64,000 nucleotides of DNA, taken from NCBI GenBank assembly GCA_963844875.1, contig CAWJPZ010000005.1, positions 24,681 to 88,680 on the forward strand, read 5' to 3'. The first letter of the stretch is position 1. Each line of letters starts with the position of its first letter. The notes under the pieces were generated by a model. It had not been told where the DNA came from. It ran no database searches and saw only the letters and a program-made list of their open reading frames with translations. This document shows, piece by piece, positions 1 through 64,000 of this stretch. The position numbers and the translations under genes were made by a program. The DNA comes from an uncultured Acidobacteriota bacterium. Lineage in GTDB: Bacteria; Acidobacteriota; Vicinamibacteria; Vicinamibacterales; Fen-181.

Positions 1-446
1 TGCTGTTCGGCGGATGGGAGTCCGCCAGCCGGTGCGCCGGGACGACGCTCCAGATCCTGGGCGAGCGGCTCGGCATCGTCAATCAGTTCCAGGGCGTGGA
101 CCAGGTGACCGTCGGCGCGGACGGGGCGCTGCGCGTCACCGAGCGCGTCGAGGGCGGGCGTCACCAGGTGTCGGTCTGCGCAGGCCCGCCGGCCGTGATG
201 GGCTGGGCCACGGGCACCCTTGGAGAGCCCCCGAACAACCCGCAGATCGGCGTCGCGAACATGCGGTCGGTCATGCCCGCGCTGCAGAAGGCCCGGCCGG
301 CGCCCGCCGCGTCGGGCGGGCTCACCTTCGAGCGCGTCAGCCTTCCGGCAGGGCGCCGGGACACGCGCGTCGTGAAGGGAATGTCCGCCGCGGCGGTGGC
401 GGAGGAGATCGTCGAGTGGATCAGGCAGGAACGACCGGATGAGTGA
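1..446 (+). CDS. etfB: Electron transfer flavoprotein beta subunit (3' part; the 5' end lies upstream of the window)
   Basis: The frame is open from nt 3 (LFGGWESASRCAGTTLQILGERLGIV...) through ORF 96..446. The C-terminus is ETF-beta-like. The stop overlaps the next gene's start at 439, the usual etfB-etfA arrangement. Confidence 0.7.
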   Translation, partial: LFGGWESASRCAGTTLQILGERLGIVNQFQGVDQVTVGADGALRVTERVEGGRHQVSVCAGPPAVMGWATGTLGEPPNNPQIGVANMRSVMPALQKARPAPAASGGLTFERVSLPAGRRDTRVVKGMSAAAVAEEIVEWIRQERPDE

Positions 447-1494
447 AACGATTCTCTGGCTGGCCCACACGGCGGAGGACGGCACGTTGCCAACGGCCGC
501 CCGCGAGGCGTTGAGCGGTGCGATCGCCCTGGCCGCCGCGCTTCCCGGGGCCGTGCTCCACGCGGGACTCGTGGGGAGCGAGGTGCAGCGTGCGGCCGCC
601 GGGATTGGCGCTGCAGGCTGCGCCAGGACCTTCGGCGTCAGCGGCGATGCCTTCGGCCCTTCGCGGTACTCCACCGACGCCGCTGCGGCGGAAGCGATCT
701 GCCGGGCGTCGGGTGCCACCCTCGTCGTCGCGGCGAACACGGCGCGATGGCAGCGGGCGCTGCCCGGTGTCGGCGCAAGGCTTGGAGGCCGCGCCGACAC
801 CCACGCCGCCTCGGTGTCGGGAGACGGCGACGGTGTCTCGGTGACTCGCTGGTACTACCGGCAGCGCATGACCGGGTCGATTCGGCGGGAGCAACGGCCG
901 TGGATCATCCTGATGGACCCGGGCGGCGGCCCAGTTTGGGCCGGGACGCCTGAAGCCGTCACGGTCGAGATGGTCGACGTGCCGCTCTCCGATGCGCACG
1001 CGCGGACGCAGGTCGTGGGCTTCGAGGCGCCGCCGGCCGACCGCCAGACCATCCGGCCGGACGCGCCGCTGCTGTTCGTCGCGGGCGCGGGTTGGACGAA
1101 GGCGCAGGCGGACGGGAAGGCCCGCCCGCACGACGCCGGGCGGCTGATCCTGCGGTTTCTCTCGCTCGCGAACGCGTCGCTCGGCGGCACGAAATCGCTG
1201 GTGGACCTGGGCGGTGAAGGCCAGGCGGTGCTTCCGTTCATGTCCCACCTGAACCAGGTCGGACAGACCGGGTCGTCGCCCCGCCACCCGAAGGGGTTGG
1301 CCACCTGCTGTCATGGCGAAGAGCCCCACGTGGTCGGGTGGCGGTTCGTCAGCGAGCGGCGGGCGATCAACCTCGACCCCAACTGCGGCTGGGCGCGCGG
1401 CAAGGCCGACGTGCTCTACGTGGCCGACGCGTTCGAGGTCATGGAGCGGGTGAACGCACTCCTGTCCTCCCCGACTCCTGAATCCCGACTCTGA
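439..1494 (+). CDS. etfA: Electron transfer flavoprotein alpha subunit
   Basis: 351-aa ORF. The C-terminal FAD-binding region is ETF-alpha/FixB-like (...LFVAGAGW...SHLNQVGQTGSSPRHPKGLATCCHGEEPHVVGW...). It directly follows and overlaps etfB. Confidence 0.85.
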   Translation: MSETILWLAHTAEDGTLPTAAREALSGAIALAAALPGAVLHAGLVGSEVQRAAAGIGAAGCARTFGVSGDAFGPSRYSTDAAAAEAICRASGATLVVAANTARWQRALPGVGARLGGRADTHAASVSGDGDGVSVTRWYYRQRMTGSIRREQRPWIILMDPGGGPVWAGTPEAVTVEMVDVPLSDAHARTQVVGFEAPPADRQTIRPDAPLLFVAGAGWTKAQADGKARPHDAGRLILRFLSLANASLGGTKSLVDLGGEGQAVLPFMSHLNQVGQTGSSPRHPKGLATCCHGEEPHVVGWRFVSERRAINLDPNCGWARGKADVLYVADAFEVMERVNALLSSPTPESRL

Positions 1495-1497
1495 TTC

Positions 1498-2930
1498 CTA
1501 CCTCGAGTACGCGTCGATGATGCGCGTGATCGCGCGCTGGCAGACGGGGCAGAATCCCACCTTGTCCCGGGTGAACATGATGCAGTCCGCCGTCGGGCGG
1601 TAGAGTCCCTTCGCCTCGTAGGAGGCGCCTTCGAAGGCGCCCACCTTGCCCGAGGTACGTCATCCCGCCCAGGAACGGCGTCGACCAGTTCATCTCCTCG
1701 GTGAACAGCTGGTTCATCTCGCTCTCTGGCGCGTTCCTGGCGCGAAGCTCGCGGCGTCTCGCCTGGATCTCCCGGCTCTTCTTCTCGTACGCCTCTTTGT
1801 CCCACGGCGTCGGCACGGGTGTGCCGGCCGCCACCAGGTCCTTCCACTTCAAGGTCGCCGGGTCCTTCAGCGCGGTGATGTTCGGTTCCCACGGCTCCGG
1901 GCGGTCGGCGACGCCCGTCTCGTAGGCGACGTCCGAGGTGTAGTACTCGTCACCCAGGCCGGCGAAGTGGTGGCCGAATTCGTGGACGAAGATGTAGTCG
2001 GCGAACGCCGTGTCGACGGCGGCGGTCGCGTGGCTGTTGAACACGCCGCCGCCGCCGTACTGCTGTTCGTTGATCAGGATCTCGAGGAAGTCGTAGGGCG
2101 CCCCCGAGGCGATGTCGCGCATCGCCCGGTTGTCGGTCGTCAGCGCGTAGCGCTCCGAGTCGAAGATGTTGTAGGAGACACCGAGCGGCGTACGGCGGAA
2201 ATCCCCGGTTCGCGGGCGATTTACGCCGCTGCGCGGCGTCGGCAGGTCGATCGCGCGGACGTTGAAGTCCGAGCGCCGGCTCTTGAAGGGCTCCGTCGCA
2301 AACAGCTGGTCGGCGAGCCGCTTCACGTCCGCGTGGAACTTCGGCAGGTCGGCCTCGGCATAGCCGTCGCCGAGGATCAGCAGGTCCACCTTCGTCGCGG
2401 CAGGCCCGTTCTCGAACACCGTCCACACCTTGCCTGCCGGTCTTGCCTCGGCGGGCGTCACGAACCGAGACGCGGGATCGACAACCGTGGACCAGGCTTC
2501 CCGGAATGCGTTCTGCGCGTCGCGCTTCTTCACGACCACCTGGACGGGGTTCTTCGGCCAGGGGAAGCGCAGCGATTCGTGGAACGAGCGGTGCAGCCCC
2601 TGCTTCGGCTCGTCGGTCGTCTCCCACTCGCCGTAAATCGACGCAAATCCGCGCGAGTAGATCGTCCGGTTCGTGGCGCGCTCGATCACCTCGAAGTAGT
2701 ACGGGCCAAGGTTGGTGTCGTCGATCAGCTGGGTGCGGCTGCCGGCCCAGGGGCCGTCCGAGACGACCTGGTCGAGCGCGAACAACTCCTGCCCGCCTCC
2801 CGTGTGGTAGTAGTCCACGCGCATGGTCTTCTCGGTGAAGTAGGTCGAGTACCGACGATTGCGCGTTCGCGAATGAGGCCATGATCACCACCAGCGTCAC
2901 CGTCATTCCGCACGAGAGCTTTTTCGTCAT
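1498..2930 (-). pseudogene. M64 family (IgA-peptidase-like) zinc metallopeptidase, secreted; two frameshifts as sequenced
   Basis: ORF 1439..2824 carries HEFGHH plus YGGGG, the M64 signature. The true C-terminus (GKVGAFEGASYEAKGLYRPTADCIMFTRDKVGFCPVCQRAITRIIDAYSR*) is in another frame, with a shift near 1645-1660. The signal peptide MTKKLSCGMTVTLVVIMASFANAQ (ATG at 2930, AAGGA ribosome-binding site) is in a third frame, with a shift near 2860-2870. Confidence 0.8.
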
Positions 2931-3055
2931 AAGGGTCCTTCGCCCGCCTCGCTGGCGGGCTTCGAGGTTCACGCCACCGTTGGCGCTTCGCCGCGATCCT
3001 GGTGCAGCCTATCGCGGCCGGGAACCGAGGGCAAGTGTCGTAAACTTGTCGCGCC

Positions 3056-5314
3056 GTGACCGAGCAGCCCTTCACGATCGTGCCGACCGGGTGCGCCCAC
3101 AACTGCGGGGGCCACTGCGTGCTGAAGGTCTGGGTGCGGGACGGCCGAATCGAGCGGATCACGACCGACGACCGGCCGGACCTGCCCGACGACCCGCAAC
3201 TGCGTGCCTGCCCACGCGGCCGCGCCTATGCCCGCCGCGTCTACCATCCCGATCGGCTGCTGCACCCGATGAAGCGCGTGGGGCCTCGCGGGGAGGGGCG
3301 GTTCGAGCGCGTCTCGTGGGGTGAGGCGCTGGACCTGGTCGCCTCGGCGATGCTGCGGGTGAAGGACGAGCACGGCCCGGACGCCTTCCTGAACATGCAC
3401 GGCACCGGCGGCGCGAGCCTGTTCTCCGGCAGCCGGATGTCGGAGCGCCTGCTCAACGTCTTCGGCGGACAGCTGAATCACTACAATTCCTACAGCTCGG
3501 CGGCGGCACGCTGGGCGACACCGTTCAGCCTGGGCACCGACGACAGCGGCAACAGCCCGGACGACTGGCTGCGCTCCCGGCTGATCCTGCTCTGGGGCTA
3601 CAACCCCGCCGAGACCGTGTTCGGCACCAACACCAGCTACCGGCTGAAGCTCGCGCGGCAGGCCGGCGCGCGGATCATCGTCATCGATCCGCGCTTGAGC
3701 ATGACGGTGCAGGCGCTGGCGGACGACTGGGTCCCGCTGCGCCCCGGGACCGACAGCGCGCTCATGGACGCGATGGCGTTCGTCATGATCAGCGAAGGCC
3801 TTCACGACCAGGCCTTCCTGGACCGCTACTGCGTGGGGTTCGACGACGATCACCTGCCGGAGGGCGCGGGGGCGGGGCCGTCGTACCGCAGCTACGTGAC
3901 GGGGCGCTCGGACGGTGTCGCCAAGTCGCCTGCCTGGGCCGAGCGCTACACCCAGGTGCCGGCCCGCCGCATCGAGCAACTCGCCCGCGACTACGCGACG
4001 ACGAAACCGGCGGCGCTGCTCGCCGGCCTGTCGTTCAACCGGCGCGCCTTCGGCGAGCAGCCGGTGCGCGGGACCGTCACGCTCGCCGCCATGACGGGCA
4101 ACATCGGGATCCCCGGCGGTTCGGCCGGGGGCGTGTCGTACTCGGTGGCGCGTCCGCTCCCGGTCGGCGACTTTCCGCGCGGGGTGAATTCGGTGACCGC
4201 GTCCATCCCGGTGTTCCGTTGGACGGATGCGATCGTCAGGGGCACCGGGATGGGGGCGGGCGACGGCGTGATCGACCTGCCGCCGGGCCGGCGGACCCTT
4301 CGCAGCAACGTCAAGTTCCTGTTCAACGTCGCCGGCAATACGCTCGTCAACCAGCACGCGAACATCAACCGCACGGTCTCGATCCTGCGTGACCCCGCGC
4401 TGGTGTCGCACATCGTGGTCGTCGACCACTTCCTGACGCCCAGCGCGCGGTTCGCCGACGTCGTGCTGCCCGCGACGATGTGGCTCGAGAAGAACGACGT
4501 CTGCACCATCTGGGGCCACGGCGATTCGCTCATCTTCATGAACCAGGCGATCGCGCCGCTCGGCGAGTGCCGCTCGGACTACGACATCTGCGCCGGGATC
4601 GCGTCACGGCTCGGAGTCGGGGAGGCGTTCACCGAGGGCAAGTCGGAGCTGCAGTGGCTCGAACAGATGGTTGCCCCCGCGGCCGCCGCCGACCCGTCGT
4701 TCCCGGGATTCGGGGAATTCCGCCGCCGAGGCGTTCACGTCTTCCGCTACGCCCGGCCGCACGTGGCCTTCGAGGCGTTCCGGGAAGACCCGGACGCTCA
4801 CCCGTTGGGCACGCCGTCCGGCAAGGTCGAGATCTACTCGGCCCGTCTCGCGGCGATGAACCTGGCGGGCGTCCCACCGATTCCCACGTTCATCCCCGAG
4901 TGGGAGGGCGGGCCGTGGGACCCGCTCTTCGAGCGGTATCCGCTCCAGGCGTTCGGGCGGCACTACCAGCGCCGCACGCACTCGATTTACGACAACGTCG
5001 ACTGGCTCGAGGAGTCGCAGCCGCAGCGCATGTTCATCAATCCGATCGACGCGGCCGCCCGCGGCCTCGAGGACGGCGACGAGGCGCGCGTGTTCAACGC
5101 CCGGGGCGAGCTCAGGATCCGCGTCCGCATCACCCGCCGGATCATGCCCGGCGTGGTGGACATCCCGCAGGGCGCCTGGTGGTCGCCGGGTCCCGACGGC
5201 GTCGACCGCCGGGGGAACATCAACGTGCTGACGTCGGAGCGGCCGACGCCCGGCGCACGGGGCAACGCGCAGCATTCGAACCTCGTGCAGGTCGCCCGGG
5301 TGGGGAGACCGTAG
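3056..5314 (+). CDS. Molybdopterin oxidoreductase, DMSO-reductase family catalytic subunit (DmsA-like), no Tat signal
   Basis: 752 aa. It has an N-terminal Fe-S motif CAHNCGGHC, a DmsA-like YNSYSS segment (Ser Mo-ligand region) and molybdopterin-binding domains. It begins MTEQPFTIVPTGC with no twin-arginine leader. Confidence 0.85.
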   Translation: MTEQPFTIVPTGCAHNCGGHCVLKVWVRDGRIERITTDDRPDLPDDPQLRACPRGRAYARRVYHPDRLLHPMKRVGPRGEGRFERVSWGEALDLVASAMLRVKDEHGPDAFLNMHGTGGASLFSGSRMSERLLNVFGGQLNHYNSYSSAAARWATPFSLGTDDSGNSPDDWLRSRLILLWGYNPAETVFGTNTSYRLKLARQAGARIIVIDPRLSMTVQALADDWVPLRPGTDSALMDAMAFVMISEGLHDQAFLDRYCVGFDDDHLPEGAGAGPSYRSYVTGRSDGVAKSPAWAERYTQVPARRIEQLARDYATTKPAALLAGLSFNRRAFGEQPVRGTVTLAAMTGNIGIPGGSAGGVSYSVARPLPVGDFPRGVNSVTASIPVFRWTDAIVRGTGMGAGDGVIDLPPGRRTLRSNVKFLFNVAGNTLVNQHANINRTVSILRDPALVSHIVVVDHFLTPSARFADVVLPATMWLEKNDVCTIWGHGDSLIFMNQAIAPLGECRSDYDICAGIASRLGVGEAFTEGKSELQWLEQMVAPAAAADPSFPGFGEFRRRGVHVFRYARPHVAFEAFREDPDAHPLGTPSGKVEIYSARLAAMNLAGVPPIPTFIPEWEGGPWDPLFERYPLQAFGRHYQRRTHSIYDNVDWLEESQPQRMFINPIDAAARGLEDGDEARVFNARGELRIRVRITRRIMPGVVDIPQGAWWSPGPDGVDRRGNINVLTSERPTPGARGNAQHSNLVQVARVGRP

Positions 5315-5929
5315 GTGCCGCAACTCGCCTTCCTCATCGACGTGTCCTCCTGCAGCGGCTGCAAGGCCTGTCAGCTCGCCTGCAAGGACCGCCACGGGTT
5401 GGAGACGGGCCGGCTCTTCCGGCGGGTGGTCGAAGTCGAAGGCGGCGAGTGGACGCGGGCGGGCGATGCGTGGGAGACGACGGTCTTCGCCTATTCCATT
5501 TCTGCCTCCTGCATGCACTGCGAGGCGCCGGCGTGCGTCCCGGCCTGCCCGTCCTCGGCAATCGCCAAGGACGCTGACGGCGTGGTGACCGTCTCGCCGG
5601 ATCGATGCCTCGGGTGCCGGTACTGCGAGTGGGCCTGCCCGTACGGCGCTCCGCAGTTCTCGCAGGCCACGGGACTCATGAGCAAGTGCGACCTCTGCGC
5701 GGACGAGCGCGCGGAGGGGCGCCCGCCGTCGTGCGTGGCGGCGTGCCCGCTCCGGGCCCTCGACGTCGGCCCCCTGGACGAGTTGCGCGCGCGTCACGGC
5801 GCGCTGTCGACGCTCGGCCCTCTCCCGGAGCCTGCCCGGACGATGCCGGCCGTCGTCATCGTTGCGCCGAAGGGGGCAGCCGGCCGCCAGGCCACCCGCA
5901 TCGTCAATGCCGAGGAGATCCTGCGATGA
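5315..5929 (+). CDS. DmsB-like 4x[4Fe-4S] electron-transfer subunit
   Basis: 204 aa with four Cys clusters (CSGCKACQLAC, CMHCEAPACVPACP, CLGCRYCEWACP, CDLC...CVAACP). It starts immediately after the DmsA-like stop. Confidence 0.85.
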   Translation: MPQLAFLIDVSSCSGCKACQLACKDRHGLETGRLFRRVVEVEGGEWTRAGDAWETTVFAYSISASCMHCEAPACVPACPSSAIAKDADGVVTVSPDRCLGCRYCEWACPYGAPQFSQATGLMSKCDLCADERAEGRPPSCVAACPLRALDVGPLDELRARHGALSTLGPLPEPARTMPAVVIVAPKGAAGRQATRIVNAEEILR

Positions 5930-6852
5930 GCCGGGCCAGGGGAGAGTGGCCGCTCGTCGCGTTCACCGTGCTCGGACAGGCGGCTGCCGGCATGTTTGCC
6001 GCGCTGGCGCTCGCGCGGCTGCTGCTCCGGGGGGCGATGGACGACGAGGCCGCCTCGCAGCTGCTGGCCGGCCCGACCCTGGCGGTCGGCGTGATTCTCG
6101 GCGCGGCCCTGCTGCTTTCTACGAGGCACCTGGCGCGTCCCATGCGGGCGTGGCAGGCGCTGCGGAACGTCGCCGGTTCGTGGGTGAGCGCGGAAGTGGC
6201 GCTTGGTGCCGCTTTCGCGGTCTCGGGCGCGGTGTTCGCGGGCCTCGAACTCCTCGGAGTCCAGCCGCGGTGGATCCGCGACGGCCTGTGCGCCATCACC
6301 GCGCTGTCCGGCCTCGGCTTCGTGGGCTCGATGGGGCAGGTCTATCGGCTGCCTGCGCTGCCGGCGTGGGATCACCCGTCGACCCCCGTCGGGTTCTTCG
6401 CGACGACCGCGTGGCTGGGCAGCCTGGCGGGCGCCGCGGCCCTGGCGGCCTCGGCATCGCGGACGCTGGCGCCCGCGTCGCTGTTCCCCGAACACCTCGC
6501 CGCGCTGGACGACGCGGTGAGGTGGCTCGCCGGCGCGGCCGTGGCCGCGTCCCTGCTCGACGTGCTGGCGGCGTTCACGCACCAGACCATCCGGCGCGCC
6601 GTGTCGGCCGGGGCGAGCCTGCCGGCGTCGGCGGCGAGCCTTCGGACCCACGGGCGCCTCGCGGCGGGGCGCGCAGTGCTCACGCTCGTTGCGGCCGCGG
6701 CGGCGGGCGCTTTCGCCTTCAGACAGCCGCCCTGGTCCGTCCTGGAACCGGAAGGCGTGGCGTTGCTGGCTGGAGGGTTGGTGCTGGCGGTCGCCGCGTC
6801 GACGATTGGACGCGTGTCGTTCTACGCGGAGGGGCCGAGGGGAGGGATATAG
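5926..6852 (+). CDS. DmsC-like polytopic membrane anchor subunit
   Basis: An ATGA overlap links it to the DmsB-like stop. The roughly 308-aa hydrophobic protein (MSRARGEWPLVAFTVLGQAAAGMFAALALA...) has about 8 predicted TM segments, and its position is typical of dmsC. Confidence 0.6.
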   Translation: MSRARGEWPLVAFTVLGQAAAGMFAALALARLLLRGAMDDEAASQLLAGPTLAVGVILGAALLLSTRHLARPMRAWQALRNVAGSWVSAEVALGAAFAVSGAVFAGLELLGVQPRWIRDGLCAITALSGLGFVGSMGQVYRLPALPAWDHPSTPVGFFATTAWLGSLAGAAALAASASRTLAPASLFPEHLAALDDAVRWLAGAAVAASLLDVLAAFTHQTIRRAVSAGASLPASAASLRTHGRLAAGRAVLTLVAAAAAGAFAFRQPPWSVLEPEGVALLAGGLVLAVAASTIGRVSFYAEGPRGGI

Positions 6853-6881
6853 AGAGAATGAAAACGCGTGGAGCTACTGCT

Positions 6882-6963
6882 GTCAACGAGGCCGCACGGC
6901 GCCGGGGGGGGGACCCGGCGGGGCAGGGGATGCCTGCCCCCGCGGGGGCGCGCCCTCGTTGAC
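6882..6963. terminator. Compound GC-rich hairpin between convergent genes (candidate bidirectional terminator)
   Basis: The outer perfect 10-bp stem is GTCAACGAGG (6882-6891) / CCTCGTTGAC (6954-6963). It encloses an inner hairpin GGGGCAGGGGATGCCTGCCCC (6920-6940). There is no U-tract. Confidence 0.4.
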
Positions 6964-7008
6964 CAATCAGGAATGAATGCGGGTAGAGCAGCCGGGCGCT
7001 GAGAAGAG

Positions 7009-7302
<294 letters not shown>

Positions 7303-7451
7303 CTATACGCAATCGGGCAGGTGCGACAAGTTCCCGGCGATTGTGCCGGGAAGCCGGTAGCCCGGCCACCGATACGACCATTCGGGTCGTCGATCGGGCA
7401 GTTCCTGAAATGCCTGCGGGAGAATTGCCATGTCTGCCCGCTCGCCGCTTC

Positions 7452-8324
7452 CTACTTCAGCAGGCTGATCCCCTGGATGATCGACGCCGCGATGGCCAGC
7501 ACGGTGACGGCCAGGCAGCCGAGCGCGATCACCATGTGATCCGTGCGTTCCGGCTTCATGGGGTCGAGCCAGATCGCGGCGAGATACCCGCCGGCGAACC
7601 CTCCCGCGTGGGCCCAGTTGTCCACGCCCGGCATGAAGATCCCGAAGACGAAGAGCGTCAGCGCCCACGACCACGCCTGGCCCCGCACGAGGCTGCTGCC
7701 GGTGCGGTGTCCGTATCGCACGAGCGCGCCGAGCAGGCCGAAGATCGGCGCCGACGCGCCGATCGTGAACGAGGCGCCGCCCAGGATCGGCACGCCGGGG
7801 AGGACGACCCCGGCGAGCGAACTGAGGAAGAACCCGACGGCCCCGCCGATCGTGTAGATGATGACCAGCCGGCTGGCGCCGAACAACTGGCCGGTGGCGG
7901 GCCCCAGCTGGCGGACCCACATCATGTTGAACAGGATGTGGAGCAAGCCGCCGTGCAGCCAGCCGGCGGTGAAGATCGTCCACCATCGATCGAACATGAA
8001 GACGGGCATCGCGCCGCTGGCGCCGAAGACGAAGAGCGCGCGGGAACTGGGCGACAACAGTGAGAACAGGCCTCCCATGCCGATGTCGCCGCCCGACGCC
8101 AGCAGCGTCAGCACGTACAGCGTGGCGCACGCGCCAATCACGACGGGCGTGAAGCCGAAATCGTTGCCGAGGCGGCGGAGGAGCGGGGCGAACCCGTACA
8201 TGCCCGGGTTCCAGCGGCCGCAGCTGTAGCACCGCTGGTCGTTGACGCCGACGAGGTTGCCGCACGAGGGGCAGACCACCGAGCCCGTTCGCTGCCGGTT
8301 GAACATCCCCCGATCATAGCCCAT
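7452..8324 (-). CDS. Rhomboid family intramembrane serine protease with an N-terminal zinc-ribbon
   Basis: Rhomboid motifs GWLHGGLLHILFNM, GASAPIFGLLGA and HAGGFAGG are present. The N-terminus has CPSCGN...CYSCG. The start could be 8324 (MGYDRG) or 8306. Confidence 0.8.
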   Translation of the reverse strand: MGYDRGMFNRQRTGSVVCPSCGNLVGVNDQRCYSCGRWNPGMYGFAPLLRRLGNDFGFTPVVIGACATLYVLTLLASGGDIGMGGLFSLLSPSSRALFVFGASGAMPVFMFDRWWTIFTAGWLHGGLLHILFNMMWVRQLGPATGQLFGASRLVIIYTIGGAVGFFLSSLAGVVLPGVPILGGASFTIGASAPIFGLLGALVRYGHRTGSSLVRGQAWSWALTLFVFGIFMPGVDNWAHAGGFAGGYLAAIWLDPMKPERTDHMVIALGCLAVTVLAIAASIIQGISLLK

Positions 8325-8330
8325 GGGGAA

Positions 8331-8428
8331 GGCTTCACGCTCCAGGCTTCGGGCGTCTGGCCGGACACGGGCCCAACGCCCAGAGCCCAAGGCTGCCCAG
8401 GGCCTGGAGCCGAGAGCCCAGAGCCCTT
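8331..8428. repeat. 7-nt-periodic array (14 heptamers), GGCTTCN family, imperfect inverted arms
   Basis: GGCTTCA CGCTCCA GGCTTCG GGCGTCT GGCCGGA CACGGGC CCAACGC CCAGAGC CCAAGGC TGCCCAG GGCCTGG AGCCGAG AGCCCAG AGCCCTT. It lies in the divergent intergenic region between the rhomboid gene and the SDR gene. Confidence 0.8.
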
Positions 8429-8437
8429 CAGATCCGG

Positions 8438-8443
8438 TAGAAT
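8438..8443 (+). promoter_or_regulatory. Candidate -10 box TAGAAT
   Basis: GGTAGAATGG lies about 85 nt upstream of GTG 8527. The same hexamer recurs upstream of four other genes in the window. Confidence 0.3.
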
Positions 8444-8526
8444 GGCCGCTGGTCCCCCGCGGTGCCGAACCGCCCCGTTCATCCCGTCACGCGTCCTGTT
8501 CGTCTCCTCGACAAGGAGGGTCTTTC

Positions 8527-9546
8527 GTGCGCAAACCCGTCGTTCTCATCACCGGCGCCGGCGGCGAAATCGGCCACGGCCTGATCAGCAGCCTGGCCGC
8601 CGACGGCAGCCGCGGCATCATCACGCTCGACGTCAACCCGCTCGAGCCCTCGCTCGGCAAGATGGTGTCGCGCGAGTTCCAGGGCTCGATTCTCGATACG
8701 AACCTGCTCGACCGTATCGTCGCCGAGTACCAAGTCGACCTCGTCTTCCACCTGGCGGCGCTCCTCTCCACCCGGTCGGAATTCACGCCAATCGCCGCGC
8801 ACGAGGTCAACGTGGGCGGGACCCTCAACCTGCTGGAGTTCGCGCAGAAGCAGGGCGAGTCGCACGGCCGGCCCGTCGTGTTCCTGTATCCCTCGTCGAT
8901 TGCCGCCTACGGCATGCCCGACCTGGAGACGAAGGAGCGGGCGGGCGAGGTGAAGGAAGACCAGTACAACCACCCCAGCACGATGTACGGCTGCAACAAG
9001 CTGTACTGCGAGCAGCTGGGCGATTACTACAGCAAGCACTACAAGCAGCTGGCGAAGGACTCGGTCAGCCGGAAGGTGGATTTCCGGTGCGTGCGCTTCC
9101 CGGGTCTCATCTCGGCGGTTACGGTGCCATCGGGCGGCACGTCCGACTTCGCGCCCGAGATGATTCACGCCGCGGCCCGCGGCGAGGCCTACGCGTGCTT
9201 CGCGCGGCCGGACACGCGGATTCCCTTCATGGCGATGCCCGACGGCGTGGATGCGCTGCTGCAGCTGGCGGCCGCGCCCCGCGAGCGGCTGCGCCGCACG
9301 GCCTACAACGTGGGGGCGTTCAACCCGTCGGCCGACGAAGTGAAGGAACTGGTGGTCCAGTCGTTTCCCGGCGCGCAGATCTCGTACTCGGTGGACGAGC
9401 AGCGGCAGGGGATCCTCGACTCGTGGCCGGCCGACGTGGACGACTGCGCCGCCCGGAAGGATTGGGGCTACGCGCCGAAGTACAACTTCGAACGCGCGTT
9501 CTCCGAGTACCTCATCCCGACGATCAGGCAGCGGTATCAGAAGTAG
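8527..9546 (+). CDS. NAD-dependent epimerase/dehydratase (SDR) family protein, L-threonine 3-dehydrogenase-like
   Basis: GTG start with an AAGGAGGG ribosome-binding site. It has the Rossmann motif ITGAGGEIG, the YGCNK catalytic YxxxK and a PSGGTSDFAPEMIHAA segment resembling SDR-type TDH. Confidence 0.7.
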   Translation: MRKPVVLITGAGGEIGHGLISSLAADGSRGIITLDVNPLEPSLGKMVSREFQGSILDTNLLDRIVAEYQVDLVFHLAALLSTRSEFTPIAAHEVNVGGTLNLLEFAQKQGESHGRPVVFLYPSSIAAYGMPDLETKERAGEVKEDQYNHPSTMYGCNKLYCEQLGDYYSKHYKQLAKDSVSRKVDFRCVRFPGLISAVTVPSGGTSDFAPEMIHAAARGEAYACFARPDTRIPFMAMPDGVDALLQLAAAPRERLRRTAYNVGAFNPSADEVKELVVQSFPGAQISYSVDEQRQGILDSWPADVDDCAARKDWGYAPKYNFERAFSEYLIPTIRQRYQK

Positions 9547-9556
9547 AACCCTTGTC

Positions 9557-9619
9557 GTGGCTAGTGGCTAGTGGCTGGTGGCTGGACTGCCCACTAGCCA
9601 CTGCCCACCAACCACTACC
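9557..9619. repeat. 7-nt-periodic array GTGGCTA/GTGGCTG x4 facing CACTAGC/CACTGCC-type heptamers
   Basis: GTGGCTA GTGGCTA GTGGCTG GTGGCTG GACTGCC CACTAGC CACTGCC CACCAAC CACTACC. It lies between the convergent stops at 9546 (+) and 9643 (-). Confidence 0.8.
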
Positions 9620-9642
9620 CCTGTCCTGCCAGGCTGTCGACC

Positions 9643-10620
9643 TCACTGGCCCGGTATCAAGACGATCTTCCCGTGCGCTCCCGGCGCCATCACCGCCTCG
9701 TGGGCCAGCCGTGCGTCGGCGAGCGGGAACCGGCGGCCGACGATCGGCCGCAGCGTCCCGCTTCGCAGGCCGGCGCCAATCGCCGCGTGAATCTCCAGCA
9801 TGTCGCCGGCGGTTGCGTTGAACAGGATCATCCCCCGGATGTCGGCGTCTCGGGCCATCGCCTGCCGCGCGTCGATCTCGACCGTTCCCCGGTTGCCGAT
9901 CACGACGACCCGCCCGTGCGGGGCGAGGAGGCCGAGGTCGGTATTGAGATTCACGTTGGCGAGCATCTCGAGGATGACGTCGAACCCGCGGCCGCCTGTC
10001 GCCGCCATCATCCCCGCGGCGTAGCCCGGCGCCGCGTGGCTGAAGACCGCGGCCGCGCCCTCCGTCCTGGCGAGATTCAGGCCCTCGGCGGTTCCCGCCG
10101 TAGCGAAGACGACCGTGCCGGCCGCGCGCGCGAGTTGGATGGCGGCCGTGCCGACGCCGCCGCTGCCGCCGTGCACGAGGACCGTCTCGCCCGGTCGTGC
10201 CTGGGCCCGCTGGAAGAGCCCGCGGTAGGCTGTCCCATAGGGAACGCCAACCCCGGCCCCTTGCTCGAACGAGACCGCGTCGGGGAGCGGGTAGACCTGC
10301 GTGGGGGTGCAGACGGCGAGTTCCGCGTACGCGCCGTACGGACCCGCGATGGTGCCGGTGATGTAGACCCGGTCGCCGGGCGCGATGCCCGCGACCTCAC
10401 GTCCGACGGCTTCCACGGTGCCTGCCGCGTCCGCGCCGGGCGTGAACGGGAGCGCCGGCTTTCGCGCGTAGGCCCCCTTCCTGATGTAGGTTTCGACCGG
10501 GTTCACGCCGACCGCGCGAACCCGCACGAGCACCTGCCCGGGCCCGGCTGCCGGGTCGGGAACATCTTCGAACCGCAGCACGCCGGGCTCGCCGAATTCA
10601 TGGACCACGATCGCCTTCAC
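9643..10620 (-). CDS. NADPH:quinone oxidoreductase / zeta-crystallin-type medium-chain dehydrogenase
   Basis: VKAIVVHEFGEPGVLRFEDVPDP...VLVHGGSGGVGTAAIQLA. GTG start at 10620 with a GCAAGGAGGAC ribosome-binding site. Confidence 0.8.
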   Translation of the reverse strand: MKAIVVHEFGEPGVLRFEDVPDPAAGPGQVLVRVRAVGVNPVETYIRKGAYARKPALPFTPGADAAGTVEAVGREVAGIAPGDRVYITGTIAGPYGAYAELAVCTPTQVYPLPDAVSFEQGAGVGVPYGTAYRGLFQRAQARPGETVLVHGGSGGVGTAAIQLARAAGTVVFATAGTAEGLNLARTEGAAAVFSHAAPGYAAGMMAATGGRGFDVILEMLANVNLNTDLGLLAPHGRVVVIGNRGTVEIDARQAMARDADIRGMILFNATAGDMLEIHAAIGAGLRSGTLRPIVGRRFPLADARLAHEAVMAPGAHGKIVLIPGQ

Positions 10621-10881
10621 ACGTCCTCCTTGCCGCACCGGGCTTGCAGGCCTGCGTCGCCCGGGCACTGGTTGTATTGTTTCACGACTGCCGTCCCGGC
10701 TTGGAACCGGCGAGAAACCTCAAGAAAACGGCGGCTGATGTAGAAGTTACCCGTCCCGCCGCGCGGTCCGCCCGCGTCGGGTCGCGGACGCGCCCGCCGA
10801 TCGTCCGATTGCGGCCTGAAACGCGCCGTTTTCCGGCTGGCCTCCCTCTTGCCTTGTCCGGGCAAAGGAGTGTGGCACAGC

Positions 10882-11187
10882 ATGGTCCCGCAGAACGCCG
10901 TCATCGTCTGGCAGCTGTTTGGGTTCGTGGAGGAGGTGGACTGCTACTTCGTGCGGAGTCCCCGCGACTTCACGCTCACCGTCGAACGCGCCGGCGAGCG
11001 GCTGGCGGAAGAGCGTTATTCGAGCCTTCACGAGACGATCGCCCGGGCGCGCGAGATGAAGCGCGACCTCATGGACGTAGGATTCAAGGCGGTCCCGCTC
11101 GCAGAGACGGAACCCGGCCTGGAGTCGCTGCTCCGGCAATTCGTGCGTGAAGGCACCACGCACCTCCACGCCGTCCCCGGCGCCTGA
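10882..11187 (+). CDS. Hypothetical protein (about 101 aa)
   Basis: Third-position GC is very high throughout, and AAGGAG lies upstream. I recognise no family. The start is uncertain (10849 or 10882). Confidence 0.45.
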   Translation: MVPQNAVIVWQLFGFVEEVDCYFVRSPRDFTLTVERAGERLAEERYSSLHETIARAREMKRDLMDVGFKAVPLAETEPGLESLLRQFVREGTTHLHAVPGA

Positions 11188-11215
11188 TCTCCTTTCGCTG
11201 CCGGGGCCGATTCGC

Positions 11216-11221
11216 TATGAT
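11216..11221 (+). promoter_or_regulatory. Candidate -10 box TATGAT, 6 nt before the ATG (possible leaderless mRNA)
   Basis: TATGATgcgggcATG. There is no Shine-Dalgarno sequence between the hexamer and start 11228. Confidence 0.3.
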
Positions 11222-11227
11222 GCGGGC

Positions 11228-12230
11228 ATGACGCCCGCCACCCCGCTCACCCCGCTCACCCCGAAGACCCTGATGGACCTGGCGACCGCGTTTCAGCGGA
11301 GCCGCCCCCTCCTGACCGCATTCGAACTCGGCCTGTTCACCGCGATCAACGGCGAGGAGCGCACCTCCGCGGAAGTGGCGGAGGCGCTCGGCACCGACCC
11401 GCGGGCCACGGACCGCCTGATGAACGCGCTGGCGGCCATCGGCCTGCTCGAGAAGAGCGACGGTCGGTTCCGCAACACCGCCGTGGCCGAATCGCACCTC
11501 GTCAAGGGGCGCCCCGACTACATGGGCGGCCTCGGGCACACCAATCACCTGTGGGACACCTGGAGCCGGCTGACGGAGGTCGTGCGCGAAGGGCATCCCG
11601 TCGGCCTGGCGGACACCAACGACCGCGGCGACGACTGGCTGCGCCCGTTCATCGCCGCCATGCACACCCGCGGCCGCCAGTCGGCAGCCGAGGTCGTCGG
11701 CTTGCTGAATCTCGACCGCGTGTCGCGTGTCCTGGACGTGGGCGGCGGGTCCGGGGTCTACGCGATGGCTTTCGCGCGCGCCGGGCGGGGCATTTCCGCG
11801 GTGGTGTTCGACCTGCCGAACGTGATCCCCCTCACGCGCATGTACGTCGCGCAGGAGGGGCTGTCGGCCGAAGTGACCACGGCCGCGGGCGACTACCTGG
11901 CCGCTCCGCTCGGCGAGGCGCTTCGACCTCGTCTTCATGTCCGCGGTGATCCACAGCAACGCGGTCGATGACAACCGGCTGCTCTTCAAGAAGGCGGCGC
12001 AGGCGCTGAATCCCGGGGGGCAACTCGTCGTCCAGGATTTCCTCATGACCGAGGAGCGCGACGGCCCGCTCATGCCCGCGCTGTTCGCGCTGAACATGCT
12101 GGTGGGGACGCCCGAGGGAGACACGTTCACCGAGTCCGAGGTGCGGACGTGGATGCTCGATTCCGGCTTCGAATCGATCGAACGCACGGACACGAGCTTC
12201 GGCACGAGCCTCATCGTCGGGCGGCGGTAG
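11228..12230 (+). pseudogene. Class I SAM-dependent O-methyltransferase (dimerisation domain plus Methyltransf_2 type); one frameshift
   Basis: It has an N-terminal winged-helix dimerisation region and the SAM motif VLDVGGGSGVYA. The frame changes near 11908-11915 (...LGEA|FDLVFMSAVIHS...), joining ORFs 11147..11971 and 11937..12230. Confidence 0.75.
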
Positions 12231-12240
12231 CAGGGGACCC

Positions 12241-12504
12241 ATGGAGCCCGGAGCGCTCTGGCAGCACGCCTCGGAGATCCTGCGTGGGATGGCCCTCGCG
12301 CGCCACGAACGGCAGGTGCGTGCGGAGGCGATCGAACTCCAGGACCTCTTCCTGCTGCTCTGTTTCATGGACGTGATGGGGCTGCCGAACCCGGCAGCCC
12401 TCTACCTGGTGGACCTGTACCCCTACCTGCTCGAGGAGTTCCACCTCTGGCACCGCAGGATGGGCGTCGACAGGTCGCCGCTCGCGACCTTCTCCTGCTG
12501 CTGA
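12241..12504 (+). CDS. Small conserved-looking protein ending in Cys-Cys-stop
   Basis: 87 aa with high GC3, ending ...SPLATFSCC*. It lies 3 nt upstream of the ArsA-like ATPase. I recall an NCBI family name of this kind ('cory-CC-star'), but cannot verify it here. Confidence 0.55.
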   Translation: MEPGALWQHASEILRGMALARHERQVRAEAIELQDLFLLLCFMDVMGLPNPAALYLVDLYPYLLEEFHLWHRRMGVDRSPLATFSCC

Positions 12505-12507
12505 ACC

Positions 12508-13476
12508 GTGCGTCACCTCCTGTCCCGGCACATCCTGTTCTTCGGCGGCAAGGGCGGCGTCGGAAAGACAACGTGCGCGGCGGCGTTCGCGCTGGCGGCC
12601 AGCCGGATGGGCCGTCGCGTCCTGCTCGTCTCGACAGACCCGGCGCACTCGACGTCCGACGTCCTTGGCGTCGAGCTCTCGGCCGGCGAGCGCGAGATCC
12701 TGCCCGGCCTGTTCGGGGTCGAGGTGGACGCCGACACCGAAGCGCGGCGCTACCTGGACGAGGCGAAGGAGCGGATGGCAGGCCTCTTCAGCCCGGGGGT
12801 GTTGAAGGAGGCCGCACGCCAGATCGAACTCACCGCCGCCATGCCGGGGGTGGCCGACGTGGCGCTCTTCGACCGGATGTCGCGGTTGATCGCCGCCGAC
12901 GCCAGCCGTTACGACCTGGTGGTGTTCGACACGGCCCCGACCGGCCATGCCCTGCGCCTGCTGCGGATGCCCGAGCTGATGGGCACCTGGGTCCAGGCGC
13001 TGTCGGCCCGGCGGCGCGAGTCGCACGCGCACGCGGCGGACGGAACGGGCGGGCTCGCCGACCCGGGGCCTGCCGGCAATCAGCGCGACCCGGTCCTGGA
13101 GATACTGGAGGCGCGTATGGCCCGCCTGTCGGCCGTTCGCACCGAGTTGACGGCCGGGGACCGGGTGGCCTTCGTGCTCGTTCTGATCCCCGAGAAGCTC
13201 CCGATCGAAGAATCGGCGCGGGCCGCGCACGCGCTGGCGGAGGCCAACATCCACCTGGGGGCCATCATCGTCAACCGTGTGCTGCCCGACGAAGCGGAGG
13301 GCAGCTACTTCGAGGCGCGGAAGGCCCAGGAGCGGGTGCACCTGGCCGAGATCGACCGTCGGCTGCCCGCCGTGGCGCGGGTGTTCGTCCCGCAACTCGA
13401 ATCCGACGTGAGCGGATTCGCCAGCCTGGAGCGGATCGGCCGGTTCCTTGTGGATGAATCGGCGGGCGACAGGTAG
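12508..13476 (+). CDS. ArsA/Get3 family ATPase (single-domain, 322 aa)
   Basis: It has the deviant Walker A GGKGGVGKTT and the signature DTAPTGHALRLL, with a GTG start. Confidence 0.85.
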   Translation: MRHLLSRHILFFGGKGGVGKTTCAAAFALAASRMGRRVLLVSTDPAHSTSDVLGVELSAGEREILPGLFGVEVDADTEARRYLDEAKERMAGLFSPGVLKEAARQIELTAAMPGVADVALFDRMSRLIAADASRYDLVVFDTAPTGHALRLLRMPELMGTWVQALSARRRESHAHAADGTGGLADPGPAGNQRDPVLEILEARMARLSAVRTELTAGDRVAFVLVLIPEKLPIEESARAAHALAEANIHLGAIIVNRVLPDEAEGSYFEARKAQERVHLAEIDRRLPAVARVFVPQLESDVSGFASLERIGRFLVDESAGDR

Positions 13477-13479
13477 AAT
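13474..13479 (+). promoter_or_regulatory. Candidate -10 box TAGAAT upstream of argR
   Basis: aggTAGAATacg lies 29 nt before ATG 13509 and overlaps the stop codon of the ArsA-like gene. Confidence 0.3.
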
Positions 13480-13508
13480 ACGCGGCGAGTGCGACGTTCG
13501 AGGGTCGA

Positions 13509-13962
13509 ATGACGAAGACACGGCGACAGACATTGATTCTCGAACTGGTGGACCACGAGGAGATCACCAGCCAGGAGGTGCTGCAGCGGCGGCTGCGCAC
13601 CCGCGGCGTCCATGCCACTCAGGCCACGCTCTCCCGCGACCTCAAGGAACTCGGGCTCGTGAAGCGCGCCGGCGACGGCGCCTACAGCCGGCCGGGCCAG
13701 GATTCGCCCAACGTACGAACTCGCTCTCGTGCAGTTGCAGCGTGTGGCGGTGCGCTCGCTCACCCGAACCGCCCGGGTGGACCAACTCGTGGTCCTCCGG
13801 ACTCCCCCCGGTGAAGCCCAGCACCTCGCGCTGGCCATCGACCGCACGGCATTCCCCGAAGTGGTCGGGACGATCGCGGGCGACGACACGGTCCTCGTGA
13901 TCGCGGGCGGCAGCAGGGAAGCGGCCGCCTTCCTCGAACAGCTCGAGAAACTCACGCGCTGA
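13509..13962 (+). pseudogene. argR: Arginine repressor ArgR; one frameshift
   Basis: The N-terminal winged helix is [31 protein letters not shown]. The C-terminal oligomerisation domain (...[19 protein letters not shown]...[12 protein letters not shown]) is in another frame, with a shift at a CCC run near 13707-13712. Confidence 0.85.
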
Positions 13963-14020
13963 ACGACATTCGCACTCGCCCCCTCTTGCGGCGGCTGCGG
14001 AGGGCCGCGGATGTAATAGT

Positions 14021-14047
14021 TATGCATTAGACTGCATAATGATGCGA
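14021..14047. promoter_or_regulatory. Candidate ArgR operator (ARG-box-like 18-bp palindrome TATGCA-N6-TGCATA plus ATGCGA)
   Basis: TATGCATTAGACTGCATAATGATGCGA ends 39 nt upstream of argG. The arms are perfect inverted 6-mers, and it overlaps a CATAAT -10-like hexamer. Confidence 0.55.
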
Positions 14048-14085
14048 GGCGGCGGCCGCCTGTCGCCGTCCGAGGGGGAGACGAG

Positions 14086-15381
14086 ATGGAACGTATCGTG
14101 TTGGTGTACTCCGGGGGGCTGGACACGTCGGTCGCCATCCCATGGCTGGCCGAGACTTACGGGGCCGAGGTCGTCGCGGTCACGATGGACCTTGGCCAGG
14201 GCGAGAACCTCGACTCGGCGCGGGACCGCGCGCTGGCGACCGGCGCGGTCAACGCGTACGTGATCGACGTCCAGCAGGAGTTCGCGCAGGACTACATCCT
14301 CCCCGCGCTCCAGGCCGGCGCCATCTACGAAGACAAGTACCCGCTGGCGACGGCGCTCGGGCGGCCGCTCATTGCCAAGAAGCTCGTCGAGATCGCGCAC
14401 ATCGAGCACGCCACCGCCATCGCGCACGGCTGCACCGGCAAGGGGAACGACCAGGTGCGCCTCGACGTGTCCGCGCGTGCGCTCGACCCGGGGATCAAGG
14501 TCTACGCCCCGGCCCGGGTGTGGGGCATGACGCGGGCCGACGAGATCGAATACGCGCGCGTGCGCGGCATCTCGGTCCCGGTGACGAAGGAGAGCCCGTA
14601 CAGCACCGACGAGAACCTGTGGGGCCGATCGATCGAGTGCGGCGTCCTCGAGGACCCCTGGGAAGAGGCGCCGGAAGACGCCTACTCGCTCACCCGGTCG
14701 GGGGCGGACTGTCCCGACCTGCCCGCCTACCTCGAGTTGGCGTTCGAGGCGGGAGTTCCGACCGAGGTGAACGGCGTGCCGATGCCGCTCACCGAGCTGA
14801 TCGACAGCGTCGCCACCATCGCGGGCGTGCACGGCGTCGGGCGGATCGACATGGTCGAGAACCGGCTGGTCGGGATCAAGTCGCGCGAGATCTACGAGAC
14901 CCCGGCCGCGGTCGTCCTGCATGCCGCCCATCGGGAACTCGAGGCGCTGGTCACCCCGAAGGACCTCATCCGGCTGAAGCGCGAACTGGGCATCAAGTAC
15001 GCCGACCTGGTTTACAACGGCCTCTGGTTCAGCCCCATGCGGCAGGCCATCGATGCCTTCGTGGCCACGATGCAGCCGCAGGTCACCGGGCAGGTCCGGC
15101 TGCGCCTCTTCAAGGGGGAGTGCCGGGTGGTCGGGCGGCGATCGCCCTTCGCCCTCTACGACCATTCGCTGGCGACCTACGACAAGGGCGACGCGTTCGA
15201 CCACACCGCGGCCGAAGGCTTCATCAAGTTGTGGGGGTTGCCGGTCGAAACGGTGGCGCGTCAATCCGCGAAGCTGGGGTCCGCCAGCCCCATGTCGCGC
15301 GCAGCGGTCGCCGTTGGCGTGACGCGCGCGGCCGCCGGTCACCCGAGGGCGGCGGTGGTCGCCGACTGGGTCGGGCTCTAA
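14086..15381 (+). CDS. argG: Argininosuccinate synthase
   Basis: MERIVLVYSGGLDTSV is the ATP-PPase motif, and the protein is ArgG-like throughout. The last ~35 aa (low-complexity, Ala/Gly/Val-rich) look atypical, so the true stop may be earlier. Confidence 0.9.
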   Translation: MERIVLVYSGGLDTSVAIPWLAETYGAEVVAVTMDLGQGENLDSARDRALATGAVNAYVIDVQQEFAQDYILPALQAGAIYEDKYPLATALGRPLIAKKLVEIAHIEHATAIAHGCTGKGNDQVRLDVSARALDPGIKVYAPARVWGMTRADEIEYARVRGISVPVTKESPYSTDENLWGRSIECGVLEDPWEEAPEDAYSLTRSGADCPDLPAYLELAFEAGVPTEVNGVPMPLTELIDSVATIAGVHGVGRIDMVENRLVGIKSREIYETPAAVVLHAAHRELEALVTPKDLIRLKRELGIKYADLVYNGLWFSPMRQAIDAFVATMQPQVTGQVRLRLFKGECRVVGRRSPFALYDHSLATYDKGDAFDHTAAEGFIKLWGLPVETVARQSAKLGSASPMSRAAVAVGVTRAAAGHPRAAVVADWVGL

Positions 15382-15388
15382 CCGCCGT

Positions 15389-16817
15389 ATGGCCAACTTG
15401 TGGTCCGGCCGGTTCGGCAGCGAGCCCGATCGAGACGTCTTCGAGTTCGGACGGTCTTTCCCGTTCGACCGGCGCCTCTTCGAGGACGACGTGCGCGGCA
15501 GCCTCGCCTGGGTGGAGGCGATTGCCGAAGCCGGGGCGATCGAGCCGGCGGACGCCCGCGCGATTGCCGAGGGGCTGCGCGGGATCCTCGACGACGGCTT
15601 GCGGTCGCCCGGCTTCCTCGAGGGCGACGACGAGGACGTTCACGCGTTCGTCGAGCGGAAGCTCGTCGAGCGGGTGGGAGAGGTGGGGAAGCGGCTCCAC
15701 ACCGGCCGCTCGCGCAACGAGCAGGTCTCGGTGGACCTGCGGCTGTACCTGAAGCGCCGCATCCCGGCCATCCAGGCCCGGCTCGTCGCCCTCGCCGCCG
15801 CCCTGGCCGGGCAGGCGGGATCGGCCGGCGACGCCACGATGCCGGCTTATACGCACCTCCGGCGTGCCCAGCCGGTCCTGGTAGCGCATTTCTGGCTCGC
15901 GCACGCCGCTGCCCTGCGGCGCGACGACGACATGTTCTCGTTCGCGGGCTCCACCGCCGACGCGCTGCCGCTCGGCTCCGGGGCGGTAGCCGGCACGAGT
16001 TACGCGCTCGACGTAAAGGTCGCTCGCCCGCCGCCTCGGGTTCTCGCACATCGCCCTGAACAGCATCGACGCGTCGTCGGATCGCGACTTCGTCTCGGTG
16101 TTCCTCCACGCGTGCTCGCTGGCGATGGTGCATCTCAGCCGGCTGTCGGAGGACCTCGTCATCTTCACCGGAGAGGAGTTCCGCTTCTTCGAGCTCTCGG
16201 ACGCGGTTTCAACCGGCAGCAGCCTGATGCCGCAGAAGAAGAACCCCGACCCGCTGGAGTTGATCCGCGGCAAGGCGGGCCGCGTGATCGGCCGCCACAC
16301 CGGCTGGCTGACGACGATGAAGGGGCTGCCGGCGGGGTACAACAAGGACCTCCAGGAAGACAAGGAGGCCGTGTTCGACGCCGAAGCGACGGTGGGCGCG
16401 TCGCTCACCGCCATGGCGACGATCGTGGCCGGGCTGCGGCTGGACGAAGCGCGGGCGCACGCCTGGTCGTCCGGGCTTCTGCTGGCCACGGACGTGGCGG
16501 AGTACCTCGTTGCGCGCGGGATGCCGTTCCGCACGGCCCACGAGACGGTGGGAGCGATGGTCCGTCGGCTGGCGGAGGACGGCCGCGACTTCCAGTCCTT
16601 GTCGGCGGCGGAGTGGGCCTCGTTCAGCCCGCTGTTCCAGCCGAGCGTCGTCCAGGCCGTCACGCCCGCCGCCGCCGTGGCGGCCCGCCGGACGCCGCAG
16701 TCGACGAACCCGGATGCTGTTGCAGCGGCGCTGGCCGAACTTCGCGGGTGGGTCACCGCCCGCTCGGCCGGCTCGCCCGCCAAACCGGCCGGCGACCAGG
16801 GGCCGGCCGGTTCCTGA
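15389..16817 (+). pseudogene. argH: Argininosuccinate lyase; one frameshift
   Basis: It has MANLWSGRFG... and the fumarate-lyase signature GSSLMPQKKNPD. The frame changes near 16016-16022 (...YALDVKV|LARRLGFSHIALNSIDASSDRDFVSVFLHACS...). Confidence 0.9.
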
Positions 16818-16819
16818 AC

Positions 16820-16846
16820 CATGCAGGCCTGTGCATAGATATGCGA
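16820..16846. promoter_or_regulatory. Second copy of the ARG-box-like motif
   Basis: CATGCAGGCCTGTGCATAGATATGCGA has the same block spacing as 14021-14047 (ATGCA-N6-TGCATA-N3-ATGCGA; 18 of 27 positions identical). It ends 32 nt before ATG 16878. Confidence 0.4.
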
Positions 16847-16877
16847 TCCGCCCCGGCGAGGCGGGCGAGGAGACACC

Positions 16878-17105
16878 ATGAGCGATCGGCCCTCCGCGGT
16901 GAACGGGAAGCGCAACAAGTCGTGGGGCACCACCGTCGTCTGCCCGGCGTGCGGACAGTGCCTGTGCTTCGGGTGCCATCCGGCCGGTCCCTGCGTGGAC
17001 GAGAACGCAGGCGACCCGGCCAGCTCCTCCTGCGAGGCCAGACCATTCCACGTCGGCCGCACCTCGAGGTCATCGGCGTCTGGGTGGTACGCGGAGGCTC
17101 GCTGA
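16878..17105 (+). CDS. Small Cys-rich hypothetical protein (75 aa)
   Basis: A strong ribosome-binding site GAGGAG lies 6 nt before the ATG, and GC3 is very high. It carries the motif CPACGQCLCFGCHPAGPC. I recognise no family. Confidence 0.5.
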   Translation: MSDRPSAVNGKRNKSWGTTVVCPACGQCLCFGCHPAGPCVDENAGDPASSSCEARPFHVGRTSRSSASGWYAEAR

Positions 17106-17145
17106 CCGCCAACAGTTGAGCCTAGAACAATGGGCTGTCCGCGAC

Positions 17146-17151
17146 TATGAT
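17146..17151 (+). promoter_or_regulatory. Candidate -10 box TATGAT, 7 nt before ATG 17159 (possible leaderless start of the MFS gene)
   Basis: TATGATgtcgcgcATGGCC. If this is real, the MFS protein starts MAHSSSAP at 17159 rather than 17147. Confidence 0.25.
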
Positions 17152-18412
17152 GTCGCGCATGGCCCATTCCTCGTCCGCGCCAGCCGTCGCCCTGCCGACC
17201 CGGTTTCCCGTACGCACGTGGCTGATCTCGCTCGCCGGGTGGATGTTCGACTTCTACGACCTGGTGTTGTTCTCCTTCCTGCTCGTGCCGATCGGCAACG
17301 AGTTGAAGATGACAACCGCCGAAGAGGCGACGCTGCTCGGCGTGGCGCTTGGCGGTTCGGGGATCGGGGGGATCATCTTCGGGTACCTCTCCGACCGCTA
17401 CGGCCGGCGCAACGTGATGACGTGGACGATCCTGCTCTACTCGATCGGCACCGGCCTCACGGGGTTCGCCACGGGGTTCTGGTCGATCCTGGGGTTCCGC
17501 CTGCTGACCGGGCTTGGTGTGGGCGGGGAGTGGGCGGTGGGGCACGCGCTGCTCGCCGAATCGTCACCGAAACACATGCGGGGGCGCGCGTCGGCGATGC
17601 TCCAGGCGGGCGAGCCGATGGGCGTCGGCCTCGCCGCGGTGATGGGCTTCGTCGTCGCGCCGATCATCGGCTGGCGCGCCGTGTTCTTCGTCTCTGCGGC
17701 CTCGGCGCTCATCGCGTTCGTCGTCCGCAAGCACCTGCCCGAGTCGAACCTCTGGGAGAAGCAGCGCGAGGCGCACCTGTCGCCCGCGGAAGCGCTTGCG
17801 CACATCGTCCGCTACCGCCTGGTGGGGGTGACGCTCAAGGGCTTCGTGCTCGCCGTGCTGAAGCTGGGGACCTACTGGACCTGTTACACCTGGCTGCCCA
17901 AGTTCCTCCAGACGCAGATGCACCAGCCCATCGGACGCTCGGTGCTGTGGATGCTGACCGCGCAGCTGGGGCAGTTCACCGGGATGCTGCTCTTCGGCTA
18001 CCTCGCGGATCGGTACGGGCGCCGGCTCCTCTTCACGCTGTATTCCGTCCTCACGGCGGCGTCGATCTTCCCCCTCGCTTTTTACTGGCAGGAGCTGCTG
18101 CCGCACCCTGTCCTGTTCTGGGGCTGCTTCCTGGGCCTCGGGCTCGGTTCTGGATGCACCGCCGGCTTTGGCGCGCTGCTCGCCGAGCTGTTCCCGACCG
18201 ACATCCGCAACTTCGCGATGGGGACCACGTACAACACCGCGCGCGGCATGCAGTTCTTCGCACCGTTCGTGGTGAGTTACTTCGTCGCCACGCACGGGAT
18301 GGCCGGCGGCCTCGCGGTCCCGCTGGTACTGGCGCTGTGCACGGCCATGTGGGTGTGGACGCTTCCCGAGACCCGGCACCGGAACCTGGCGGAGATAGGG
18401 AAGGGCCGCTGA
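17147..18412 (+). CDS. MFS transporter
   Basis: 421 aa with 12 predicted TM segments and the MFS loop motif GYLSDRYGRRNVM, repeated as GYLADRYGRRLLF in the second half. Confidence 0.85.
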   Translation: MMSRMAHSSSAPAVALPTRFPVRTWLISLAGWMFDFYDLVLFSFLLVPIGNELKMTTAEEATLLGVALGGSGIGGIIFGYLSDRYGRRNVMTWTILLYSIGTGLTGFATGFWSILGFRLLTGLGVGGEWAVGHALLAESSPKHMRGRASAMLQAGEPMGVGLAAVMGFVVAPIIGWRAVFFVSAASALIAFVVRKHLPESNLWEKQREAHLSPAEALAHIVRYRLVGVTLKGFVLAVLKLGTYWTCYTWLPKFLQTQMHQPIGRSVLWMLTAQLGQFTGMLLFGYLADRYGRRLLFTLYSVLTAASIFPLAFYWQELLPHPVLFWGCFLGLGLGSGCTAGFGALLAELFPTDIRNFAMGTTYNTARGMQFFAPFVVSYFVATHGMAGGLAVPLVLALCTAMWVWTLPETRHRNLAEIGKGR

Positions 18413-18506
18413 CCTCAACGAACGAGCCCGGGCCCGCGACCTGCGGCCCGTGGCCTGCCGCGGTGCCGGGCGAATCTCGCCGCGTAGGGCCCGCCCGGGA
18501 GGATGA

Positions 18507-19397
18507 TTGGTGTTGACCCGTGCCGCCGGTGTGGTTGCTGCCTGCGTGGGATTGGTCGTCCCCGCGGCCCCACAACAGCCGCCGACCTTCCGGAGCGGCG
18601 TGACCACCGTCCGGGTAGACGTGCTCGTGTCGAATGCGGGGCGGCCGGTCACCGGCCTGGCGGCCGCAGACTTTGAAGTGCGGGACAACGGCGTCCCTCA
18701 GACCATCGAGGCCACGAGCGAATCGGGAGGCGTGGATCTCGGCCTCGTTCTCGACGCCAGCGGCAGCCTGGCCGGCGACCGCCTGCGAGAGCTGGTCGAC
18801 GCGGCTGACGGTGTGCTCGAAGATCTTCGGCCCGGCGACAGGGCTGCCATCCTGGCGTTCAACCAGTCGGTACAACTGTTATGCCCGCCGACCGGCAACT
18901 TCGCGTCGGCCAGGCAATCGCTCGGGCGGTTGCGCGGTCAGGGGACGACGGCGCTCTATGACGCGGTTGGCAGCGCCGTCTTCCTACTGAGGCAGGATGC
19001 GACCAGGCCGGTGCTCATCGTGTTGAGCGACGGCCTGGACAACTCCAGCTGGTTGTCCCCGGAGCAGGTGTCCGACATGCTCGGGCGGGCAGAGGTGGTC
19101 GTGTACATCGTGTCGCCGCGTTGGCGGCCCGGGCCCGACCCGGGCGCCGCCGATGCCCGAGCCGCTCTCGGACACTTGGCCGCCCAGAGCGGCGGGACGG
19201 TGATGGAGGCCACCACTGCCGGCCTGCGACCGACGTTCCTGCACGTGCTCGAGGAGTTCAGGAGCCGCTATCTCCTGTCGTTCGTGCCGTCTGGCGTCGC
19301 GACCGGTGATGGCTGGCATTCGCTGCAGGTCAAGGTGAAGTCGCGGTCGGCCAGGGTGAAGGCGCGACCGCGGTACTTCTCGGGTGCGAACCGATGA
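18507..19397 (+). CDS. Secreted VWA domain protein (Acidobacteria-type VWFA-related family)
   Basis: It has a signal-like N-terminus, then FRSGVTTVRVDVLV...FEVRDNGVPQ and a MIDAS-like DASGS...T...SDG. The start could be 18507 or 18510. Confidence 0.75.
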   Translation: MVLTRAAGVVAACVGLVVPAAPQQPPTFRSGVTTVRVDVLVSNAGRPVTGLAAADFEVRDNGVPQTIEATSESGGVDLGLVLDASGSLAGDRLRELVDAADGVLEDLRPGDRAAILAFNQSVQLLCPPTGNFASARQSLGRLRGQGTTALYDAVGSAVFLLRQDATRPVLIVLSDGLDNSSWLSPEQVSDMLGRAEVVVYIVSPRWRPGPDPGAADARAALGHLAAQSGGTVMEATTAGLRPTFLHVLEEFRSRYLLSFVPSGVATGDGWHSLQVKVKSRSARVKARPRYFSGANR

Positions 19398-20548
19398 TGC
19401 CTCGGCGCGTAATCCTGCAGCGAGCAGTCAGCTGTGTCGCCGTGGGGTTGTGTCTCACCGCCAACCTGGCCGGCGATGCGGCCTCGAAGCGCCTGCAGTC
19501 CGACCGAAGCACGGCTGCCTACGAAGAACTGATACGCCGGTACCAGGGCGGAGAAACGGGCGACGCGGTCCGAAACCTGGCGACCTGGAGCGCCGAAGAT
19601 GTGAGGCGTGCCGCGCGTGCGAGCCAGGTCGAGGAGAGCAGCAGGATCGTGCCGCGGAGCGATGCCGCGCGGGACATGCGGCTCCTGACGGTCGCCGCGC
19701 TGCACGCCGAGGCGGGGATCGAGAGCGCAGACCGCGAGCGTTACCAGGTGCATGCCGAGGTGGGCGAGGCGGCGGTGCGGGAACTGGCGGGGCGCCGCCT
19801 GGCGGTGCCGTTCTGCCGCACCTGGTATCTGACCGTCTCGAACTTCTGGACGGTGCTCGGCGACCTTGTCCGGGCGGAGGCGGCGCTGACGAGTTCCAGG
19901 CGCCTGTTGGGAGCCGACGCCGAACTGCTCGTCGCCCTCGGCACGGTGAACGAGATGTGGAGCGGGCCCTTCGGCGCACCGTTCCTGAAACGTGACATGT
20001 CAGTGGATCTCGGCGGGATGAACGCCCAGTCGAGGGTGCAGGCACGGGCATCCCGGCAGCGAGATGGATTGCTCGGACGCGCGCGGAACTTCTATCGGGA
20101 AGCCGTTGGCGTGGCGCCTGCCGGCTACGAGGCGCGCCTTCGCCTGGGGCGAGTGGGCGTGCAGCTGGGGCACGGGGACGAGGCGGCGAAGGAACTCGAA
20201 CGCTGCCTGGCTCCCGAGGCGCCTCCGGCGATTCGATACCTCGCCGGGCTGTTCCTGGGCCAGCTTCGTGAGAGCGCGAACGACCTGGCTGCCGCCGAAA
20301 GGGCATACCGTGCCGCGCGCGCGAGCGTACCGCCGGGGCTCGCCGCGACACTTGCCCTGGCACGAGTGCTCGACATCACCGGCCGCGGCGAGGCGGCGAC
20401 GGCCGCCGTGGCCGAGACGCTCGCGTCGCCTGCCGGTCCGACGGACCTGGATCCTTGGTGGCTCTATCAAATGGGCCAACTCACGGACCTCAGCGCGCGG
20501 CTAGACCTCCTGCGGGCCTTGGCTTCCAGACGTCGGCCGGGGCCTTGA
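19394..20548 (+). CDS. Secreted hypothetical protein with TPR-like helical repeats
   Basis: An ATGA overlap links it to the VWA gene stop. It has a signal-like N-terminus and Ala/Leu/Arg-rich helical repeats. I recognise no specific family. Confidence 0.45.
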   Translation: MMPRRVILQRAVSCVAVGLCLTANLAGDAASKRLQSDRSTAAYEELIRRYQGGETGDAVRNLATWSAEDVRRAARASQVEESSRIVPRSDAARDMRLLTVAALHAEAGIESADRERYQVHAEVGEAAVRELAGRRLAVPFCRTWYLTVSNFWTVLGDLVRAEAALTSSRRLLGADAELLVALGTVNEMWSGPFGAPFLKRDMSVDLGGMNAQSRVQARASRQRDGLLGRARNFYREAVGVAPAGYEARLRLGRVGVQLGHGDEAAKELERCLAPEAPPAIRYLAGLFLGQLRESANDLAAAERAYRAARASVPPGLAATLALARVLDITGRGEAATAAVAETLASPAGPTDLDPWWLYQMGQLTDLSARLDLLRALASRRRPGP

Positions 20549-20550
20549 AC

Positions 20551-21024
20551 TTATCGAGCAAGCCACTCCGCCATCTGCGTCGCGAGGCAGTCGACGGCGG
20601 CTGCGACCCGCGGTGAAAGCGGCTGGCCCATTTCGAGCGTCGCGGGCTGGATGCCGATCAGCGCCACCTGGCAGCCGAGGTCGGCGGTCAGGTAGGTGGC
20701 CAGCACGGACGGCGGAAGCGTGTGGGTCGAGGCGCTCATGCCGTCGGCGTCGTGCCAGTCGATCCAGGCGAGCGTGCCAGGAGGCTGCTCCTGGTGCGCG
20801 GCGTCCACCTCGACGATCAGGTCGGGACGGAACCGCCGGAGGGGACCGGTGAAGTTCTCGGGCGCCGTGCCGCCGTTGATCAACAGCAGTCCCGGCGTCG
20901 CCGCCAGCTGCGCCGCCAGCGCCTTCACCACGCACACGCCCGCCCCGTCATCGCCATTCATCTCGTTCCCGACGCCGAGCACGGCGACGCGCGCAGGGCG
21001 TGGAGGGAAGGGCAGCGTCTGCAT
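20551..21024 (-). CDS. hycI: Hydrogenase maturation endopeptidase (HycI/HyaD family)
   Basis: It has the VLGVGNEMNGDDGAG motif, is 157 aa, and is the last gene of the hydrogenase operon. Confidence 0.8.
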   Translation of the reverse strand: MQTLPFPPRPARVAVLGVGNEMNGDDGAGVCVVKALAAQLAATPGLLLINGGTAPENFTGPLRRFRPDLIVEVDAAHQEQPPGTLAWIDWHDADGMSASTHTLPPSVLATYLTADLGCQVALIGIQPATLEMGQPLSPRVAAAVDCLATQMAEWLAR

Positions 21025-21029
21025 AAGAA

Positions 21030-21113
21030 GGCTTCAGGCTCCAGGCTTCAGGCTCTGGGCCGCGTCTGGCCCCGGCTCAGGGCCCAGGGCTCAAGCCTCA
21101 AGCCTCAGGCCTG
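21030..21113. repeat. 7-nt-periodic array (12 heptamers), GGCTTCN family, imperfect inverted arms
   Basis: GGCTTCA GGCTCCA GGCTTCA GGCTCTG GGCCGCG TCTGGCC CCGGCTC AGGGCCC AGGGCTC AAGCCTC AAGCCTC AGGCCTG. It fills the gap between the NuoI-like gene and hycI. Confidence 0.85.
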
Positions 21114-21114
21114 A

Positions 21115-21552
21115 TTACGCCGTCGCGGGCGCGGCTGCGGCCGGAGGTGCCGCCGGCTTGGGCGGCGGGTTCTTCAGCGCGTCGATGTCCTCGGGGCGGC
21201 CCAGGAGGAGCGTGAACGCCGCGCGATCCAGCGCTGCCAGCTCCCACCGCTCGTGCGACATGCTCAGCGCGTCGAAGTTGCAGCTGACGACGCACTGCGC
21301 GCAGAAGGTGCAGCGGTCGGTGTGGAACTTCATCACGAAGCGCTTGGTCGCCTTGTCGACGACCTGCAGCTCCACGGCGAACGCGGGGCAGTCGCGCACG
21401 CAGATCTTGCAGCCGGTGCACTTGGCCGGATCGAACGTGAGCTGGCCCCGCAGCCGTTCGGGCGTGGGCTTCCGCTCGAACGGGTAGCGTTCGGTCACCG
21501 GCCGCTTGAAGAGCGACTGGGTGATATCGCCGAGCATTGCGCCGATTCTCAT
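21115..21552 (-). CDS. Hydrogenase 2x[4Fe-4S] subunit (NuoI/HycF/MbhN-like)
   Basis: It carries CTGCKICVRDCP and CTFCAQCVVSCN, and has a Pro/Ala-rich C-terminal tail. Confidence 0.8.
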   Translation of the reverse strand: MRIGAMLGDITQSLFKRPVTERYPFERKPTPERLRGQLTFDPAKCTGCKICVRDCPAFAVELQVVDKATKRFVMKFHTDRCTFCAQCVVSCNFDALSMSHERWELAALDRAAFTLLLGRPEDIDALKNPPPKPAAPPAAAAPATA

Positions 21553-21635
21553 TTCCGGTACCTCGGGCGAGGGCCTGAAGGCCCTCGCCTACATCAACGG
21601 CCGCACCAGCCACTACGCGTGATCCCACCGCCCGT

Positions 21636-22554
21636 CTACCGGAGAATGACGATCAGGAACAGCTGGGCGATGGCCAGCAGGATCCCGATCCGCCACCACA
21701 TTCCCACGGTCTGGTCGATGCGAAGGCGGCAGAACAACGCCTGCAGGCCGGCGGTGACGACCAGCAGGCCGCCCGTCTTCAGCACGAACTCGAGAGGATT
21801 CGCGATCCCGCCGAGGTAGAACGACGCGATCAGCGTCAGGCCGACGAACAGCTCGACGTCGCGTCCGATTCGGAACAGCGCCCAGCCGCGGCCGCTGTAC
21901 TCGGTCATCGGGCCGGCGACGATCTCCGTTTCGGCCTCGGGGGAATCGAACGGGGGCAGTTCGAGCTTGCCCATCAGCCCGACGACCGCCACGAGGAAGC
22001 CGATCGGCTGGGTGACCACCATCCACCAATGTCCGTGGGCGAACGCGTCGACTCTGCAGATCTGCCAGGATCCGGCGATGATGGCCGGGCCCAGCAGCGC
22101 GAGCAGGAACGGCGCCTCGTACGAGAACAGCTGCGTGAGCGCCCGCGTCGCCCCGATCAGGGAGAACCGGTCGATCGTGTTCGCCCCGGCCAGGCCCATC
22201 GACAGTGTCATGAGGCTGAGGAGATACAGGGTGACGATCAGGTCGCCAGTGAAGCTGTAGGCCGGGACGAGGCCGGCCATCGGCACGTAGAGCGCGGCGG
22301 TGAGGGTCCCGACCAGGGCGACGATCGGCAGGCCGTGGAACAGCACCGGGTTGACGCCGTCGGGGACGATCTCCTCCTTGGCGAGGAGCTTGAACACGTC
22401 GGCGATCGGCTGGAACCAGCGCGGCCCGATCCGGTTCTGGAACTGCGCCACCAGCTTGCGGTCGGCGTATTCGTACCAGGTCCCGGCAAACAGCAGGAAC
22501 AGGCCGCCCGGGAAGAAGAGCAGCGCGATGAGTCGGCGGCAGCTGGATGTTCAT
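21636..22554 (-). pseudogene. Hydrogenase membrane subunit (NuoH/HycD/MbhM-like); one frameshift near the 5' end
   Basis: ORF 21636..22451 is NuoH-like (FQNRIGPRW..., PFDSPEAETEIVAGPMTEYSG). ATG 22554 (MNIQL...) is in another frame, and LIALLFFPGGLFLLFAGTWYEYADRKLVAQFQNRIGP is restored by a shift near 22520-22535. An ATGA overlap links it to the large-subunit stop. Confidence 0.8.
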
Positions 22555-23748
22555 CGGTAATACTCGATTCCGTATTGGCGCAGCCTGGCCCACGTCCACG
22601 TTTCGGCATCGTCCCTGCGCCGGATGGTGACCAGGCGGTCGTTGCACGAGAAGCACGGGTCGATGCCGGCGATGAGCATCGGCACGTCTGCCAGCTTGTG
22701 GCCGGGGGCGGTGGTGATCACCGACCCCCAGTTGCACAGGCTCGGGGTGCGGACCTTCACGCGGTCCGGGTTCGCGCCGCCCGCGCTCTTCAGGTAGTAG
22801 AGCAGTTCGCCGCGCGGGGCCTCCACCCGGCTCACGGTCTCGCCCGGCGGCACCTTCGGCTTGACGCGCACGGCCAGGTCGCCCGGCGGCATGTGGTCGA
22901 GGATCTCGCGGATGACGCGGTAGCTCTCGAACAGTTCCTGCAGACGGACGATGAACTTCGCCTCGAGGTCTCCGGCCGTCGCGGTGATGGTCTTGACGGG
23001 GAAGTCCGGGATACGCGGCGTACGGCGAATCCACGCGGATGTCGCGCGCCACGCCGGATGCGCGGGCGGTCGGCCCGACGGCGCCGAGGGTGTCGGCCTC
23101 GTCCGCCGTCATCTTGCCGACGTTGCGCGTGCGCCCGATCAGCGTCTCGTCGGTGGTGACGACCTTGAGGTAGTGGTGCGTGCGCGGCTCGAGCAGGTCG
23201 ACCGCCTTGCGGATGGCGTCCGCCTGCGCGTCGTCGACGTCGAACTTCACGCCGCCCAGGACGTTGCACGAGTAGTTGACGCGGTTACCCGTCAGCCCCT
23301 CCAGCACGTCCATGATCACTTCGCGGTCGCGCCACGAATACATGAACAGGGTGTCGAAGCCGCCCTCGTGGGCGGCGACGCCGAGCCACAGCAGGTGGCT
23401 GTGCACCCGCTCGAGTTCGGCGACGAGCACCCGGATCGCCTGGGCGCGCGGCGGCACCTGCACGCCTGCCAGCGCTTCGACGCCGAGGGCGTACGCCGTC
23501 GCGTGCACGTGCGAGCAGATCCCGCAGATCCGCTCGAGCATGTACATCGCCTGCGCCCAGTTCTGTCCCTCGACGCCCTTCTCGATCCCGCGGTGCACGT
23601 AGCCGAGGCGGACCGTGGCGGCGGTCACGATCTCGCCGTCCACCGTGATCTCGAAGTGGCCCGGTTCCTTCAGGGCCGGGTGCTGGGGCCCGATCGGCAC
23701 CACGAATTTCCTGCGCGGTTCCTGGTAAGTGTCCATCTCGTCCCTCAA
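22551..23748 (-). pseudogene. Group-4 [NiFe] hydrogenase large subunit (NuoD/HycE/MbhL-like); one frameshift
   Basis: The Ni-Fe ligand motifs RICGICSHVH (N-terminal) and DPCFSCNDR (C-terminal) are present, with a 27-aa tail after the second. The shift lies at 23006-23012 (...DSPYAAYP|DFPVKTITATAGDLEAKFIVRLQELF...). Confidence 0.85.
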
Positions 23749-23752
23749 AATC

Positions 23753-23787
23753 GGCTTTCGGCTTCTGGCTTCAGGCTTCCGGCGGTG
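23753..23787. repeat. 7-nt-periodic array GGCTTTC GGCTTCT GGCTTCA GGCTTCC GGCGGTG
   Basis: This is a direct heptamer array with no inverted partner, lying in the 47-nt gap between the NuoC-like and large-subunit genes. Confidence 0.8.
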
Positions 23788-23795
23788 TCACGCAG

Positions 23796-24311
23796 TCACG
23801 CTGGCAGACCTTTGAAGGCCTTCCTCAACGGGTAGACGCCGTCGGGCCAGTCGTCGGGCAGCAGCAGCTTCCCGGCATCCGGGGTGCCCTCGACCACGAT
23901 GCCGAACATCTCCATCAGCTCGCGCTCGTAGAGCGTCGCCGACGGGATGATGCTGCACACGCTCGGCACCACCGCGTCGTGGTAGGGAACGCTCACCCGC
24001 AGCGTGGCGACCACCGGACCGCTGACGAACTGGTAGAGCGCCTCGAGCCGGTCTTCCATCAGCGCGGCCGCCTCGGGCGTCAGGGCCTGCGGAGCGGCCG
24101 GCTTGGCGGGCGTCGGCCACGGGTGGTCGAGGCCCGTGATCGCCGACAGGTATCCCCAGCGCGCGTCGATGATCGTCTTGACGGCGGCGCACAGGTCCTC
24201 GCGCCTGACGATCGCCTCCACCCGCCCGGGAGCATGCACCACTGCGCCCACCGCGAAGGGCTGCAGCAGGGCGTCGGCTGCCTTGACGATGGCTTCGATT
24301 GGCATGGTCAT
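23796..24311 (-). CDS. Hydrogenase NuoC/MbhK-like (30-kDa) subunit
   Basis: 171 aa with a NuoC-type C-terminal core: YERELMEMFGIVVEGTPD...LLLPDDWPDGVYPLRK. Confidence 0.75.
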   Translation of the reverse strand: MTMPIEAIVKAADALLQPFAVGAVVHAPGRVEAIVRREDLCAAVKTIIDARWGYLSAITGLDHPWPTPAKPAAPQALTPEAAALMEDRLEALYQFVSGPVVATLRVSVPYHDAVVPSVCSIIPSATLYERELMEMFGIVVEGTPDAGKLLLPDDWPDGVYPLRKAFKGLPA

Positions 24312-24314
24312 CTC

Positions 24315-24800
24315 CTAGGCCACCGCCTCGGCGCCCTGCGCTGGGGCCGGCTGCTTCAGGCTGTTGAGCAGTGCGACGACGCCGTAGATGATCGCCTCCG
24401 GCCGCGGCGGGCAGCCGGGCACGAAGGCGCTCACCGGGATCACGTCGCCCAGGTTTCCGACGATGTTGTAGCAGCCCTGGAACGCGCCGCCCGAGATGCC
24501 GCACGACCCGACGGCCACGACGAACTTCGGGTCCGGCATCTGTTCGTAGATCCGGACCAGGCGGTCCTTGGCGAGGCGCGTCACCGGCCCGGTGCAGATC
24601 AGCACGTCGGCGTGGCGCGGGCTGCCCTGGAGTTTCACGCCGAAGCGCTCCAGGTCGTAGCGCGGGGTCAGGGTGGCGAGGATCTCGATGTCACACCCGT
24701 TGCACGACCCGCTGTTGAAATGGATGGCCCACGGCGAGTTGACCCGCGCCCACGTCCGCAGCGGGTTCATGATCGCGTCGAGCAGCGACACGTTTCCCAT
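24315..24800 (-). CDS. Hydrogenase small subunit (NuoB/HycG/MbhJ-like)
   Basis: The proximal-cluster cysteines are present: GSCNGCDIE, VAVGSCGISGG and VPGCPPRPE. Confidence 0.85.
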   Translation of the reverse strand: MGNVSLLDAIMNPLRTWARVNSPWAIHFNSGSCNGCDIEILATLTPRYDLERFGVKLQGSPRHADVLICTGPVTRLAKDRLVRIYEQMPDPKFVVAVGSCGISGGAFQGCYNIVGNLGDVIPVSAFVPGCPPRPEAIIYGVVALLNSLKQPAPAQGAEAVA

Positions 24801-24809
24801 ACCACGCTC

Positions 24810-25122
24810 CTATCCGAGAATCAGCGCCACGAGCGCGATCAGCAGCCCGACCAGGTAGACCGTCGCCGGCGCGGGCAGGCTCCCGACGCCGAGCACCAGC
24901 ATCGCCAGGTGGACCACGGCGAAGAACAGGGCAATGAGGAAGAACGGCTGGTATCCCGGCGCGGCTTCGAACGTGGGCGACGCCTCGCCGCTGCCGTAGA
25001 CGCTGCTCTTCACGGCGTTGGCATTCGCCGGGCCGGCCAGGAGCCGGCCGATCCCCGACGAGGATCAGCACCAGCGGGATGTAGGCCAGGAAGGCCACCG
25101 GGGGAGAGAGAAGAAGGTTCAT
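24810..25122 (-). pseudogene. Small membrane subunit, NuoA/MbhI-like; one frameshift
   Basis: MNLLLSPPVAFLAYIPLVLILVG joins IGRLLAGPANANAVKSSVYGSGEASPTFEAAPGYQPFFLIALFFAVVHLAMLVL..., with a shift at a C4/G4 run at 25053-25056. The layout resembles NuoA. Confidence 0.55.
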
Positions 25123-25134
25123 GCGGGCCCTCTC

Positions 25135-26671
25135 CTAGAATTGCGCCAGCGCGCCGGCGCCGGAGAACATCGACACCAGGTGGACGCCGCCGGGTGTGTG
25201 ACGAAGTCCATCAGCCCGGGCCAGAAGCCCGAGCACCACCACGACCAGGGTCAGCACGACGAGCGGGGCGCCCATCAGGAACGACACCGGCCTGCCGGAG
25301 GCGACCGCCGCCGACGGCTCGTGCCGGTACATCCGGTTGACGAGCGGCGCGTAGTACGCGAGCGACAGGACGCTGTTCAAGGCAGCGAAGATGACGAGCG
25401 CCTCGACCCCCGCGTTGCGCGTCTCGAAGCCCGCGACGAAGATCTGCCACTTGGACATGAACCCGGACAGCGGCGGCAGGCCGCCGAGCGCCAGCACCGA
25501 GATGCTGAGCGCGAACGCCGTGATCGGGTACTTGTTGCCGGCGCCGTTCAGGTCGTCGACCATGAGCGGGTCGTGGCTGCCGCGCGCGACGTGGAGCGAG
25601 TAGAGCAGCGCGCCGGCCGCCATGAAGGCGAGCCCCTTCATCAGCGCGTGGTTGAACAGGTGGAAGAAGCCGCCCGCCGCGCCGTTCGCGACGCCGTAGC
25701 CCACCGCCACGCCGAAGCCGACCAGCATGTAGCCCATGTGGCTGACGCTGGAGTAGGCGAACATCCGCTTCACCTGCGTCTGCCGCAGGGCCATCAGGTT
25801 GCCCGACGATCATGTTCAGCGCGCCGAACGCCAGGATCATCGACCCCCAGGTCGCGCTCGACCGGGGCGAGGCAGCCGAGCGACCGCAGCATCGCGATCA
25901 GGCCGGCTTCGATCACGATTCCCGACAGCATGGCGCTGATGCCGCTCGGCGCCTGGGAGTGCGCGTCGGGCAGCCAGGTGTGCAACGGGACGAGCGCGGT
26001 CTTCACCCCGAAGCCGATCAGGAAGAGCGCTCCCGCGGCCAGGAGTTGAGGCGGTGTGGGGCGGGCCGCGATCGCCAGCACCTGCTGGAGGTCGAGGGTG
26101 CCGGTCTGCGCGAAGACGAACGCGATGCCAATCAGCACGAAGGCGGAACCCACGGCCGACTGCACCAGGTACTTCACGCCCGCCTCGAGCGATCCCCGCT
26201 GCTCGCGGTAGAACGCCACGAGCAGGAACGAGGTGACGGCCATCGCCTCGAACCAGACCCACAGGTTGAACAGGTCGTTCGCGCACCCGAGGCCGATCAT
26301 CGTCGCGGCCATCGACACGAGCAGGGCGTAGTCCTTCTCCTCGCCCTCCTCCCCGCGCATGTAGGGGATGGAGAAGACCGATACGAGGAGGGTCAGCACC
26401 AGCACGGTGCCCGCCACGACCAGGCCGACGCCGTCCATCCGCAGCGAGATCGCGCCCACCGTCAACGAAACCGTGCCGCCGCGCCAGCACGGCGCTGGCC
26501 ACGTACCAGAGCGGAACCCCGGTCGGCCGCCAGCGTGAGCACCGACAGCCAGCGTGCCGGCGCCGCCGAGTCGCGCCGAGCCGCACGCTGATTCGGCCGG
26601 CCAGGTAGATCACCGGCGACGGCGACGAGGGGCAGCAGGAGCAACCAGGTCAATGCGAGTGTCGGGTTCAT
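25135..26671 (-). pseudogene. Antiporter-like membrane subunit (NuoM/NuoN/MrpD-like); at least 6 frameshifts
   Basis: Conserved blocks are spread over three frames: WLPDAHSQAPSGISAMLSGIVIEAG, KRMFAYSSVSHMGYML and GLPPLSGFMSKWQIF. Shifts lie near 26612, 26575, 26530, 26470, 25845 and 25797. Confidence 0.75.
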
Positions 26672-26676
26672 AGGAT

Positions 26677-28441
26677 CAGGCCCCTCCGAGCGCCAGGATG
26701 CCGAGCAGCACGACCAGCGACGACGAGGATCGCCAGGACGTTCCAGTTCAGCACCCCGTTGTGCGTCGCGCGCAGCGACTCGGCCGAGCTCTTCGGTCAC
26801 CCGGATCGACGCCGCGGTTGATCGCCTCGAAGCCGAAACTGTTCGGCGCCATCGTGCCGATGCCGCGCAGCGCGCTGGCGACTGCCGCCAGTTTGCCCGC
26901 GCTGCCACCACGCCGCCAGGCCCAGCGCCACCACGCCGAGCGCCAGGAACGTGGCCGGAGCGGTGGCGATCGTTTGCCAGCAGGACGGACGTGCCCTCCA
27001 CCTCGTGCTCCGGCGGCAACGCCTTGCCGAGGAAGTGCCCGAAGTCGCCGGCGAGGAGCCAGGTGGTGAGCGTGCCGAACGCCAGCGGGACCAGCGCGAC
27101 CTTCATCGCCGGCCCGGCGTCGTGCACGTGCTTGCCGCCGCGGGGCTCGCCGAAGAACACCATCGACAGGAAGCGCAGGGTGTAGAGCGCGGTCAGGCCG
27201 GCGCCCGACCAGCATGAAGAGCCCACGCCCACGAGCGGGCCGCCCTCGTGCCCGGCTTCGAGCACCAGTTCCTTGCTCCAGAAGCCGTTGAGGATCGGGA
27301 TGCCGGCCAGCGCCAGCCCGCCGATGATCATCACGACCTTCACGAGCGGCATCTGGCGGCCGAGACCGCCCATCTCGCGCATGTCGCGCGTGTGCACGGC
27401 GTGTATCACCGCGCCCGCCGAGAGGAAGAGCAGCGCCTTGAACACCGCGTGCGACAGCAGGTGGAACTGGCTGGCGAAGATGCCGCCGCAGCCCAATCGC
27501 GTAGACCATGTAGCCCAGCTGGCTGACGGTCGAATAGGCGAGGACCCGCTTCAGGTCGTTCGACACGATCGCCATGACCGCGGCCATCAGCGCCGTGACC
27601 GCGCCCACGGCGACGACCGCCAGCTTCCAGTACGGCACCGCCTCGAACGCCGGGTAGAACCGGGCCAGCAGGTAAACGCCCGCGTTCACCATCGTCGCGG
27701 CATGGATCGAGCGCGGAGATCGGCGTCGGCGCCTCCATCGCGTCGGGCAGCCAGGTCTGGAACGGGAACTGCGCCGACTTCGCGGCCGCCGCCACGAGGA
27801 AGCCGAACGCCATCAGCGCGAGGACGTTCGCCGGGAGGCTGGAAGCGCCGGCGAGGAACGTCGGCACGTCGTAGCTGCCCTGGTAGACGTAGAGGAACAG
27901 CGCGCCGGCCAGCAGGCCGATGCCGCCGACCTGGGTGATGATCAGGGCCTTGATGCCCGCCGCCACCGCCTTCGGGTCGTCGTTGTAGAACGAGATCAGC
28001 GCGTAGGAGCACAGCGCGGTGATCTCCCAGAACACGAAGACCATCAGCAGGTTGCTCGACAGGACGAGGCCCACCATCGACCCGATGAAGAACAGCACGT
28101 AGGCGTAGTAGCGGCCCAGCTGCCGCTCGCCCCTCATGTAGTCCACCGAGAAGATGACCGCCAGGCTGCCGATGGTCGTCGCGATGACGGCCAGGAACAC
28201 CGCCAGGCCGTCCGGCAGGAACGTCAGGGAGCCGAACGCGGAGCCGAGCGGCGAAGCCAAGGACGTTCACCTCGGTCCGCTGGGGGATCATGGCGAGTGC
28301 GGCGGCCGCGCCGGCCAGCGCGAACAGCACCGCGAGCGCGTGCTGCACCTGCGGCTTCCGGTCCTGGACCGCCCAGATCACGACGGCGCCCAGCCACGGC
28401 AGGCCAATCGAGAGCAGCGCAAGGGTCTCGATGGTCGGCAT
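26677..28441 (-). pseudogene. Antiporter-like membrane subunit (NuoL/MrpA/MbhH-like); at least 8 frameshifts
   Basis: Conserved blocks include FVFWEITALCSYALISF, KSAQFPFQTWLPDAMEAPTPISAL, MVNAGVYLLARF, LAYSTVSQLGYM and FHLLSHAVFKALLFLSAG. Shifts lie near 28263, 27710, 27497, 26968, 26893, 26800, 26775 and 26715. Confidence 0.75.
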
Positions 28442-28445
28442 GGCG

Positions 28446-28757
28446 CTACCTCCGCAGGGTCGACAGCGCCTGGAGGTCCAGCGTGCCGAACTGCCGGCGC
28501 ACCTGGACCGCGAGGGCCAGCGCGACGACGGAAACGATCGTGTCCGCCACGATCACGGTGAGCGCCATCGTCTGACCGGTCTGCACCTGGCCGGACAGCT
28601 TGCCGGCGAGGACGAGCGCGAGCATCGCGCCCTTCACCAGGACCTGCAGGCCGACGACGACCTTGATGAGGTTGCGCGTGACGAGCAGGCCCAGGAGGCC
28701 GATGCCCAGCAGGCCGAGCACCGCCACCGCGGTGAGCAGCGGAAGCGAGAGTGACAT
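28446..28757 (-). CDS. NuoK/MnhC/MbhG-like small membrane subunit
   Basis: 103 aa with three TM segments. Its start overlaps the upstream stop (TGATG). Confidence 0.7.
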   Translation of the reverse strand: MSLSLPLLTAVAVLGLLGIGLLGLLVTRNLIKVVVGLQVLVKGAMLALVLAGKLSGQVQTGQTMALTVIVADTIVSVVALALAVQVRRQFGTLDLQALSTLRR

Positions 28758-29245
28758 CACTGGTGCTCCTTCCGGGCGGCCACCCGCCCTTCGGTCAGCA
28801 GCCCGAGGACCGCCAGGACGCCGCCGATGATCAGCACGACCTGGAGCAGGACGTCCAGGCTCCGGTTCTGCCACAGGACGGTCGCGAACGTCTCGCCCTC
28901 GGCCGCCGCCGCTTCCGCCCGGAGGTTGGGGAGCGCCATGGCGGCGCCCAGGCCGATGGCGCAGAGCGCCACGACCCAGGCCAGCGGGGCCGGCACGAGC
29001 GAGCGCAGCGTGACCGGCGGCTCCTCGCCCGCGATGTTGATGGCGAACACGAACAGGACGGTGACCAGGCCGGCACCGACGCTCAACTCGATGACGGCGA
29101 CCTCGGGCGCCCCGAGCCGGAACATCATCAGCGCCGTGAGCGCCGAGGCGCCCGCCAGCCAGAGTGCAGCGATCAGGAGGCGTGTGCCGCGAACGGCCTG
29201 GAAGGCACACACCAGCAACGCTGCCACGATCAGCAGGTCGAACAT
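28757..29245 (-). CDS. First gene of the hydrogenase operon: MbhD/MbhE (MnhB)-like or NuoJ-like membrane subunit
   Basis: 162 aa, hydrophobic. The N-terminal half (GAPEVAVIELSVGAGLVTVLFVFAI) is MbhD/NuoJ-like. The C-terminal half (LWQNRSLDVLLQVVLIIGGVLAVLGL) is MnhB-like. Confidence 0.5.
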   Translation of the reverse strand: MFDLLIVAALLVCAFQAVRGTRLLIAALWLAGASALTALMMFRLGAPEVAVIELSVGAGLVTVLFVFAINIAGEEPPVTLRSLVPAPLAWVVALCAIGLGAAMALPNLRAEAAAAEGETFATVLWQNRSLDVLLQVVLIIGGVLAVLGLLTEGRVAARKEHQ

Positions 29246-29511
29246 GGACGAATCCCTTGATGAAGGAGGACGATGGAAATGCTGCGCCTTCTCCGGGGGG
29301 CTGACCGGCGGGCGCCGCGGGATTGCGGCGCGCCCCCGCTCGGAGCGGCAGCAGATGACAGGACCGAACTAGCCTAGTCCCCGGCGAGAGCCACGTGAAC
29401 GAACGATGATGATGACGTGATCGAAACGCTATGAACGAGTGGCCTTCGACACAGTCTGCGCCGCGTCCAATCCTGCGTATTTTGCACGAAGCCGCGTCCG
29501 GCGACAAGTGT

Positions 29512-29531
29512 TTTGTGAATTACTTCACAAA
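29512..29531. promoter_or_regulatory. Perfect CRP/FNR-family-type palindrome TGTGA-N6-TCACA
   Basis: TTTGTGAA-TTAC-TTCACAAA has 8-nt perfect arms. It sits in an unusually AT-rich stretch about 270 nt upstream of the hydrogenase operon start at 29245. Confidence 0.5.
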
Positions 29532-29672
29532 GACCGTAAATTATTCAGCCGTAGCGAAATGCGGCATATTGCTGAGGGTCAGAATGCGGCGCGTGTTGTA
29601 TTGTTCAGCAGCCTGATTTGTGGGCCGTCCGTCGCCGAAACCGACGCGCCGGGCGGCGCATCCATCGCTGTA

Positions 29673-29694
29673 GCACGGGGCTTCAGCCCCGTGC
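29673..29694 (-). terminator. Stem-loop just downstream of the preceding minus-strand gene
   Basis: GCACGGGGC-TTCA-GCCCCGTGC is a perfect 9-bp stem, 5 nt after the stop at 29699. There is no U-tract. Confidence 0.45.
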
Positions 29695-29698
29695 CCGA

Positions 29699-30617
29699 TC
29701 ACTCCTTCGGCGCGGCCGCGAGGTGGAGCGTGACCTCGAGCCGGACGCCCGTCACCGTCACCCTCCCGAACTTGTTCTCGTAGTCCTTGAATACCAGCTT
29801 CGTGGGCGTGGTCGTCACCGGCTTGAGATACTTGTCCAGGTTCTGCTGGATGTTGGCGAACGCCTTCCTGGCCGACGCGGCATCCGGGTAGGTCACGAGG
29901 ACGAGCGTCGTCTTGCCGGCGGCATCCTTGTAGTCGGCCGCGACTGCCGCGACCTTTCCGTTCAACAGCAGGATGTCGTCGTCGCCGAGCGTGTAGAGGG
30001 ACTGCAGGCCGAATGGTCCCCTGATGAGCCGTTCGGACCCGGCGACCAGTCCCGCCGCAGGGAGCGCCTTCAACTCGGGCGGCACCCGGTCGGGCGGCAG
30101 CCTGGCCGCCACCGCGCTGCCGAAGGCGACCAGCGCCGGCTGCATCTGGTCGGCGCCCGAGAGGTTGTTGATCGTGACGTAGTAGCGCTCGCGCACGAAC
30201 ATCAACTGGTGGCGGTTGATCGGTGTGGCGCGCCTTGAAGGCGGCGTCGGGCGTCTCCTTGCCGCGCTTCATCAGGTAGATGCCGGTCGCCGCCGCCGGG
30301 TCGGTCATCCGGTAGATTTCGACGGCGAACTCGTTCGCCCCGTTGCGGTACTTCTGCAGCGTCAGCTGATCGAACCCCAACTCCAGAAACAGTTCGGCCC
30401 CGCCGTCGATGTAGCCGTAGAGATCCGCCTTCGTGAAGACGCGGGGGTTGTCGGCCTTCTTCCAGCCTGCCACCGCCGCGTCGGCCGGCAACAGCGCCGA
30501 ATCGCCCGTCGGACGGGCGGACGCCTGCGCGTCGGGCATGACCGGGTCCGCTGACGTGGACCGAACGGCCACGCTCAGAACCGCCAGGACGCTCACCGTG
30601 CACAGCAATCGCCGCAT
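29699..30617 (-). pseudogene. Secreted hypothetical protein; one frameshift
   Basis: It has the signal peptide MRRLLCTVSVLAVLSVAVRSTSA and conserved-looking LYGYIDGGAELFLELGFDQ. The shift near 30205-30215 joins ORF 29541..30617 to ORF 29699..30205. Confidence 0.6.
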
Positions 30618-30637
30618 CCTTGTCTCCGACTCCCCTC

Positions 30638-30658
30638 GGGCAGGCGGGACGCCTGCCC
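30638..30658 (-). terminator. Stem-loop downstream of the DUF362 gene
   Basis: GGGCAGGCG-GGA-CGCCTGCCC is a perfect 9-bp stem in the 121-nt gap. Confidence 0.4.
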
Positions 30659-30738
30659 CACCGACCCTTGGTGCGTCCCGCCTTCGCGCTTCGCGCTACG
30701 GCGGCCGAGCAGTCCCGACCCCTCATCGTCGGATCCGA

Positions 30739-32026
30739 CTACACCTTCACGATGTGCATCTTCTCCGCCGCGACCACGCCGAGGCCCAGCGTCTCCGCGT
30801 AGCGCAGGTACTCGGTGATCCGCGGGCTCTCGTTGACGGTCACGCCCATTTCCTTCCGCTTCGCGTTGATCTCCTGGTGGCAGAGCATGTCCAGCGCGAA
30901 CGGGTCGGTGGCGAAGTAGAGGGAGTGGTTGTCGTAGACGAACTGGGCGTTCTTGTCGGGGCCGCCGTCGTACTGCGCGCGCAGGCCGTCGGTGATGTTC
31001 AGCGCGAGCTTGTCGCGCAGGACCGGCGCCGCCAGCACCTCGGTGTTCACCTTCAAGCGACAGCGGCGCGTGCAGCCGGCCGGTGTTGCAGACCGCCCCG
31101 TAGCCCAGGTTCTTGGTGGCCATCGAGATCGACGGCGCCGGTGTTCTTGAACGCGGCCACGTTGATGATGCGGGTCAGCTTCTTGGTCAGCAGCTTCCCG
31201 AAGTACGAGTACTCGCCGTTGAACACGTGCTGGTTCACGTAGAACTCGTCGTTCTTGTAGCCCTTCACGCCCTTGCCGACGATGCCCTTGGCGAAGTAGA
31301 AGACGTCCTTGTCGAAGTTGTCGATGGACACGTGCTTGCCGTCCGGTCCGCGCCACTTGTTGCCCGCTTCGTCCATCGTCTGCAGGCCTTCGAGGGCGAT
31401 GCCGGGGAAGCGGTCCTTGGTGAAGCCGGCGTCCTTCAGCATGTAGTCGAAGCGGTCCCAGATGACGATGTTCGACTTGGGGATGCCGTTGTCCACGAGC
31501 CACTTGATCACGGCGTCGACGACTTCGGGCCGGGTGTTGATGAGCGGCGGACCGACCGGGTTCACCTTGATCCCGACGACGTCGCGCGGGTCGATGAGGA
31601 GCCGGAACGACTCGTTCATCGGCTTGCCCGGTCAGCGTGGCGATGCCCTTGGCCGACCATCTCGTCGATGACCTTGCCGTCGAAGCTTGGCGTTGCCTCC
31701 GGCTTCTGCGCAGCAGGCGCGGGCGGCTCTCCCGCCTTGGCGGCCGGTGCCGAGGGCGGCGTCCACTTCTCGGGGACAGACCGCGCGTCGGTGACCTTCA
31801 CGACCCTGCCGGGGAAGGGGCCGGGCAGCGAGCGCGCCGTCTTCGGGACCTTGGTGAAGTCCCCGATGTTCGTTTCGACGGGGGCCGCCGGCTGCGGTGT
31901 CTGGCCGAAGCCAGGCCCGGCGAGCACGAGGCCGCCGGCGGCGGCGGCCGACGCCGCACCGATCGACTTCACGAATTCGCGGCGGTTGCACCCCGGGGCC
32001 AGGTCCATCGAGCGGTAACGCTTCAT
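30739..32026 (-). pseudogene. Tat-signal DUF362 domain protein; at least 3 frameshifts
   Basis: It has a twin-arginine leader [32 protein letters not shown]. The DUF362-like core is VVGIKVNPVG...INVAAFKNTG...ATKNLGYGAVCN...DGLRAQYDGGP. Shifts lie near 31640, 31125 and 31060. Confidence 0.65.
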
Positions 32027-32048
32027 CGTGTCTTCCTTTCGTTTGCCC

Positions 32049-32163
32049 GGCTTCGGGCTGCCACCTTCCGGCTTCGGGCCGCGTCAGGCATCGGGCAAAT
32101 GGTTGCGGCGCTGTCGGCCCTGTCTTCCGCCGGCCGGAAGCCGAGAGCCGGAGGCCTGGAGCC
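32049..32163. repeat. 7-nt-periodic array, GGCTTCN family, inverted arms around a ~50-nt centre
   Basis: GGCTTCG GGCTGCC ACCTTCC GGCTTCG GGCCGCG TCAGGCA ... GCCGGAA GCCGAGA GCCGGAG GCCTGGA GCC. It fills the gap between the polyferredoxin stop and the DUF362 start. Confidence 0.8.
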
Positions 32164-33865
32164 TATCGTTTCGGTGCCGGGGGCAGGATGAACTGGTTCG
32201 TCTTCGAGCGCGTTTCGCCGACGCTGGTGACATAGACGGCCGGCCGGTCCTTCACCGGGCAGGCGAACTCGCACGCGCCGCAGCCGATGCAGCGCTTGGC
32301 ATCGACCGCCGGCCGCCGGACCGTCTTCGTCTTCCCGTCCGCGTCCACCACGTCGGCGCTGGCGAGGTACGATGGCCTTCGGCGAGGTCGGGCAGCACTC
32401 CTCGCAGACGATGCAGTCGGTGGCCATCGCCCACGGCAGGCAGCGGCCCTGGTCGTAGAACGCCGTGCCGATCCTGATCGGGTTGCCGCCGGATCGGCGT
32501 GGGGCCGGGATTGCGGACCGGTCGCGGTTGCTCCGCCGGGAGGCTCTGCCAGCTTCTCGCCTCGGTGATCTTCTGGATGGCGCCGGTCGGGCAGACCTGG
32601 CCGCAGAGCACGCAGGTGGGCTCGCAGTAGCCGATGCGCGGCATGAGGATCGGCGTCCAGAGCCCCTCGATGCCGGCTTCGAAGAACGCCGGGTGCAGCG
32701 CGTTGTTCGGGCACACCTTCATGCACTCGCCGCAGCGGATGCAGCGCTCGAGGAAGTGCGGCTCCTCGAGCGCGCCCGGCGGCCGGATCAGGCGCGAGTC
32801 GGTTCCGACGTCGAGCCGGTCGGCGATGCGCAGCAGCGGCACGAGCGCGGCGCCGGCGGCGACGCCGGCGAGCAGCTTGCGGCGCTGCAGCTGCGGCGCT
32901 CGAGCGTGGTCGCGGCCGACGGCAGCGAGCCGAAGCGGAACGCGATGCCGTCCGTGGGGCAGTCGCCCACGCAGTTCAGGCACAGGTGGCACTCGTCCTT
33001 CCGCCACTTCGCCGCCGGGGATCGGGTCGTCGCCGCCCTGGCAGTGCAGCAGGCAGCGGTTGCAGTCGTCGCACGCGGCCTGGTCCTTCTCCAGGCTGGA
33101 CCAGCGACCAGCGCGAGACACGCCGAGCAACGCGCCGAGCGGGCAGAGGGCGCGGCACCAGAACCGCGTGACGCGCAGGTTGAGGGCGAGCAGCCCGATG
33201 AAGATGGCGCCGAGGAAGAACGCCTGCCGGAAGTGCGGCTGCTTGAAGCTGACGAGCGTCGCCCTGCAGCACGAACTGCGCCGCGTCCGCGGCGAAGCGG
33301 ACCGGCTGCCAGGGGCTGTCGTACCACGACGTCGAGCAGCGCGCCCGAGGCGTAGTTCACGCCCGGGAAGATCGACAGCCGCCAGCGAACGGACGCGTCA
33401 GCGAGATCGGGTCGAGCAGCCCGGCGAGCAGCGAGCCGAAGACCGCCGCCAGCAGCACCGCTGCCAGCACGTAGTACTTCACGGCCTGCCACGGCTTGTA
33501 GCGGTTCGAGTCGAGCAGCGCCTTTCCGCGCTTCTTCTCGGACTTGAAGCTCCCGAAGAAGTGGTGCAGCGTGCCGAGCGGGCAGACCCAGCCGCAGAAG
33601 AAGCGGCCGAGGACGAACGTCGGCACCAGGATCGACCAGGCTCCACAGCAGGCCGCGGTAGAGGGTGTGCGTGGAGATGCGCGGTCGCCATCGCGGCCAG
33701 CGGGTCGGCCTCGAGGAAGATCGAGACGGGCCACGGCAGCCGGACCTGTCCGGACGCCCCGCGGAACGAGCCCGTGAACTCGGACCGGAAGAGCAGGAAC
33801 AGGAACGCCGCGAGGAACACGATCTGCGAGACGCGGCGCACGACGGACAGGTGGGGACGCTGCAT
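32163..33865 (-). pseudogene. Membrane polyferredoxin, NapH-like N-terminal half fused to a NapG-like 4x[4Fe-4S] half; at least 9 frameshifts
   Basis: It has TM segments with two CX3CP motifs (FCGWVCPLGTL, WCRALCPLGAL). It also has CDDCNRCLLHC, CHLCLNCVGDCP, an internal RRKLLAGVAAGAALVPLL, then [30 protein letters not shown] and [12 protein letters not shown]. These motifs are spread over several frames. Confidence 0.65.
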
Positions 33866-33868
33866 AGG

Positions 33869-34852
33869 CTACACGGTACCACGCTTGGTCCGGACCTCCT
33901 CGAAGTTCGCCTTGCCGAGGCCGCGGGCCTGGGCGATGCGGAGGAACGGCAGGCGCTGATGGTCGAGGTCCCACCACGCCTTGGCGGCGTAGGATCGAGC
34001 GCGACCGGGTCGGTGCCGGCGAGCAGCGTCTTCTTCACCTCCACGTCGGCCAGGCTGCCTCCCGTCGGCCCGCCGCGCATCAGGACCCGGTAGGCGTCGA
34101 TGATCGTGAGCGTCGGCCGGGCGAAGGCGGTCAGGTCGACCAGGCTCTCGTTGATGCGCTGGTGCAGGCGGCTGCGCTGGCCGCCGATGATCCCGTAGAA
34201 GTTCTTCATGCCGAGCGTGCACGCCGGTCAGGCTGTGGTGCTTGGCGATCGGCAGGTTGATGACCTTGTCGGCGTTCAGAAACGGCTCGAGCACCGGCCA
34301 CGTCGGTCAGCACCTCGCCGCCCAGGTTGACCTGCTTGAACCGGCGCTCGTCGGGCAGGATCACCTCGGCGCCCGCGGCCTTCGCGGCCGCGGCGATCCC
34401 GCTGCGCTCGAAGCACACGCGGGGGTCGTTGCAGCTCATGTCGGTCACGATGACCCGCCTGGCGCCGGCGTCGAGGCACAGGCGGACGACCTCCGCGACG
34501 ACAGCCGGGTTGGTGTTCGCCGCCTGCTCGGGCGCGCGGTCCCAGCCGATGTTCGGCTTGACGACGACGATGTCGCCGCGGGCGATGAAGCGGCGCATGC
34601 CGCCGAGTTCCTCGAGCGCGCGGCGGACCAGGCCTCGGGCGAGCCGCCCTGTGCCACCACCATCTCGGGCAGGCCGGGGTCGGCGGGCACGCCCGTCCGG
34701 CGGCTGGCGACCAGGACTTCCGATTCCTTCGGCCGCTCGCTGCGCCAGCTGAGCCACCCGGCCGCGCCGACAGTGGCAGCGCTCAGGCCTCCGAGCCGCA
34801 GCACGCGCAGCATGAACTCGCGGCGGTCCGCCGCGGGTGTGTCACTCGCCAT
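33869..34852 (-). pseudogene. Tat-signal DUF362 domain protein (second copy); at least 4 frameshifts
   Basis: It has the leader MASDTPAADRREFMLRVLRLGG. The core is IVVVKPNIGWDR...RVIVTDMSCND...INLPIAKHHSLTG...MKNFYGIIGG...TIIDAYRVLMRGGPTGG. The stop lies 3 nt before the polyferredoxin ATG. Confidence 0.65.
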
Positions 34853-35009
34853 CGGTCGGTGCTCCAGGGGCAGAGCCGAACGGGGGTTCCAGGTTCAAGG
34901 CCCAACATTCTACCGGTGTTGCTGTGCCTTTCGCGCGCGATTCAGCCAGGAGCTTCGGCGCGAGGCGTCGCGAGTTCGAGGGGGGCGCAACGGGTGAGCT
35001 AGCCGCCGT

Positions 35010-35096
35010 CAATGCACAATGCATAATGCCCAGCGCAGAATGCACAACGCGCAAAGGCCCTTCCTTCTTGCATTGTGCATTTTGCATTGTGCATTC
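35010..35096. repeat. 7-nt-periodic AT-richer array (NAATGCA family) forming a long hairpin
   Basis: CAATGCA CAATGCA TAATGCC CAGCGCA GAATGCA CAACGCG ... TCTTGCA TTGTGCA TTTTGCA TTGTGCA. The outer arms match at 19 of 20 positions. It lies just downstream of the FKBP gene stop at 35115. Confidence 0.8.
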
Positions 35097-35114
35097 GGTA
35101 TCCGTCGCCCCCCG

Positions 35115-35879
35115 TTACCGGCCTGCTGCCGCGGACGTCGGTACGACGTAGGTGTAGCCGCCGGCCAAGGTCGCGCTCAAACCTTCGGGATTGATCACCA
35201 CGACGTCCACGGCGCCCGCAGTGTGCGCAGGGGTGGTGGCCGTGAGTTTCGTGCTGCTCACCAGCGTCACGTTCGTTGCGGCGGCGCCGCCGATGGTCAC
35301 CGCGAAGCCGCTCGTGAACTCGGTGCCGGTGATGGTGACGGTCGTGCCGCCGCCCGTCGGTCCCGAGGCCGGCTCGATCCCGCTGATCGTCGGGGTCACG
35401 CTGATGCCGACCAGCTCGATGTCGAAGATCAGCGTCGCGTTCGGCGGGATCGACGCGTACCGGTTCGCCCCGTAGGCATCGGACGGCGGAAGGACGAGGC
35501 GGCGCTGCCCGCCGACCTTCATGCCGACTACGCCCTTATCCCACCCCGTGATGACCGACCCGCTCCCGAGCTGGAAGACCAGCGGGGACTTGCCGACGGT
35601 CGTGTCGAACACGAGTCCCTTCTTGTCGGTCTTGTTGATGTCGTAGAACCAGCCGGTGTACCTCACGACCACCACGCTGCCGCTCACGGCCTCGGCGCCG
35701 GTGCCGACGAGCAGGTCGGTCTGACTGTATTCGGGGCTCGACGGCGTCACGGGAGTGTTGTCGCACCCGCCGGCCGCGACAGCCAGGGCGACCACCGATG
35801 CGAGCACGAGGACCGGACGGAACAAACCACTCAGTTTCACGGAACTTCTCCGGGCAAAGGGCAGGCGCCCGATTGTCAC
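35115..35879 (-). CDS. Lipoprotein: FKBP-type peptidyl-prolyl isomerase fused to a C-terminal IPT/TIG domain
   Basis: It has the lipobox LAVAAGGC and the FKBP core VVVVRYTGWF...GSGSVITGWDKGVVGMKVGGQRRLVLPPSDAYG. This is followed by PTISGIEPASGPTGGGTTVTITGTEF..., which is IPT-like. Confidence 0.75.
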   Translation of the reverse strand: MTIGRLPFARRSSVKLSGLFRPVLVLASVVALAVAAGGCDNTPVTPSSPEYSQTDLLVGTGAEAVSGSVVVVRYTGWFYDINKTDKKGLVFDTTVGKSPLVFQLGSGSVITGWDKGVVGMKVGGQRRLVLPPSDAYGANRYASIPPNATLIFDIELVGISVTPTISGIEPASGPTGGGTTVTITGTEFTSGFAVTIGGAAATNVTLVSSTKLTATTPAHTAGAVDVVVINPEGLSATLAGGYTYVVPTSAAAGR

Positions 35880-35883
35880 AGGC

Positions 35884-37026
35884 TCAACGGGTCAGGCGGA
35901 ACCGCACCCCGCCGACGAAGTACAGAAGCGTTTCATCCAGGCTGCCTTCGCCACCGGCCCTGGGTGAGCCTTGCAGCGTGGCCCGTCCCGCCTCCGCGTA
36001 CACGCCCCACTGGCGCTTGACCCAGATGTCGATGCCACCGCCGGCAATCCAGCCCCACCCTCCGGTCTGGAGGTTGAAGACCTGCGTGCCGCCGGGGAAG
36101 ACGACTTCCTCGCCGTTCACCGTCGCGACATACGGGTTGACCGACTCCGTGGTCTGGAAGTTCGAGCGCTGGTAGGTGAAGCCGCCTTCGGCGTAGAGCC
36201 GGACCCGTCCGGTCGGGATGGCGATCTTGCCGCCGACCGTGGCCACGTTGGGCCGAAGGGTGGTCGTGAAACGGTAGCCGCTCCCGCCGCCGGTCGCCTT
36301 CATCTCCAGCGGTTTCAGGTAGCTGCCGGTGACCGCCAGGAAGCGGCCCAGCCAGAAATCGCCGCCCATGCGGAACGTCAAAGCATACGCGTTGGAGGAG
36401 CAGCTGCCGACGCCCTGACCACACGCGACCGCACCGGAGTGCCCGTACTTGCCCGCGCCGAGGCCGCCGAACAGGACCAGCCCGACCGGGAGCGGGAACT
36501 CGGGCCCGCCGCCGGTCTCGGGGCGGGCGTTGGGATCCAGCCAGTTCGCGGGGGCCGGCCCCTGCCGGATCCATACCGCCTGGACCTGCTCGGCGGCATC
36601 GACGACGAGCGTGGTGATGCTGGTGACCGAGAACATGCCGAACAGCTCCCGGCGGGTGCAGCCGGCGGCCGGCGTCGGCGGCTGCCAACCGGCTTCCACC
36701 AGCCAGACGTGCCGGGCCTTCTCGCACACGTCGACGAAGACCCGGACGGACATCTCGGTCTTGCCGCCGCTCTTGGCGTTCCGGGCAGCGAGCATGTCGA
36801 GCGGAAGTTTCGCGACGCCGTCCGCGTCGGACGTCGCGGTCTTCAGCGGGGTGGCGTTCACCCCTACCTCGACCGCCGTGCCCGGCGTCGTCTTCGTCAC
36901 GATTACGGTCTGCGCGGTCGCCGCCGCCGCCCCGATCACGATGAGTGCGGCTGCGAGCATCAGCGGCCGCCAGGATACCGTCATGCGTTCCTCCCCCTGC
37001 GATGGTCTTGGCAGGGAACCCTTCAT
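35884..37026 (-). CDS. Outer-membrane beta-barrel protein with an N-terminal extra domain
   Basis: It has the signal peptide ...LMLAAALIVIGAAAATAQ (the start may be 36984). The C-terminal half has alternating Gly/aromatic beta-strand patterns. The family is not identified. Confidence 0.5.
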   Translation of the reverse strand: MKGSLPRPSQGEERMTVSWRPLMLAAALIVIGAAAATAQTVIVTKTTPGTAVEVGVNATPLKTATSDADGVAKLPLDMLAARNAKSGGKTEMSVRVFVDVCEKARHVWLVEAGWQPPTPAAGCTRRELFGMFSVTSITTLVVDAAEQVQAVWIRQGPAPANWLDPNARPETGGGPEFPLPVGLVLFGGLGAGKYGHSGAVACGQGVGSCSSNAYALTFRMGGDFWLGRFLAVTGSYLKPLEMKATGGGSGYRFTTTLRPNVATVGGKIAIPTGRVRLYAEGGFTYQRSNFQTTESVNPYVATVNGEEVVFPGGTQVFNLQTGGWGWIAGGGIDIWVKRQWGVYAEAGRATLQGSPRAGGEGSLDETLLYFVGGVRFRLTR

Positions 37027-37074
37027 GTTACCTCAACATAGACGCCGCAAGGTCTCCGCTGGCCTTGCAGCGAC

Positions 37075-38406
37075 TCACGCCGTCAGGCGAGCGACCCGGA
37101 ACCGCCAGACCATCACCAGCGTCACGCCGATCACGATCAAGCCGGAAGACAGGCCCACCCAGAGGCCGACGACACCCCAACCCGCCCCGAAGCACAGGGC
37201 GTAGCCGATGGGGAGGCCGAAGAACCAGTGGCCGGCGAGGTTGCTGAGCATGGGTGTCCGGGTGTCACCGAGCCCCCGGAGCACGCCGGTCGAGACGCCT
37301 TGCAGCCCGTCGAAGATCTGGAACATCGCCGCCACCAGCAGCAGCCGCCGGCAGGTCGCGAACACCGATTGATCGGAGGTGAAGGCCCCGACGAGCTGGC
37401 GCGGCAACAGGATGAACGCCGCGGCGGCAATCGTCATGAACCCCGCGCCAAGTGCCAGCGCCACCCAGCCGGAGCGTGCCGCGGCGTGGGCGTCACGACG
37501 GCCCACCGCGTGTCCCACGCGGACCGCGCCCGCCGAGGCGACGCCGAGCGGCACCATGAAGGTGAGGCTGGCGAGCTGGAACACGATCTGGTGCGACGCG
37601 AGCGAGACCGCGTCCAGGCGGCCTGCGAACGCGCTCGCTGCGGCGAAGACCCCCAGTTCGAGGGTCAGTTGCGTCGCGGCCGGCAACCCCAGCCTGAGAA
37701 GCCGCACCAGGCTCCGCTTCTTGGGCCGCCAGCGGATGCTGAGCGCCCTGACATCGTGCCGGCGATCGTAGAGGACGACCGCGACGAGCAGGGCGCCCGC
37801 GAGGTAAACCCTCGAGACGAGCGTCGCGACGGCCGAGCCGGTGGTGCCCATGGCGGGGAGGCCGAGGTGTCCGAAGACCAGCGCCCAGGCGGCCAGCGCG
37901 TTGATGATGTTTGCCGAGACGAGCGCGAAGGTCACCGGCTTGACGATCCCGAGCGCCTGGAGGTAGCGGCGGAACGACGCGTACAGCAAGAGCGGCAGCA
38001 GGCTCCACGTGATGACCCGCAGGTAGGGGCCGGTCAGCGCCAGCACCTCGGGCGTCAAGCCCCACCCGGGCAGGAGGGCGATGGCCGCGAAGGCGACGGC
38101 GGTCAGCACCGGAGCGGTGATCAGGCTGAGCAGGATCCCGTGAAGCAGCCACCGGTGGCATTCGTCCAGCCGCCCGGCGCCGAACGCGTGGGAGACCAGC
38201 GTGTCGAGGCCGAGGAGGAGGCCCATCCCGAAGACGGCGAGCGCGAGGAAGAGGATGTTGCCGATGCCGACGGCACCGATCGCCGCGGGCCCGAGAGGCC
38301 CGACGATGATGGTGTCCACGATTCCCATGCTGACCCAGCCAATCTCGGCGAGGACCACGGGGCCCGCGAGCGCGAGCATCGGCCGGAGTTCGTCGCGAAA
38401 CGTCAC
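37075..38406 (-). CDS. MATE family efflux transporter
   Basis: This is the C-terminal ~440 aa of the artefactual 995-aa ORF. It has 12 TM segments and MATE-like sequence (LALAGPVVLAEIGWVSMGIVDTIIVG...). The GTG start at 38406 is uncertain. Confidence 0.75.
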   Translation of the reverse strand: MTFRDELRPMLALAGPVVLAEIGWVSMGIVDTIIVGPLGPAAIGAVGIGNILFLALAVFGMGLLLGLDTLVSHAFGAGRLDECHRWLLHGILLSLITAPVLTAVAFAAIALLPGWGLTPEVLALTGPYLRVITWSLLPLLLYASFRRYLQALGIVKPVTFALVSANIINALAAWALVFGHLGLPAMGTTGSAVATLVSRVYLAGALLVAVVLYDRRHDVRALSIRWRPKKRSLVRLLRLGLPAATQLTLELGVFAAASAFAGRLDAVSLASHQIVFQLASLTFMVPLGVASAGAVRVGHAVGRRDAHAAARSGWVALALGAGFMTIAAAAFILLPRQLVGAFTSDQSVFATCRRLLLVAAMFQIFDGLQGVSTGVLRGLGDTRTPMLSNLAGHWFFGLPIGYALCFGAGWGVVGLWVGLSSGLIVIGVTLVMVWRFRVARLTA

Positions 38407-38488
38407 AGGAGAGCAACTATAACAGGCGCCGGTGAGCGCTGGACGACGCGCGTCGCCCCGCAGGCCGGCACGCGGGACGCGGCTGGGA

Positions 38489-38494
38489 TACAAT
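38489..38494 (+). promoter_or_regulatory. Candidate -10 box TACAAT
   Basis: gggaTACAATccg lies 35 nt before ATG 38530, and an AGGAG ribosome-binding site follows. Confidence 0.3.
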
Positions 38495-38529
38495 CCGACC
38501 GTTGATCCAGCCCTCCTCCAGGAGTTGAC

Positions 38530-40203
38530 ATGACACGATCGTTCGCTCGGTTCCTGACGGTGGCGGCGGCCGGCTGCGCGCTGGCCGCCTGCGTCGGCGC
38601 GTCCTCCTCGGCTCCCAAGGCCCCCGAGGCCGTGCCGTTCCCGGCCATCGACGGCAACGCCGTCCTGGCGCACACGAAGATCCTCGCCTCCGACGCGTAC
38701 GAAGGCCGCGCGCCCGGGACGCACGGCGAGGAGGTCACGGTGGCTTACATCACCGACCAGTTCAGGAAGGCGGGTTTGAAGCCCGGCAACCCCGACGGCA
38801 GCTACGTCCAGAAGGTGCCGATGGTCGGCATCGTCACCGACCAGAAGGCCGTGCTCTCGTTCCGGCGCGGCGCAACGGAGCAGAAGCTCGCCTGGCGCGA
38901 CGACTTCGTGGCCTGGACCAAGCGCGTCGCGGACACGGTGACGGTGGACAAGTCGGACGTCGTGTTCGTCGGCTACGGCGTGCAGGCGCCCGAATTCAAC
39001 TGGGACGACTACAAGGGCGTCGACCTCAAAGGCAAGACGATGATCGTGCTGGTGGGCGACCCGCCGGTGACCGACCCGGCCAACCCCGGCGAACTGGACC
39101 CGAAGGTCTTCGGCGGGAAGGCGATGACCTACTACGGGCGGTGGACCTACAAGTACGAGATGGGGCAGAAGATGGGGGCCGCCGCCGTGCTCATCGTCCA
39201 CGAGACGGGGCCGGCCGGGTATCCGTTTGCGGTGGTGCAGGGGAAGATCGCCGAGCAGTTCAGCCTGGTGGCGCCCGACAAGAACATGAGCCGGGCCGCC
39301 GTGGAGGGCTGGATCACCTTCGAGCAGGCGAAGAAGCTGTTCGCCGCCGCGGGCAAGGACTTCGACGCGGCGAAGAAGGCCGCGCTCACGGCGGCGTTCA
39401 CACCGGTGCCGCTCGGCGCCTCCGCGTCCGTCACGCTGCGCAACACCATCCGCGGCATCGACTCGCACAACGTCGTGGGGAAGATCGAGGGAAGCGACCC
39501 GGCTCTCAAGAACGAGTACGTCATCTACACGTCCCACTGGGACCACTTCGGCATCGGGGTGCCCGTCAACGGCGACAAGGTGTACCACGGGGCCGTCGAC
39601 AACGCGACGGGTATTGGCGGCATGATCGAACTCGGCCGCGCGTTCGCGAAGATGCCGACGGCGCCGAAGCGGTCGATCCTGATGCTGGCCGTGACGGCCG
39701 AGGAGCAGGGATTGCTGGGATCCGGCTACTACGCGGCGAACCCGCTGTACCCCCTCGAGAAGACGGCGGGCGTCGTCAACATGGACGCGCTGAACGTCTA
39801 CGGCAAGACCAGGGACATCACGATCACCGGGCTGGGGAACTCGGAACTCGACGACTACGCGACGAAGGTTGCCGCGGAACAGGGGCGCGTGATCCGTCCC
39901 GACCCGGAGCCCGAGAAGGGCGGCTTCTTCCGTTCCGACCACTTCCCGTTTGCCCAGAAGGGCGTGCCGGCGCTGGCGAGCGGCGGCGGGATCGACTACG
40001 TCGGCAAGGACCCCGGCTGGGGACGCGCCAAGAGCGACGCCTACACCGCGAACGACTACCACAAGCCGTCCGACAACGTCCGGCCGGACTGGGACATGAG
40101 CGGCGCCGTGCAGGACCTCCAGTATTTCTGGATGGTCGGTTACCGGCTGGCGCAGGCCGACCGGTTCCCGGAGTGGAAGGCGGGATCGGGGTTCAAGCGG
40201 TAG
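38530..40203 (+). CDS. M28 family aminopeptidase with PA domain (lipoprotein)
   Basis: It has the lipobox AAGCALAAC and the M28 metal-ligand blocks HWDHFG, GAVDNATG, AVTAEEQGLLGS and FFRSDHFPF. Confidence 0.85.
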   Translation: MTRSFARFLTVAAAGCALAACVGASSSAPKAPEAVPFPAIDGNAVLAHTKILASDAYEGRAPGTHGEEVTVAYITDQFRKAGLKPGNPDGSYVQKVPMVGIVTDQKAVLSFRRGATEQKLAWRDDFVAWTKRVADTVTVDKSDVVFVGYGVQAPEFNWDDYKGVDLKGKTMIVLVGDPPVTDPANPGELDPKVFGGKAMTYYGRWTYKYEMGQKMGAAAVLIVHETGPAGYPFAVVQGKIAEQFSLVAPDKNMSRAAVEGWITFEQAKKLFAAAGKDFDAAKKAALTAAFTPVPLGASASVTLRNTIRGIDSHNVVGKIEGSDPALKNEYVIYTSHWDHFGIGVPVNGDKVYHGAVDNATGIGGMIELGRAFAKMPTAPKRSILMLAVTAEEQGLLGSGYYAANPLYPLEKTAGVVNMDALNVYGKTRDITITGLGNSELDDYATKVAAEQGRVIRPDPEPEKGGFFRSDHFPFAQKGVPALASGGGIDYVGKDPGWGRAKSDAYTANDYHKPSDNVRPDWDMSGAVQDLQYFWMVGYRLAQADRFPEWKAGSGFKR

Positions 40204-40257
40204 GCAGGGCGGATGGCGGAGGGCGGAGGACGAGCCGGAGGGTGGAGGACGAAGGCC

Positions 40258-41931
<1,674 letters not shown>

Positions 41932-41937
41932 GGACGG

Positions 41938-41982
41938 GGCTCGAGGCTCAGGGCTCAAGGCGCAAGGCTCAGGGCCAGAGCC
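41938..41982. repeat. 7-nt-periodic array GGCTCGA GGCTCAG GGCTCAA GGCGCAA GGCTCAG GGCCAGA
   Basis: It lies directly after the M28 stop at 41931. The heptamer is the reverse complement of the GAGCCCT array at 42266. Confidence 0.8.
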
Positions 41983-42004
41983 GACATCAGGCAGGTTGCT
42001 GCGT

Positions 42005-42010
42005 TACACT
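42005..42010 (+). promoter_or_regulatory. Candidate -10 box TACACT, 7 nt before ATG 42018 (possible leaderless)
   Basis: CCGACA-N18-TACACT-N7-ATG, with no Shine-Dalgarno sequence. Confidence 0.3.
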
Positions 42011-42017
42011 CGCGACG

Positions 42018-42281
42018 ATGGCGTGTTACCGGTACCGGCGTGAAGTGTTGACCGAACTGCTCCGACACGGGGTGCGGCCCACGGACCGCACCCCGCCGTC
42101 TATAGTCAAGTCGTTCGTGAACGACCTGTATCGCTTCGAGATTCGGCGCCTGCGGGACCGGTTGCTGCGCGGCGAGATTCCGAAGCCGTCCTATGCGCAG
42201 CACGTCATCGAGCTCCGGAAGCGCTACCCGATCCTTTCGCTCGACGTGCGCTTCTGGACGGAGGCGAGCCCTGAGCCCTGA
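42018..42281 (+). CDS. Small basic hypothetical protein (87 aa)
   Basis: MACYRYRREVLTELLRHGVRPTDR...; codon usage is high in GC3. The last 5 codons lie inside the GAGCCCT array. I recognise no family. Confidence 0.45.
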   Translation: MACYRYRREVLTELLRHGVRPTDRTPPSIVKSFVNDLYRFEIRRLRDRLLRGEIPKPSYAQHVIELRKRYPILSLDVRFWTEASPEP

Positions 42282-42286
42282 GCCCT
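42266..42286. repeat. (GAGCCCT)x3 heptamer array
   Basis: Three perfect copies span the stop of ORF 42018..42281 and the stop of the convergent tricorn-like gene at 42285. Confidence 0.8.
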
Positions 42287-45200
42287 ATTTCTCGTACCTC
42301 CAGCTCTTCTCCTTCAGCATCTTCATCGCCTCGTCCACGGCGGCCTTCAGTTCGCGGTCGAATCCCTTCAGTTCGTCCTCGGGCGAGTTCTTGACGAAGA
42401 CGTCGGGCGCGACGCCGTAGTTCTCGAGGTTCACGCCGTAGTTGTTCGGCTTCGAGGGGTCCCACGTCACCACCAGCGATCCGGGCGTCCGGATGCTGCC
42501 GCCGTTGATCAGGCCGTACGACCCGGTGGCGATGACCGAGGCGTTGGTCGGGTTGCCCACGATGCGGCCGAGGCCGAGGTCGCGGAAGCCCATGGGGGTC
42601 ACTTCGCTGTCGGATGCGGAGCGCCAGTTGATCAACATCACCTTCGGCCCGACCACCATCGACCGCGGCCGCCGGCCCCACGTGCGCGCGCCCCAGCGGT
42701 TGTTCCAGAACTCGTACGGGCGGCGTTCGAGGATGTCGAGGAGTTCCTGGTCGATGTTGCCGCCGCCGTTGTAGCGGATGTCGACGACCAGCCCCTTCTT
42801 GTTCCAGAATTGGTCGATCTCGTTCTGGAACTTCTTGAGCGACGGCTGGTTCATCGACTGGATGTGCACGTACGCGATCTGGCCGTTGGTGTCCTTGTCC
42901 ACGAACTCGCGGTTCCGTTCCACCCATTCCCCGTACTTCACCTCGGAGAGCGACGCGACCGTCTTGATGCGGACGTCGCGGGCGTCGGTGCCCGCGGCGG
43001 TGCGCGAGATCCTGAACGTCACGTACTCGTTGAGCGGGTCGTTCAGCAGCCGCCAGTAGTTGTCGCCGGCCTTCACCGCTTTCCCGTCGATCGCGAGGAC
43101 GTAGTCGCCGACCTTGATGTCCAGCCACTCCTTGTCGGCCGGGCCCTTCCGGTAGATCCGGCTGATCCTGTAGAGGCCGCCATCGGGCACGAGGTCGAGT
43201 CCCGGCAGGCGCGTCGTGTAGGCGGGCGGGATCTCGCGGCTCGCCGGGCCGCTCACCCCGGTGTGCGACGCGTTGAGCTCGCCAATCATCTCGTTGGCGA
43301 TGTCGTAGACGTCGTCGTTCTCGCCCACGTACTTCAGCAGCGGCTCGTAGGTGGCCTTGACCGCGCCCCAGTCGCGGCCGTGCATCTTCTCGTCGTAGAA
43401 CTGGTAATTCATCACGCGCCAGCACTCGTCGAAGATCTGCTGCCACTCGACGCGGTTGTCCACCTTCACGGTCATCGCGGTGTTGATCTTCGTCTTCTTC
43501 TTCTCGCCCGACAGCTCCATCTGGTAGAGCTCGCCGTCCTGCGTGTAGAAGACCTTCTTCGTGTCGGCCGTCGCCGTCAGCCCTGCAAATGCGCCGTCGG
43601 CCACCCGCTTGCGGTCCTTGCCGTCGGTGCCGACCGAGAAGAGGCCCCGGCCCTTCTCGTCGCTGCTCACGAAGTAGACGAGCCGGCCGTCGGCCGAGAT
43701 GAAGTAGGGGCCGTCCGCCTCGGTGCCCTTCGTCAGCTGGATGGCGCGGCGGTCGATGCCGCCGGCATCGACCTGGATGCCGGCTGGGGCCGGTGCAGGC
43801 GCGGCGTCCTTGCCCTTCTGTTCGGCGCGCGCCTTCCTGGCGCGCTCCTTCACCAGCGGGTCGTCCGGGTCCTCGCGGAGGCGCTCGAGCGACACGATGA
43901 ACAGGTGCATCACGCCGCCGTCGCGCTCCGAGAGGAAGACCAGCTTCCGGCCGTCCGGCGTGAAAGCGGCGCGCCCCTCGGAGAACGGGTTCGGCGTGAC
44001 GTCGTATTCCTTCTTGCCCGCGATGTCGTAGAGATAGACGTCGGCGTTCTGGTCGTCGTCGCGCCGCGTGTAAGCCAGCCACTTGCCGTCCGGCGAGAAG
44101 TTGACCGACTGGAACCCGCCGGCCGGGTTGGCGCGCAGTTCCACGCTGCTGCCGCTGTCGATGTCGGCGGTGAAGAGGCGGTTCGCCGCGACGTACGCAA
44201 GCTGCTTCGAATCAGCCGACCAGCCGCCGAGGTTCTTGAAGGAGGCGTGCGTGGTCAGTTTCCGGCGCGTGCCCGCCTGGCGGTCGAACACCCAGACTTC
44301 CTCTTCCCTGGATTCGTCGGAGGTGTAGGCGACGTAGCGGCCGTTCGGCGAGAAGCTCTCGCGGCGATCGCGCCACGAGGAGGAGGTCACCAGCTGGCGC
44401 TCGCCGAATTCGGGGTCCGTGGGAACGACCAGGATCTCACCGTGAAAGTCGACGGCGGCATAATCGCCGTCGGGCGACGGCGAGAAGCCGTCGATGCGGC
44501 CCTTGGACTGGACGAACTGCACCAGGTTCTCCTTCGGATCGTAATCGAGATCGATCGCCACCTTCCGGGGCGACCCGCCGGGAACGGCGAGCGTCCAGAG
44601 TTCGAACTCGTTCTCGTAGGAGATCGTCTTGCCGTCCGGGCTGATCGACGGGAACTGGACCCCGTCCTGCTTGTGGAAGGTCACCTGCGTCGGCTGCCCG
44701 CCGGTCGGTGCGATCTTCCAGATGTTGAAGATCCCGTCCTTCTCGGAGGAGAAGTAGACCATCCCGTCGGCGCCCCACATCGGGTGAAGGCTCTGCCGCT
44801 TCTCGCGGAACGCCTGCAGGTCGGTTCCTGTCAGCTGGGTGATGGCCTTCGTCTTCAGGTCCTGGACGAAGATGTCGTCCGCCGCGTTGCCCTTGTAGCC
44901 CTTGCGCCAGTAGCGCACCGGGATGCGATTGAAGGCGAGCGCCGATCCGTCCTGCTTGATCATGCCGTTGCTGCCCACGTCGACGGGCAGCGGTTCGGGC
45001 AGGCCCCCTTCGAGTGCGACGCTGTAGAGCGGGCTCCCGAACGGCTGGCCGCTCCGGTTGCTGGCGAAGATGATCCGCTTGCCGTCCGGCGTCCAGTAGA
45101 GGACGGTGTCGGCCGTCGTCAGGAAGGTCAACTGGCGGGCCTCGCCCCCGGCCGCCGGAATGACCCACACGTCGTCGTTGCCCATGCGGTTGCTCGTGAA

Positions 45201-45440
45201 CGCCACCCACTTGCCGTCGGGAGAGAAGCGCGGGAAGGTGTTGCGCGAGACGTGGGCCGTCAGGCGAGCCGGGCGCGCGCCGTCGGCGTCGGCCACCCAC
45301 AGGTCGCCGTGGTACGCGAAGGCCAGCTTGCCGTTCGAGACGTGGGGATACCGGGCGAACTTGATGGGCGCGGCGAGGGCGGCCGTGGCCGCCACCACCG
45401 CGAACAGGCAGACCGCCGTGATCACGAGGCTCTTTCGCAT
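42285..45440 (-). CDS. Tricorn-like protease: TolB/WD40-type beta-propellers, PDZ and a C-terminal S41 peptidase domain
   Basis: The 1051-aa ORF is intact. It has a signal peptide, repeated FSPDGK.. propeller blades, and an S41-type core: a LVVDIRYNGGG block in the nucleophile region, ...LINWRSASDSE.... Confidence 0.85.
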   Translation of the reverse strand: MRKSLVITAVCLFAVVAATAALAAPIKFARYPHVSNGKLAFAYHGDLWVADADGARPARLTAHVSRNTFPRFSPDGKWVAFTSNRMGNDDVWVIPAAGGEARQLTFLTTADTVLYWTPDGKRIIFASNRSGQPFGSPLYSVALEGGLPEPLPVDVGSNGMIKQDGSALAFNRIPVRYWRKGYKGNAADDIFVQDLKTKAITQLTGTDLQAFREKRQSLHPMWGADGMVYFSSEKDGIFNIWKIAPTGGQPTQVTFHKQDGVQFPSISPDGKTISYENEFELWTLAVPGGSPRKVAIDLDYDPKENLVQFVQSKGRIDGFSPSPDGDYAAVDFHGEILVVPTDPEFGERQLVTSSSWRDRRESFSPNGRYVAYTSDESREEEVWVFDRQAGTRRKLTTHASFKNLGGWSADSKQLAYVAANRLFTADIDSGSSVELRANPAGGFQSVNFSPDGKWLAYTRRDDDQNADVYLYDIAGKKEYDVTPNPFSEGRAAFTPDGRKLVFLSERDGGVMHLFIVSLERLREDPDDPLVKERARKARAEQKGKDAAPAPAPAGIQVDAGGIDRRAIQLTKGTEADGPYFISADGRLVYFVSSDEKGRGLFSVGTDGKDRKRVADGAFAGLTATADTKKVFYTQDGELYQMELSGEKKKTKINTAMTVKVDNRVEWQQIFDECWRVMNYQFYDEKMHGRDWGAVKATYEPLLKYVGENDDVYDIANEMIGELNASHTGVSGPASREIPPAYTTRLPGLDLVPDGGLYRISRIYRKGPADKEWLDIKVGDYVLAIDGKAVKAGDNYWRLLNDPLNEYVTFRISRTAAGTDARDVRIKTVASLSEVKYGEWVERNREFVDKDTNGQIAYVHIQSMNQPSLKKFQNEIDQFWNKKGLVVDIRYNGGGNIDQELLDILERRPYEFWNNRWGARTWGRRPRSMVVGPKVMLINWRSASDSEVTPMGFRDLGLGRIVGNPTNASVIATGSYGLINGGSIRTPGSLVVTWDPSKPNNYGVNLENYGVAPDVFVKNSPEDELKGFDRELKAAVDEAMKMLKEKSWRYEK

Positions 45441-45502
45441 TGCGCGCTCCGGAGTGAATGGGGGACGGGGTTGCTGGGACGGGCCGGGATGTTACCTCAG
45501 GG

Positions 45503-45568
45503 CAGCCGAAAGCTGGGAGCCGAAAGCCTCAGCCGGACGCCGGACCGCAAGCCGCAAGCCGAAAGCCT
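45503..45568. repeat. 7-nt-periodic array (AGCCGAA/CCGCAAG type; complement orientation of the GGCTTCG family)
   Basis: CAGCCGA AAGCTGG GAGCCGA AAGCCTC AGCCGGA CGCCGGA CCGCAAG CCGCAAG CCGAAAG CCTG. It lies in a divergent intergenic region and abuts a TAGAAT hexamer. Confidence 0.8.
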
Positions 45569-45569
45569 G

Positions 45570-45575
45570 TAGAAT
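45570..45575 (+). promoter_or_regulatory. Candidate -10 box TAGAAT, 8 nt before ATG 45584 (possible leaderless)
   Basis: ctgTAGAATgccgtcccATG, with no Shine-Dalgarno sequence. Confidence 0.35.
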
Positions 45576-45583
45576 GCCGTCCC

Positions 45584-46237
45584 ATGTTCGATGCGCGGTA
45601 CTTCGCTTACGCGTCCATCTCGGCCCTCCTGGTCATGAGCCCCGGCGCCACCATGGCCGTCGTCATGGAGACCGCCGTGGCCGAGGGGCACGCGGCGGCG
45701 CTCTACACCGTGCTCGGCGTCAACATCGGCAATTCGACGCTGGCGTTCTTGTCGGCCCTCGGCATGTCGTTCGTCTTCACGCACTGGCCGTGGACGCTGC
45801 AGTTCGTCAAGGCCGGCGGCGCCGCCTACCTCAGCTTCCTCGGGTTGCGGGGGCTTTGGCGGATGTGGAGCGGGCCGCCGCCACTTCCGGTCAAGCGAAG
45901 GGACCAGGGGGGGCACGCTTCGGCGACACCGGCAGGCCGGCGAACCGTGCGGGCCGACATCGTCCGCGGCATCACCACCAACCTGCTGAACCCGCCGGTC
46001 ATCCTGTTCTACATGACGTTCCTGCCGCAGTTCATCGGGCCGGGCGACCGCTTCTTCGCGCGGTTCATCGTGCTCGCCGCGACCCACGTTTCGATGAGCC
46101 TCGCCTGGCTGTCGGTCTACGCGGTCGCACTCGGCGCGCTTGCCGAGCGGATGTCGCGCCCGCTCGTGCGGCGCACGCTGGAGGGGGTGACCGGCATCCT
46201 GCTGGTCGGCTTTGGTGTCCGGCTCCTGTTTCGATAA
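45584..46237 (+). CDS. LysE/RhtB family amino-acid exporter
   Basis: About 217 aa. It has the LysE-type N-terminus (...ISALLVMSPGATMAVVM...) and the NLLNPPVILFYMTFLPQF motif. Confidence 0.8.
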   Translation: MFDARYFAYASISALLVMSPGATMAVVMETAVAEGHAAALYTVLGVNIGNSTLAFLSALGMSFVFTHWPWTLQFVKAGGAAYLSFLGLRGLWRMWSGPPPLPVKRRDQGGHASATPAGRRTVRADIVRGITTNLLNPPVILFYMTFLPQFIGPGDRFFARFIVLAATHVSMSLAWLSVYAVALGALAERMSRPLVRRTLEGVTGILLVGFGVRLLFR

Positions 46238-46246
46238 GGCGGCCGC

Positions 46247-47506
46247 ATGTCTTTCACCGTTCGCGTTCTGATTGGCCTGGTGACCGGCCTCGTGATCGGC
46301 ATCGCGGTGTCGGCGAGCGGCGTCGGCTGGATGCTTCGACTGCCGGGGCTCGTGGAGCCGGCCGGCCTGCTGTTCGTCAATGCGATCCGGATGACGGTGA
46401 TCCCGCTCGTCGCCTCCGGGCTGATCGTCGGCGTCGCATCGATGCGCGATGCCCGCGCGGTCGGGCGCCTGGGCGGGCGGTCGCTCGCGGTCTTCGTCGC
46501 CTTCATCGCCGCGGCCACCGCCTTCAGCGCCGCGTGTGCCTACCCGCTCCTCCAGCGCCTGGAAATCGATCCGGTCGTCTCGGCGGCGCTGCGGTCCGGG
46601 GCGGAAGGAGCGGGCAGGAGTGCCGCGGAGGCCGCCCGGCAGCTCCCCTCGTGGTCGCAGTGGCTCGTCGACCTCGTTCCCGTCAATGCCCTGAAGGCCG
46701 CCGCCGACGGCGCCATCCTGCCGCTGATCGTGTTCTCGCTGGCGTTCGGCCTCGCGCTGACCTCCGTCGAAGCGGGGCGGCGGCAAATCGTCGCGGGATT
46801 CTTCCACGGTGTCGCGGAGGCGATGCTCCTGCTCGTCGGCTGGATCCTGAAGCTGACGCCGTTCGGCGTGTTCGCGCTCGCGGTTCCCCTCGGCGCCCGC
46901 ATGGGGGCCTCCGCCGCGGGTGCGCTCGCTTACTACATCGTCCTGCTGTCCCTCATCAGCGGCGCCTTCATCCTGGTCGTGCTCTACCCTGCGGCGATCC
47001 TCGTCGGGCGGGTGCCGCTGCGGCAGCTGGCGCAAGCGGCCGGGCCCGCGCAGGCGGTCGCGTTTTCGTCACGCTCGTCGCTCGCGGCGCTGCCGGCCAC
47101 CATCGAGGGGGCTCGCGCGGTGCTCCGCTGGCCGGAAGAAATGGTGGGGTTCTTCGTCCCGCTGGCCGCTTCGATGTTCAGGGTCGGGGGAGCGATGGCG
47201 CAGACGGTGGCGGTGCTGTTCGTGGCGCGGCTCTACGGCGTCCCGCTCGCCCCCGCGCAGCTCGCCACGATCCTGGTGACCGTCGTCGTCACCTCGTTTA
47301 CCATCCCGGGCATCCCCGCCGGCGCGATCATCACGATGACGCCCGTGCTCGCGTCAGCGGGGGTGCCGGTCGAGGGGATCGGGGTGCTGATGGGGGTGGA
47401 CACCATTCCTGACATGTTCAGGACGCTGGCGAACGTCACCGGGTGGTACGCCGCCGGCAGCGTGGTCCTGAGGCGGCGGGTCAGTGCGCCGCGCCGTGCT
47501 GACTGA
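46247..47506 (+). CDS. Dicarboxylate/amino acid:cation symporter (DAACS/GltP family)
   Basis: 419 aa with DAACS blocks: MTVIPLVASGLIVG, AVAFSSRSSLAALP and MGVDTIPDMFRTLANVTG. Confidence 0.85.
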   Translation: MSFTVRVLIGLVTGLVIGIAVSASGVGWMLRLPGLVEPAGLLFVNAIRMTVIPLVASGLIVGVASMRDARAVGRLGGRSLAVFVAFIAAATAFSAACAYPLLQRLEIDPVVSAALRSGAEGAGRSAAEAARQLPSWSQWLVDLVPVNALKAAADGAILPLIVFSLAFGLALTSVEAGRRQIVAGFFHGVAEAMLLLVGWILKLTPFGVFALAVPLGARMGASAAGALAYYIVLLSLISGAFILVVLYPAAILVGRVPLRQLAQAAGPAQAVAFSSRSSLAALPATIEGARAVLRWPEEMVGFFVPLAASMFRVGGAMAQTVAVLFVARLYGVPLAPAQLATILVTVVVTSFTIPGIPAGAIITMTPVLASAGVPVEGIGVLMGVDTIPDMFRTLANVTGWYAAGSVVLRRRVSAPRRAD

Positions 47507-47630
47507 GCACCCGCTCGAGGCTCCTGCCGACGAGCGACCTGAACCGGTGGTGCGTCGAGCGGTCCTTGCGCACCATATCCCGCCGGGCCGCTCTGATACG
47601 ATGAGGATTCAACTCAGGAGGCATCACCAG

Positions 47631-50600
47631 ATGATTGGTCGTCTACGAACCGTCCTCCCGGGCGCCGCGCTGACGGTGTCGGCCCTGCTCGGTCTGCTGA
47701 CGACGCCGGCAGTCATCTTGGCGCAGGCCGCGGCCCCACCACCTCCGAGGTCGCAGTCCGCGGTTTCCGCCCCGCAGCCGAAGGCGGCCGACACCACGCC
47801 CGTACCGCCCGAGCGGCTGGACCAGTCTCCCAAGAGCATCCCCGAGTTGAAGGGATTGAAGTACCGGGCGCTCGGGCCTTCGCGGGGCGGCCGGGTGGAC
47901 CGCGTCGCCGGCGTGCCCGGCAATCCCCGTGTCTATTACGCCGCCACGGCCGCGAGCGGCCTCTGGAAATCAGGGGACGGCGGCAGCACGTGGAAGCCGA
48001 TTTTCGACGACCAGGCGGTCGCGTCGGCGAGTTCGATCGCCGTCGCGCCGTCCGACCCCAACGTCCTCTACCTCGGAACCGGGGAGGCGAACATCCGCGG
48101 CGACGTCCAGGCGGGCGACGGGATCTACAAGTCCCTCGACGCCGGCAATACGTGGAAGCACGTCTGGGTGCAGGAAGGCCAGATCGGCACGATCATCGTC
48201 CACCCGAAGAACCCCGACATCGCGTTCGCCGCGGTCCTGGGCCGCGCGTTCGGTCCGAACCCCGAGCGCGGCGTCTTCCGGACGCGTGACGGCGGCAGGA
48301 CCTGGCAGCAGGTGCTCAAGAAGGACGCGGATACGGGCGCTTCGGATGTGGCGTTCGATCCGTCGAACCCCAACATCCTCTTCGCGGGACTCTGGCAGGC
48401 GCGCCGCAGCCCTTGGGACCTGGTGTCCGGTGGGCCGGGCAGCGGCCTCTACGTGTCGAGGGACGGCGGAGACACCTGGAAGGCACTGACCGGCAAGGGA
48501 CTGCCGGAGGGCATCTGGGGCAAGGTCGGCGTGGCGGTCGCCCCGACCGACGGCCGGCGTGTCTACGCGCTGATCGAGGCGGCCGAGGGCGGCCTCTACC
48601 GATCGGACGATGGCGGCGAGACGTGGGAGCGGGCGAGCGGCCACCACGCGCTGCGGCAGCGGGCCTGGTACTACTCGACGCTCACCGTGGACCCCGCCAA
48701 CGCGAACGTCGTCTGGTTCCCGCAGGTGCCCATGCTCAAGACGGTGGACGGGGGCCGGACGATCACGGCGGTCAAGGGCATCCACCATGCCGACCACCAC
48801 GACCTCTGGATCGACCCGGCCAACCCGCTTCGCATGATCGACGCGAACGACGGCGGCGTGGACATCACCGTGAACGGCGGCGAGACGTGGTTTGCCCCGC
48901 CGCTGCCCCTCGGCCAGTTCTATCACGTGGCGGTCGACACGCGCGTCCCCTTTCGCCTGTCGGGGGCGCAGCAGGACATAGGGACCGCGGCGGCGCCAAG
49001 CAACAGCCTGAACACTTCCGGGCTCTTGTTGAGCGACTGGTACTCGGTCGGCGGCGGAGAGGCGGGCCACACCGCCCACAACGCGGCGGACCCGCAAATC
49101 ATCTACGCCGGGGAGTACCTCGGCTACATCTCGGCGTACGACGAGCGAACGCGGCAGTCGCGCAACATCAGCGCGTGGCCCGAGAACCCTTCCGGGCACG
49201 GGGCCGAGGACATGCGCTACCGCTTCCAGTGGACGGCGCCCATCGCGCTCTCGCCTCACGACCCGCACGTGCTGTACCACGGTGCGAACGTGCTGTTCCG
49301 GTCGGCCGACGACGGCCGCACCTGGACGGCCATCAGCCCCGACCTGACTCGCAACGACAAGTCGAAGCAGAAATGGGCGGGTGGGCCGATCACGGGCGAC
49401 AACACCGGCGTCGAGACCTACTGCACGATATTCGCGGTGGCGGAGTCCCCGAAGCAGAAAGGGCTGATCTGGGCGGGCAGCGACGACGGCCTCGTGCACG
49501 TCACCCGCGACGGCGGCACGACGTGGACGAACGTGACCGCGGCGATGCCCGGGATGCCGGAATGGGGCACCGTGAGCCTGATCGAGCCCTCGCCCTTCGA
49601 TGCCGGCACCGCCTTCGTGGTGGTCGACGCGCACCGGCTGGACGACACGAAGCCGTACCTGTTCAAGACCGCCGACGTCGGGCGGACGTGGACCAGGCTC
49701 GATGCCAGGCTCGATCGGGCGACTTATCTCCACGCGGTCCGCGAAGATCCTGCCCGAAAGGGCGTGCTCTACGTCGGCACCGAGCGCGGCGTCGTGGCGT
49801 CGCCCGACGCCGGCGCGACGTGGCAGCCGCTCCAGTTGAACATGCCGACGGTGGCCGTGCACGACCTGGTGGTGAAGGACAACTCGCTCGTCGTCGCGAC
49901 GCACGGCCGCTCGTTCTGGATGCTGGACGACCTCGCCGCGGTGCGCGGCATGTCGCCCGAGGTCAGCGCGGCGCCGGCCCACCTGTTTCCGATCACCGAG
50001 GCGATCGAGTGGCGCTACGCTTCCGGCGGCCCCGAGGCGGGCGCGGGCCAGAACCCGCCGCCAGGAGCGGCGATCTACTACTACCTGAAGGAGAAGCCGG
50101 CGGGTGAGGTCACCCTCGAGATCAAGGACCAGGAGGGACGTCTGGTGCGGATGCTGACCTCGAGGCCGAAGACGTTGGACGCGAGCTACGAGTGGGAGGC
50201 CGAGGAAGCCGAGACCGATCCGAAGAAGCCGGACCTCGAGGCGGAGCCCGGCGTGCGCCGCGCGATCTGGGACCTGCGCTGGGCCGGCGCCGAGAAGATC
50301 CCGGGCGGCAAGCTGGACGCGGGCGACCCGAAGGCCGGGCCCCGGGTGCTGCCGGGGACGTACACGGTGACGTTGACCGCGGGAGGCGTGTCGAAGACCG
50401 CGCCGCTGGTGGTCAGGCAGGATCCTCGTGTGACGGTGCCTCCGGCGGACCTCGCGAACCAGGTGTCACTGGCCCTCGCGGTGCGGGACGACGTCACGAA
50501 GCTGACGCGGATGGTCAAGCGGTTGCGAGCGATCTCCAAGCAGGCCAGCGACCGGGTCGCCCTGTTGCAGGCGGACCCGAAAATGGCCGCGCTCTCGAAG

Positions 50601-50903
50601 GCCTCGGCCGACCTGGCCGCCAGGTGCGACGCCCTCGAAGGCGACCTGCACAACCCGAGGGCGGAGGTCGTGTACGACATCCTCGCACAGCGGGGCGGGA
50701 CGAAACTGTACTCCCGCATCAGCCCGCTGCTCTCGTGGATCGTGGAGGGCGACGGCGCGCCAACTCCGGGCGCGCGCGAGGTCTACGCCGAGCAGCAGAG
50801 AGAACTGGGTGGCTACGAGGCGCGGTTCAAGGCGATCGTCGAAGGGGACCTTGTCGAAGTGAACAGGCTGGCGGCGTCGCTCGGCGCCGGTTTCATCATC
50901 TAG
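47631..50903 (+). CDS. Secreted BNR/Asp-box repeat protein (sortilin/VPS10-like, about 1090 aa)
   Basis: ATG 47631 follows an AGGAGG ribosome-binding site. It has a signal peptide and about ten SxDxGxTW Asp-boxes (SGDGGSTWK, SLDAGNTWK, TRDGGRTWQ, SRDGGDTWK, SDDGGETWE...). Confidence 0.8.
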   Translation: MIGRLRTVLPGAALTVSALLGLLTTPAVILAQAAAPPPPRSQSAVSAPQPKAADTTPVPPERLDQSPKSIPELKGLKYRALGPSRGGRVDRVAGVPGNPRVYYAATAASGLWKSGDGGSTWKPIFDDQAVASASSIAVAPSDPNVLYLGTGEANIRGDVQAGDGIYKSLDAGNTWKHVWVQEGQIGTIIVHPKNPDIAFAAVLGRAFGPNPERGVFRTRDGGRTWQQVLKKDADTGASDVAFDPSNPNILFAGLWQARRSPWDLVSGGPGSGLYVSRDGGDTWKALTGKGLPEGIWGKVGVAVAPTDGRRVYALIEAAEGGLYRSDDGGETWERASGHHALRQRAWYYSTLTVDPANANVVWFPQVPMLKTVDGGRTITAVKGIHHADHHDLWIDPANPLRMIDANDGGVDITVNGGETWFAPPLPLGQFYHVAVDTRVPFRLSGAQQDIGTAAAPSNSLNTSGLLLSDWYSVGGGEAGHTAHNAADPQIIYAGEYLGYISAYDERTRQSRNISAWPENPSGHGAEDMRYRFQWTAPIALSPHDPHVLYHGANVLFRSADDGRTWTAISPDLTRNDKSKQKWAGGPITGDNTGVETYCTIFAVAESPKQKGLIWAGSDDGLVHVTRDGGTTWTNVTAAMPGMPEWGTVSLIEPSPFDAGTAFVVVDAHRLDDTKPYLFKTADVGRTWTRLDARLDRATYLHAVREDPARKGVLYVGTERGVVASPDAGATWQPLQLNMPTVAVHDLVVKDNSLVVATHGRSFWMLDDLAAVRGMSPEVSAAPAHLFPITEAIEWRYASGGPEAGAGQNPPPGAAIYYYLKEKPAGEVTLEIKDQEGRLVRMLTSRPKTLDASYEWEAEEAETDPKKPDLEAEPGVRRAIWDLRWAGAEKIPGGKLDAGDPKAGPRVLPGTYTVTLTAGGVSKTAPLVVRQDPRVTVPPADLANQVSLALAVRDDVTKLTRMVKRLRAISKQASDRVALLQADPKMAALSKASADLAARCDALEGDLHNPRAEVVYDILAQRGGTKLYSRISPLLSWIVEGDGAPTPGAREVYAEQQRELGGYEARFKAIVEGDLVEVNRLAASLGAGFII

Positions 50904-50932
50904 GACCCTGGTTCGCGCGGCTCACCAGCCTG

Positions 50933-51844
50933 CTACCGCGCCGGCACGACCGTCATCTGCACGCAGCTGGCGGCAGGGGTGGTGACGGTGGACGACCGGA
51001 TCGCCTTCATCATCTCCGCCGCGAGGATAGCGTAGCCGGCGTCGTTGGGGTGGAAGCCGTCGGACGAGAAGATCGACGCGTTGCCGAACTGGCCGTTGCA
51101 GAGCAGGTCCACGACCGGGATCCCCTGCGAGGCGAGCGGGTTGATCGCCTGCGTGCTGAAGCCGACCGAGATCTTCTGCATCATCTGCCGTTCCTCGAAC
51201 GTGTAGCCGGCCGTCATCGGGATGGCGGCGAAGTTCGGCAGGTTGGCCACCACGATGCGGGCGCCGGGGACGCGTTCCTTCAGGCGCGCGATGAGCGTGT
51301 TGTACTCCCCGGCGAACGCCTTGATCTGCTGGTCGATGAAGCCCCACGGGTCGCCCCCGCCGGCGCCGCTGCGGATGGTGGCGCCGACGGTGTTCACGTC
51401 GTTGCCGCCGGCAAAAATCGTGACGAGCGTCGTGTTGCGGGGAACGAAGGGCACCTCGCCGTCGATGAAGTTGCTCGGCACCGAGCGGTTGTACTGCGCG
51501 GCGAGCGCCTGGACGCCCGGGCCGATGACCGCGCCGGGGATTCCGAGGTTGACGACGGTGACAGTGGATCCCTGGTCCTTCAGCTGCCGCGCGATCGCCT
51601 GCACGTAGCCTGCGCCGTTCGGGCAGTCCGTGTACGGGATGCAGGGTGCGCTCGACCCGAAACCAATCGCGTCGCTCGCGCCGATCGCGGTGTAATAGAT
51701 CGGCGTTCCGGCTGTCGGCGGGCCGCTCGGGGAAGCGGGGTTCGAGTTCTTGGAGCACCCGGCCGCAAAGAGGGCGGCCAGGCACGTGAGCGACGCCGCT
51801 GCGCGCCGAAATCGTGGTGGGAGCAGTGACGTCGTCATGATCAT
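50933..51844 (-). CDS. SGNH/GDSL-type hydrolase lipoprotein
   Basis: It has the lipobox LFAAGCS, block I AIGASDAIGFGS, block III FAGGNDV and block V SSDGFHPNDAGY. Confidence 0.75.
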   Translation of the reverse strand: MIMTTSLLPPRFRRAAASLTCLAALFAAGCSKNSNPASPSGPPTAGTPIYYTAIGASDAIGFGSSAPCIPYTDCPNGAGYVQAIARQLKDQGSTVTVVNLGIPGAVIGPGVQALAAQYNRSVPSNFIDGEVPFVPRNTTLVTIFAGGNDVNTVGATIRSGAGGGDPWGFIDQQIKAFAGEYNTLIARLKERVPGARIVVANLPNFAAIPMTAGYTFEERQMMQKISVGFSTQAINPLASQGIPVVDLLCNGQFGNASIFSSDGFHPNDAGYAILAAEMMKAIRSSTVTTPAASCVQMTVVPAR

Positions 51845-51952
51845 CGAGGCTGACGCAAATGCGATGCCGCCGAGGGGCCAGGACGAATCGCACACCGGGC
51901 CCGGTTTTGGTTACGGTTCTGTGATCGTTGCAGCAATTCCGCAGAAGCGCAA

Positions 51953-53484
51953 GTGAACGTGACACAGCAATTGCCGCTATTTCGTCGGGCGGCCAAGTGG
52001 GCCGACCGGACTGCGTTGGACGGCGCCGGTGGACGGGCGAGCTATGCACGCGTGCTCGACGCCTCAGCCTGCGTTGCGACCCGGCTGCTCTCGGGCCGGC
52101 ATGACCTCAACGAATCGCCGGTGGTGTTCCTCGTGCCCCCAGGCTTGCCCTACGTTGCGGTGCAATGGGGCATCTGGCGGGCGGGTGGCATGGCGGTCCC
52201 GCTGGGCGCGGCCCAGGCTCCAGCGGAATGGGTCTACATCCTCGAGAATGCCGGCGCCGGCGTCGTCGTCGCGGGCCACGACGGAGCGCTCGAGGCGGTT
52301 GCCGCCGCCCGCCGCATCCCCGTCCTGCGCGTCCCCGACCTGGTGGCCCCGATCGCGGGCTCGGCCTCGCTGCCCGAGATCGGAGAAGGCCGGCGAGCGA
52401 TGATGCTCTACACGAGCGGGACGACCAGCCGCCCGAAGGGCGTCGTCACGACGCACCGGAACCTTGCCGCCCAGGCCGCATCGTTGACGAAGGCGTGGGG
52501 GTGGACCTTGGAGGATCGGGTCCTGAACGTCCTGCCGCTGAACCACGTGCACGGGATCGTCAACGTTCTCGGTTGCGCCCTCTGGTCCGGTGCGACGTGC
52601 GAGTTCCTGGCGCCGTTCGACCCGGTGGCCGTCTGGAACCGCCTGGCCGACGGCGGCCTCACGTTGTTCATGGCGGTCCCAACGATCTACGCAAGGCTGC
52701 TCGCGGCCTGGGAGTCGGCGCCGCCAGGGCAGCGGGCGCGTTGGTCCGAGGGGGCGGCAAGGCTGCGCCTGATGGTGTCGGGCTCGGCCGCGCTGCCGGT
52801 CTCGACGCTCGAGCGATGGCGCGCGGTGACCGGGCACGTCCTCCTGGAACGCTACGGGATGACCGAGATTGGCATGGCGTTGTCGAATCCCTGGCGGCCG
52901 AACGGCGTCCCGGGTGCGTGGGCCAACCGCTGCCTGGCGTCGCCGTGCGACTCGTGAACGAGGCAGGCCTCGAGGTGGCGCCGGGCGAACCGGGCGAGAT
53001 CGAGGTGCGCGGGGACACGGTATTCCTCGAGTACTGGAACCGTCCCGATGCGACGCGCGGCGCGTTCCGGGAGGGCTGGTTTCGCACCGGCGACATCGCC
53101 GTCGTCGACGCGGGGAGCTACCGGATCCTCGGGCGCCAGTCGGTGGACATCATCAAGACAGGCGGCTACAAGGTCTCCGCGCTGGAGATCGAGGAGGTGC
53201 TGCGCGAACACCCGGACGTCCGCGAGTGCGCCGTGGTTGGCGTGCCGGACGAGGAGTGGGGCGAACGCGTGGCTGCGGCGATCGTGCCGCGGCACGGCGG
53301 GGATGCGCTGCCGGTCGAACGCCTTCGCGAGTGGGCCGGGCCCCGGCTGGCAAAGTACAAGCTGCCCACGCTGGTGCGCCTGGTGGACGAACTTCCGCGC
53401 AACGCGATGGGCAAGGTCGTCAAGCCGCGTGTGACGGAGCTGTTCCTTTGCAGGCCGCAGGCCTCAGGCCGCGAGCCGGAGTAG
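51953..53484 (+). pseudogene. AMP-dependent acyl-CoA synthetase (malonyl-CoA-synthetase-like); one frameshift
   Basis: It has the AMP-binding motifs MLYTSGTTSRPKGV, YGMTE, FRTGD and KTGGYK. The shift is at a CCC run near 52888-52891 (...[22 protein letters not shown]...). The last ~11 codons lie in a heptamer array. Confidence 0.8.
53451..53478. repeat. Short heptamer array CAGGCCG CAGGCCT CAGGCCG CGAGCCG
   Basis: It forms the 3' end of the acyl-CoA synthetase ORF (translated ...[11 protein letters not shown]), immediately before a TAGAAT hexamer. Confidence 0.6.
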
Positions 53485-53487
53485 AAT
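53482..53487 (+). promoter_or_regulatory. Candidate -10 box TAGAAT
   Basis: gagTAGAATcta lies 23 nt before TTG 53511, and a GGAGGA ribosome-binding site follows at 53498-53503. Confidence 0.3.
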
Positions 53488-53510
53488 CTATCGCTTCGGA
53501 GGACCCCAGG

Positions 53511-55940
53511 TTGCCCAAGGATCAGGACGATCGGCCGCAGTCGTTGTTCGACCTCGAAGAATACGTGAAGGCGTCGGCCGGCCAGCCGCCGAGTTGGCCG
53601 CCCCTCGCCAATCGCCCGCCGGCCGGCGGGGACGGCGAGGCGGTGGCGCTGCACGAAGCGGCCCAGGCGCGGTACCTGAACTACGCGCTGTCGGTCATCA
53701 CCTCGCGCGCCCTGCCGGACGTGCGGGACGGGATGAAGCCCGTCCAGCGGCGCATCCTCTTCACGATGTGGCAGCAGAACCTCACCGCGTCGGCCAAGCA
53801 CCGCAAGTGCGCGAAGGTGGTCGGCGACGTGATGGGAAGCTACCACCCGCACGGCGACTCCGCGCTCTACGAGACGCTCGTCCGGATGGCGCAGCCGTTC
53901 TCGCTGCGGTACCCGCTCGTCGACGGTTCGGGGAACTTCGGATCGCTGGACGGCGACAGCGCGGCCGCGATGCGGTACACCGAATGCCGGCTCGCCCGCA
54001 TCAGCGACGAGATGCTGTCGGAGATCGACGAGGACACCGTCGCGTTCCGGCCAAACTACGACGGGACGAAGACCGAGCCGGTGGTCCTGCCTGCGCGCCT
54101 GCCAAACCTCCTGGTAAACGGGGCGACCGGCATCGCGGTCGGGATGGCCACGAGCATCCCGCCGCACAACCTGCACGAGGTGTGCACCGCGCTGATCAAG
54201 CTGCTCGAGAACCCCGACCTGAGCAGCGTCCAGTTGTGCCGCTACGTGAAGGGCCCCGACTTCCCGACCGGCGGCCAGGTGTTGAACTCGCCCGACGAGC
54301 TCAAGGAGATCTACAAGACCGGGTCCGGGTCGATCCGCCTGCGCGGCACGTGGACCGAGGGACCGACGACCCGCGGGTCGAAGACGATCTACATCACCAG
54401 CGTTCCGTATGCGGTCAACAAGTCGCAACTGGTGGAGCGGATCGCGGAAGTCGTGGTGAGCCGGAAACTCGGGGCCTTGCTCGACGTGAAGGACCTGTCG
54501 GCCGACGACGTCCGGATCGCGCTCGAGATCAAGCGGGACGCCGACGAGAAGATGGTGCTGGCCTATCTCTTCAGGCACACGCCGCTCCAGACCAACTTCG
54601 CCGTCAACCTCACGTGCCTGATCCCGACGGAGAACCCCGAGGTCTGCCGCCCCGAACGCCTCGACCTGAAGTCGATGCTCTGGCACTTCCTGCACTTCCG
54701 GCTGGAAGTGGTGACCCGGCGGCTGGAACACGAACTGGCGGCCCTGCGCCGTCGGATCCACGTGCTCGAAGGCCTCGCCACGGTCTTCGACGCGCTCGAC
54801 GAGATCATCCGGATCATCCGGAAGTCGGACGGCAAGCAGGACGCGGCCCAGCAGATCATCAAGCGCTTCGGGCTGGACGCGGAGCAGACGGACGCGATTC
54901 TCGAGCTGAAGCTGTACCGGCTGGCGCGCCTCGAGATCCTCGTCATCCGGAAGGAACTCGACGAGAAGCAGAAGCGCGTGCGCCAGATCGGCACGCTGCT
55001 GCGCGACGAGGACGCCCGGTGGAAGCTCGTGCGCGGCGAACTCGCGGACCTCCAGCAGAAGTACGGCAACCCGAAGATCGATCCGCGGCGCACGCTGCTC
55101 GAGCCCGCCGGCGAGGAAGTGGAGTACACCGCCGACGACTTCATCGTCGAGGAGGACAACGTCGTCATCGTCTCGCGCGACGGCTGGGTGAAGCGCCAGA
55201 AGGAAGTGCGCGACCTGGCGACGACGCGGCTGCGGGAGGGCGACAGCGTCCTCGCCGTCCTGCCGGGGAGCACCCGCGCGACGGTCGCATTCTTCACGAA
55301 CTTCGGCGTCGCATACACGGCGAGGATCGTCGACGTGCCGGCCTCGACCGGCTACGGAGAGCCAATCCAGCGGCTGTTCAAGTTCCGCGACGGCGAGCGG
55401 GTGGTGAGCGCCGTCAGTCTCGACCCGCGGGTCACGCGCGGCATCACCCCCGCGAAGGAAGGGGCGGTTCCGCCGACGCACGCGCTCGCGGTCACCAGCG
55501 ACGGCTTCAGCCTGCGGTTCGGACTCGAGTCCTTCGTCGAGGCGAGCACGCGCGCGGGCCGACGCTACGCGCGGCCGGTCGAGGGCGCCGAGGTGGTGAA
55601 CGTCGCAATCGTCCACGGCGACGAGACGGTCATCGCGGTCACCGAACAGGCGCGCGCCATGCTGTGCAGGCTGGACGAGGTGAACTACCTGTCGGGCCCC
55701 GGCAAGGGCGTGATCCTGATCAAGCTGAAGCCCGGGGAGGACCGTGTGCTGGGCTTCATCGCCTCGAAGGGCGACCGGGACCTGTTGACGGTCGAGACGA
55801 GCCGCGGAGCGGAGCAGACGATCAGCACGACCAAGTACGAGATCACCAGCCGCGGCGGGCGCGGGCGGGAACTGCTGCAGCGCGGGCAGTTCACGCGGGT
55901 GCTCGTGCCTCCGCCCGAGATTCCACCGCCGCTGCAGTAG
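53511..55940 (+). CDS. Type IIA topoisomerase A subunit (topoisomerase IV ParC / GyrA family)
   Basis: It has [18 protein letters not shown], an HPHGD block and the catalytic Tyr in [10 protein letters not shown], plus a beta-pinwheel C-terminal domain. The TTG start is inferred from the ribosome-binding site. No B subunit gene is adjacent. Confidence 0.85.
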
Positions 55941-55949
55941 GAGCCGCCG

Positions 55950-56903
55950 ATGCGCGTCATCGTGTGCGTGCTGGCGGCCGCGTTCTTCGCGGCCGGGTGC
56001 GGCCGCGAGGTGCCGGAGCAGCCGCGCACCCGCATCCGTTTCGCCTCGGGGACGCCGGACGGCGGTTTCTCGCCGTTCGGAGACGCGCTCGCCCGCGAGT
56101 ACGAGCGCGTGCTCCCCAGCCTCCAGGTCGTGCTGCAGGAGAGCGAAGGCCTGGCGAGCGGCATCGAGGCGATCGAGCGCGGCGACGCCGACGTCGGGCT
56201 GTCGTACGCCGACGTCGCCTACCTGGCCTACATGGGCCGCCTCGAGGGAAGGGGGCAGGCGTTCAAGCGGCTGCGGGGCATCGCGATGCTCCAGTTGACG
56301 CGCATGCACGTCGTCGTCCGGCCGGGCGCCGGCATCGCGCGCGTCGAAGACCTGCGGGGCAGGCGCATCAGCATCGGGCGAGTGGACCCGACGGCCGGGG
56401 CGACCACGGCCGCGATGGTGCTCGGGGCCTACGGAATCGATCTCCGGTCCGTGACCCTCGAGTCGCTGCGCCATGAGGAAGCGGCGGTCCGGCTGGCCGA
56501 TGGCTCGCTGGATGCCCTCCTGGTCAGCGGGAGCTACCCGCTCGACGCGGTGACGCACGCCACGCGGGCAGGGGGGCGGATCCTGTCCGTCGACGGTCCG
56601 CTGATCGACCGGCTTCGCCACGCCTACCCGTTCTTCAACCGCGCCGTGATCCCTGCCGGCACCTACCCCGGGCAGACGACCGCCATTCGCACGATCGGCG
56701 TGGACAGCTTGCTCGTGTGCCGGGCCGAACTCCCGGAGCCGCTGGTCCACGATCTCACCCAGCGCCTGTTCGAGATCCTGCCCCTGCTGTCGTCGTCGAA
56801 TCTCGCCCAGGGGCCGCCCGACCCGGATCGGGCCGCGGCCACGCCCATCCCGCTGCACGACGGGGCCGCCCGCTACTACCGCGAGCGCGAGTTGTCCCGA
56901 TGA
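55950..56903 (+). CDS. TAXI-family TRAP-type solute-binding lipoprotein (orphan)
   Basis: It has the lipobox FFAAGCG. It is TAXI-like throughout (IRFASGTPDGGFSPFGDALA..., ...PLHDGAARYYRE). No TRAP membrane component is in the window. Confidence 0.75.
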   Translation: MRVIVCVLAAAFFAAGCGREVPEQPRTRIRFASGTPDGGFSPFGDALAREYERVLPSLQVVLQESEGLASGIEAIERGDADVGLSYADVAYLAYMGRLEGRGQAFKRLRGIAMLQLTRMHVVVRPGAGIARVEDLRGRRISIGRVDPTAGATTAAMVLGAYGIDLRSVTLESLRHEEAAVRLADGSLDALLVSGSYPLDAVTHATRAGGRILSVDGPLIDRLRHAYPFFNRAVIPAGTYPGQTTAIRTIGVDSLLVCRAELPEPLVHDLTQRLFEILPLLSSSNLAQGPPDPDRAAATPIPLHDGAARYYRERELSR

Positions 56904-58580
56904 GGGGCAAGGTGTCGCGGCGCGACTGGCTCCCCGGCCTGGCGGGCTGGATCGTGGCGGGCGTGAGCCTCTCGCTGGCGCTCCTGATCTGGTTCAACTA
57001 CCGCGCCGTGTCCGAGTGGCGGCACTCGGAGGAATTGCTGGCCGACCGGCGCGCCGCCGAGGCGGTGGACGCCGTCGTCGGCTCCCTCAGCCGCAACATG
57101 CGCGGGGTGCAGGACTGGTTCCTGCCGGCGTGGTGGGAGGAACTGTCGCTCGAGCCGCGCGACGACGCGCGGAACCTCGTCGCGTCGGCCTTCGCCGGCT
57201 ACGCCTACCCCGAGTCGTTCTTCACCTGGCGGAAGGGGGCCGGCGACGCCGACATGACGTTCTACAGCCGGTCTGACCGCCCGCCGGCCTGGCTCGCGAG
57301 CCGCCCGCCGGCCGGCCCCTTCCCGGTCTTTCTCCATTCCGCTCCCGCGGCGGCGCTCGAGATCATGAAGCGGCTGCACGCCGATGCCGCACCAGGTCGC
57401 CCCTTCCTCGTGTTCGAGACGGAACTGGCCGGCGAGCCCTACCAGATCGTGTCCCGGCTGTTCTACGAAGATGCGTTCCGCGAGCGGCCCGTGGGCCTGG
57501 TCGGTTTCACGGTGAACCTGCGATGGGCCCGCGAGCAGTACTTTCCCGAGTTCGCCAGGCAGATGGCGAGGATCGGGAGCGGGTTCGCGGTCGCCATCGT
57601 GGACGGGAGGGGCAGGCTCGTCGCAGGAACGATGACGCCGTCCTCGCAGGGGCCAATCGTTCGCCGCTGGTTTCCGATGACTTTCTTCGACCCCGTTCGC
57701 ACCCGCCTGGCGGCGTCCCCGGAGGGCTGGCAGGAGTCGTGGGCCGTGCAGGCCGGGGTCCGCAGCGACGCGGAACTCTCGGTGGCGGTGGCTGGCTCGA
57801 ATCGCACGCTGCTGACCGCCGCGGTCGCCACCGCGATGCTGTTCATGGGCCTCGTGCTGACGGCGAGGGCGGCCCGGGAGAGCGCGCGGGTGGCAGGGAT
57901 GCGCTCCGAGTTCGTGTCGAGCGTCACCCACGAGTTGAAGACGCCCATCGCCACGATCCGGGCCATCGGGGACACGCTGATGCGCGGGCGCCTGTCGGAC
58001 CCCAAGGCGATGCAGGACTACGCCCACCTGGTCGTCCAGGAGTCGAAGCGGCTTGCACGGCTCATCGACAACCTGCTCGCCTACGCCCGCATCACCGACG
58101 TCACCGAGGTCTACGCGTTCGAAGCCGTGGACCTCGCCGGGGCGGTGGACGAGGCGCTGCAGACGTATCACGCGCAGCTCGCCGCCGCCGGCTTCGAGGT
58201 GCAGGTGGACGTGCCCAGGCGACCTCCCGCCCGTGCGGGCCGACCGCGTCGCGCTCGGACTGGTGCTGGACAACCTGCTCGACAACGCGATTCGGTACTC
58301 GCGCGCGTCGCGCTGGCTGGGGATCCGCGCGGGGCGAGGGGACGGGGCGCAGGTCGAGTTGGCGGTCATCGACCGGGGCGTCGGCATCCCGGCCGAGGAA
58401 CTGGGCCAGGTGACGCGGCGGTTCTTCCGCGGGCGGCGGGCGACCTCCGGCGGCAGCGGGCTCGGCCTTGCCATCGTCAGCCGCGTGGTGGACGATCACG
58501 GCGGGCGGCTGGCGATCGAGAGCCGGTTCGGGACGGGAACCACCGTGCGGGTGAGCCTGCCGGTCGCGGGGCAGGGCTGA
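56900..58580 (+). pseudogene. Sensor histidine kinase with a large periplasmic domain; one frameshift
   Basis: An ATGA overlap links it to the TAXI gene. It has two TM segments, the H-box SSVTHELKTPIATI, the N-box DNLLDNAIRY, and the G-boxes DRGVGIP and GSGLGLAIV. The shift lies near 58216-58218 (...QVDVP|GDLPPVRADRVAL...). Confidence 0.85.
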
Positions 58581-58583
58581 CGG

Positions 58584-58646
58584 CTGAATGTTGAATGCGG
58601 AATGTAGAATGCCGAATGCAAGAACGCCGAGTGCAGGACGCGTAGC
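58584..58646. repeat. 7-nt-periodic array (NNGAATG)x5 followed by degenerate heptamers
   Basis: CTGAATG TTGAATG CGGAATG TAGAATG CCGAATG CAAGAAC GCCGAGT GCAGGAC GCGTAGC. It fills the entire HK-RR intergenic gap and contains TAGAAT at 58605-58610. Confidence 0.85.
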
Positions 58647-58649
58647 GGC

Positions 58650-59321
58650 ATGAAGAAGAAGATCCTGGTCGTCGAGGACGATGCCGCGCTGGCGCGCGTG
58701 CTGAGGGACAACTTCGTGTTCGACGGGTTCGACGTGGAGTGCGCGGCGGACGGGCACGAAGCGATCCGGAAGTCGCGCGAGTTCTCGCCGGACCTCGTGA
58801 TCCTCGACGTCATGCTCCCCGGGCAGGACGGGTTCGAACTGGTCGGCCCGCTGCGCAGCGGCGGGCAGACGCCCGTGATCATGCTGACCGCGCGCGGCGC
58901 CAAGGCGGACAAGCTGCGGGGGCTCGACCTCGGGGCCGACGACTACGTGACCAAGCCGTTCGACCTCGAGGAGCTGCTGGCGCGGGTGCGGGCCGTCCTC
59001 CGCCGGGCCGGCCCCGGCGTCGAGCGTGTCGCCCTCGGCGAGGTGCTCATCGACTTCAAGACGATGCAGGCCACGCGCCGCCGCGAGGTCCTGCACCTGA
59101 CGCACCGCGAGCTCAAGCTGCTGCGGTACCTGGCCGAGCGGCAGGGCCGCGTCGTCCACCGTGACGAACTGCTCCGGGAAGTGTGGGGCTACCCGGCGAC
59201 GCCGGAGACCCGGTCGGTGGACCACGCCGTCGCGCGCCTCCGCAAGAAGGTCGAGCCCGACCCGCGCCGGCCCCGCTACATTCACACCGTGCACGGCGAC
59301 GGGTACCAGTTGACGCCCTGA
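58650..59321 (+). CDS. OmpR-family response regulator
   Basis: It has a receiver domain (DLVILDVMLPGQDG, K at ...VTKPF) and a winged-helix trans_reg_C domain (...IHTVHGDGYQL). Confidence 0.9.
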   Translation: MKKKILVVEDDAALARVLRDNFVFDGFDVECAADGHEAIRKSREFSPDLVILDVMLPGQDGFELVGPLRSGGQTPVIMLTARGAKADKLRGLDLGADDYVTKPFDLEELLARVRAVLRRAGPGVERVALGEVLIDFKTMQATRRREVLHLTHRELKLLRYLAERQGRVVHRDELLREVWGYPATPETRSVDHAVARLRKKVEPDPRRPRYIHTVHGDGYQLTP

Positions 59322-59422
59322 CGCCCGCGGCCGGTGCGACAACTTGCGACAATCCCCGGGCCGGACCGCTCCTATACTCTTCCGACATCTGCCGGTCGGG
59401 CAACTCATTGGAGGACGAAGTC

Positions 59423-62405
59423 ATGCGTAGAGGCCTATTCTGGAGCCTGGTGCTGGTCCTGGCTCTCGCGGCCACAACCGCGTTTGCACAAGGCAACCCC
59501 ACGGGCGCAATTTCCGGCCAGGTCACGGACCCCGACGGTCTGGCCCTACCCGGCGTCGTCGTCACGGCGAGTTCCCCCGTCCTGCAGGGCGCTCGCAGCG
59601 TCACCACGTCAGCCAACGGCGACTACATCGTCCCGTTCCTCGCACCCGGCGACTACACCGTCACGTTCGAGCTGTCGGGATTCGCCACCTACAAGCAGAC
59701 CGTCCGCGTGGAGATGGCCGCGACGATCCCGCTGAAGGTCAAGATGACGCTGGCGTCGGTCAGCGAAACGGTGAACGTGACGGCAGCGGTCACCGAGATC
59801 GCCCAGACCGCCACGGTGGCCAGCACGTTCTCGTCGTCGACGATCGAGACGCTGCCGGTCGGCCGCACCGTGAACTCCTACACGCTGCTCGCGCCCGGCG
59901 TCAACGACAACGGCCCCTCGTCGGCCGTCATGATGTCCGGCGCCATGTCGTACGAGAACCTGAACATGGTCAACGGCGTCGTCGTGAACGAGAACCTCCG
60001 AGGCACGACGCGCAACCTGTTCATCGAGGACGCCATCCAGGAATCGAAGGTCTCGACGGGCAGCATCTCGGCCGAGTACGGCCGCTTCGGCGGCGGCGTC
60101 GTCAACACGATCACGAAGTCGGGCGGCAACATGTTCAGCGGGTCGTTCCGGCTGTCGCTGAACAACGACGGGTGGAAGGCCCTGACGCCGTTCGCGGGTG
60201 ACAAGAACATCGACAAGACGATCCCGACCTACGAGGTGACGGTCGGCGGGCCGATCTGGAAGGACCGGCTCTGGTTCTTCGGCGCGGGGCGCTACGAGAA
60301 CCAGGAAGTCAACATGACGGCCGAGTACACGGCCTACAACTACGTCCAGGGGGACAAGGAATACCGCTACGAGGGCAAGGGGACCTTCGCGGTCAACTCC
60401 AAGAACACCGCGAAGGTTTCCTACATCAAGCGGCGGCTCGACACCACCAACAACCACTACACCGCGGCGTCGGCGGTGATGGACCAGCGCAGCCTCTACA
60501 ACAACGCGCAGGACGAGAACCTGCTCTCGGCGAACTACACCGGGATCATCACCAGCAACTTCTTCATCGAGGGCCAGTACTCGCAGCGCAACCTCTCGAT
60601 GATCGGGACCGGGTCCCAGTACCAGGCGAACTACAGCGACCTGAGCTCGTTCGGCAACAGCACGCCGATCTGGGACCGGTCGCGCGGTCAGGCGCGATTC
60701 AACTCGCCGACGTTCTGCGCGGTCTGCGGCTCGGGGCTCGAAGAGCGCGACAACTGGGACGGGTTCGTCAAGGCGAACTACTTCCTCTCGACCAAGCGGT
60801 TCGGGTCGCACAGCTTCGTCGGCGGCTTCGACCTCTACAAGGAGATGCGGAAGAACGACAACTACCAGTCGGGCAGTTCGTTCCGCATGCAGTCCACCGG
60901 CGCGGTCATCCAGGGCGCCGGAACGGCGAACCCGTCGATCTACCCGATCCTGAAGAACGACAACACCACCTACATCGAGTTCCTGCCGCTGGTCGGCCCG
61001 AGCCTGGGCAACGACATCCGCACCTACTCGGGCTTCGTGAATGACATCTGGCGCATGAACAGCCAGCTGACGCTCAACCTCGGGCTGCGCTTCGACAAGA
61101 ACACCTCCAAGGACCAGGGCGGCAACTCGGTGGTCAGGGACCAGGCTTTCAGCCCGCGCGTCGGCGCCACCTGGGACATCGGCGGCAAGGGCGTGTGGAA
61201 GGCGAACGCGGGCTTCGCGCGCTACGTGATGGGCATCAGCACGGCGATCGTGGACGCCGGCTCCACCGGCGGCCGCACGGCGACCTTCAGCTACTTCTAC
61301 AAGGGACCGAACTTCAACACGGCAGCGACCGGTCCCTACCTGACGGCCGACGAGATCCTGCCGCAGGTGTTCAACTGGTTCTTCGCGGCCAACGGCCGGC
61401 AGGACGGCTACCCGGGCAAGCTGACCACGCGCACGACGCCGAGCATGCCGGGCGTGACGACGACGGTGGGCACCGGCCTGAAGGCGCCGAACAACGACGA
61501 GTTCACGGTCGGCCTGGCGCGGCAGATCGGGCAGAAGGGGACCGTGCGCGTCGACTACCTCTACCGCAAGTACAACGACTTCTACGGCGACTTCCGCGAC
61601 ATGACCACCGGCAAGGTCTACGAGCCGGTGTCGGCGAAGTACTACGACCTGCTCGTCGTGCGGAACACCGACACGGTGGAGCGCGGCTACAAGGGGCTGA
61701 CCGTGATGGCGAGCTACCGCCAGAACACGAAGCTGAACTTCGGCGGCAACTACACGCTCGCGTGGAACAAGGGCAGCTTCGAGGGTGAAACGGCGACGGA
61801 CGGCCCAGTTCGGGCGAGCGCCAACGACATGCCGGAGTACCGGGCGGCCGCGTGGAACTACCCGGTCGGCTACCTGAACGGCGACCAGCGGCACAAGATC
61901 CGGATGTGGGCCACCTACGGGCTGCCGGTGTCGCCGAAGCTCGGCAACATGGACGTCAGCTTGATGCAGCGGATCGATTCGGGGCGCGGCTACGACCTCA
62001 ACGCGACCCTCGATTCGCGTCCGTACGTGACGAACCCCGGTTACATCACGCCGACTTCCAGCGTGACCTACTACTTCAGCGAGCGCGGCGGCTTGACGCG
62101 CGACACGGTCTACCGGACCGACCTGTCGTTCAACTGGGAGGCCAGGATGCCGAAGGCCCAGAGGGCGCGGCTGTTCTTCCGGTTCATCCTGAACAACGCG
62201 TTCAACTCGAGCACGATCGTCGGCTTCAACACGACGGTGCAGGCCAGGGCGCAGAACTCGGCGCTACGCCGCCTTCAACCCGTTCACCACCACGCCGGTC
62301 CAGGGCGTGAACTGGGACTACGGCCCGGAGTACGGGAAGCCCGCCGACCCGACCGACTACCAGACGCCGCGAAACTTCAACTTCTCGTTCGGCTTCCGCT
62401 TCTAA
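59423..62405 (+). pseudogene. TonB-dependent receptor with an N-terminal carboxypeptidase-regulatory-like domain (Oar-like); one frameshift near the 3' end
   Basis: It has a signal peptide, a GAISGQVTDPDGLALPGVVVTA CarboxypepD_reg fold and a plug region. The shift near 62250-62256 restores ...YAAFNPFTTTPVQGVNWDYGPEYGKPADPTDYQTPRNFNFSFGFRF*, with the terminal Phe typical of OM barrels. Confidence 0.8.
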
Positions 62406-62412
62406 CAGCCTG

Positions 62413-62440
62413 GCGGGGCGGCTCCCCGGGGCCGCCCCGC
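62413..62440 (+). terminator. GC-rich stem-loop after the receptor gene
   Basis: GCGGGGCGGC-tccccggg-GCCGCCCCGC is a perfect 10-bp stem, 8 nt after the stop. There is no U-tract. Confidence 0.5.
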
Positions 62441-62446
62441 ACACTC

Positions 62447-63009
62447 ATGTCCATCCGCTCCCTGCTCGCCGGTTTCGTCCTCGCCGCGGCCTTGACGTGC
62501 GGTGGCACGGCCCACGCCAGCGGGTTCCAGGCCGAGCGCCCGCTCGCCATCACCTCGTGCGGGCAGAGCCCCGACGCGACCACGCTCAGCCTCCTCGCCA
62601 AGCGGCTCCGGCTCGATCACCGCTTCGAGAACACTGCTGCCGCCGGAGCGGATCGGTGACGTGAAGACGCTCGTCCTGGTGATCGGAGGAAGCCTGAAGG
62701 GGCTGGCCGAGGCCGGCACCAACGAGGAGCGCGAGTCGGCTCGCGTCTCGGCCCTGCTCGACAAGGCCCGCCGCCAGGGCACGAAGGTGATCGGCATCCA
62801 CATGGGCGGCGAGTCCAGGCGCGGGGCGCTCTCCGATCGGTTCATCGACCTCGTCGTCGTCACAGGCCGACTACCTGATTGCCACCGATGCCGGCAACAG
62901 GGACGGCGTCTTCACGAAGGGCGCGAAGTCGCGCGGTGTCCCCGTGATCCTCGTCTCGCAGCCTGCCGAGGTCGCCCGGGAACTCCGGGCCGTGTTCCCC
63001 GAACGGTAG
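62447..63009 (+). pseudogene. Secreted hypothetical protein; two frameshifts
   Basis: It has the signal peptide MSIRSLLAGFVLAAALTCGGTAHA, then ITSCGQSPDATTLS..., VKTLVLVIGGSLKGL... and ...DYLIATDAGNRDGVFTKGAKSRGVPVILVS. Shifts lie near 62635 and 62865. Confidence 0.5.
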
Positions 63010-63023
63010 CGCGCGACTGCGGG

Positions 63024-63029
63024 TATACT
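63024..63029 (+). promoter_or_regulatory. Candidate -10 box TATACT, 8 nt before ATG 63038 (possible leaderless)
   Basis: gggTATACTccccgttgATG, with no Shine-Dalgarno sequence. Confidence 0.3.
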
Positions 63030-63037
63030 CCCCGTTG

Positions 63038-64000
63038 ATGAATCTGCCGCACGCGCGCCGCGACCGGTGGGATGTCCTCGGGCGTCGGCGCCAACTCCAT
63101 CGACTACGTCACCGTCGTTCCCGCGTTTCCCCGGCCCGAGGGGTGGTATTCCAAGATGCAGATCCGCCAGCACCTCGTGACGTGCGGCGGACAAACGGCC
63201 ACCGCCATGGCGGTCTGCGCGCGTTTCGGCCTGCGGGCGCGCTACATCGGCGCGGTCGGCGCGGACGAAAACGGGCAGCGCGTGCTGGCCGACCTTCCGC
63301 GGCACGCGGTCGACTCGTCGGCCGTGGTGACGCGCGAGGGCCGGAACCAGTTCGCGGTCATCGTCATCGACGCGCAGACAGGCGAGCGGGCCGTGCTCTG
63401 GGACCGCGACCCGACGCTGGCGCTCCGCGACGAGGACGTGCCGCTGGACACCATCGCGGCGGCGCGCGTGCTGCACGTCGACGACGTGGACCAGGGCGCC
63501 GCGATCCGGGCCGCGCGGCACGCCCGGAGCCTGGGCATCCCGGTCACGAGCGACCTCGATAGGATGACGGAACAGACCGCCGAACTCGTCGACGCGGTGA
63601 CCTTTCCGATTTTCGCCGACGGGCTGCACGAGAAGCTGACCGGCTGCGCCGACCGCGAGGAGGCGCTGCGACGCCTGCGCCGGCCGCACCACCAGGCGCT
63701 GTGCATCACCGTCGGCCAGCACGGGGCGGTGGCGCTGGCGGCGTGACCGGTTCATCGAATCACCCGGCTTCAAGGTGGACGCGGTGGACACGACGGGTTC
63801 GGGCGACGTCTTCCGGGGCGCCTTCATCTACGCGTTGCTGCAGGACTGGGACATCGACCGCACGCTCCGGTTCGCCAACGCCGCGGCCGCGCTCGCGTGC
63901 ACCGCGCCTCGGCGCGATGGCGGGGATCCCGGCGCTCGACGCCTCGCTTGCCCTCGCGGGATTCGCCGGCTCGAAGGCCTCGGCGCCGCCCGGGTCATGA
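63038..64000 (+). pseudogene. PfkB-family carbohydrate kinase (ribokinase-like); at least 3 frameshifts
   Basis: It has DVLG|VGANSIDYV, CGGQTATAMA and the DTTGSGDVFRGAFIYAL anion-hole/ATP motif. Shifts lie near 63083, 63745 and 63907. The stop is at 63998-64000. Confidence 0.75.

Follow-up and report, generated by a model that had tools for sequence, protein, structure and literature searches.

Exported DUF362 and DUF6599 proteins clustered with a NapH-NapG-type polyferredoxin suggest a periplasmic redox system in an Acidobacteriota bacterium

On the minus strand of the window, by which we mean the entire stretch of 64,000 nucleotides that was analysed, four co-directional genes run from position 34852 to position 29699. 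In order, they encode a DUF362 protein with a Tat signal (A), a fused polyferredoxin of the NapH-NapG type (B), a longer DUF362 protein that also carries a Tat signal (C), and a secreted DUF6599 protein (D). Their positions and motifs are compiled in Table 1. Every motif quoted in the earlier note was found on this strand, and its statement that one DUF362 gene lies only 3 nt from the polyferredoxin gene corresponds to the stop codon of A at 33869-33871 and the ATG of B at 33865. Gene D lies outside the segment described in that note, yet it is part of the conserved cluster. All four genes are broken open reading frames in the window, with about 22 single-base frame changes: 4 in A, 13 in B and 4 in C, as determined by frameshift-aware alignment to intact orthologues, and 1 in D. 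The protein sequences of A, B and C were stitched from three frames, and in the intact orthologues all the Tat and Fe-S motifs are kept.

Table 1. Features of the four-gene cluster and of its downstream context (positions in the window).
Feature	Position	Strand	Evidence or remark
Gene A, A-type DUF362 protein, ~327 aa	33869-34852	minus	Pfam DUF362, 7.8e-55
Tat signal of A: DRREFML (34808-34828), then hydrophobic stretch LGGLSAATVGAAGWLSW (34745-34795)	34745-34828	minus	
Conserved DUF362 motifs of A: VVVKPN (34536-34568), PIAKHH..TG (34223-34255), GMKNFYG (34192-34218), RLHQR (34156-34173)	34156-34568	minus	
Frame changes in A	near 34632, 34304, 34222, 33992		
Gene B, polytopic polyferredoxin: NapH-like membrane half and NapG-like periplasmic half	32163-33865	minus	NCBIfam NapG and NapH matches
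Two CX3CP motifs of B, NapH-like part: FFCGWVCPLG (33573-33602), FWCRALCPLG (33134-33163)	33134-33602	minus	
Two cytoplasmic four-Cys [4Fe-4S] motifs of B: CDDCNRCLLHC (33041-33073), CHLCLNCVGDCP (32956-32991)	32956-33073	minus	
Internal twin-arginine motif and fifth transmembrane segment of B, QRRKLLAGVAAGAALVPLLR	32828-32887	minus	
Four NapG-type four-Cys motifs of B: 32708-32743, 32588-32626, 32389-32442, 32256-32291	32256-32743	minus	
Gene C, long divergent DUF362 protein, ~400-430 aa	30739-32026	minus	Pfam DUF362, 4.3e-12
Tat signal of C: NRREFVK	31967-31987		classical, cleavable-looking
Frame changes in C	near 31654, 31629, 31133, 31057		
Gene D, secreted DUF6599 protein, ~300 aa	29699-30617	minus	Pfam DUF6599, 1.4e-14 and 7.7e-09 (two fragments)
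Signal peptide of D: MRRLLCTVSVLAVLSVAVRSTSA	30549-30617		
Frame change in D	near 30221		
Group 4 membrane-bound [NiFe] hydrogenase operon (context only)	20551-29245	minus	starts ~450 nt downstream of D

The Pfam matches, which lie far above chance level, and the conserved RR motifs bear out the assignment of both genes flanking the polyferredoxin to Tat-signal DUF362 proteins. Gene A shares 263 of 329 identical positions with its orthologue in the related genome L001 (frameshift-aware alignment), and the proteins nearest to it in the database have 327 aa and 92% identity; the homologues of C are 86-87% identical. The RR motif is present in 62 of the 63 A-type DUF362 proteins from 80 genomes, and conservation of R10 and R11 reaches at least 90% among 56 diverse representatives. 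Residues 7-37 of A are predicted by AlphaFold2 as one long helix, no clear AxA cleavage site was seen after the Tat signal, and the signal is probably kept as a membrane anchor. Among the same 56 representatives, which have 33-64% identity, conservation is complete or at least 90% at K99/N101, K204/H206, K216/N217, H230, D138, D252 and D286, and no cysteine is conserved. The four DUF362 motifs of A listed in Table 1 are predicted active-site motifs. The C'-type DUF362 paralogues show the same conservation pattern, and the conservation analysis of both types revealed no recognisable redox-cofactor motif.

The central gene had been described as NapH fused to NapG, with a twin-arginine segment inside, and the model matches, the invariant R329 and R330 and the alignment to a known polyferredoxin all agree with this. 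The C-terminal half of B matches the NCBIfam NapG model (1.3e-27, residues 300-508) and the N-terminal half the NapH model (4.6e-17, residues 7-156), with scores that lie far above chance level and far under the curated cut-offs (96.6 vs 269 for NapG and 62 vs 234 for NapH); the NosR and MauM/NapG-MauN family models also match, more weakly. More than 7,900 homologues were found, the intact relatives being about 550-575 aa long. In a set of 20 homologues, the CX3CP cysteines (C93, C97, C238 and C242 in the P0035 numbering), those of the cytoplasmic motifs (C266/269/272/276 and C293/296/299/303), all 16 cysteines of the four NapG-type motifs, and both arginines of the internal motif are invariant. 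Hydrophobicity is lower in the fifth transmembrane segment (TMD5) than in TMD1 for 178 of 181 homologues, and an Arg comes after TMD5, in line with the rule reported in PMC5449189. The QRRKLLAGVAAGAALVPLLR helix is predicted to be Tat-dependent and to put the C-terminal half in the periplasm.

Judged by its sequence, B is not new, and is a member of an already described and experimentally tested family of dual Sec/Tat polyferredoxins. It aligns colinearly with residues 1-364 of Q1NSB0, the polyferredoxin of the delta proteobacterium MLMS-1 (39% identity over 335 residues, E 2e-61), and its twin-arginine motif falls on GRRRLLGAAAAGLVVGPLLR of that protein. Q1NSB0 is a NapH-NapG fusion whose insertion by Sec plus Tat was shown experimentally (Tooke et al. 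2017, eLife, PMC5449189); the study concerns membrane insertion only, names neither partner proteins nor a function, and lists homologues from Latescibacteria, Nitrospirae, Caldithrix, Thermoplasmatales, Chloroflexi and Firmicutes. Both proteins share a layout of five helices with two CX3CP motifs and, on the cytoplasmic side, two four-Cys motifs; in both, a twin-arginine stands directly ahead of a weakly hydrophobic TMD5 with a positive charge after it, and the C-terminal half is NapG-like with four four-Cys motifs. B differs from the reported case in its Acidobacteriota-like host and in its conserved cluster with DUF362 and DUF6599.

[quoted passage not shown] By analogy, B probably works as NapGH does, as an Fe-S wire from the quinone pool to a periplasmic enzyme, and we infer quinol oxidation by B from this distant homology. 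NapG and NapH are separate proteins, whereas both parts of B are in one polypeptide; NapGH serves a molybdoenzyme or cytochromes, whereas the partners of B are DUF362 and DUF6599, and no napA, napB or napC was found near the polyferredoxin cluster. A further likeness is with MsrPQ-type systems and the fused heme-MoCo protein Sco3746, in which a Sec-inserted membrane redox subunit feeds a Tat-exported periplasmic part and of which split and fused versions are both natural. Their cofactors are heme b and MoCo, unlike the [4Fe-4S] chains and predicted DUF362 cofactor of the present cluster, and there is no homology.

The linkage of these genes was surveyed in 80 species-level genomes from about nine phyla, covering Acidobacteriota, Gemmatimonadota, Verrucomicrobiia, Ignavibacteriales, Bacteroidota, Myxococcota, Bradymonadales, Zixibacteria and Chromatiales, and it proved to be conserved across them. 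An A-type DUF362 gene lies at most 10 kb from the polyferredoxin gene in 61 of the 80 genomes and is directly adjacent in 39; several of the adjacent genes overlap B by 4 nt, and A and B are often translationally coupled. In 56 of the 80, DUF6599 either neighbours the polyferredoxin or is fused with it; it carries a signal peptide when free and, in the 6 genomes with a fusion, makes up the C-terminal end of B, on the side predicted to be periplasmic. A second DUF362 is present in 41 genomes, and Tat motifs occur in 40 of the 46 DUF362 neighbours that are not A-type. In about seven of the 80 genomes with full flanks, DUF362 is absent within 10 kb of the polyferredoxin. A radical SAM gene paired with Memo/AMMECR1 lies inside the cluster at about 20-22 of the 80 loci, and no other gene family besides these recurs across the surveyed phyla. 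The anatomy, the Tat leaders and the linkage set out in the earlier note stand, while it missed DUF6599 as a fourth component; its fused polyferredoxin belongs to a family that had already been described. The partnership of DUF362, polyferredoxin and DUF6599 appears to be undescribed, and so wide a conservation of an Fe-S wire protein with exported DUF362 and DUF6599 proteins suggests an undescribed periplasmic redox enzyme system.

Pfam clan CL0471 holds both DUF362 and DUF2088 (PMC11770544), the latter being the LarA superfamily of nickel-pincer nucleotide-dependent 2-hydroxyacid racemases and epimerases. For the AlphaFold2 model of C (pLDDT 67), the top six PDB matches are without exception LarA-family enzymes, at a weak level (TM 0.22-0.34, E 1e-3 to 3e-2), and the model of A (pLDDT 75.6) gave generic Rossmann-type matches only. 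Profile searches of PDB sequences with DUF362 returned no match, nor was there a sequence-level match of the DUF362 proteins to LarA. The models weakly suggest that LarA racemases are the closest solved folds of DUF362. A Lys and a His are conserved in the central pocket of both families, a comparison of residue kinds and not of superposed positions; in LarA, K184 tethers the cofactor and H200 binds nickel, and the net electron transfer of the chemistry is zero. LarA enzymes are cytoplasmic and without linkage to Fe-S proteins, whereas the present DUF362 proteins are exported by Tat and have a linked polyferredoxin. In other settings, too, DUF362 acts together with Fe-S modules: a Fer4 dicluster is nested inside the DUF362 domain of R5WQE2 (PMC7955657).

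We consider it reasonably probable that A-B-C-D is a conserved four-gene electron-transfer module between membrane and periplasm, in which B wires the quinone pool or a cytoplasmic donor to catalytic DUF362 proteins. The NapH-like half of B, with four helices, two CX3CP motifs and two cytoplasmic [4Fe-4S] clusters, would be inserted by Sec; the internal twin-arginine and the weakly hydrophobic fifth helix would then hand the folded, cluster-loaded NapG-like half to Tat, so that its four [4Fe-4S] clusters would end in the periplasm, a route proposed here because it was shown for the 39%-identical homologue. Protein A would be exported folded via Tat and probably held in the membrane by its uncleaved signal beside the NapG-like domain; C, as a second DUF362 paralogue, would be a soluble Tat-exported periplasmic protein, and D would be secreted; in some species it is fused to B at its periplasmic end. 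Electrons would pass along the Fe-S chain of B between the DUF362 proteins, as catalytic subunits, and either the quinone pool or a donor in the cytoplasm that makes contact via the clusters of the NapH-like half. As a putative sister family of the LarA nickel-pincer racemases, with a conserved Lys/His/Asp pocket and no conserved cysteine, DUF362 probably carries an organic or metal cofactor; its loading in the cytoplasm would explain the dependence on Tat. In the reaction, a small substrate in the periplasm would be oxidised or reduced by two electrons, so that flow along the chain could run in either direction. Gene linkage alone does not amount to electron transfer; the DUF362 proteins would be, as already suggested in the earlier note, putative terminal enzymes fed from the quinone pool.

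Many NapH-like proteins serve maturation or maintenance roles, the models being NosR/NosH, MauM/MauN and CcoG, and the cluster could likewise be a maintenance or maturation system and not a respiratory enzyme, exporting reducing power that keeps the cofactor or metal of another periplasmic enzyme reduced, with DUF362 and DUF6599 as accessory carriers or chaperones. The weaker NosR and MauM/NapG-MauN matches of B, the lack of obvious redox-cofactor motifs in DUF362 and the radical SAM and Memo/AMMECR1 pair, typical of modification systems, are in its favour. We nevertheless judge it unlikely: no candidate client enzyme is conserved beside the cluster, where DUF362 and DUF6599 alone recur apart from that pair, the DUF362 pocket residues are conserved like those of an enzyme active site, and cytoplasmic DUF362 proteins, in the manner of catalytic subunits, have a ferredoxin domain nested within them. 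Those nested domains also speak against DUF362 proteins being non-redox isomerases, LarA-like racemases or epimerases of periplasmic hydroxy-acids or sugars, which would exchange no electrons with the polyferredoxin and be linked to it through, for example, shared regulation or cofactor repair. The common clan, the LarA-family fold matches and a LarA chemistry without net electron transfer fit such enzymes, but it is not evident why an isomerase with net-neutral chemistry would need a wire of six or seven clusters, and across phyla DUF362 shows tight, often translational, coupling to an Fe-S protein with many clusters, which makes this reading very unlikely.

Two further alternatives to the electron-transfer module concern this genome and its closest relatives. 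As had been observed, the cluster lies co-directionally upstream of the group 4 [NiFe] hydrogenase operon (MbhD, Oxidored_q2, two Proton_antipo_M, Oxidored_q6, Complex1_30kDa, Complex1_49kDa, NADHdh, Fer4 and HycI), and it could be coupled to and co-expressed with the hydrogenase as an electron outlet or inlet connecting ferredoxin/H2 metabolism to the periplasm; the cytoplasmic [4Fe-4S] clusters of the NapH-like half could take electrons from ferredoxin. The adjacency holds in the window and, in the same order, in five related genomes (L001, L004, L083, L084 and L085), and only in this closest clade: an Mbh/Mrp/NuoB-like neighbour is absent at 78 of the 80 species loci, including L012 and L014, which have the same A-B-C-D order. 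A gap of 367-700 nt always separates both gene sets, and the upstream MatE gene is syntenic in the same clade as well, so that the adjacency may reflect shared ancestry; functional coupling appears highly improbable. Another possibility is decay: the cluster, together with the first half of the hydrogenase operon, might consist of decaying pseudogenes, a dead remnant here whatever their role elsewhere, and the frame changes, if real, may leave the cluster inactive in this genome. At least 31 such changes are indeed packed into about 9.6 kb (about 25.05-34.65 kb) spanning two adjacent operons, with intact genes on both sides. Decay is nonetheless quite improbable in our judgement, as every change is a single base, there is no in-frame stop in about 1,650 codons, and the indels come without excess substitutions. 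The broken genes are as similar to their orthologues (A about 80%, NuoL segments 82-94%) as the intact neighbours are (M28 79%, MatE 77%, Oxidored_q6 90%). Because they are confined to one stretch, lack in-frame stops and leave identity equal in broken and intact genes, the indels are most likely a sequencing artefact and not evolutionary; the C gene is also fragmented in the related long-read contig L083, which points to an artefact of the assembly type.

Four co-directional genes on the minus strand, running from position 34852 to 29699 of the window, encode a Tat-signal DUF362 protein (gene A), a fused polyferredoxin of the NapH-NapG type (gene B), a second Tat-signal DUF362 protein (gene C), and a secreted DUF6599 protein (gene D). 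Six-frame translation of this DNA, in a window whose G+C content is about 69%, yields no intact ORF for any of the four, and each protein switches frames. Taking the intact orthologues of L001, a syntenic metagenomic contig of 1.36 Mb, as our reference, we aligned them with the window DNA by frameshift-aware dynamic programming, which placed single-base frame changes in every gene and found no in-frame stop codons in A to D. Once the frames of A to C were stitched, all the motifs quoted in the earlier note could be located at definite coordinates, and the spacing of 3 nt that it gave between A and B was borne out.

Features of the polyferredoxin cluster and of its surroundings, in window coordinates
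Feature	Position	Strand	Remark
Gene A	34852-33869	-	4 single-base frame changes
Gene B	33865-32163	-	13 single-base frame changes
Internal twin-arginine segment of B	32828-32887		QRRKLLAGVAAGAALVPLLR
Third periplasmic motif of B	32389-32442		CIVCEECCP
Gene C	32026-30739	-	4 single-base frame changes
Gene D	30617-29699	-	1 single-base frame change
Group 4 membrane-bound [NiFe] hydrogenase operon	20551-29245	-	complete-looking; about 450 nt downstream of D
NuoB-like	24330-24800		intact flank gene
FKBP-type peptidyl-prolyl isomerase fused to an IPT/TIG domain	35115-35879	-	directly upstream of A
MatE	37078-38379		intact flank gene
M28	38530-40203		intact flank gene
Two tandem M28 peptidase paralogues	38530-41931	+	
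Tricorn-like protease	42285-45491	-	1,068 aa; PD40, Tricorn_C1, Peptidase_S41
Molybdopterin oxidoreductase	3044-5314	+	Molybdop_Fe4S4, Molybdopterin, Molydop_binding
Oxidoreductase and following Fer4_11 four-cluster protein	3044-5929	+	separate redox enzyme

Interrupted frames in all four genes could mean that they are pseudogenes in this genome, and the distribution of the interruptions bears directly on this alternative. In a hidden-Markov segmentation based on third-codon-position G+C, the phase blocks are gene-length over most of the window and only 50-600 nt long between approximately 25.8 and 34.9 kb. Searches by tblastn with the L001 proteins agree with these blocks: the M28 peptidase, MatE, and NuoB-like genes each give one full-length match, and the matches to the two NuoL-like genes and to a small gene downstream come in pieces as well. 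In all, at least 31 single-base frame changes fall within about 9.6 kb (window 25050-34650, approximately). Identity to the L001 orthologues is about 80% for A and 82-94% for the NuoL segments among the broken genes, and 79% for M28, 77% for MatE, and 90% for the NuoB-like gene among the intact ones; amino-acid divergence is therefore not raised in the broken genes with respect to their intact neighbours. Since the changes are confined to one location, bring no nonsense codons, and leave the identity to orthologues equal, and since gene C is also fragmented in L083, a related long-read contig, we read the indels as technical; they probably reflect an unpolished stretch of a long-read assembly rather than gene decay. 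The third periplasmic motif of B also departs from its homologues by one residue, having a cysteine in place of a tryptophan that is invariant in 20 of 20 of them (CEEWCP; W499 of P0035, an intact orthologue of B); this corresponds to a single base, TGG to TGC, and may be another sequence error. Scanning 29100-35200 for promoters and terminators gave nothing informative.

B resembles NapH in its N-terminal half (4.6e-17) and NapG in its C-terminal half (1.3e-27, starting at model position 8), as expected for the NapH-NapG fusion with an internal twin-arginine segment that the earlier note had described. Both matches lie far below the NCBIfam equivalog cut-offs, with 96.6 bits against 269 for NapG and 62 bits against 234 for NapH, and no napA, napB, or napC gene was found beside the cluster, where the only conserved neighbours encode DUF362 and DUF6599 proteins; on these two grounds, B is ruled out as a true NapGH. 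The window holds one molybdopterin oxidoreductase gene, about 27 kb away from the cluster.

Proteins of this architecture were described by Tooke et al. (eLife 2017, PMC5449189) as “polytopic polyferredoxins”, exemplified by Q1NSB0 of the delta proteobacterium MLMS-1, which those authors expressly term a NapH-NapG fusion. They cross the membrane with five helices, the fifth preceded by a conserved twin-arginine motif, and carry Fe-S motifs on the cytoplasmic side and four [4Fe-4S] motifs on the extracytoplasmic side; fusions of the MLMS-1 protein to MBP and AmiA established, for that protein, that export of the C-terminal part requires both the twin arginines and the Tat system (PMC5449189). 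The family has more than 7,900 homologues and is used as a model of Sec/Tat co-operation. P0035 aligns colinearly with residues 1-364 of Q1NSB0, taken from the supplement of that paper, with 39% identity over 335 residues (E 2e-61), and its segment GRRKLLASAAAGAALVPLLRS pairs with GRRRLLGAAAAGLVVGPLLRV of Q1NSB0. In the window, the cytoplasmic cysteine motifs of B precede the twin-arginine motif and the four [4Fe-4S] motifs come after it. The two arginines are invariant in 20 of 20 B homologues, as are all 24 motif cysteines and two further CX3CP pairs, so the loss of Fe-S or Tat motifs that the earlier note proposed to look for in intact sequences does not occur; in a wider set, 181 of 202 homologues match the strict twin-arginine pattern.

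By a crude, position-independent Hessa-scale sum, where PMC5449189 used the dGpred server, helix 5 (TMD5) is less hydrophobic than helix 1 (TMD1) in 178 of 181 homologues (mean 6.4 for TMD5 and 3.1 for TMD1, with TMD5 higher in the same 178). About two Lys/Arg residues lie at the C-terminal end of TMD5 in these homologues, with an Arg after the helix, and this combination of low hydrophobicity and trailing arginine matches the hand-over rule proposed in the same paper. B is thus a member of a family already described and experimentally anchored, and from this membership its topology is predicted: the N-terminus, the CX3CP motifs, and two clusters would be cytoplasmic, and the NapG-like half periplasmic.

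The two flanking proteins belong to DUF362 (COG2006), a large family without an assigned function, and none was found in the literature searched. Protein A is a full-length member (PF04015; 7.8e-55, 186.5 bits, gathering score 24), and C is a longer, divergent one (4.3e-12, 46.9 bits, same gathering score). The Tat leaders attributed to both were recovered as DRREFML in A and NRREFVK in C, each followed by a hydrophobic stretch, and the twin arginines recur in 62 of 63 A-type proteins, that is, DUF362 proteins like A, and in 40 of 46 other DUF362 neighbours; in 56 A-type representatives that are 33-64% identical, they are at least 90% conserved. Both A and C are accordingly predicted, from their leader sequences, to be Tat substrates. 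The signal of A has no obvious cleavage site and forms one long helix in the AlphaFold2 model, and it may act as a membrane anchor; that of C is classical and ends with an AxA-like site.

The 56 diverse A-type representatives share K99-P-N101, D138, K204-x-H206, K216-N217, R226, H230, D252, R255, G261-P262, and D286 (K216 and H230 in the numbering of P0270), and no conserved cysteine was found among them. The second DUF362 paralogue of other loci, here called C', has the same pattern, and in the long C type it is largely preserved apart from the His of K-x-H. The A-type subfamily comprises 438 clusters at 50% identity with E-values up to 1e-30, and 6,132 with E-values up to 1e-3. Elsewhere in the family, some cytoplasmic members carry a 4Fe-4S dicluster domain nested inside DUF362 (PMC7955657), and CBM9 and dockerin modules are joined to DUF362 in some extracellular members (PMC5742341).

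Gene D, which was outside the set considered in the earlier note, encodes a DUF6599 protein (PF20244), recognized as two fragments of 54.5 and 35.8 bits (gathering score 27); we found no mention of this family in the literature searched. Free-standing D proteins have a signal peptide. Fusions of D to the C-terminal end of B, which is predicted to be periplasmic, occur in six genomes and in several database proteins and provide an independent check on the topology of B.

Because PMC5449189 names no partner proteins, we examined the linkage of these genes across genomes. An alignment of B homologues was scanned against one genome per species, giving 80 loci, each extending as far as 10 kb to either side; HMMs of A, B, and C, each derived from the respective homologues, and an iterated model of D were then run over them. 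Most loci are from Acidobacteriota (Vicinamibacterales, Bryobacterales, and Terriglobales), and the rest from Gemmatimonadota, Verrucomicrobiia, Ignavibacteriales, Bacteroidota, Myxococcota/Polyangiaceae, Bradymonadales, Zixibacteria, and Chromatiales. The conserved linkage of DUF362 with NapH-like genes, which had been set as a check, was found: an A-type gene occurs in 61 of the 80 loci, across about nine phyla, and directly adjoins B in 39, several of them with an overlap of 4 nt. DUF6599 is adjacent or fused in 56 loci, and a second DUF362 paralogue is present in 41. The loci without an A-type gene are mostly truncated contigs, with about seven having full flanks. Gene order varies, being A-B-C-D in Vicinamibacterales, B-D-C'-A in Terriglobia, and B-A(-D) or A-B(-D) in other loci, and membership is constant among the loci surveyed. 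Three look-ups begun from DUF362 proteins again reached the polyferredoxin neighbourhood.

Further partners were sought by all-against-all clustering of the neighbouring ORFs. Other recurrent clusters were rejected as antisense shadow ORFs or lineage-specific genes (aldo/keto reductase, kinases, and proteases), and no other family recurs across the surveyed phyla except a radical SAM protein with a Memo-AMMECR1 fusion (the “AmmeMemoRadiSam” pair). This pair lies inside the cluster in about 20-22 of the 80 loci, in Terriglobia and Bryobacteraceae, between the second and the A-type DUF362 genes (L019, 13225-15995; also L002, L010, L018-L021, L024, L025, L029, L032, and L037). The literature searched gave no function for AmmeMemoRadiSam or for the NapH-NapG fusion in Acidobacteria.

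A second cluster, with three Tat-signal DUF362 paralogues and a DUF6599 gene, is found near the polyferredoxin cluster in a Bacteroidota genome and a Chromatiales genome (L062, 11866-16348, and L064, 14172-18204; opposite strand), which indicates that the association of DUF362 with DUF6599 recurs independently of the polyferredoxin gene.

Taken as a whole, the system can be classed as a NapGH-type redox module whose partners are of a new class. The polyferredoxin fusion itself had been described before; that it is conserved together with DUF6599 and two DUF362 paralogues exported by Tat was not found in the literature searched. By comparison with the homologue in which these steps were demonstrated, B would be inserted by Sec up to helix 4, and its cluster-loaded NapG-like half would then be translocated by Tat. 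A, C, and D would meet it at the periplasmic face, as linkage, fusions, and localisation suggest. The DUF362 proteins would be the catalytic subunits, exchanging electrons with the membrane or cytoplasm through the Fe-S chain of B, a role suggested by genomic evidence only, namely the homology to NapGH and the ferredoxin domains nested in cytoplasmic DUF362 proteins. Export by Tat of a DUF362 protein without conserved cysteines suggests that its cofactor or metal is loaded in the cytoplasm.

The kind of chemistry can be approached through LarA, whose N-terminal domain (DUF2088) shares Pfam clan CL0471 with DUF362 (PMC11770544), and which binds a nickel-pincer cofactor via K184, H200, and R75, with His108 and His174 as catalytic residues. 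Among the conserved residues of DUF362, K216 and H230 (also K204 and H206) are candidate counterparts of K184 and H200 of LarA. The Pfam search of A and C gives DUF362 only, with no DUF2088/LarA match, and PDB sequence searches with three DUF362 profiles (E up to 10) returned no LarA chains and nothing meaningful. The AlphaFold2 models are of moderate confidence (pLDDT 75.6 for A and 67.4 for C). In a Foldseek comparison with the PDB, the A model gave only generic Rossmann or alcohol dehydrogenase matches (TM about 0.2), and the six best matches of the C model among 350,542 PDB chains all belong to the LarA superfamily, with weak TM-scores of 0.22-0.34; they include malate racemase (7s91, 6d6z), LarA-like proteins (9q3j, 9q3k), and Isosphaera LarA (9eia). 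From this relationship, an attractive guess is a cofactor for hydride transfer, with hydroxy-acids or sugar-like compounds as substrates.

The same resemblance to racemases would also suit DUF362 proteins that are non-redox isomerases, a reading to be set beside the nested ferredoxin domains and the gene linkage to a polyferredoxin across phyla. The cluster might likewise be a maintenance or maturation system, and the AmmeMemoRadiSam pair could be a cytoplasmic maturation system for the exported proteins of the cluster; it accompanies a minority of the loci. Coupling to the hydrogenase, for its part, is suggested by the position of the cluster co-directionally upstream of that operon (MbhD, Oxidored_q2, two antiporter-like subunits, NuoB/C/D/H/I-like subunits, and the HycI maturation protease). 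This adjacency, pointed out in the earlier note, stands, and its conservation does not extend beyond the closest clade: apart from the window, five close relatives (L001, L004, and L083-L085) are the only ones in which hydrogenase genes come after the cluster, and 78 of the 80 species loci lack them, among them L012 and L014, which have the A-B-C-D order. A conserved hydrogenase linkage is therefore rejected.

In its fullest form, the redox reading would make the Tat-exported DUF362 proteins the catalytic subunits of widespread, unrecognised periplasmic oxidoreductases, with a LarA-like, nickel-pincer-type or other cytoplasmically inserted cofactor, oxidising or reducing hydroxy-acid or sugar-type substrates by a net two electrons, wired to the quinone pool by the dual Sec/Tat polyferredoxin, and with DUF6599 as a substrate-binding or docking subunit. 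We regard this complete picture as improbable; if true, it would broaden the range of pincer-cofactor chemistry, from racemisation in the cytoplasm to redox catalysis in the periplasm linked to the respiratory chain. The linkage of polyferredoxin, DUF362, and DUF6599 across about nine phyla, mostly in uncultured soil and sediment bacteria, gives the three families a concrete and testable role in a proposed redox module that reaches from membrane to periplasm and whose catalytic subunit would be of a new type, and the near universality of the cluster among the sampled Acidobacteriota genomes indicates a place to seek the substrate.

Upstream of the cluster, the FKBP-IPT/TIG protein has a probable signal sequence, and L001 has a shorter FKBP gene at the same place on the opposite strand. 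The Tricorn-like protease gene lies next to the M28 pair, and the M28-MatE arrangement is also syntenic in L001 and L083.

Follow-up and report, generated by a model that had tools for sequence, protein, structure and literature searches.

A heptamer-built hairpin downstream of an FKBP-TIG gene in a Vicinamibacterales contig and its relation to a family of RAATGCA palindromes near gene ends

Bacterial heptanucleotide repeats have been known since STRR (short tandemly repeated repetitive) sequences were described in cyanobacteria, initially in Calothrix PCC 7601, and they were later found to be over-represented in many genomes, a general heptanucleotide excess having been reported in 2007 (as cited in PMC4692102). 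Heptameric intergenic repeats have been described in Xanthomonas (unit GGGAATC) and Nostoc (unit GGGGAYT; Rehm et al., 2015, PMC4692102), including inverted heptamer arrays with stem-loop potential in Xanthomonas, and direct repeats of the heptamer TAACTGA have been reported from marine Beggiatoaceae, cyanobacteria and Bacteroidetes (MacGregor, 2015, PMC4679880). The idea that heptamer arrays arise by slippage has been published as well (PMC4692102, PMC4679880). REP/BIME elements are GTAG- and CGTC-tagged palindromes of 20-40 bp with stems of 5-13 bp, for which roles in mRNA stabilization and termination have been proposed (Di Nocera et al., 2013, PMC3733652). Heptameric intergenic repeats and REP-like palindromes are thus already known; new here is a family of hairpins built from RAATGCA units. 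The searchable literature yielded no account of RAATGCA arrays and none of heptamer repeats in Acidobacteria.

The element studied here lies at positions 35010-35096 of the window, that is, of the whole 64,000-nt stretch of Vicinamibacterales DNA that was analysed, and is 85-87 nt long. The first-pass annotation had described it as an AT-rich hairpin made of heptamers, with outer arms complementary at 19 of 20 positions. Six NAATGCA-like heptamers (CAATGCA, CAATGCA, TAATGCC, CAGCGCA, GAATGCA and CAACGCG) form the left array at 35010-35051, which, read on the minus strand, is the 3′ arm of the sense RNA and was delimited from the sequence, TRF and the inverted-repeat search; its middle and last units are degenerate. 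Four well-kept inverted TGCATTN units (TTGCATT, GTGCATT, TTGCATT and GTGCATT, followed by a C) form the right array at 35068-35096, which is the 5′ arm of the minus-strand sense RNA (AAUGCAC, AAUGCAA, AAUGCAC, AAUGCAA). Between the two lies the 16-nt palindrome centre CAAAGGCCCTTCCTTC (35052-35067, minus strand), where a small inner stem AAGG/CCTT is present in the predicted folds. TRF showed period 7 for 35010-35047 (5.4 copies, 67% matches) and for 35069-35095 (3.9 copies, 90% matches), the latter reaching 100% when read as period 14. The variable unit position of this copy is C, A or T, and the copy is partly degenerate.

The inverted-repeat search showed complementarity at 13 of 13 nt between 35011-35023 and 35069-35081, at 18 of 20 between 35010-35029 and 35070-35089, and at 23 of 27 between 35011-35037 and 35069-35095. 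The units were found where they had been described and the inverted arrays fold, so that the heptamer-built hairpin stands; the arms are indeed complementary, but 19 of 20 was slightly generous and the arm coordinates given for it were loose. The AT-richness was also borne out, with 47% GC in the element and 69% in the window. Minus-strand (sense) RNA of 34995-35115 had a predicted folding energy of -51.8 kcal/mol (z = -3.99) and plus-strand RNA one of -42.0 kcal/mol (z = -3.63), and none of 200 shuffles was as stable in either case. When the fold was extended to 34960-35130, the minus strand reached -78.6 kcal/mol (z = -3.4), and an outer GC clamp enclosed the heptamer hairpin. The distal half of this clamp lies at 34980-34987 (GGGGGGCG on the plus strand, CGCCCCCC in the minus-strand sense RNA) and its proximal half, GGGGGGCG in the minus-strand sense RNA, at 35106-35113, 1 nt past the stop codon of the preceding gene.

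All neighbouring genes are on the minus strand, in the order MatE, a 380-aa OMP-like protein, FKBP_C plus TIG, the element, DUF362 and polyferredoxin. The gene with Pfam domains FKBP_C and IPT/TIG (35115-35879, minus strand; stop TAA at 35115-35117) is the last of the MatE, OMP-like and FKBP run; a 241-aa database protein (P0001), 100% identical over 95% of the query, suggests that its true start is near 35840. The hairpin starts 19 nt past this stop codon. The hairpin is followed, after about 95 nt, by GTAGAAT (34907-34913, minus strand), a putative -10 box for DUF362, whose ATG at 34850-34852 comes another 55 nt further on. This heptamer occurred six times in the window (8437, 13473, 34907 on the minus strand, 45569, 53481 and 58604) compared to 0.88 expected, each time upstream of a gene and on the right strand, and it is therefore probably a -10 box of the source organism. 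Four of the six boxes directly abut heptamer arrays, and the same 12-mer, TGTAGAATGCCG, stands at both 45568 and 58603. The placement of the element between the FKBP-IPT/TIG stop codon and the promoter region of the DUF362 and polyferredoxin genes agreed with the first-pass annotation, and the position of the promoter is kept in relatives, where GTAGAAT corresponds to TACCATA boxes in the alignment and the SD sequence and ATG are matched too.

The DUF362 and polyferredoxin genes themselves (32163-34852, minus strand) are each spread over three frames, with at least seven frameshifts in 2.7 kb, and their segments are 47-93% identical (most >60%) to intact orthologues. The nearby genes for tricorn protease, FKBP-TIG and two M28 peptidases are intact. 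The frameshifts point either to local pseudogenization or to a local assembly problem. The best named homologues of the tricorn protease of the window were from Vicinamibacterales (74, 69 and 66% identity).

A consensus promoter and terminator scan of 34000-36000 gave nothing at the element and no terminator elsewhere in that range, and the sequence past the stem is GC-rich without a U-tract (GACGGCGGC on the sense strand, CGGTATCCG on the antisense strand). Hairpin-plus-U-tract terminators gave 12 weak matches in positions 1-60000 of the window compared to 23.6 expected, mostly inside genes; other gene-end signals are therefore needed in a window without canonical terminators. This absence, the position of the element directly past a stop codon and the -10-like box of the next gene downstream of the hairpin would all fit a bidirectional intrinsic terminator. 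According to this explanation, an inner stem folds, the U-rich repeats of the 3′ arm (UGCAUUYUGCAUU) serve as an imperfect U-tract ending the FKBP operon, and the A-rich arm does the same for antisense transcription. The A-rich 5′ arm and U-rich 3′ arm are found on both strands in 36 of 36 hairpins among the matches listed for the family described below, and mycobacterial RNA polymerase tolerates imperfect U-tracts, with NusG aiding (PMC3993855). Against this, the scan was empty at the element, the sequence past the full stem is GC-rich, and hairpins without U-tracts do not terminate in vitro with the RNA polymerase of that other high-GC lineage (PMC3993855). Besides, in co-directional cases of the family, the next start codon was found only 3-53 nt past the hairpin, also in a phage late operon; this leaves no room for a promoter, so that efficient termination would silence the downstream genes. 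Read-through is thus required, and full termination excluded, for most family members, and since most hairpins fill stop-to-start spacers and none of the family hairpins has a U-tract after its stem, they are not full canonical terminators. We regard a full bidirectional terminator as a less likely explanation, and an improbable one for this element. Bridging of stop and start codons for translational coupling was considered and rejected; it fits some copies (in L117, 3 nt to the ATG) and not the window copy, at a distance of 158 nt.

The FKBP-TIG to DUF362 spacers of relatives were shown to be 47 nt, 98 nt, 143 nt (L205) and 208 nt (L081/L082) long. No heptamers were found in those orthologous spacers that were read as sequence, four orthologous contigs being compared by spacer length only, and the hairpin region had no counterpart in the alignment with relatives that keep the same promoter. 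In L205, the same position directly past the stop codon is occupied by a GC-rich hairpin of the ordinary kind (GGGAGCGCC..GGCGCTCC). Because four orthologous spacers are without it, the element appears to be lineage-specific and dispensable, and the spacer comparison identifies it as a seemingly recent addition to a site at which hairpins are usual after the gene end.

A scan for 7-nt periodicity was run on the window. Autocorrelation compared with Markov simulations showed 12 arrays at lag 7 against 0.7 expected; the other lags from 4 to 13 were at background, and lag 14 (2 x 7) was raised. The arrays, 11 of 12 intergenic, are built from the units GCCCAGA, GTGGCTA, AGGCTTC, CGGCTTC, AGGGCGG, GGCTCAA, GAGCCCT, CCGCAAG, GCAGGCC and GAATGCN. 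Their density in the window was 14 per 100 kb; in 1.2 Mb of DNA from unrelated genomes it was 1.2 per 100 kb, this control being made up of 80 loci found with the FKBP-TIG protein, all from distant taxa. The earlier claim of at least two sequence families under one 7-nt rule thus holds for the rule, whereas two is an underestimate, with at least eight unit types present. The AATGC core shared with the array near 58584 was likewise recovered: allowing up to two mismatches, AATGCANAATGCA occurred 10 times in the window compared to 0.75 expected (0 of 100 shuffles reached 10), with 7 of the 10 matches inside the 35010-35096 element and 3 at 58594-58620. That array (58585-58636, plus strand) is single and non-inverted (TGAATGT, TGAATGC, GGAATGT, AGAATGC, CGAATGC, etc.), with AAUGC in the sense RNA; it starts about 5 nt past the stop codon of a histidine-kinase gene and contains the -10-like box TGTAGAATGCCG 40 nt before the ATG of a response regulator.

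In L206, a close relative whose tricorn protease is 85% identical to that of the window, an array of 18 units and 130 nt (7877-8006) abuts the ATG of an AMP-binding gene, and its units drift through AATCCAG, AATTCAG, AAGATAG, AAGACAG, AATGCAG, AAGCCAG and AAGCCGC, one unit being AATGCAG. Since these units are linked by single-base steps, heptamer families grade into one another. At the tricorn stop codon, the window carries TAG(GGCTCAG)x3, L207 carries TAG(GCAGTAG)x6 plus the inverse, and L206 carries nothing.

GGCTCAR x5 was seen at 41938-41975, past the stop codon of an M28 peptidase gene, and its inverse, GAGCCCT x3, at 42266-42286, where it covers the stop codons of both a small ORF (42018-42281) and tricorn (stop at 42285-42287), which are convergent. 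Because of this overlap, arrays can intrude into 3′ coding ends. The two arrays were considered as the ends of a MITE, and this was rejected; the 290 nt between them encode the small ORF, which is conserved in L206 as an 80-aa gene at the same relative position. Two further heptamer hairpins of the window, at 9557-9620, (GTGGCTA)4 against TAGCCAC-like units, and at 21029-21112, (AGGCTTC)4 against CAAGCCT units, are GC-richer; one lies between convergent genes, and the other fills the 4Fe-4S/hycI spacer up to the start codon. In A/T polarity, both are the reverse of the AATGCA family.

A search of metagenome and viral contigs with the pattern AATGCANAATGCANAATGCA gave at least 120 metagenome and at least 120 viral loci, together more than 240; among the metagenome matches listed, 47 of 120 loci had a GC content of at least 0.57. 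Related copies thus exist elsewhere as hundreds of arrays and 36 hairpins in other contigs, among the matches listed, the hairpins being defined as clusters with both arms within 150 nt (23 metagenome and 13 viral). These 36 two-arm clusters come from about 27 contigs, and in every one of them the AATGCA arm precedes the TGCATT arm. The family hairpins have 13-54 predicted pairs and energies of -15 to -72 kcal/mol, element lengths of 29-184 nt (most 55-155 nt) and arms 3 nt to roughly 90 nt apart, and their GC content is 0.28-0.52 compared to 0.49-0.68 for the carrier contigs. These contigs are from soil and of moderate to high GC, and contigs other than the window carry 2-4 hairpins per 5-15 kb. 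The window copy matches the 36 other hairpins in architecture, arm order, AT-richness and gene-end position. After removal of the AATGCA arrays, high-GC carrier loci still contained 18 further lag-7 arrays per 100 kb, which shows that the general 7-nt rule travels with the family. Neither the window nor any of 10 carrier loci matched an Rfam family at gathering score, and at E < 1 there were only chance-level matches.

Carriers of the palindrome family include the Vicinamibacterales window, L155 and one phage. L155, with two hairpins, is most likely from Thermoanaerobaculia, another acidobacterial class; its best named hits were at 82% to Thermoanaerobaculia and at 81% to Candidatus Binatia, with further Thermoanaerobaculia hits at 63% or less. 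L281 is the structural operon of a tailed phage (portal, major head, adaptor, neck and major tail in PHROGs) with four hairpins between its genes, the loops of three being closely similar. Within L117 and within L155, which have two copies each, the loop-proximal sequence is common to both copies and the flanks are not; since copies on one contig share loops and not flanks, the family behaves as a dispersed repeat.

Of 37 hairpins (the window copy and the 36 among the matches listed), 15 were placed by targeted stop and start tests in a stop-hairpin-start arrangement and 5 between convergent genes; 9 were next to a gene end on just one side, and none lay between divergent starts. A gene end therefore faces 29 of the 37. 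The stop codon was often fused with the first unit (tgaAATGCAG). Single arrays past a stop codon had AAUGCA in the sense orientation in 29 cases and the opposite in 4 (p = 1e-5), a count in which about half of the single arrays are left unclassified by the stop and start tests; the median gap from stop codon to array was 7 nt. The window array at 58585 follows the same rule of AAUGCA sense past a stop codon. Sense-strand RNA was predicted to be stabler than antisense in 18 cases and less so in 8 (Wilcoxon p = 0.027, with crude ORF calls), and for the window copy the values were -42.6 and -36.4 kcal/mol. This signal is modest but significant, and the excess stability of the sense strand fits G-U pairs, which are tolerated in RNA only.

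We hold with moderate confidence that the element is a copy of this intergenic palindrome family, (RAATGCA)n-loop-(TGCATTY)n, and acts as a REP-like transcribed stem-loop at gene ends or between cistrons that grows by 7-nt slippage. It would probably shape the ends or the stability of messenger RNA. It is argued to act once transcribed because family members sit at gene ends, are biased in orientation relative to transcription and are kept in a phage operon, and because the sense RNA shows a modest excess of stability. The element would form the untranslated 3′ end of the MatE, OMP-like and FKBP-TIG transcript, and this end would fold into a stem-loop of some 30 bp held by the GC clamp. In the manner of REP/BIME elements or of intercistronic hairpins in phages, this stem-loop would mark a transcript boundary, by pausing or partial termination of RNA polymerase, by blocking 3′-to-5′ exonucleases or as a site for a double-strand RNase, and the expression of the upstream genes would be kept apart from that of DUF362, which has its own -10 box. 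Replication slippage in steps of 7 nt would give rise to the arrays and alter their length, and it is proposed as the reason for a constant period despite drifting unit sequences. This origin is supported only indirectly, by the drift within arrays and by exact 7-nt differences in length. Among about 45 orthologous array pairs, the only length differences were of exactly 7 nt (in L209/L224/L311); all of these pairs are from loci other than that of the window element. Hypervariability was considered and not seen; most orthologous arrays were of the same length, including short arrays between near-identical contigs.

A neutral or selfish by-product is a serious alternative, and a possible one. 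According to this explanation, the arrays are slippage-prone junk or a dispersed selfish repeat that accumulates wherever intergenic DNA allows it, the hairpin does nothing for the cell, and their position and arm order follow from insertion or seeding bias and common descent. The element is missing in relatives and its window copy is degenerate (67% matches in the left array), two observations that also count against our preferred reading, as do the missing U-tract, the read-through that most family members require, the unchanged length of most short arrays between near-identical contigs, the frameshifts in the downstream genes and the opposite A/T polarity of the hairpins at 9557-9620 and 21029-21112. 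Arrays of many unrelated units are present in every intergenic context of the window, including two in divergent promoter regions (8395 and 45545), heptameric repeats are over-represented in bacteria generally and polymerase slippage has been invoked for them (PMC4692102, PMC4679880), and the fusion of stop codon and first unit looks as if arrays expand up to the coding constraint. A by-product would, however, hardly be expected to show a sense bias of 29 to 4 past stop codons, to be missing between divergent genes among the matches listed, to fold better on the sense than on the antisense strand, or to be kept in four copies by a compact phage structural operon. The uniform arm order (36 to 0 among the matches listed) also speaks against it, less strongly if all copies come from one element, and such common descent of a dispersed element could explain the order without any function.

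The strict 7-nt period despite sequence drift could also be explained by a platform on DNA or RNA that binds one protein monomer per 7-nt unit and regulates the DUF362 promoter or mediates its own spread. Candidate binders would be a cold-shock-type OB-fold protein (for RNA or single-stranded DNA), a nucleoid or regulatory protein (for double-stranded DNA) or an HUH/RAYT-like transposase (for the hairpin). Binding of CspB to heptamer repeats, one protein per unit, has been reported (reviewed in PMC4679880). The sharing of loops and not flanks by copies on one contig is as in dispersed elements, one contig mixes arrays with GTAG-tagged REP-like palindromes, and the abutment of arrays on four of the six GTAGAAT boxes of the window is also in line with a platform. 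No candidate protein was found, however, and arms that are from 3 nt to roughly 90 nt apart fit poorly with a fixed dimeric site. Neither target-site duplications nor conserved GTAG or CGTC tags flank the family, and the hairpin, about 95 nt upstream of the -10 box, is far for a simple operator and is absent in relatives that keep the same promoter. A protein-binding platform is thus among the less likely explanations, and we consider it very doubtful.

Compared to described repeat classes, the element agrees with a heptanucleotide simple-sequence repeat (LSSR) in having at least three tandem 7-nt units (the TRF copies above; direct-repeat families D1 and D2) and in the excess specific to period 7. 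Its likeness to the Xanthomonas and Nostoc repeats comprises tandem 7-nt units that are almost only intergenic and near start or stop codons, length and sequence that vary between close relatives, and some inverted pairs that form stem-loops (PMC4692102). Unlike those repeats, the NAATGCA unit is not G-rich and so has no G-quadruplex potential, the host belongs to the Acidobacteriota, and the inverted form of RAATGCA is common, has one arm order and is also found in at least one phage. The arrays share with STRR that several heptamer units coexist in one genome as tandem non-coding arrays; their host is from Vicinamibacterales and not cyanobacterial, and STRR are not known to be defined by a palindrome or a gene-end position. 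The TAACTGA repeats are also intergenic heptamer direct repeats, oriented relative to the neighbouring gene, missing from the shorter spacers of close relatives and present as mixed heptamer arrays side by side; they are mostly directly upstream of start codons with one inverted set in 169, whereas the RAATGCA family is downstream of stop codons and often palindromic (PMC4679880). The family also differs from canonical bidirectional terminators, with which it shares an A-rich 5′ side, a stem-loop and a U-rich 3′ side directly past stop codons: it has no separate U-tract of 7-9 nt, its stems are far longer and AT-richer, and most copies need read-through. The unit sequences of the STRR family are presumably different from NAATGCA.

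Like REP/BIME elements, the family consists of dispersed extragenic palindromes downstream of coding regions, between unidirectional or convergent genes, which are probably transcribed, have G-U pairs in their stems and are variably present between relatives (PMC3733652). The location agrees with that of REPs, a gene end facing most of the hairpins and none lying between divergent genes. The size does not, given 85-87 nt for the window element and the lengths and pair numbers of the family reported above, and neither do the tags. CGTC is present at 35007-35010, next to the window copy, and GACGG on both sides of it, the latter not seen at other hairpins; the 36 other hairpins are flanked by tga, cga, cag, etc., without a common GTAG or CGTC tag. 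Inspection of the 25-nt flanks of the 37 hairpins showed no consistent direct repeats as expected for a MITE. By analogy, the element may work like a REP, but it is not one, since its stems are too long and built from repeats and no tag is conserved.

Taken alone, the locus at 35010-35096 is ordinary; its moderate interest comes from the regularities at the level of the family. The fixed arm order, the placement past stop codons in one orientation and the presence in a phage structural operon turn a vague heptamer phenomenon into testable predictions. The locus also bears on transcript ends in Acidobacteriota, an abundant soil phylum for which no termination data were found in the searchable literature. 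A further-reaching idea, which we think unlikely, is that Acidobacteriota and their phages use heptamer-built, polarity-fixed hairpins as a gene-boundary signal class of their own that replaces the canonical terminator and that RNA polymerase, or a protein with a footprint of seven nucleotides, reads in steps of 7 nt; if true, it would explain the kept period with a drifting unit and give bacterial heptamer repeats a function. For annotation, the arrays explain variable spacer lengths between close relatives and can overlap stop codons, as at 42266-42286.

The contig represented by L248, L303 and L283 (IMG/VR 3300029305_011774 and 3300018430_000723), classified as 'viral', is extremely repeat-rich, with 12 sense (AATGCAR)3-6 arrays in 14 kb, each heading one of two conserved modules of 90-180 nt. 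No Rfam match was found here, and the modules are interleaved with GTAGGGGCGGC..GCCGCCCCTAC palindromes that resemble GTAG-type REPs; for showing an association with REPs, a regular expression for GTAG-tagged GC palindromes is too unspecific in high-GC DNA, and L248/L303 alone stood out in it. L209, L224, L311 and other low-GC matches, including giant-virus MAGs, were found to contain long pure (AATGCAA)7-8 arrays, which are probably ordinary microsatellites unrelated to the acidobacterial hairpins.
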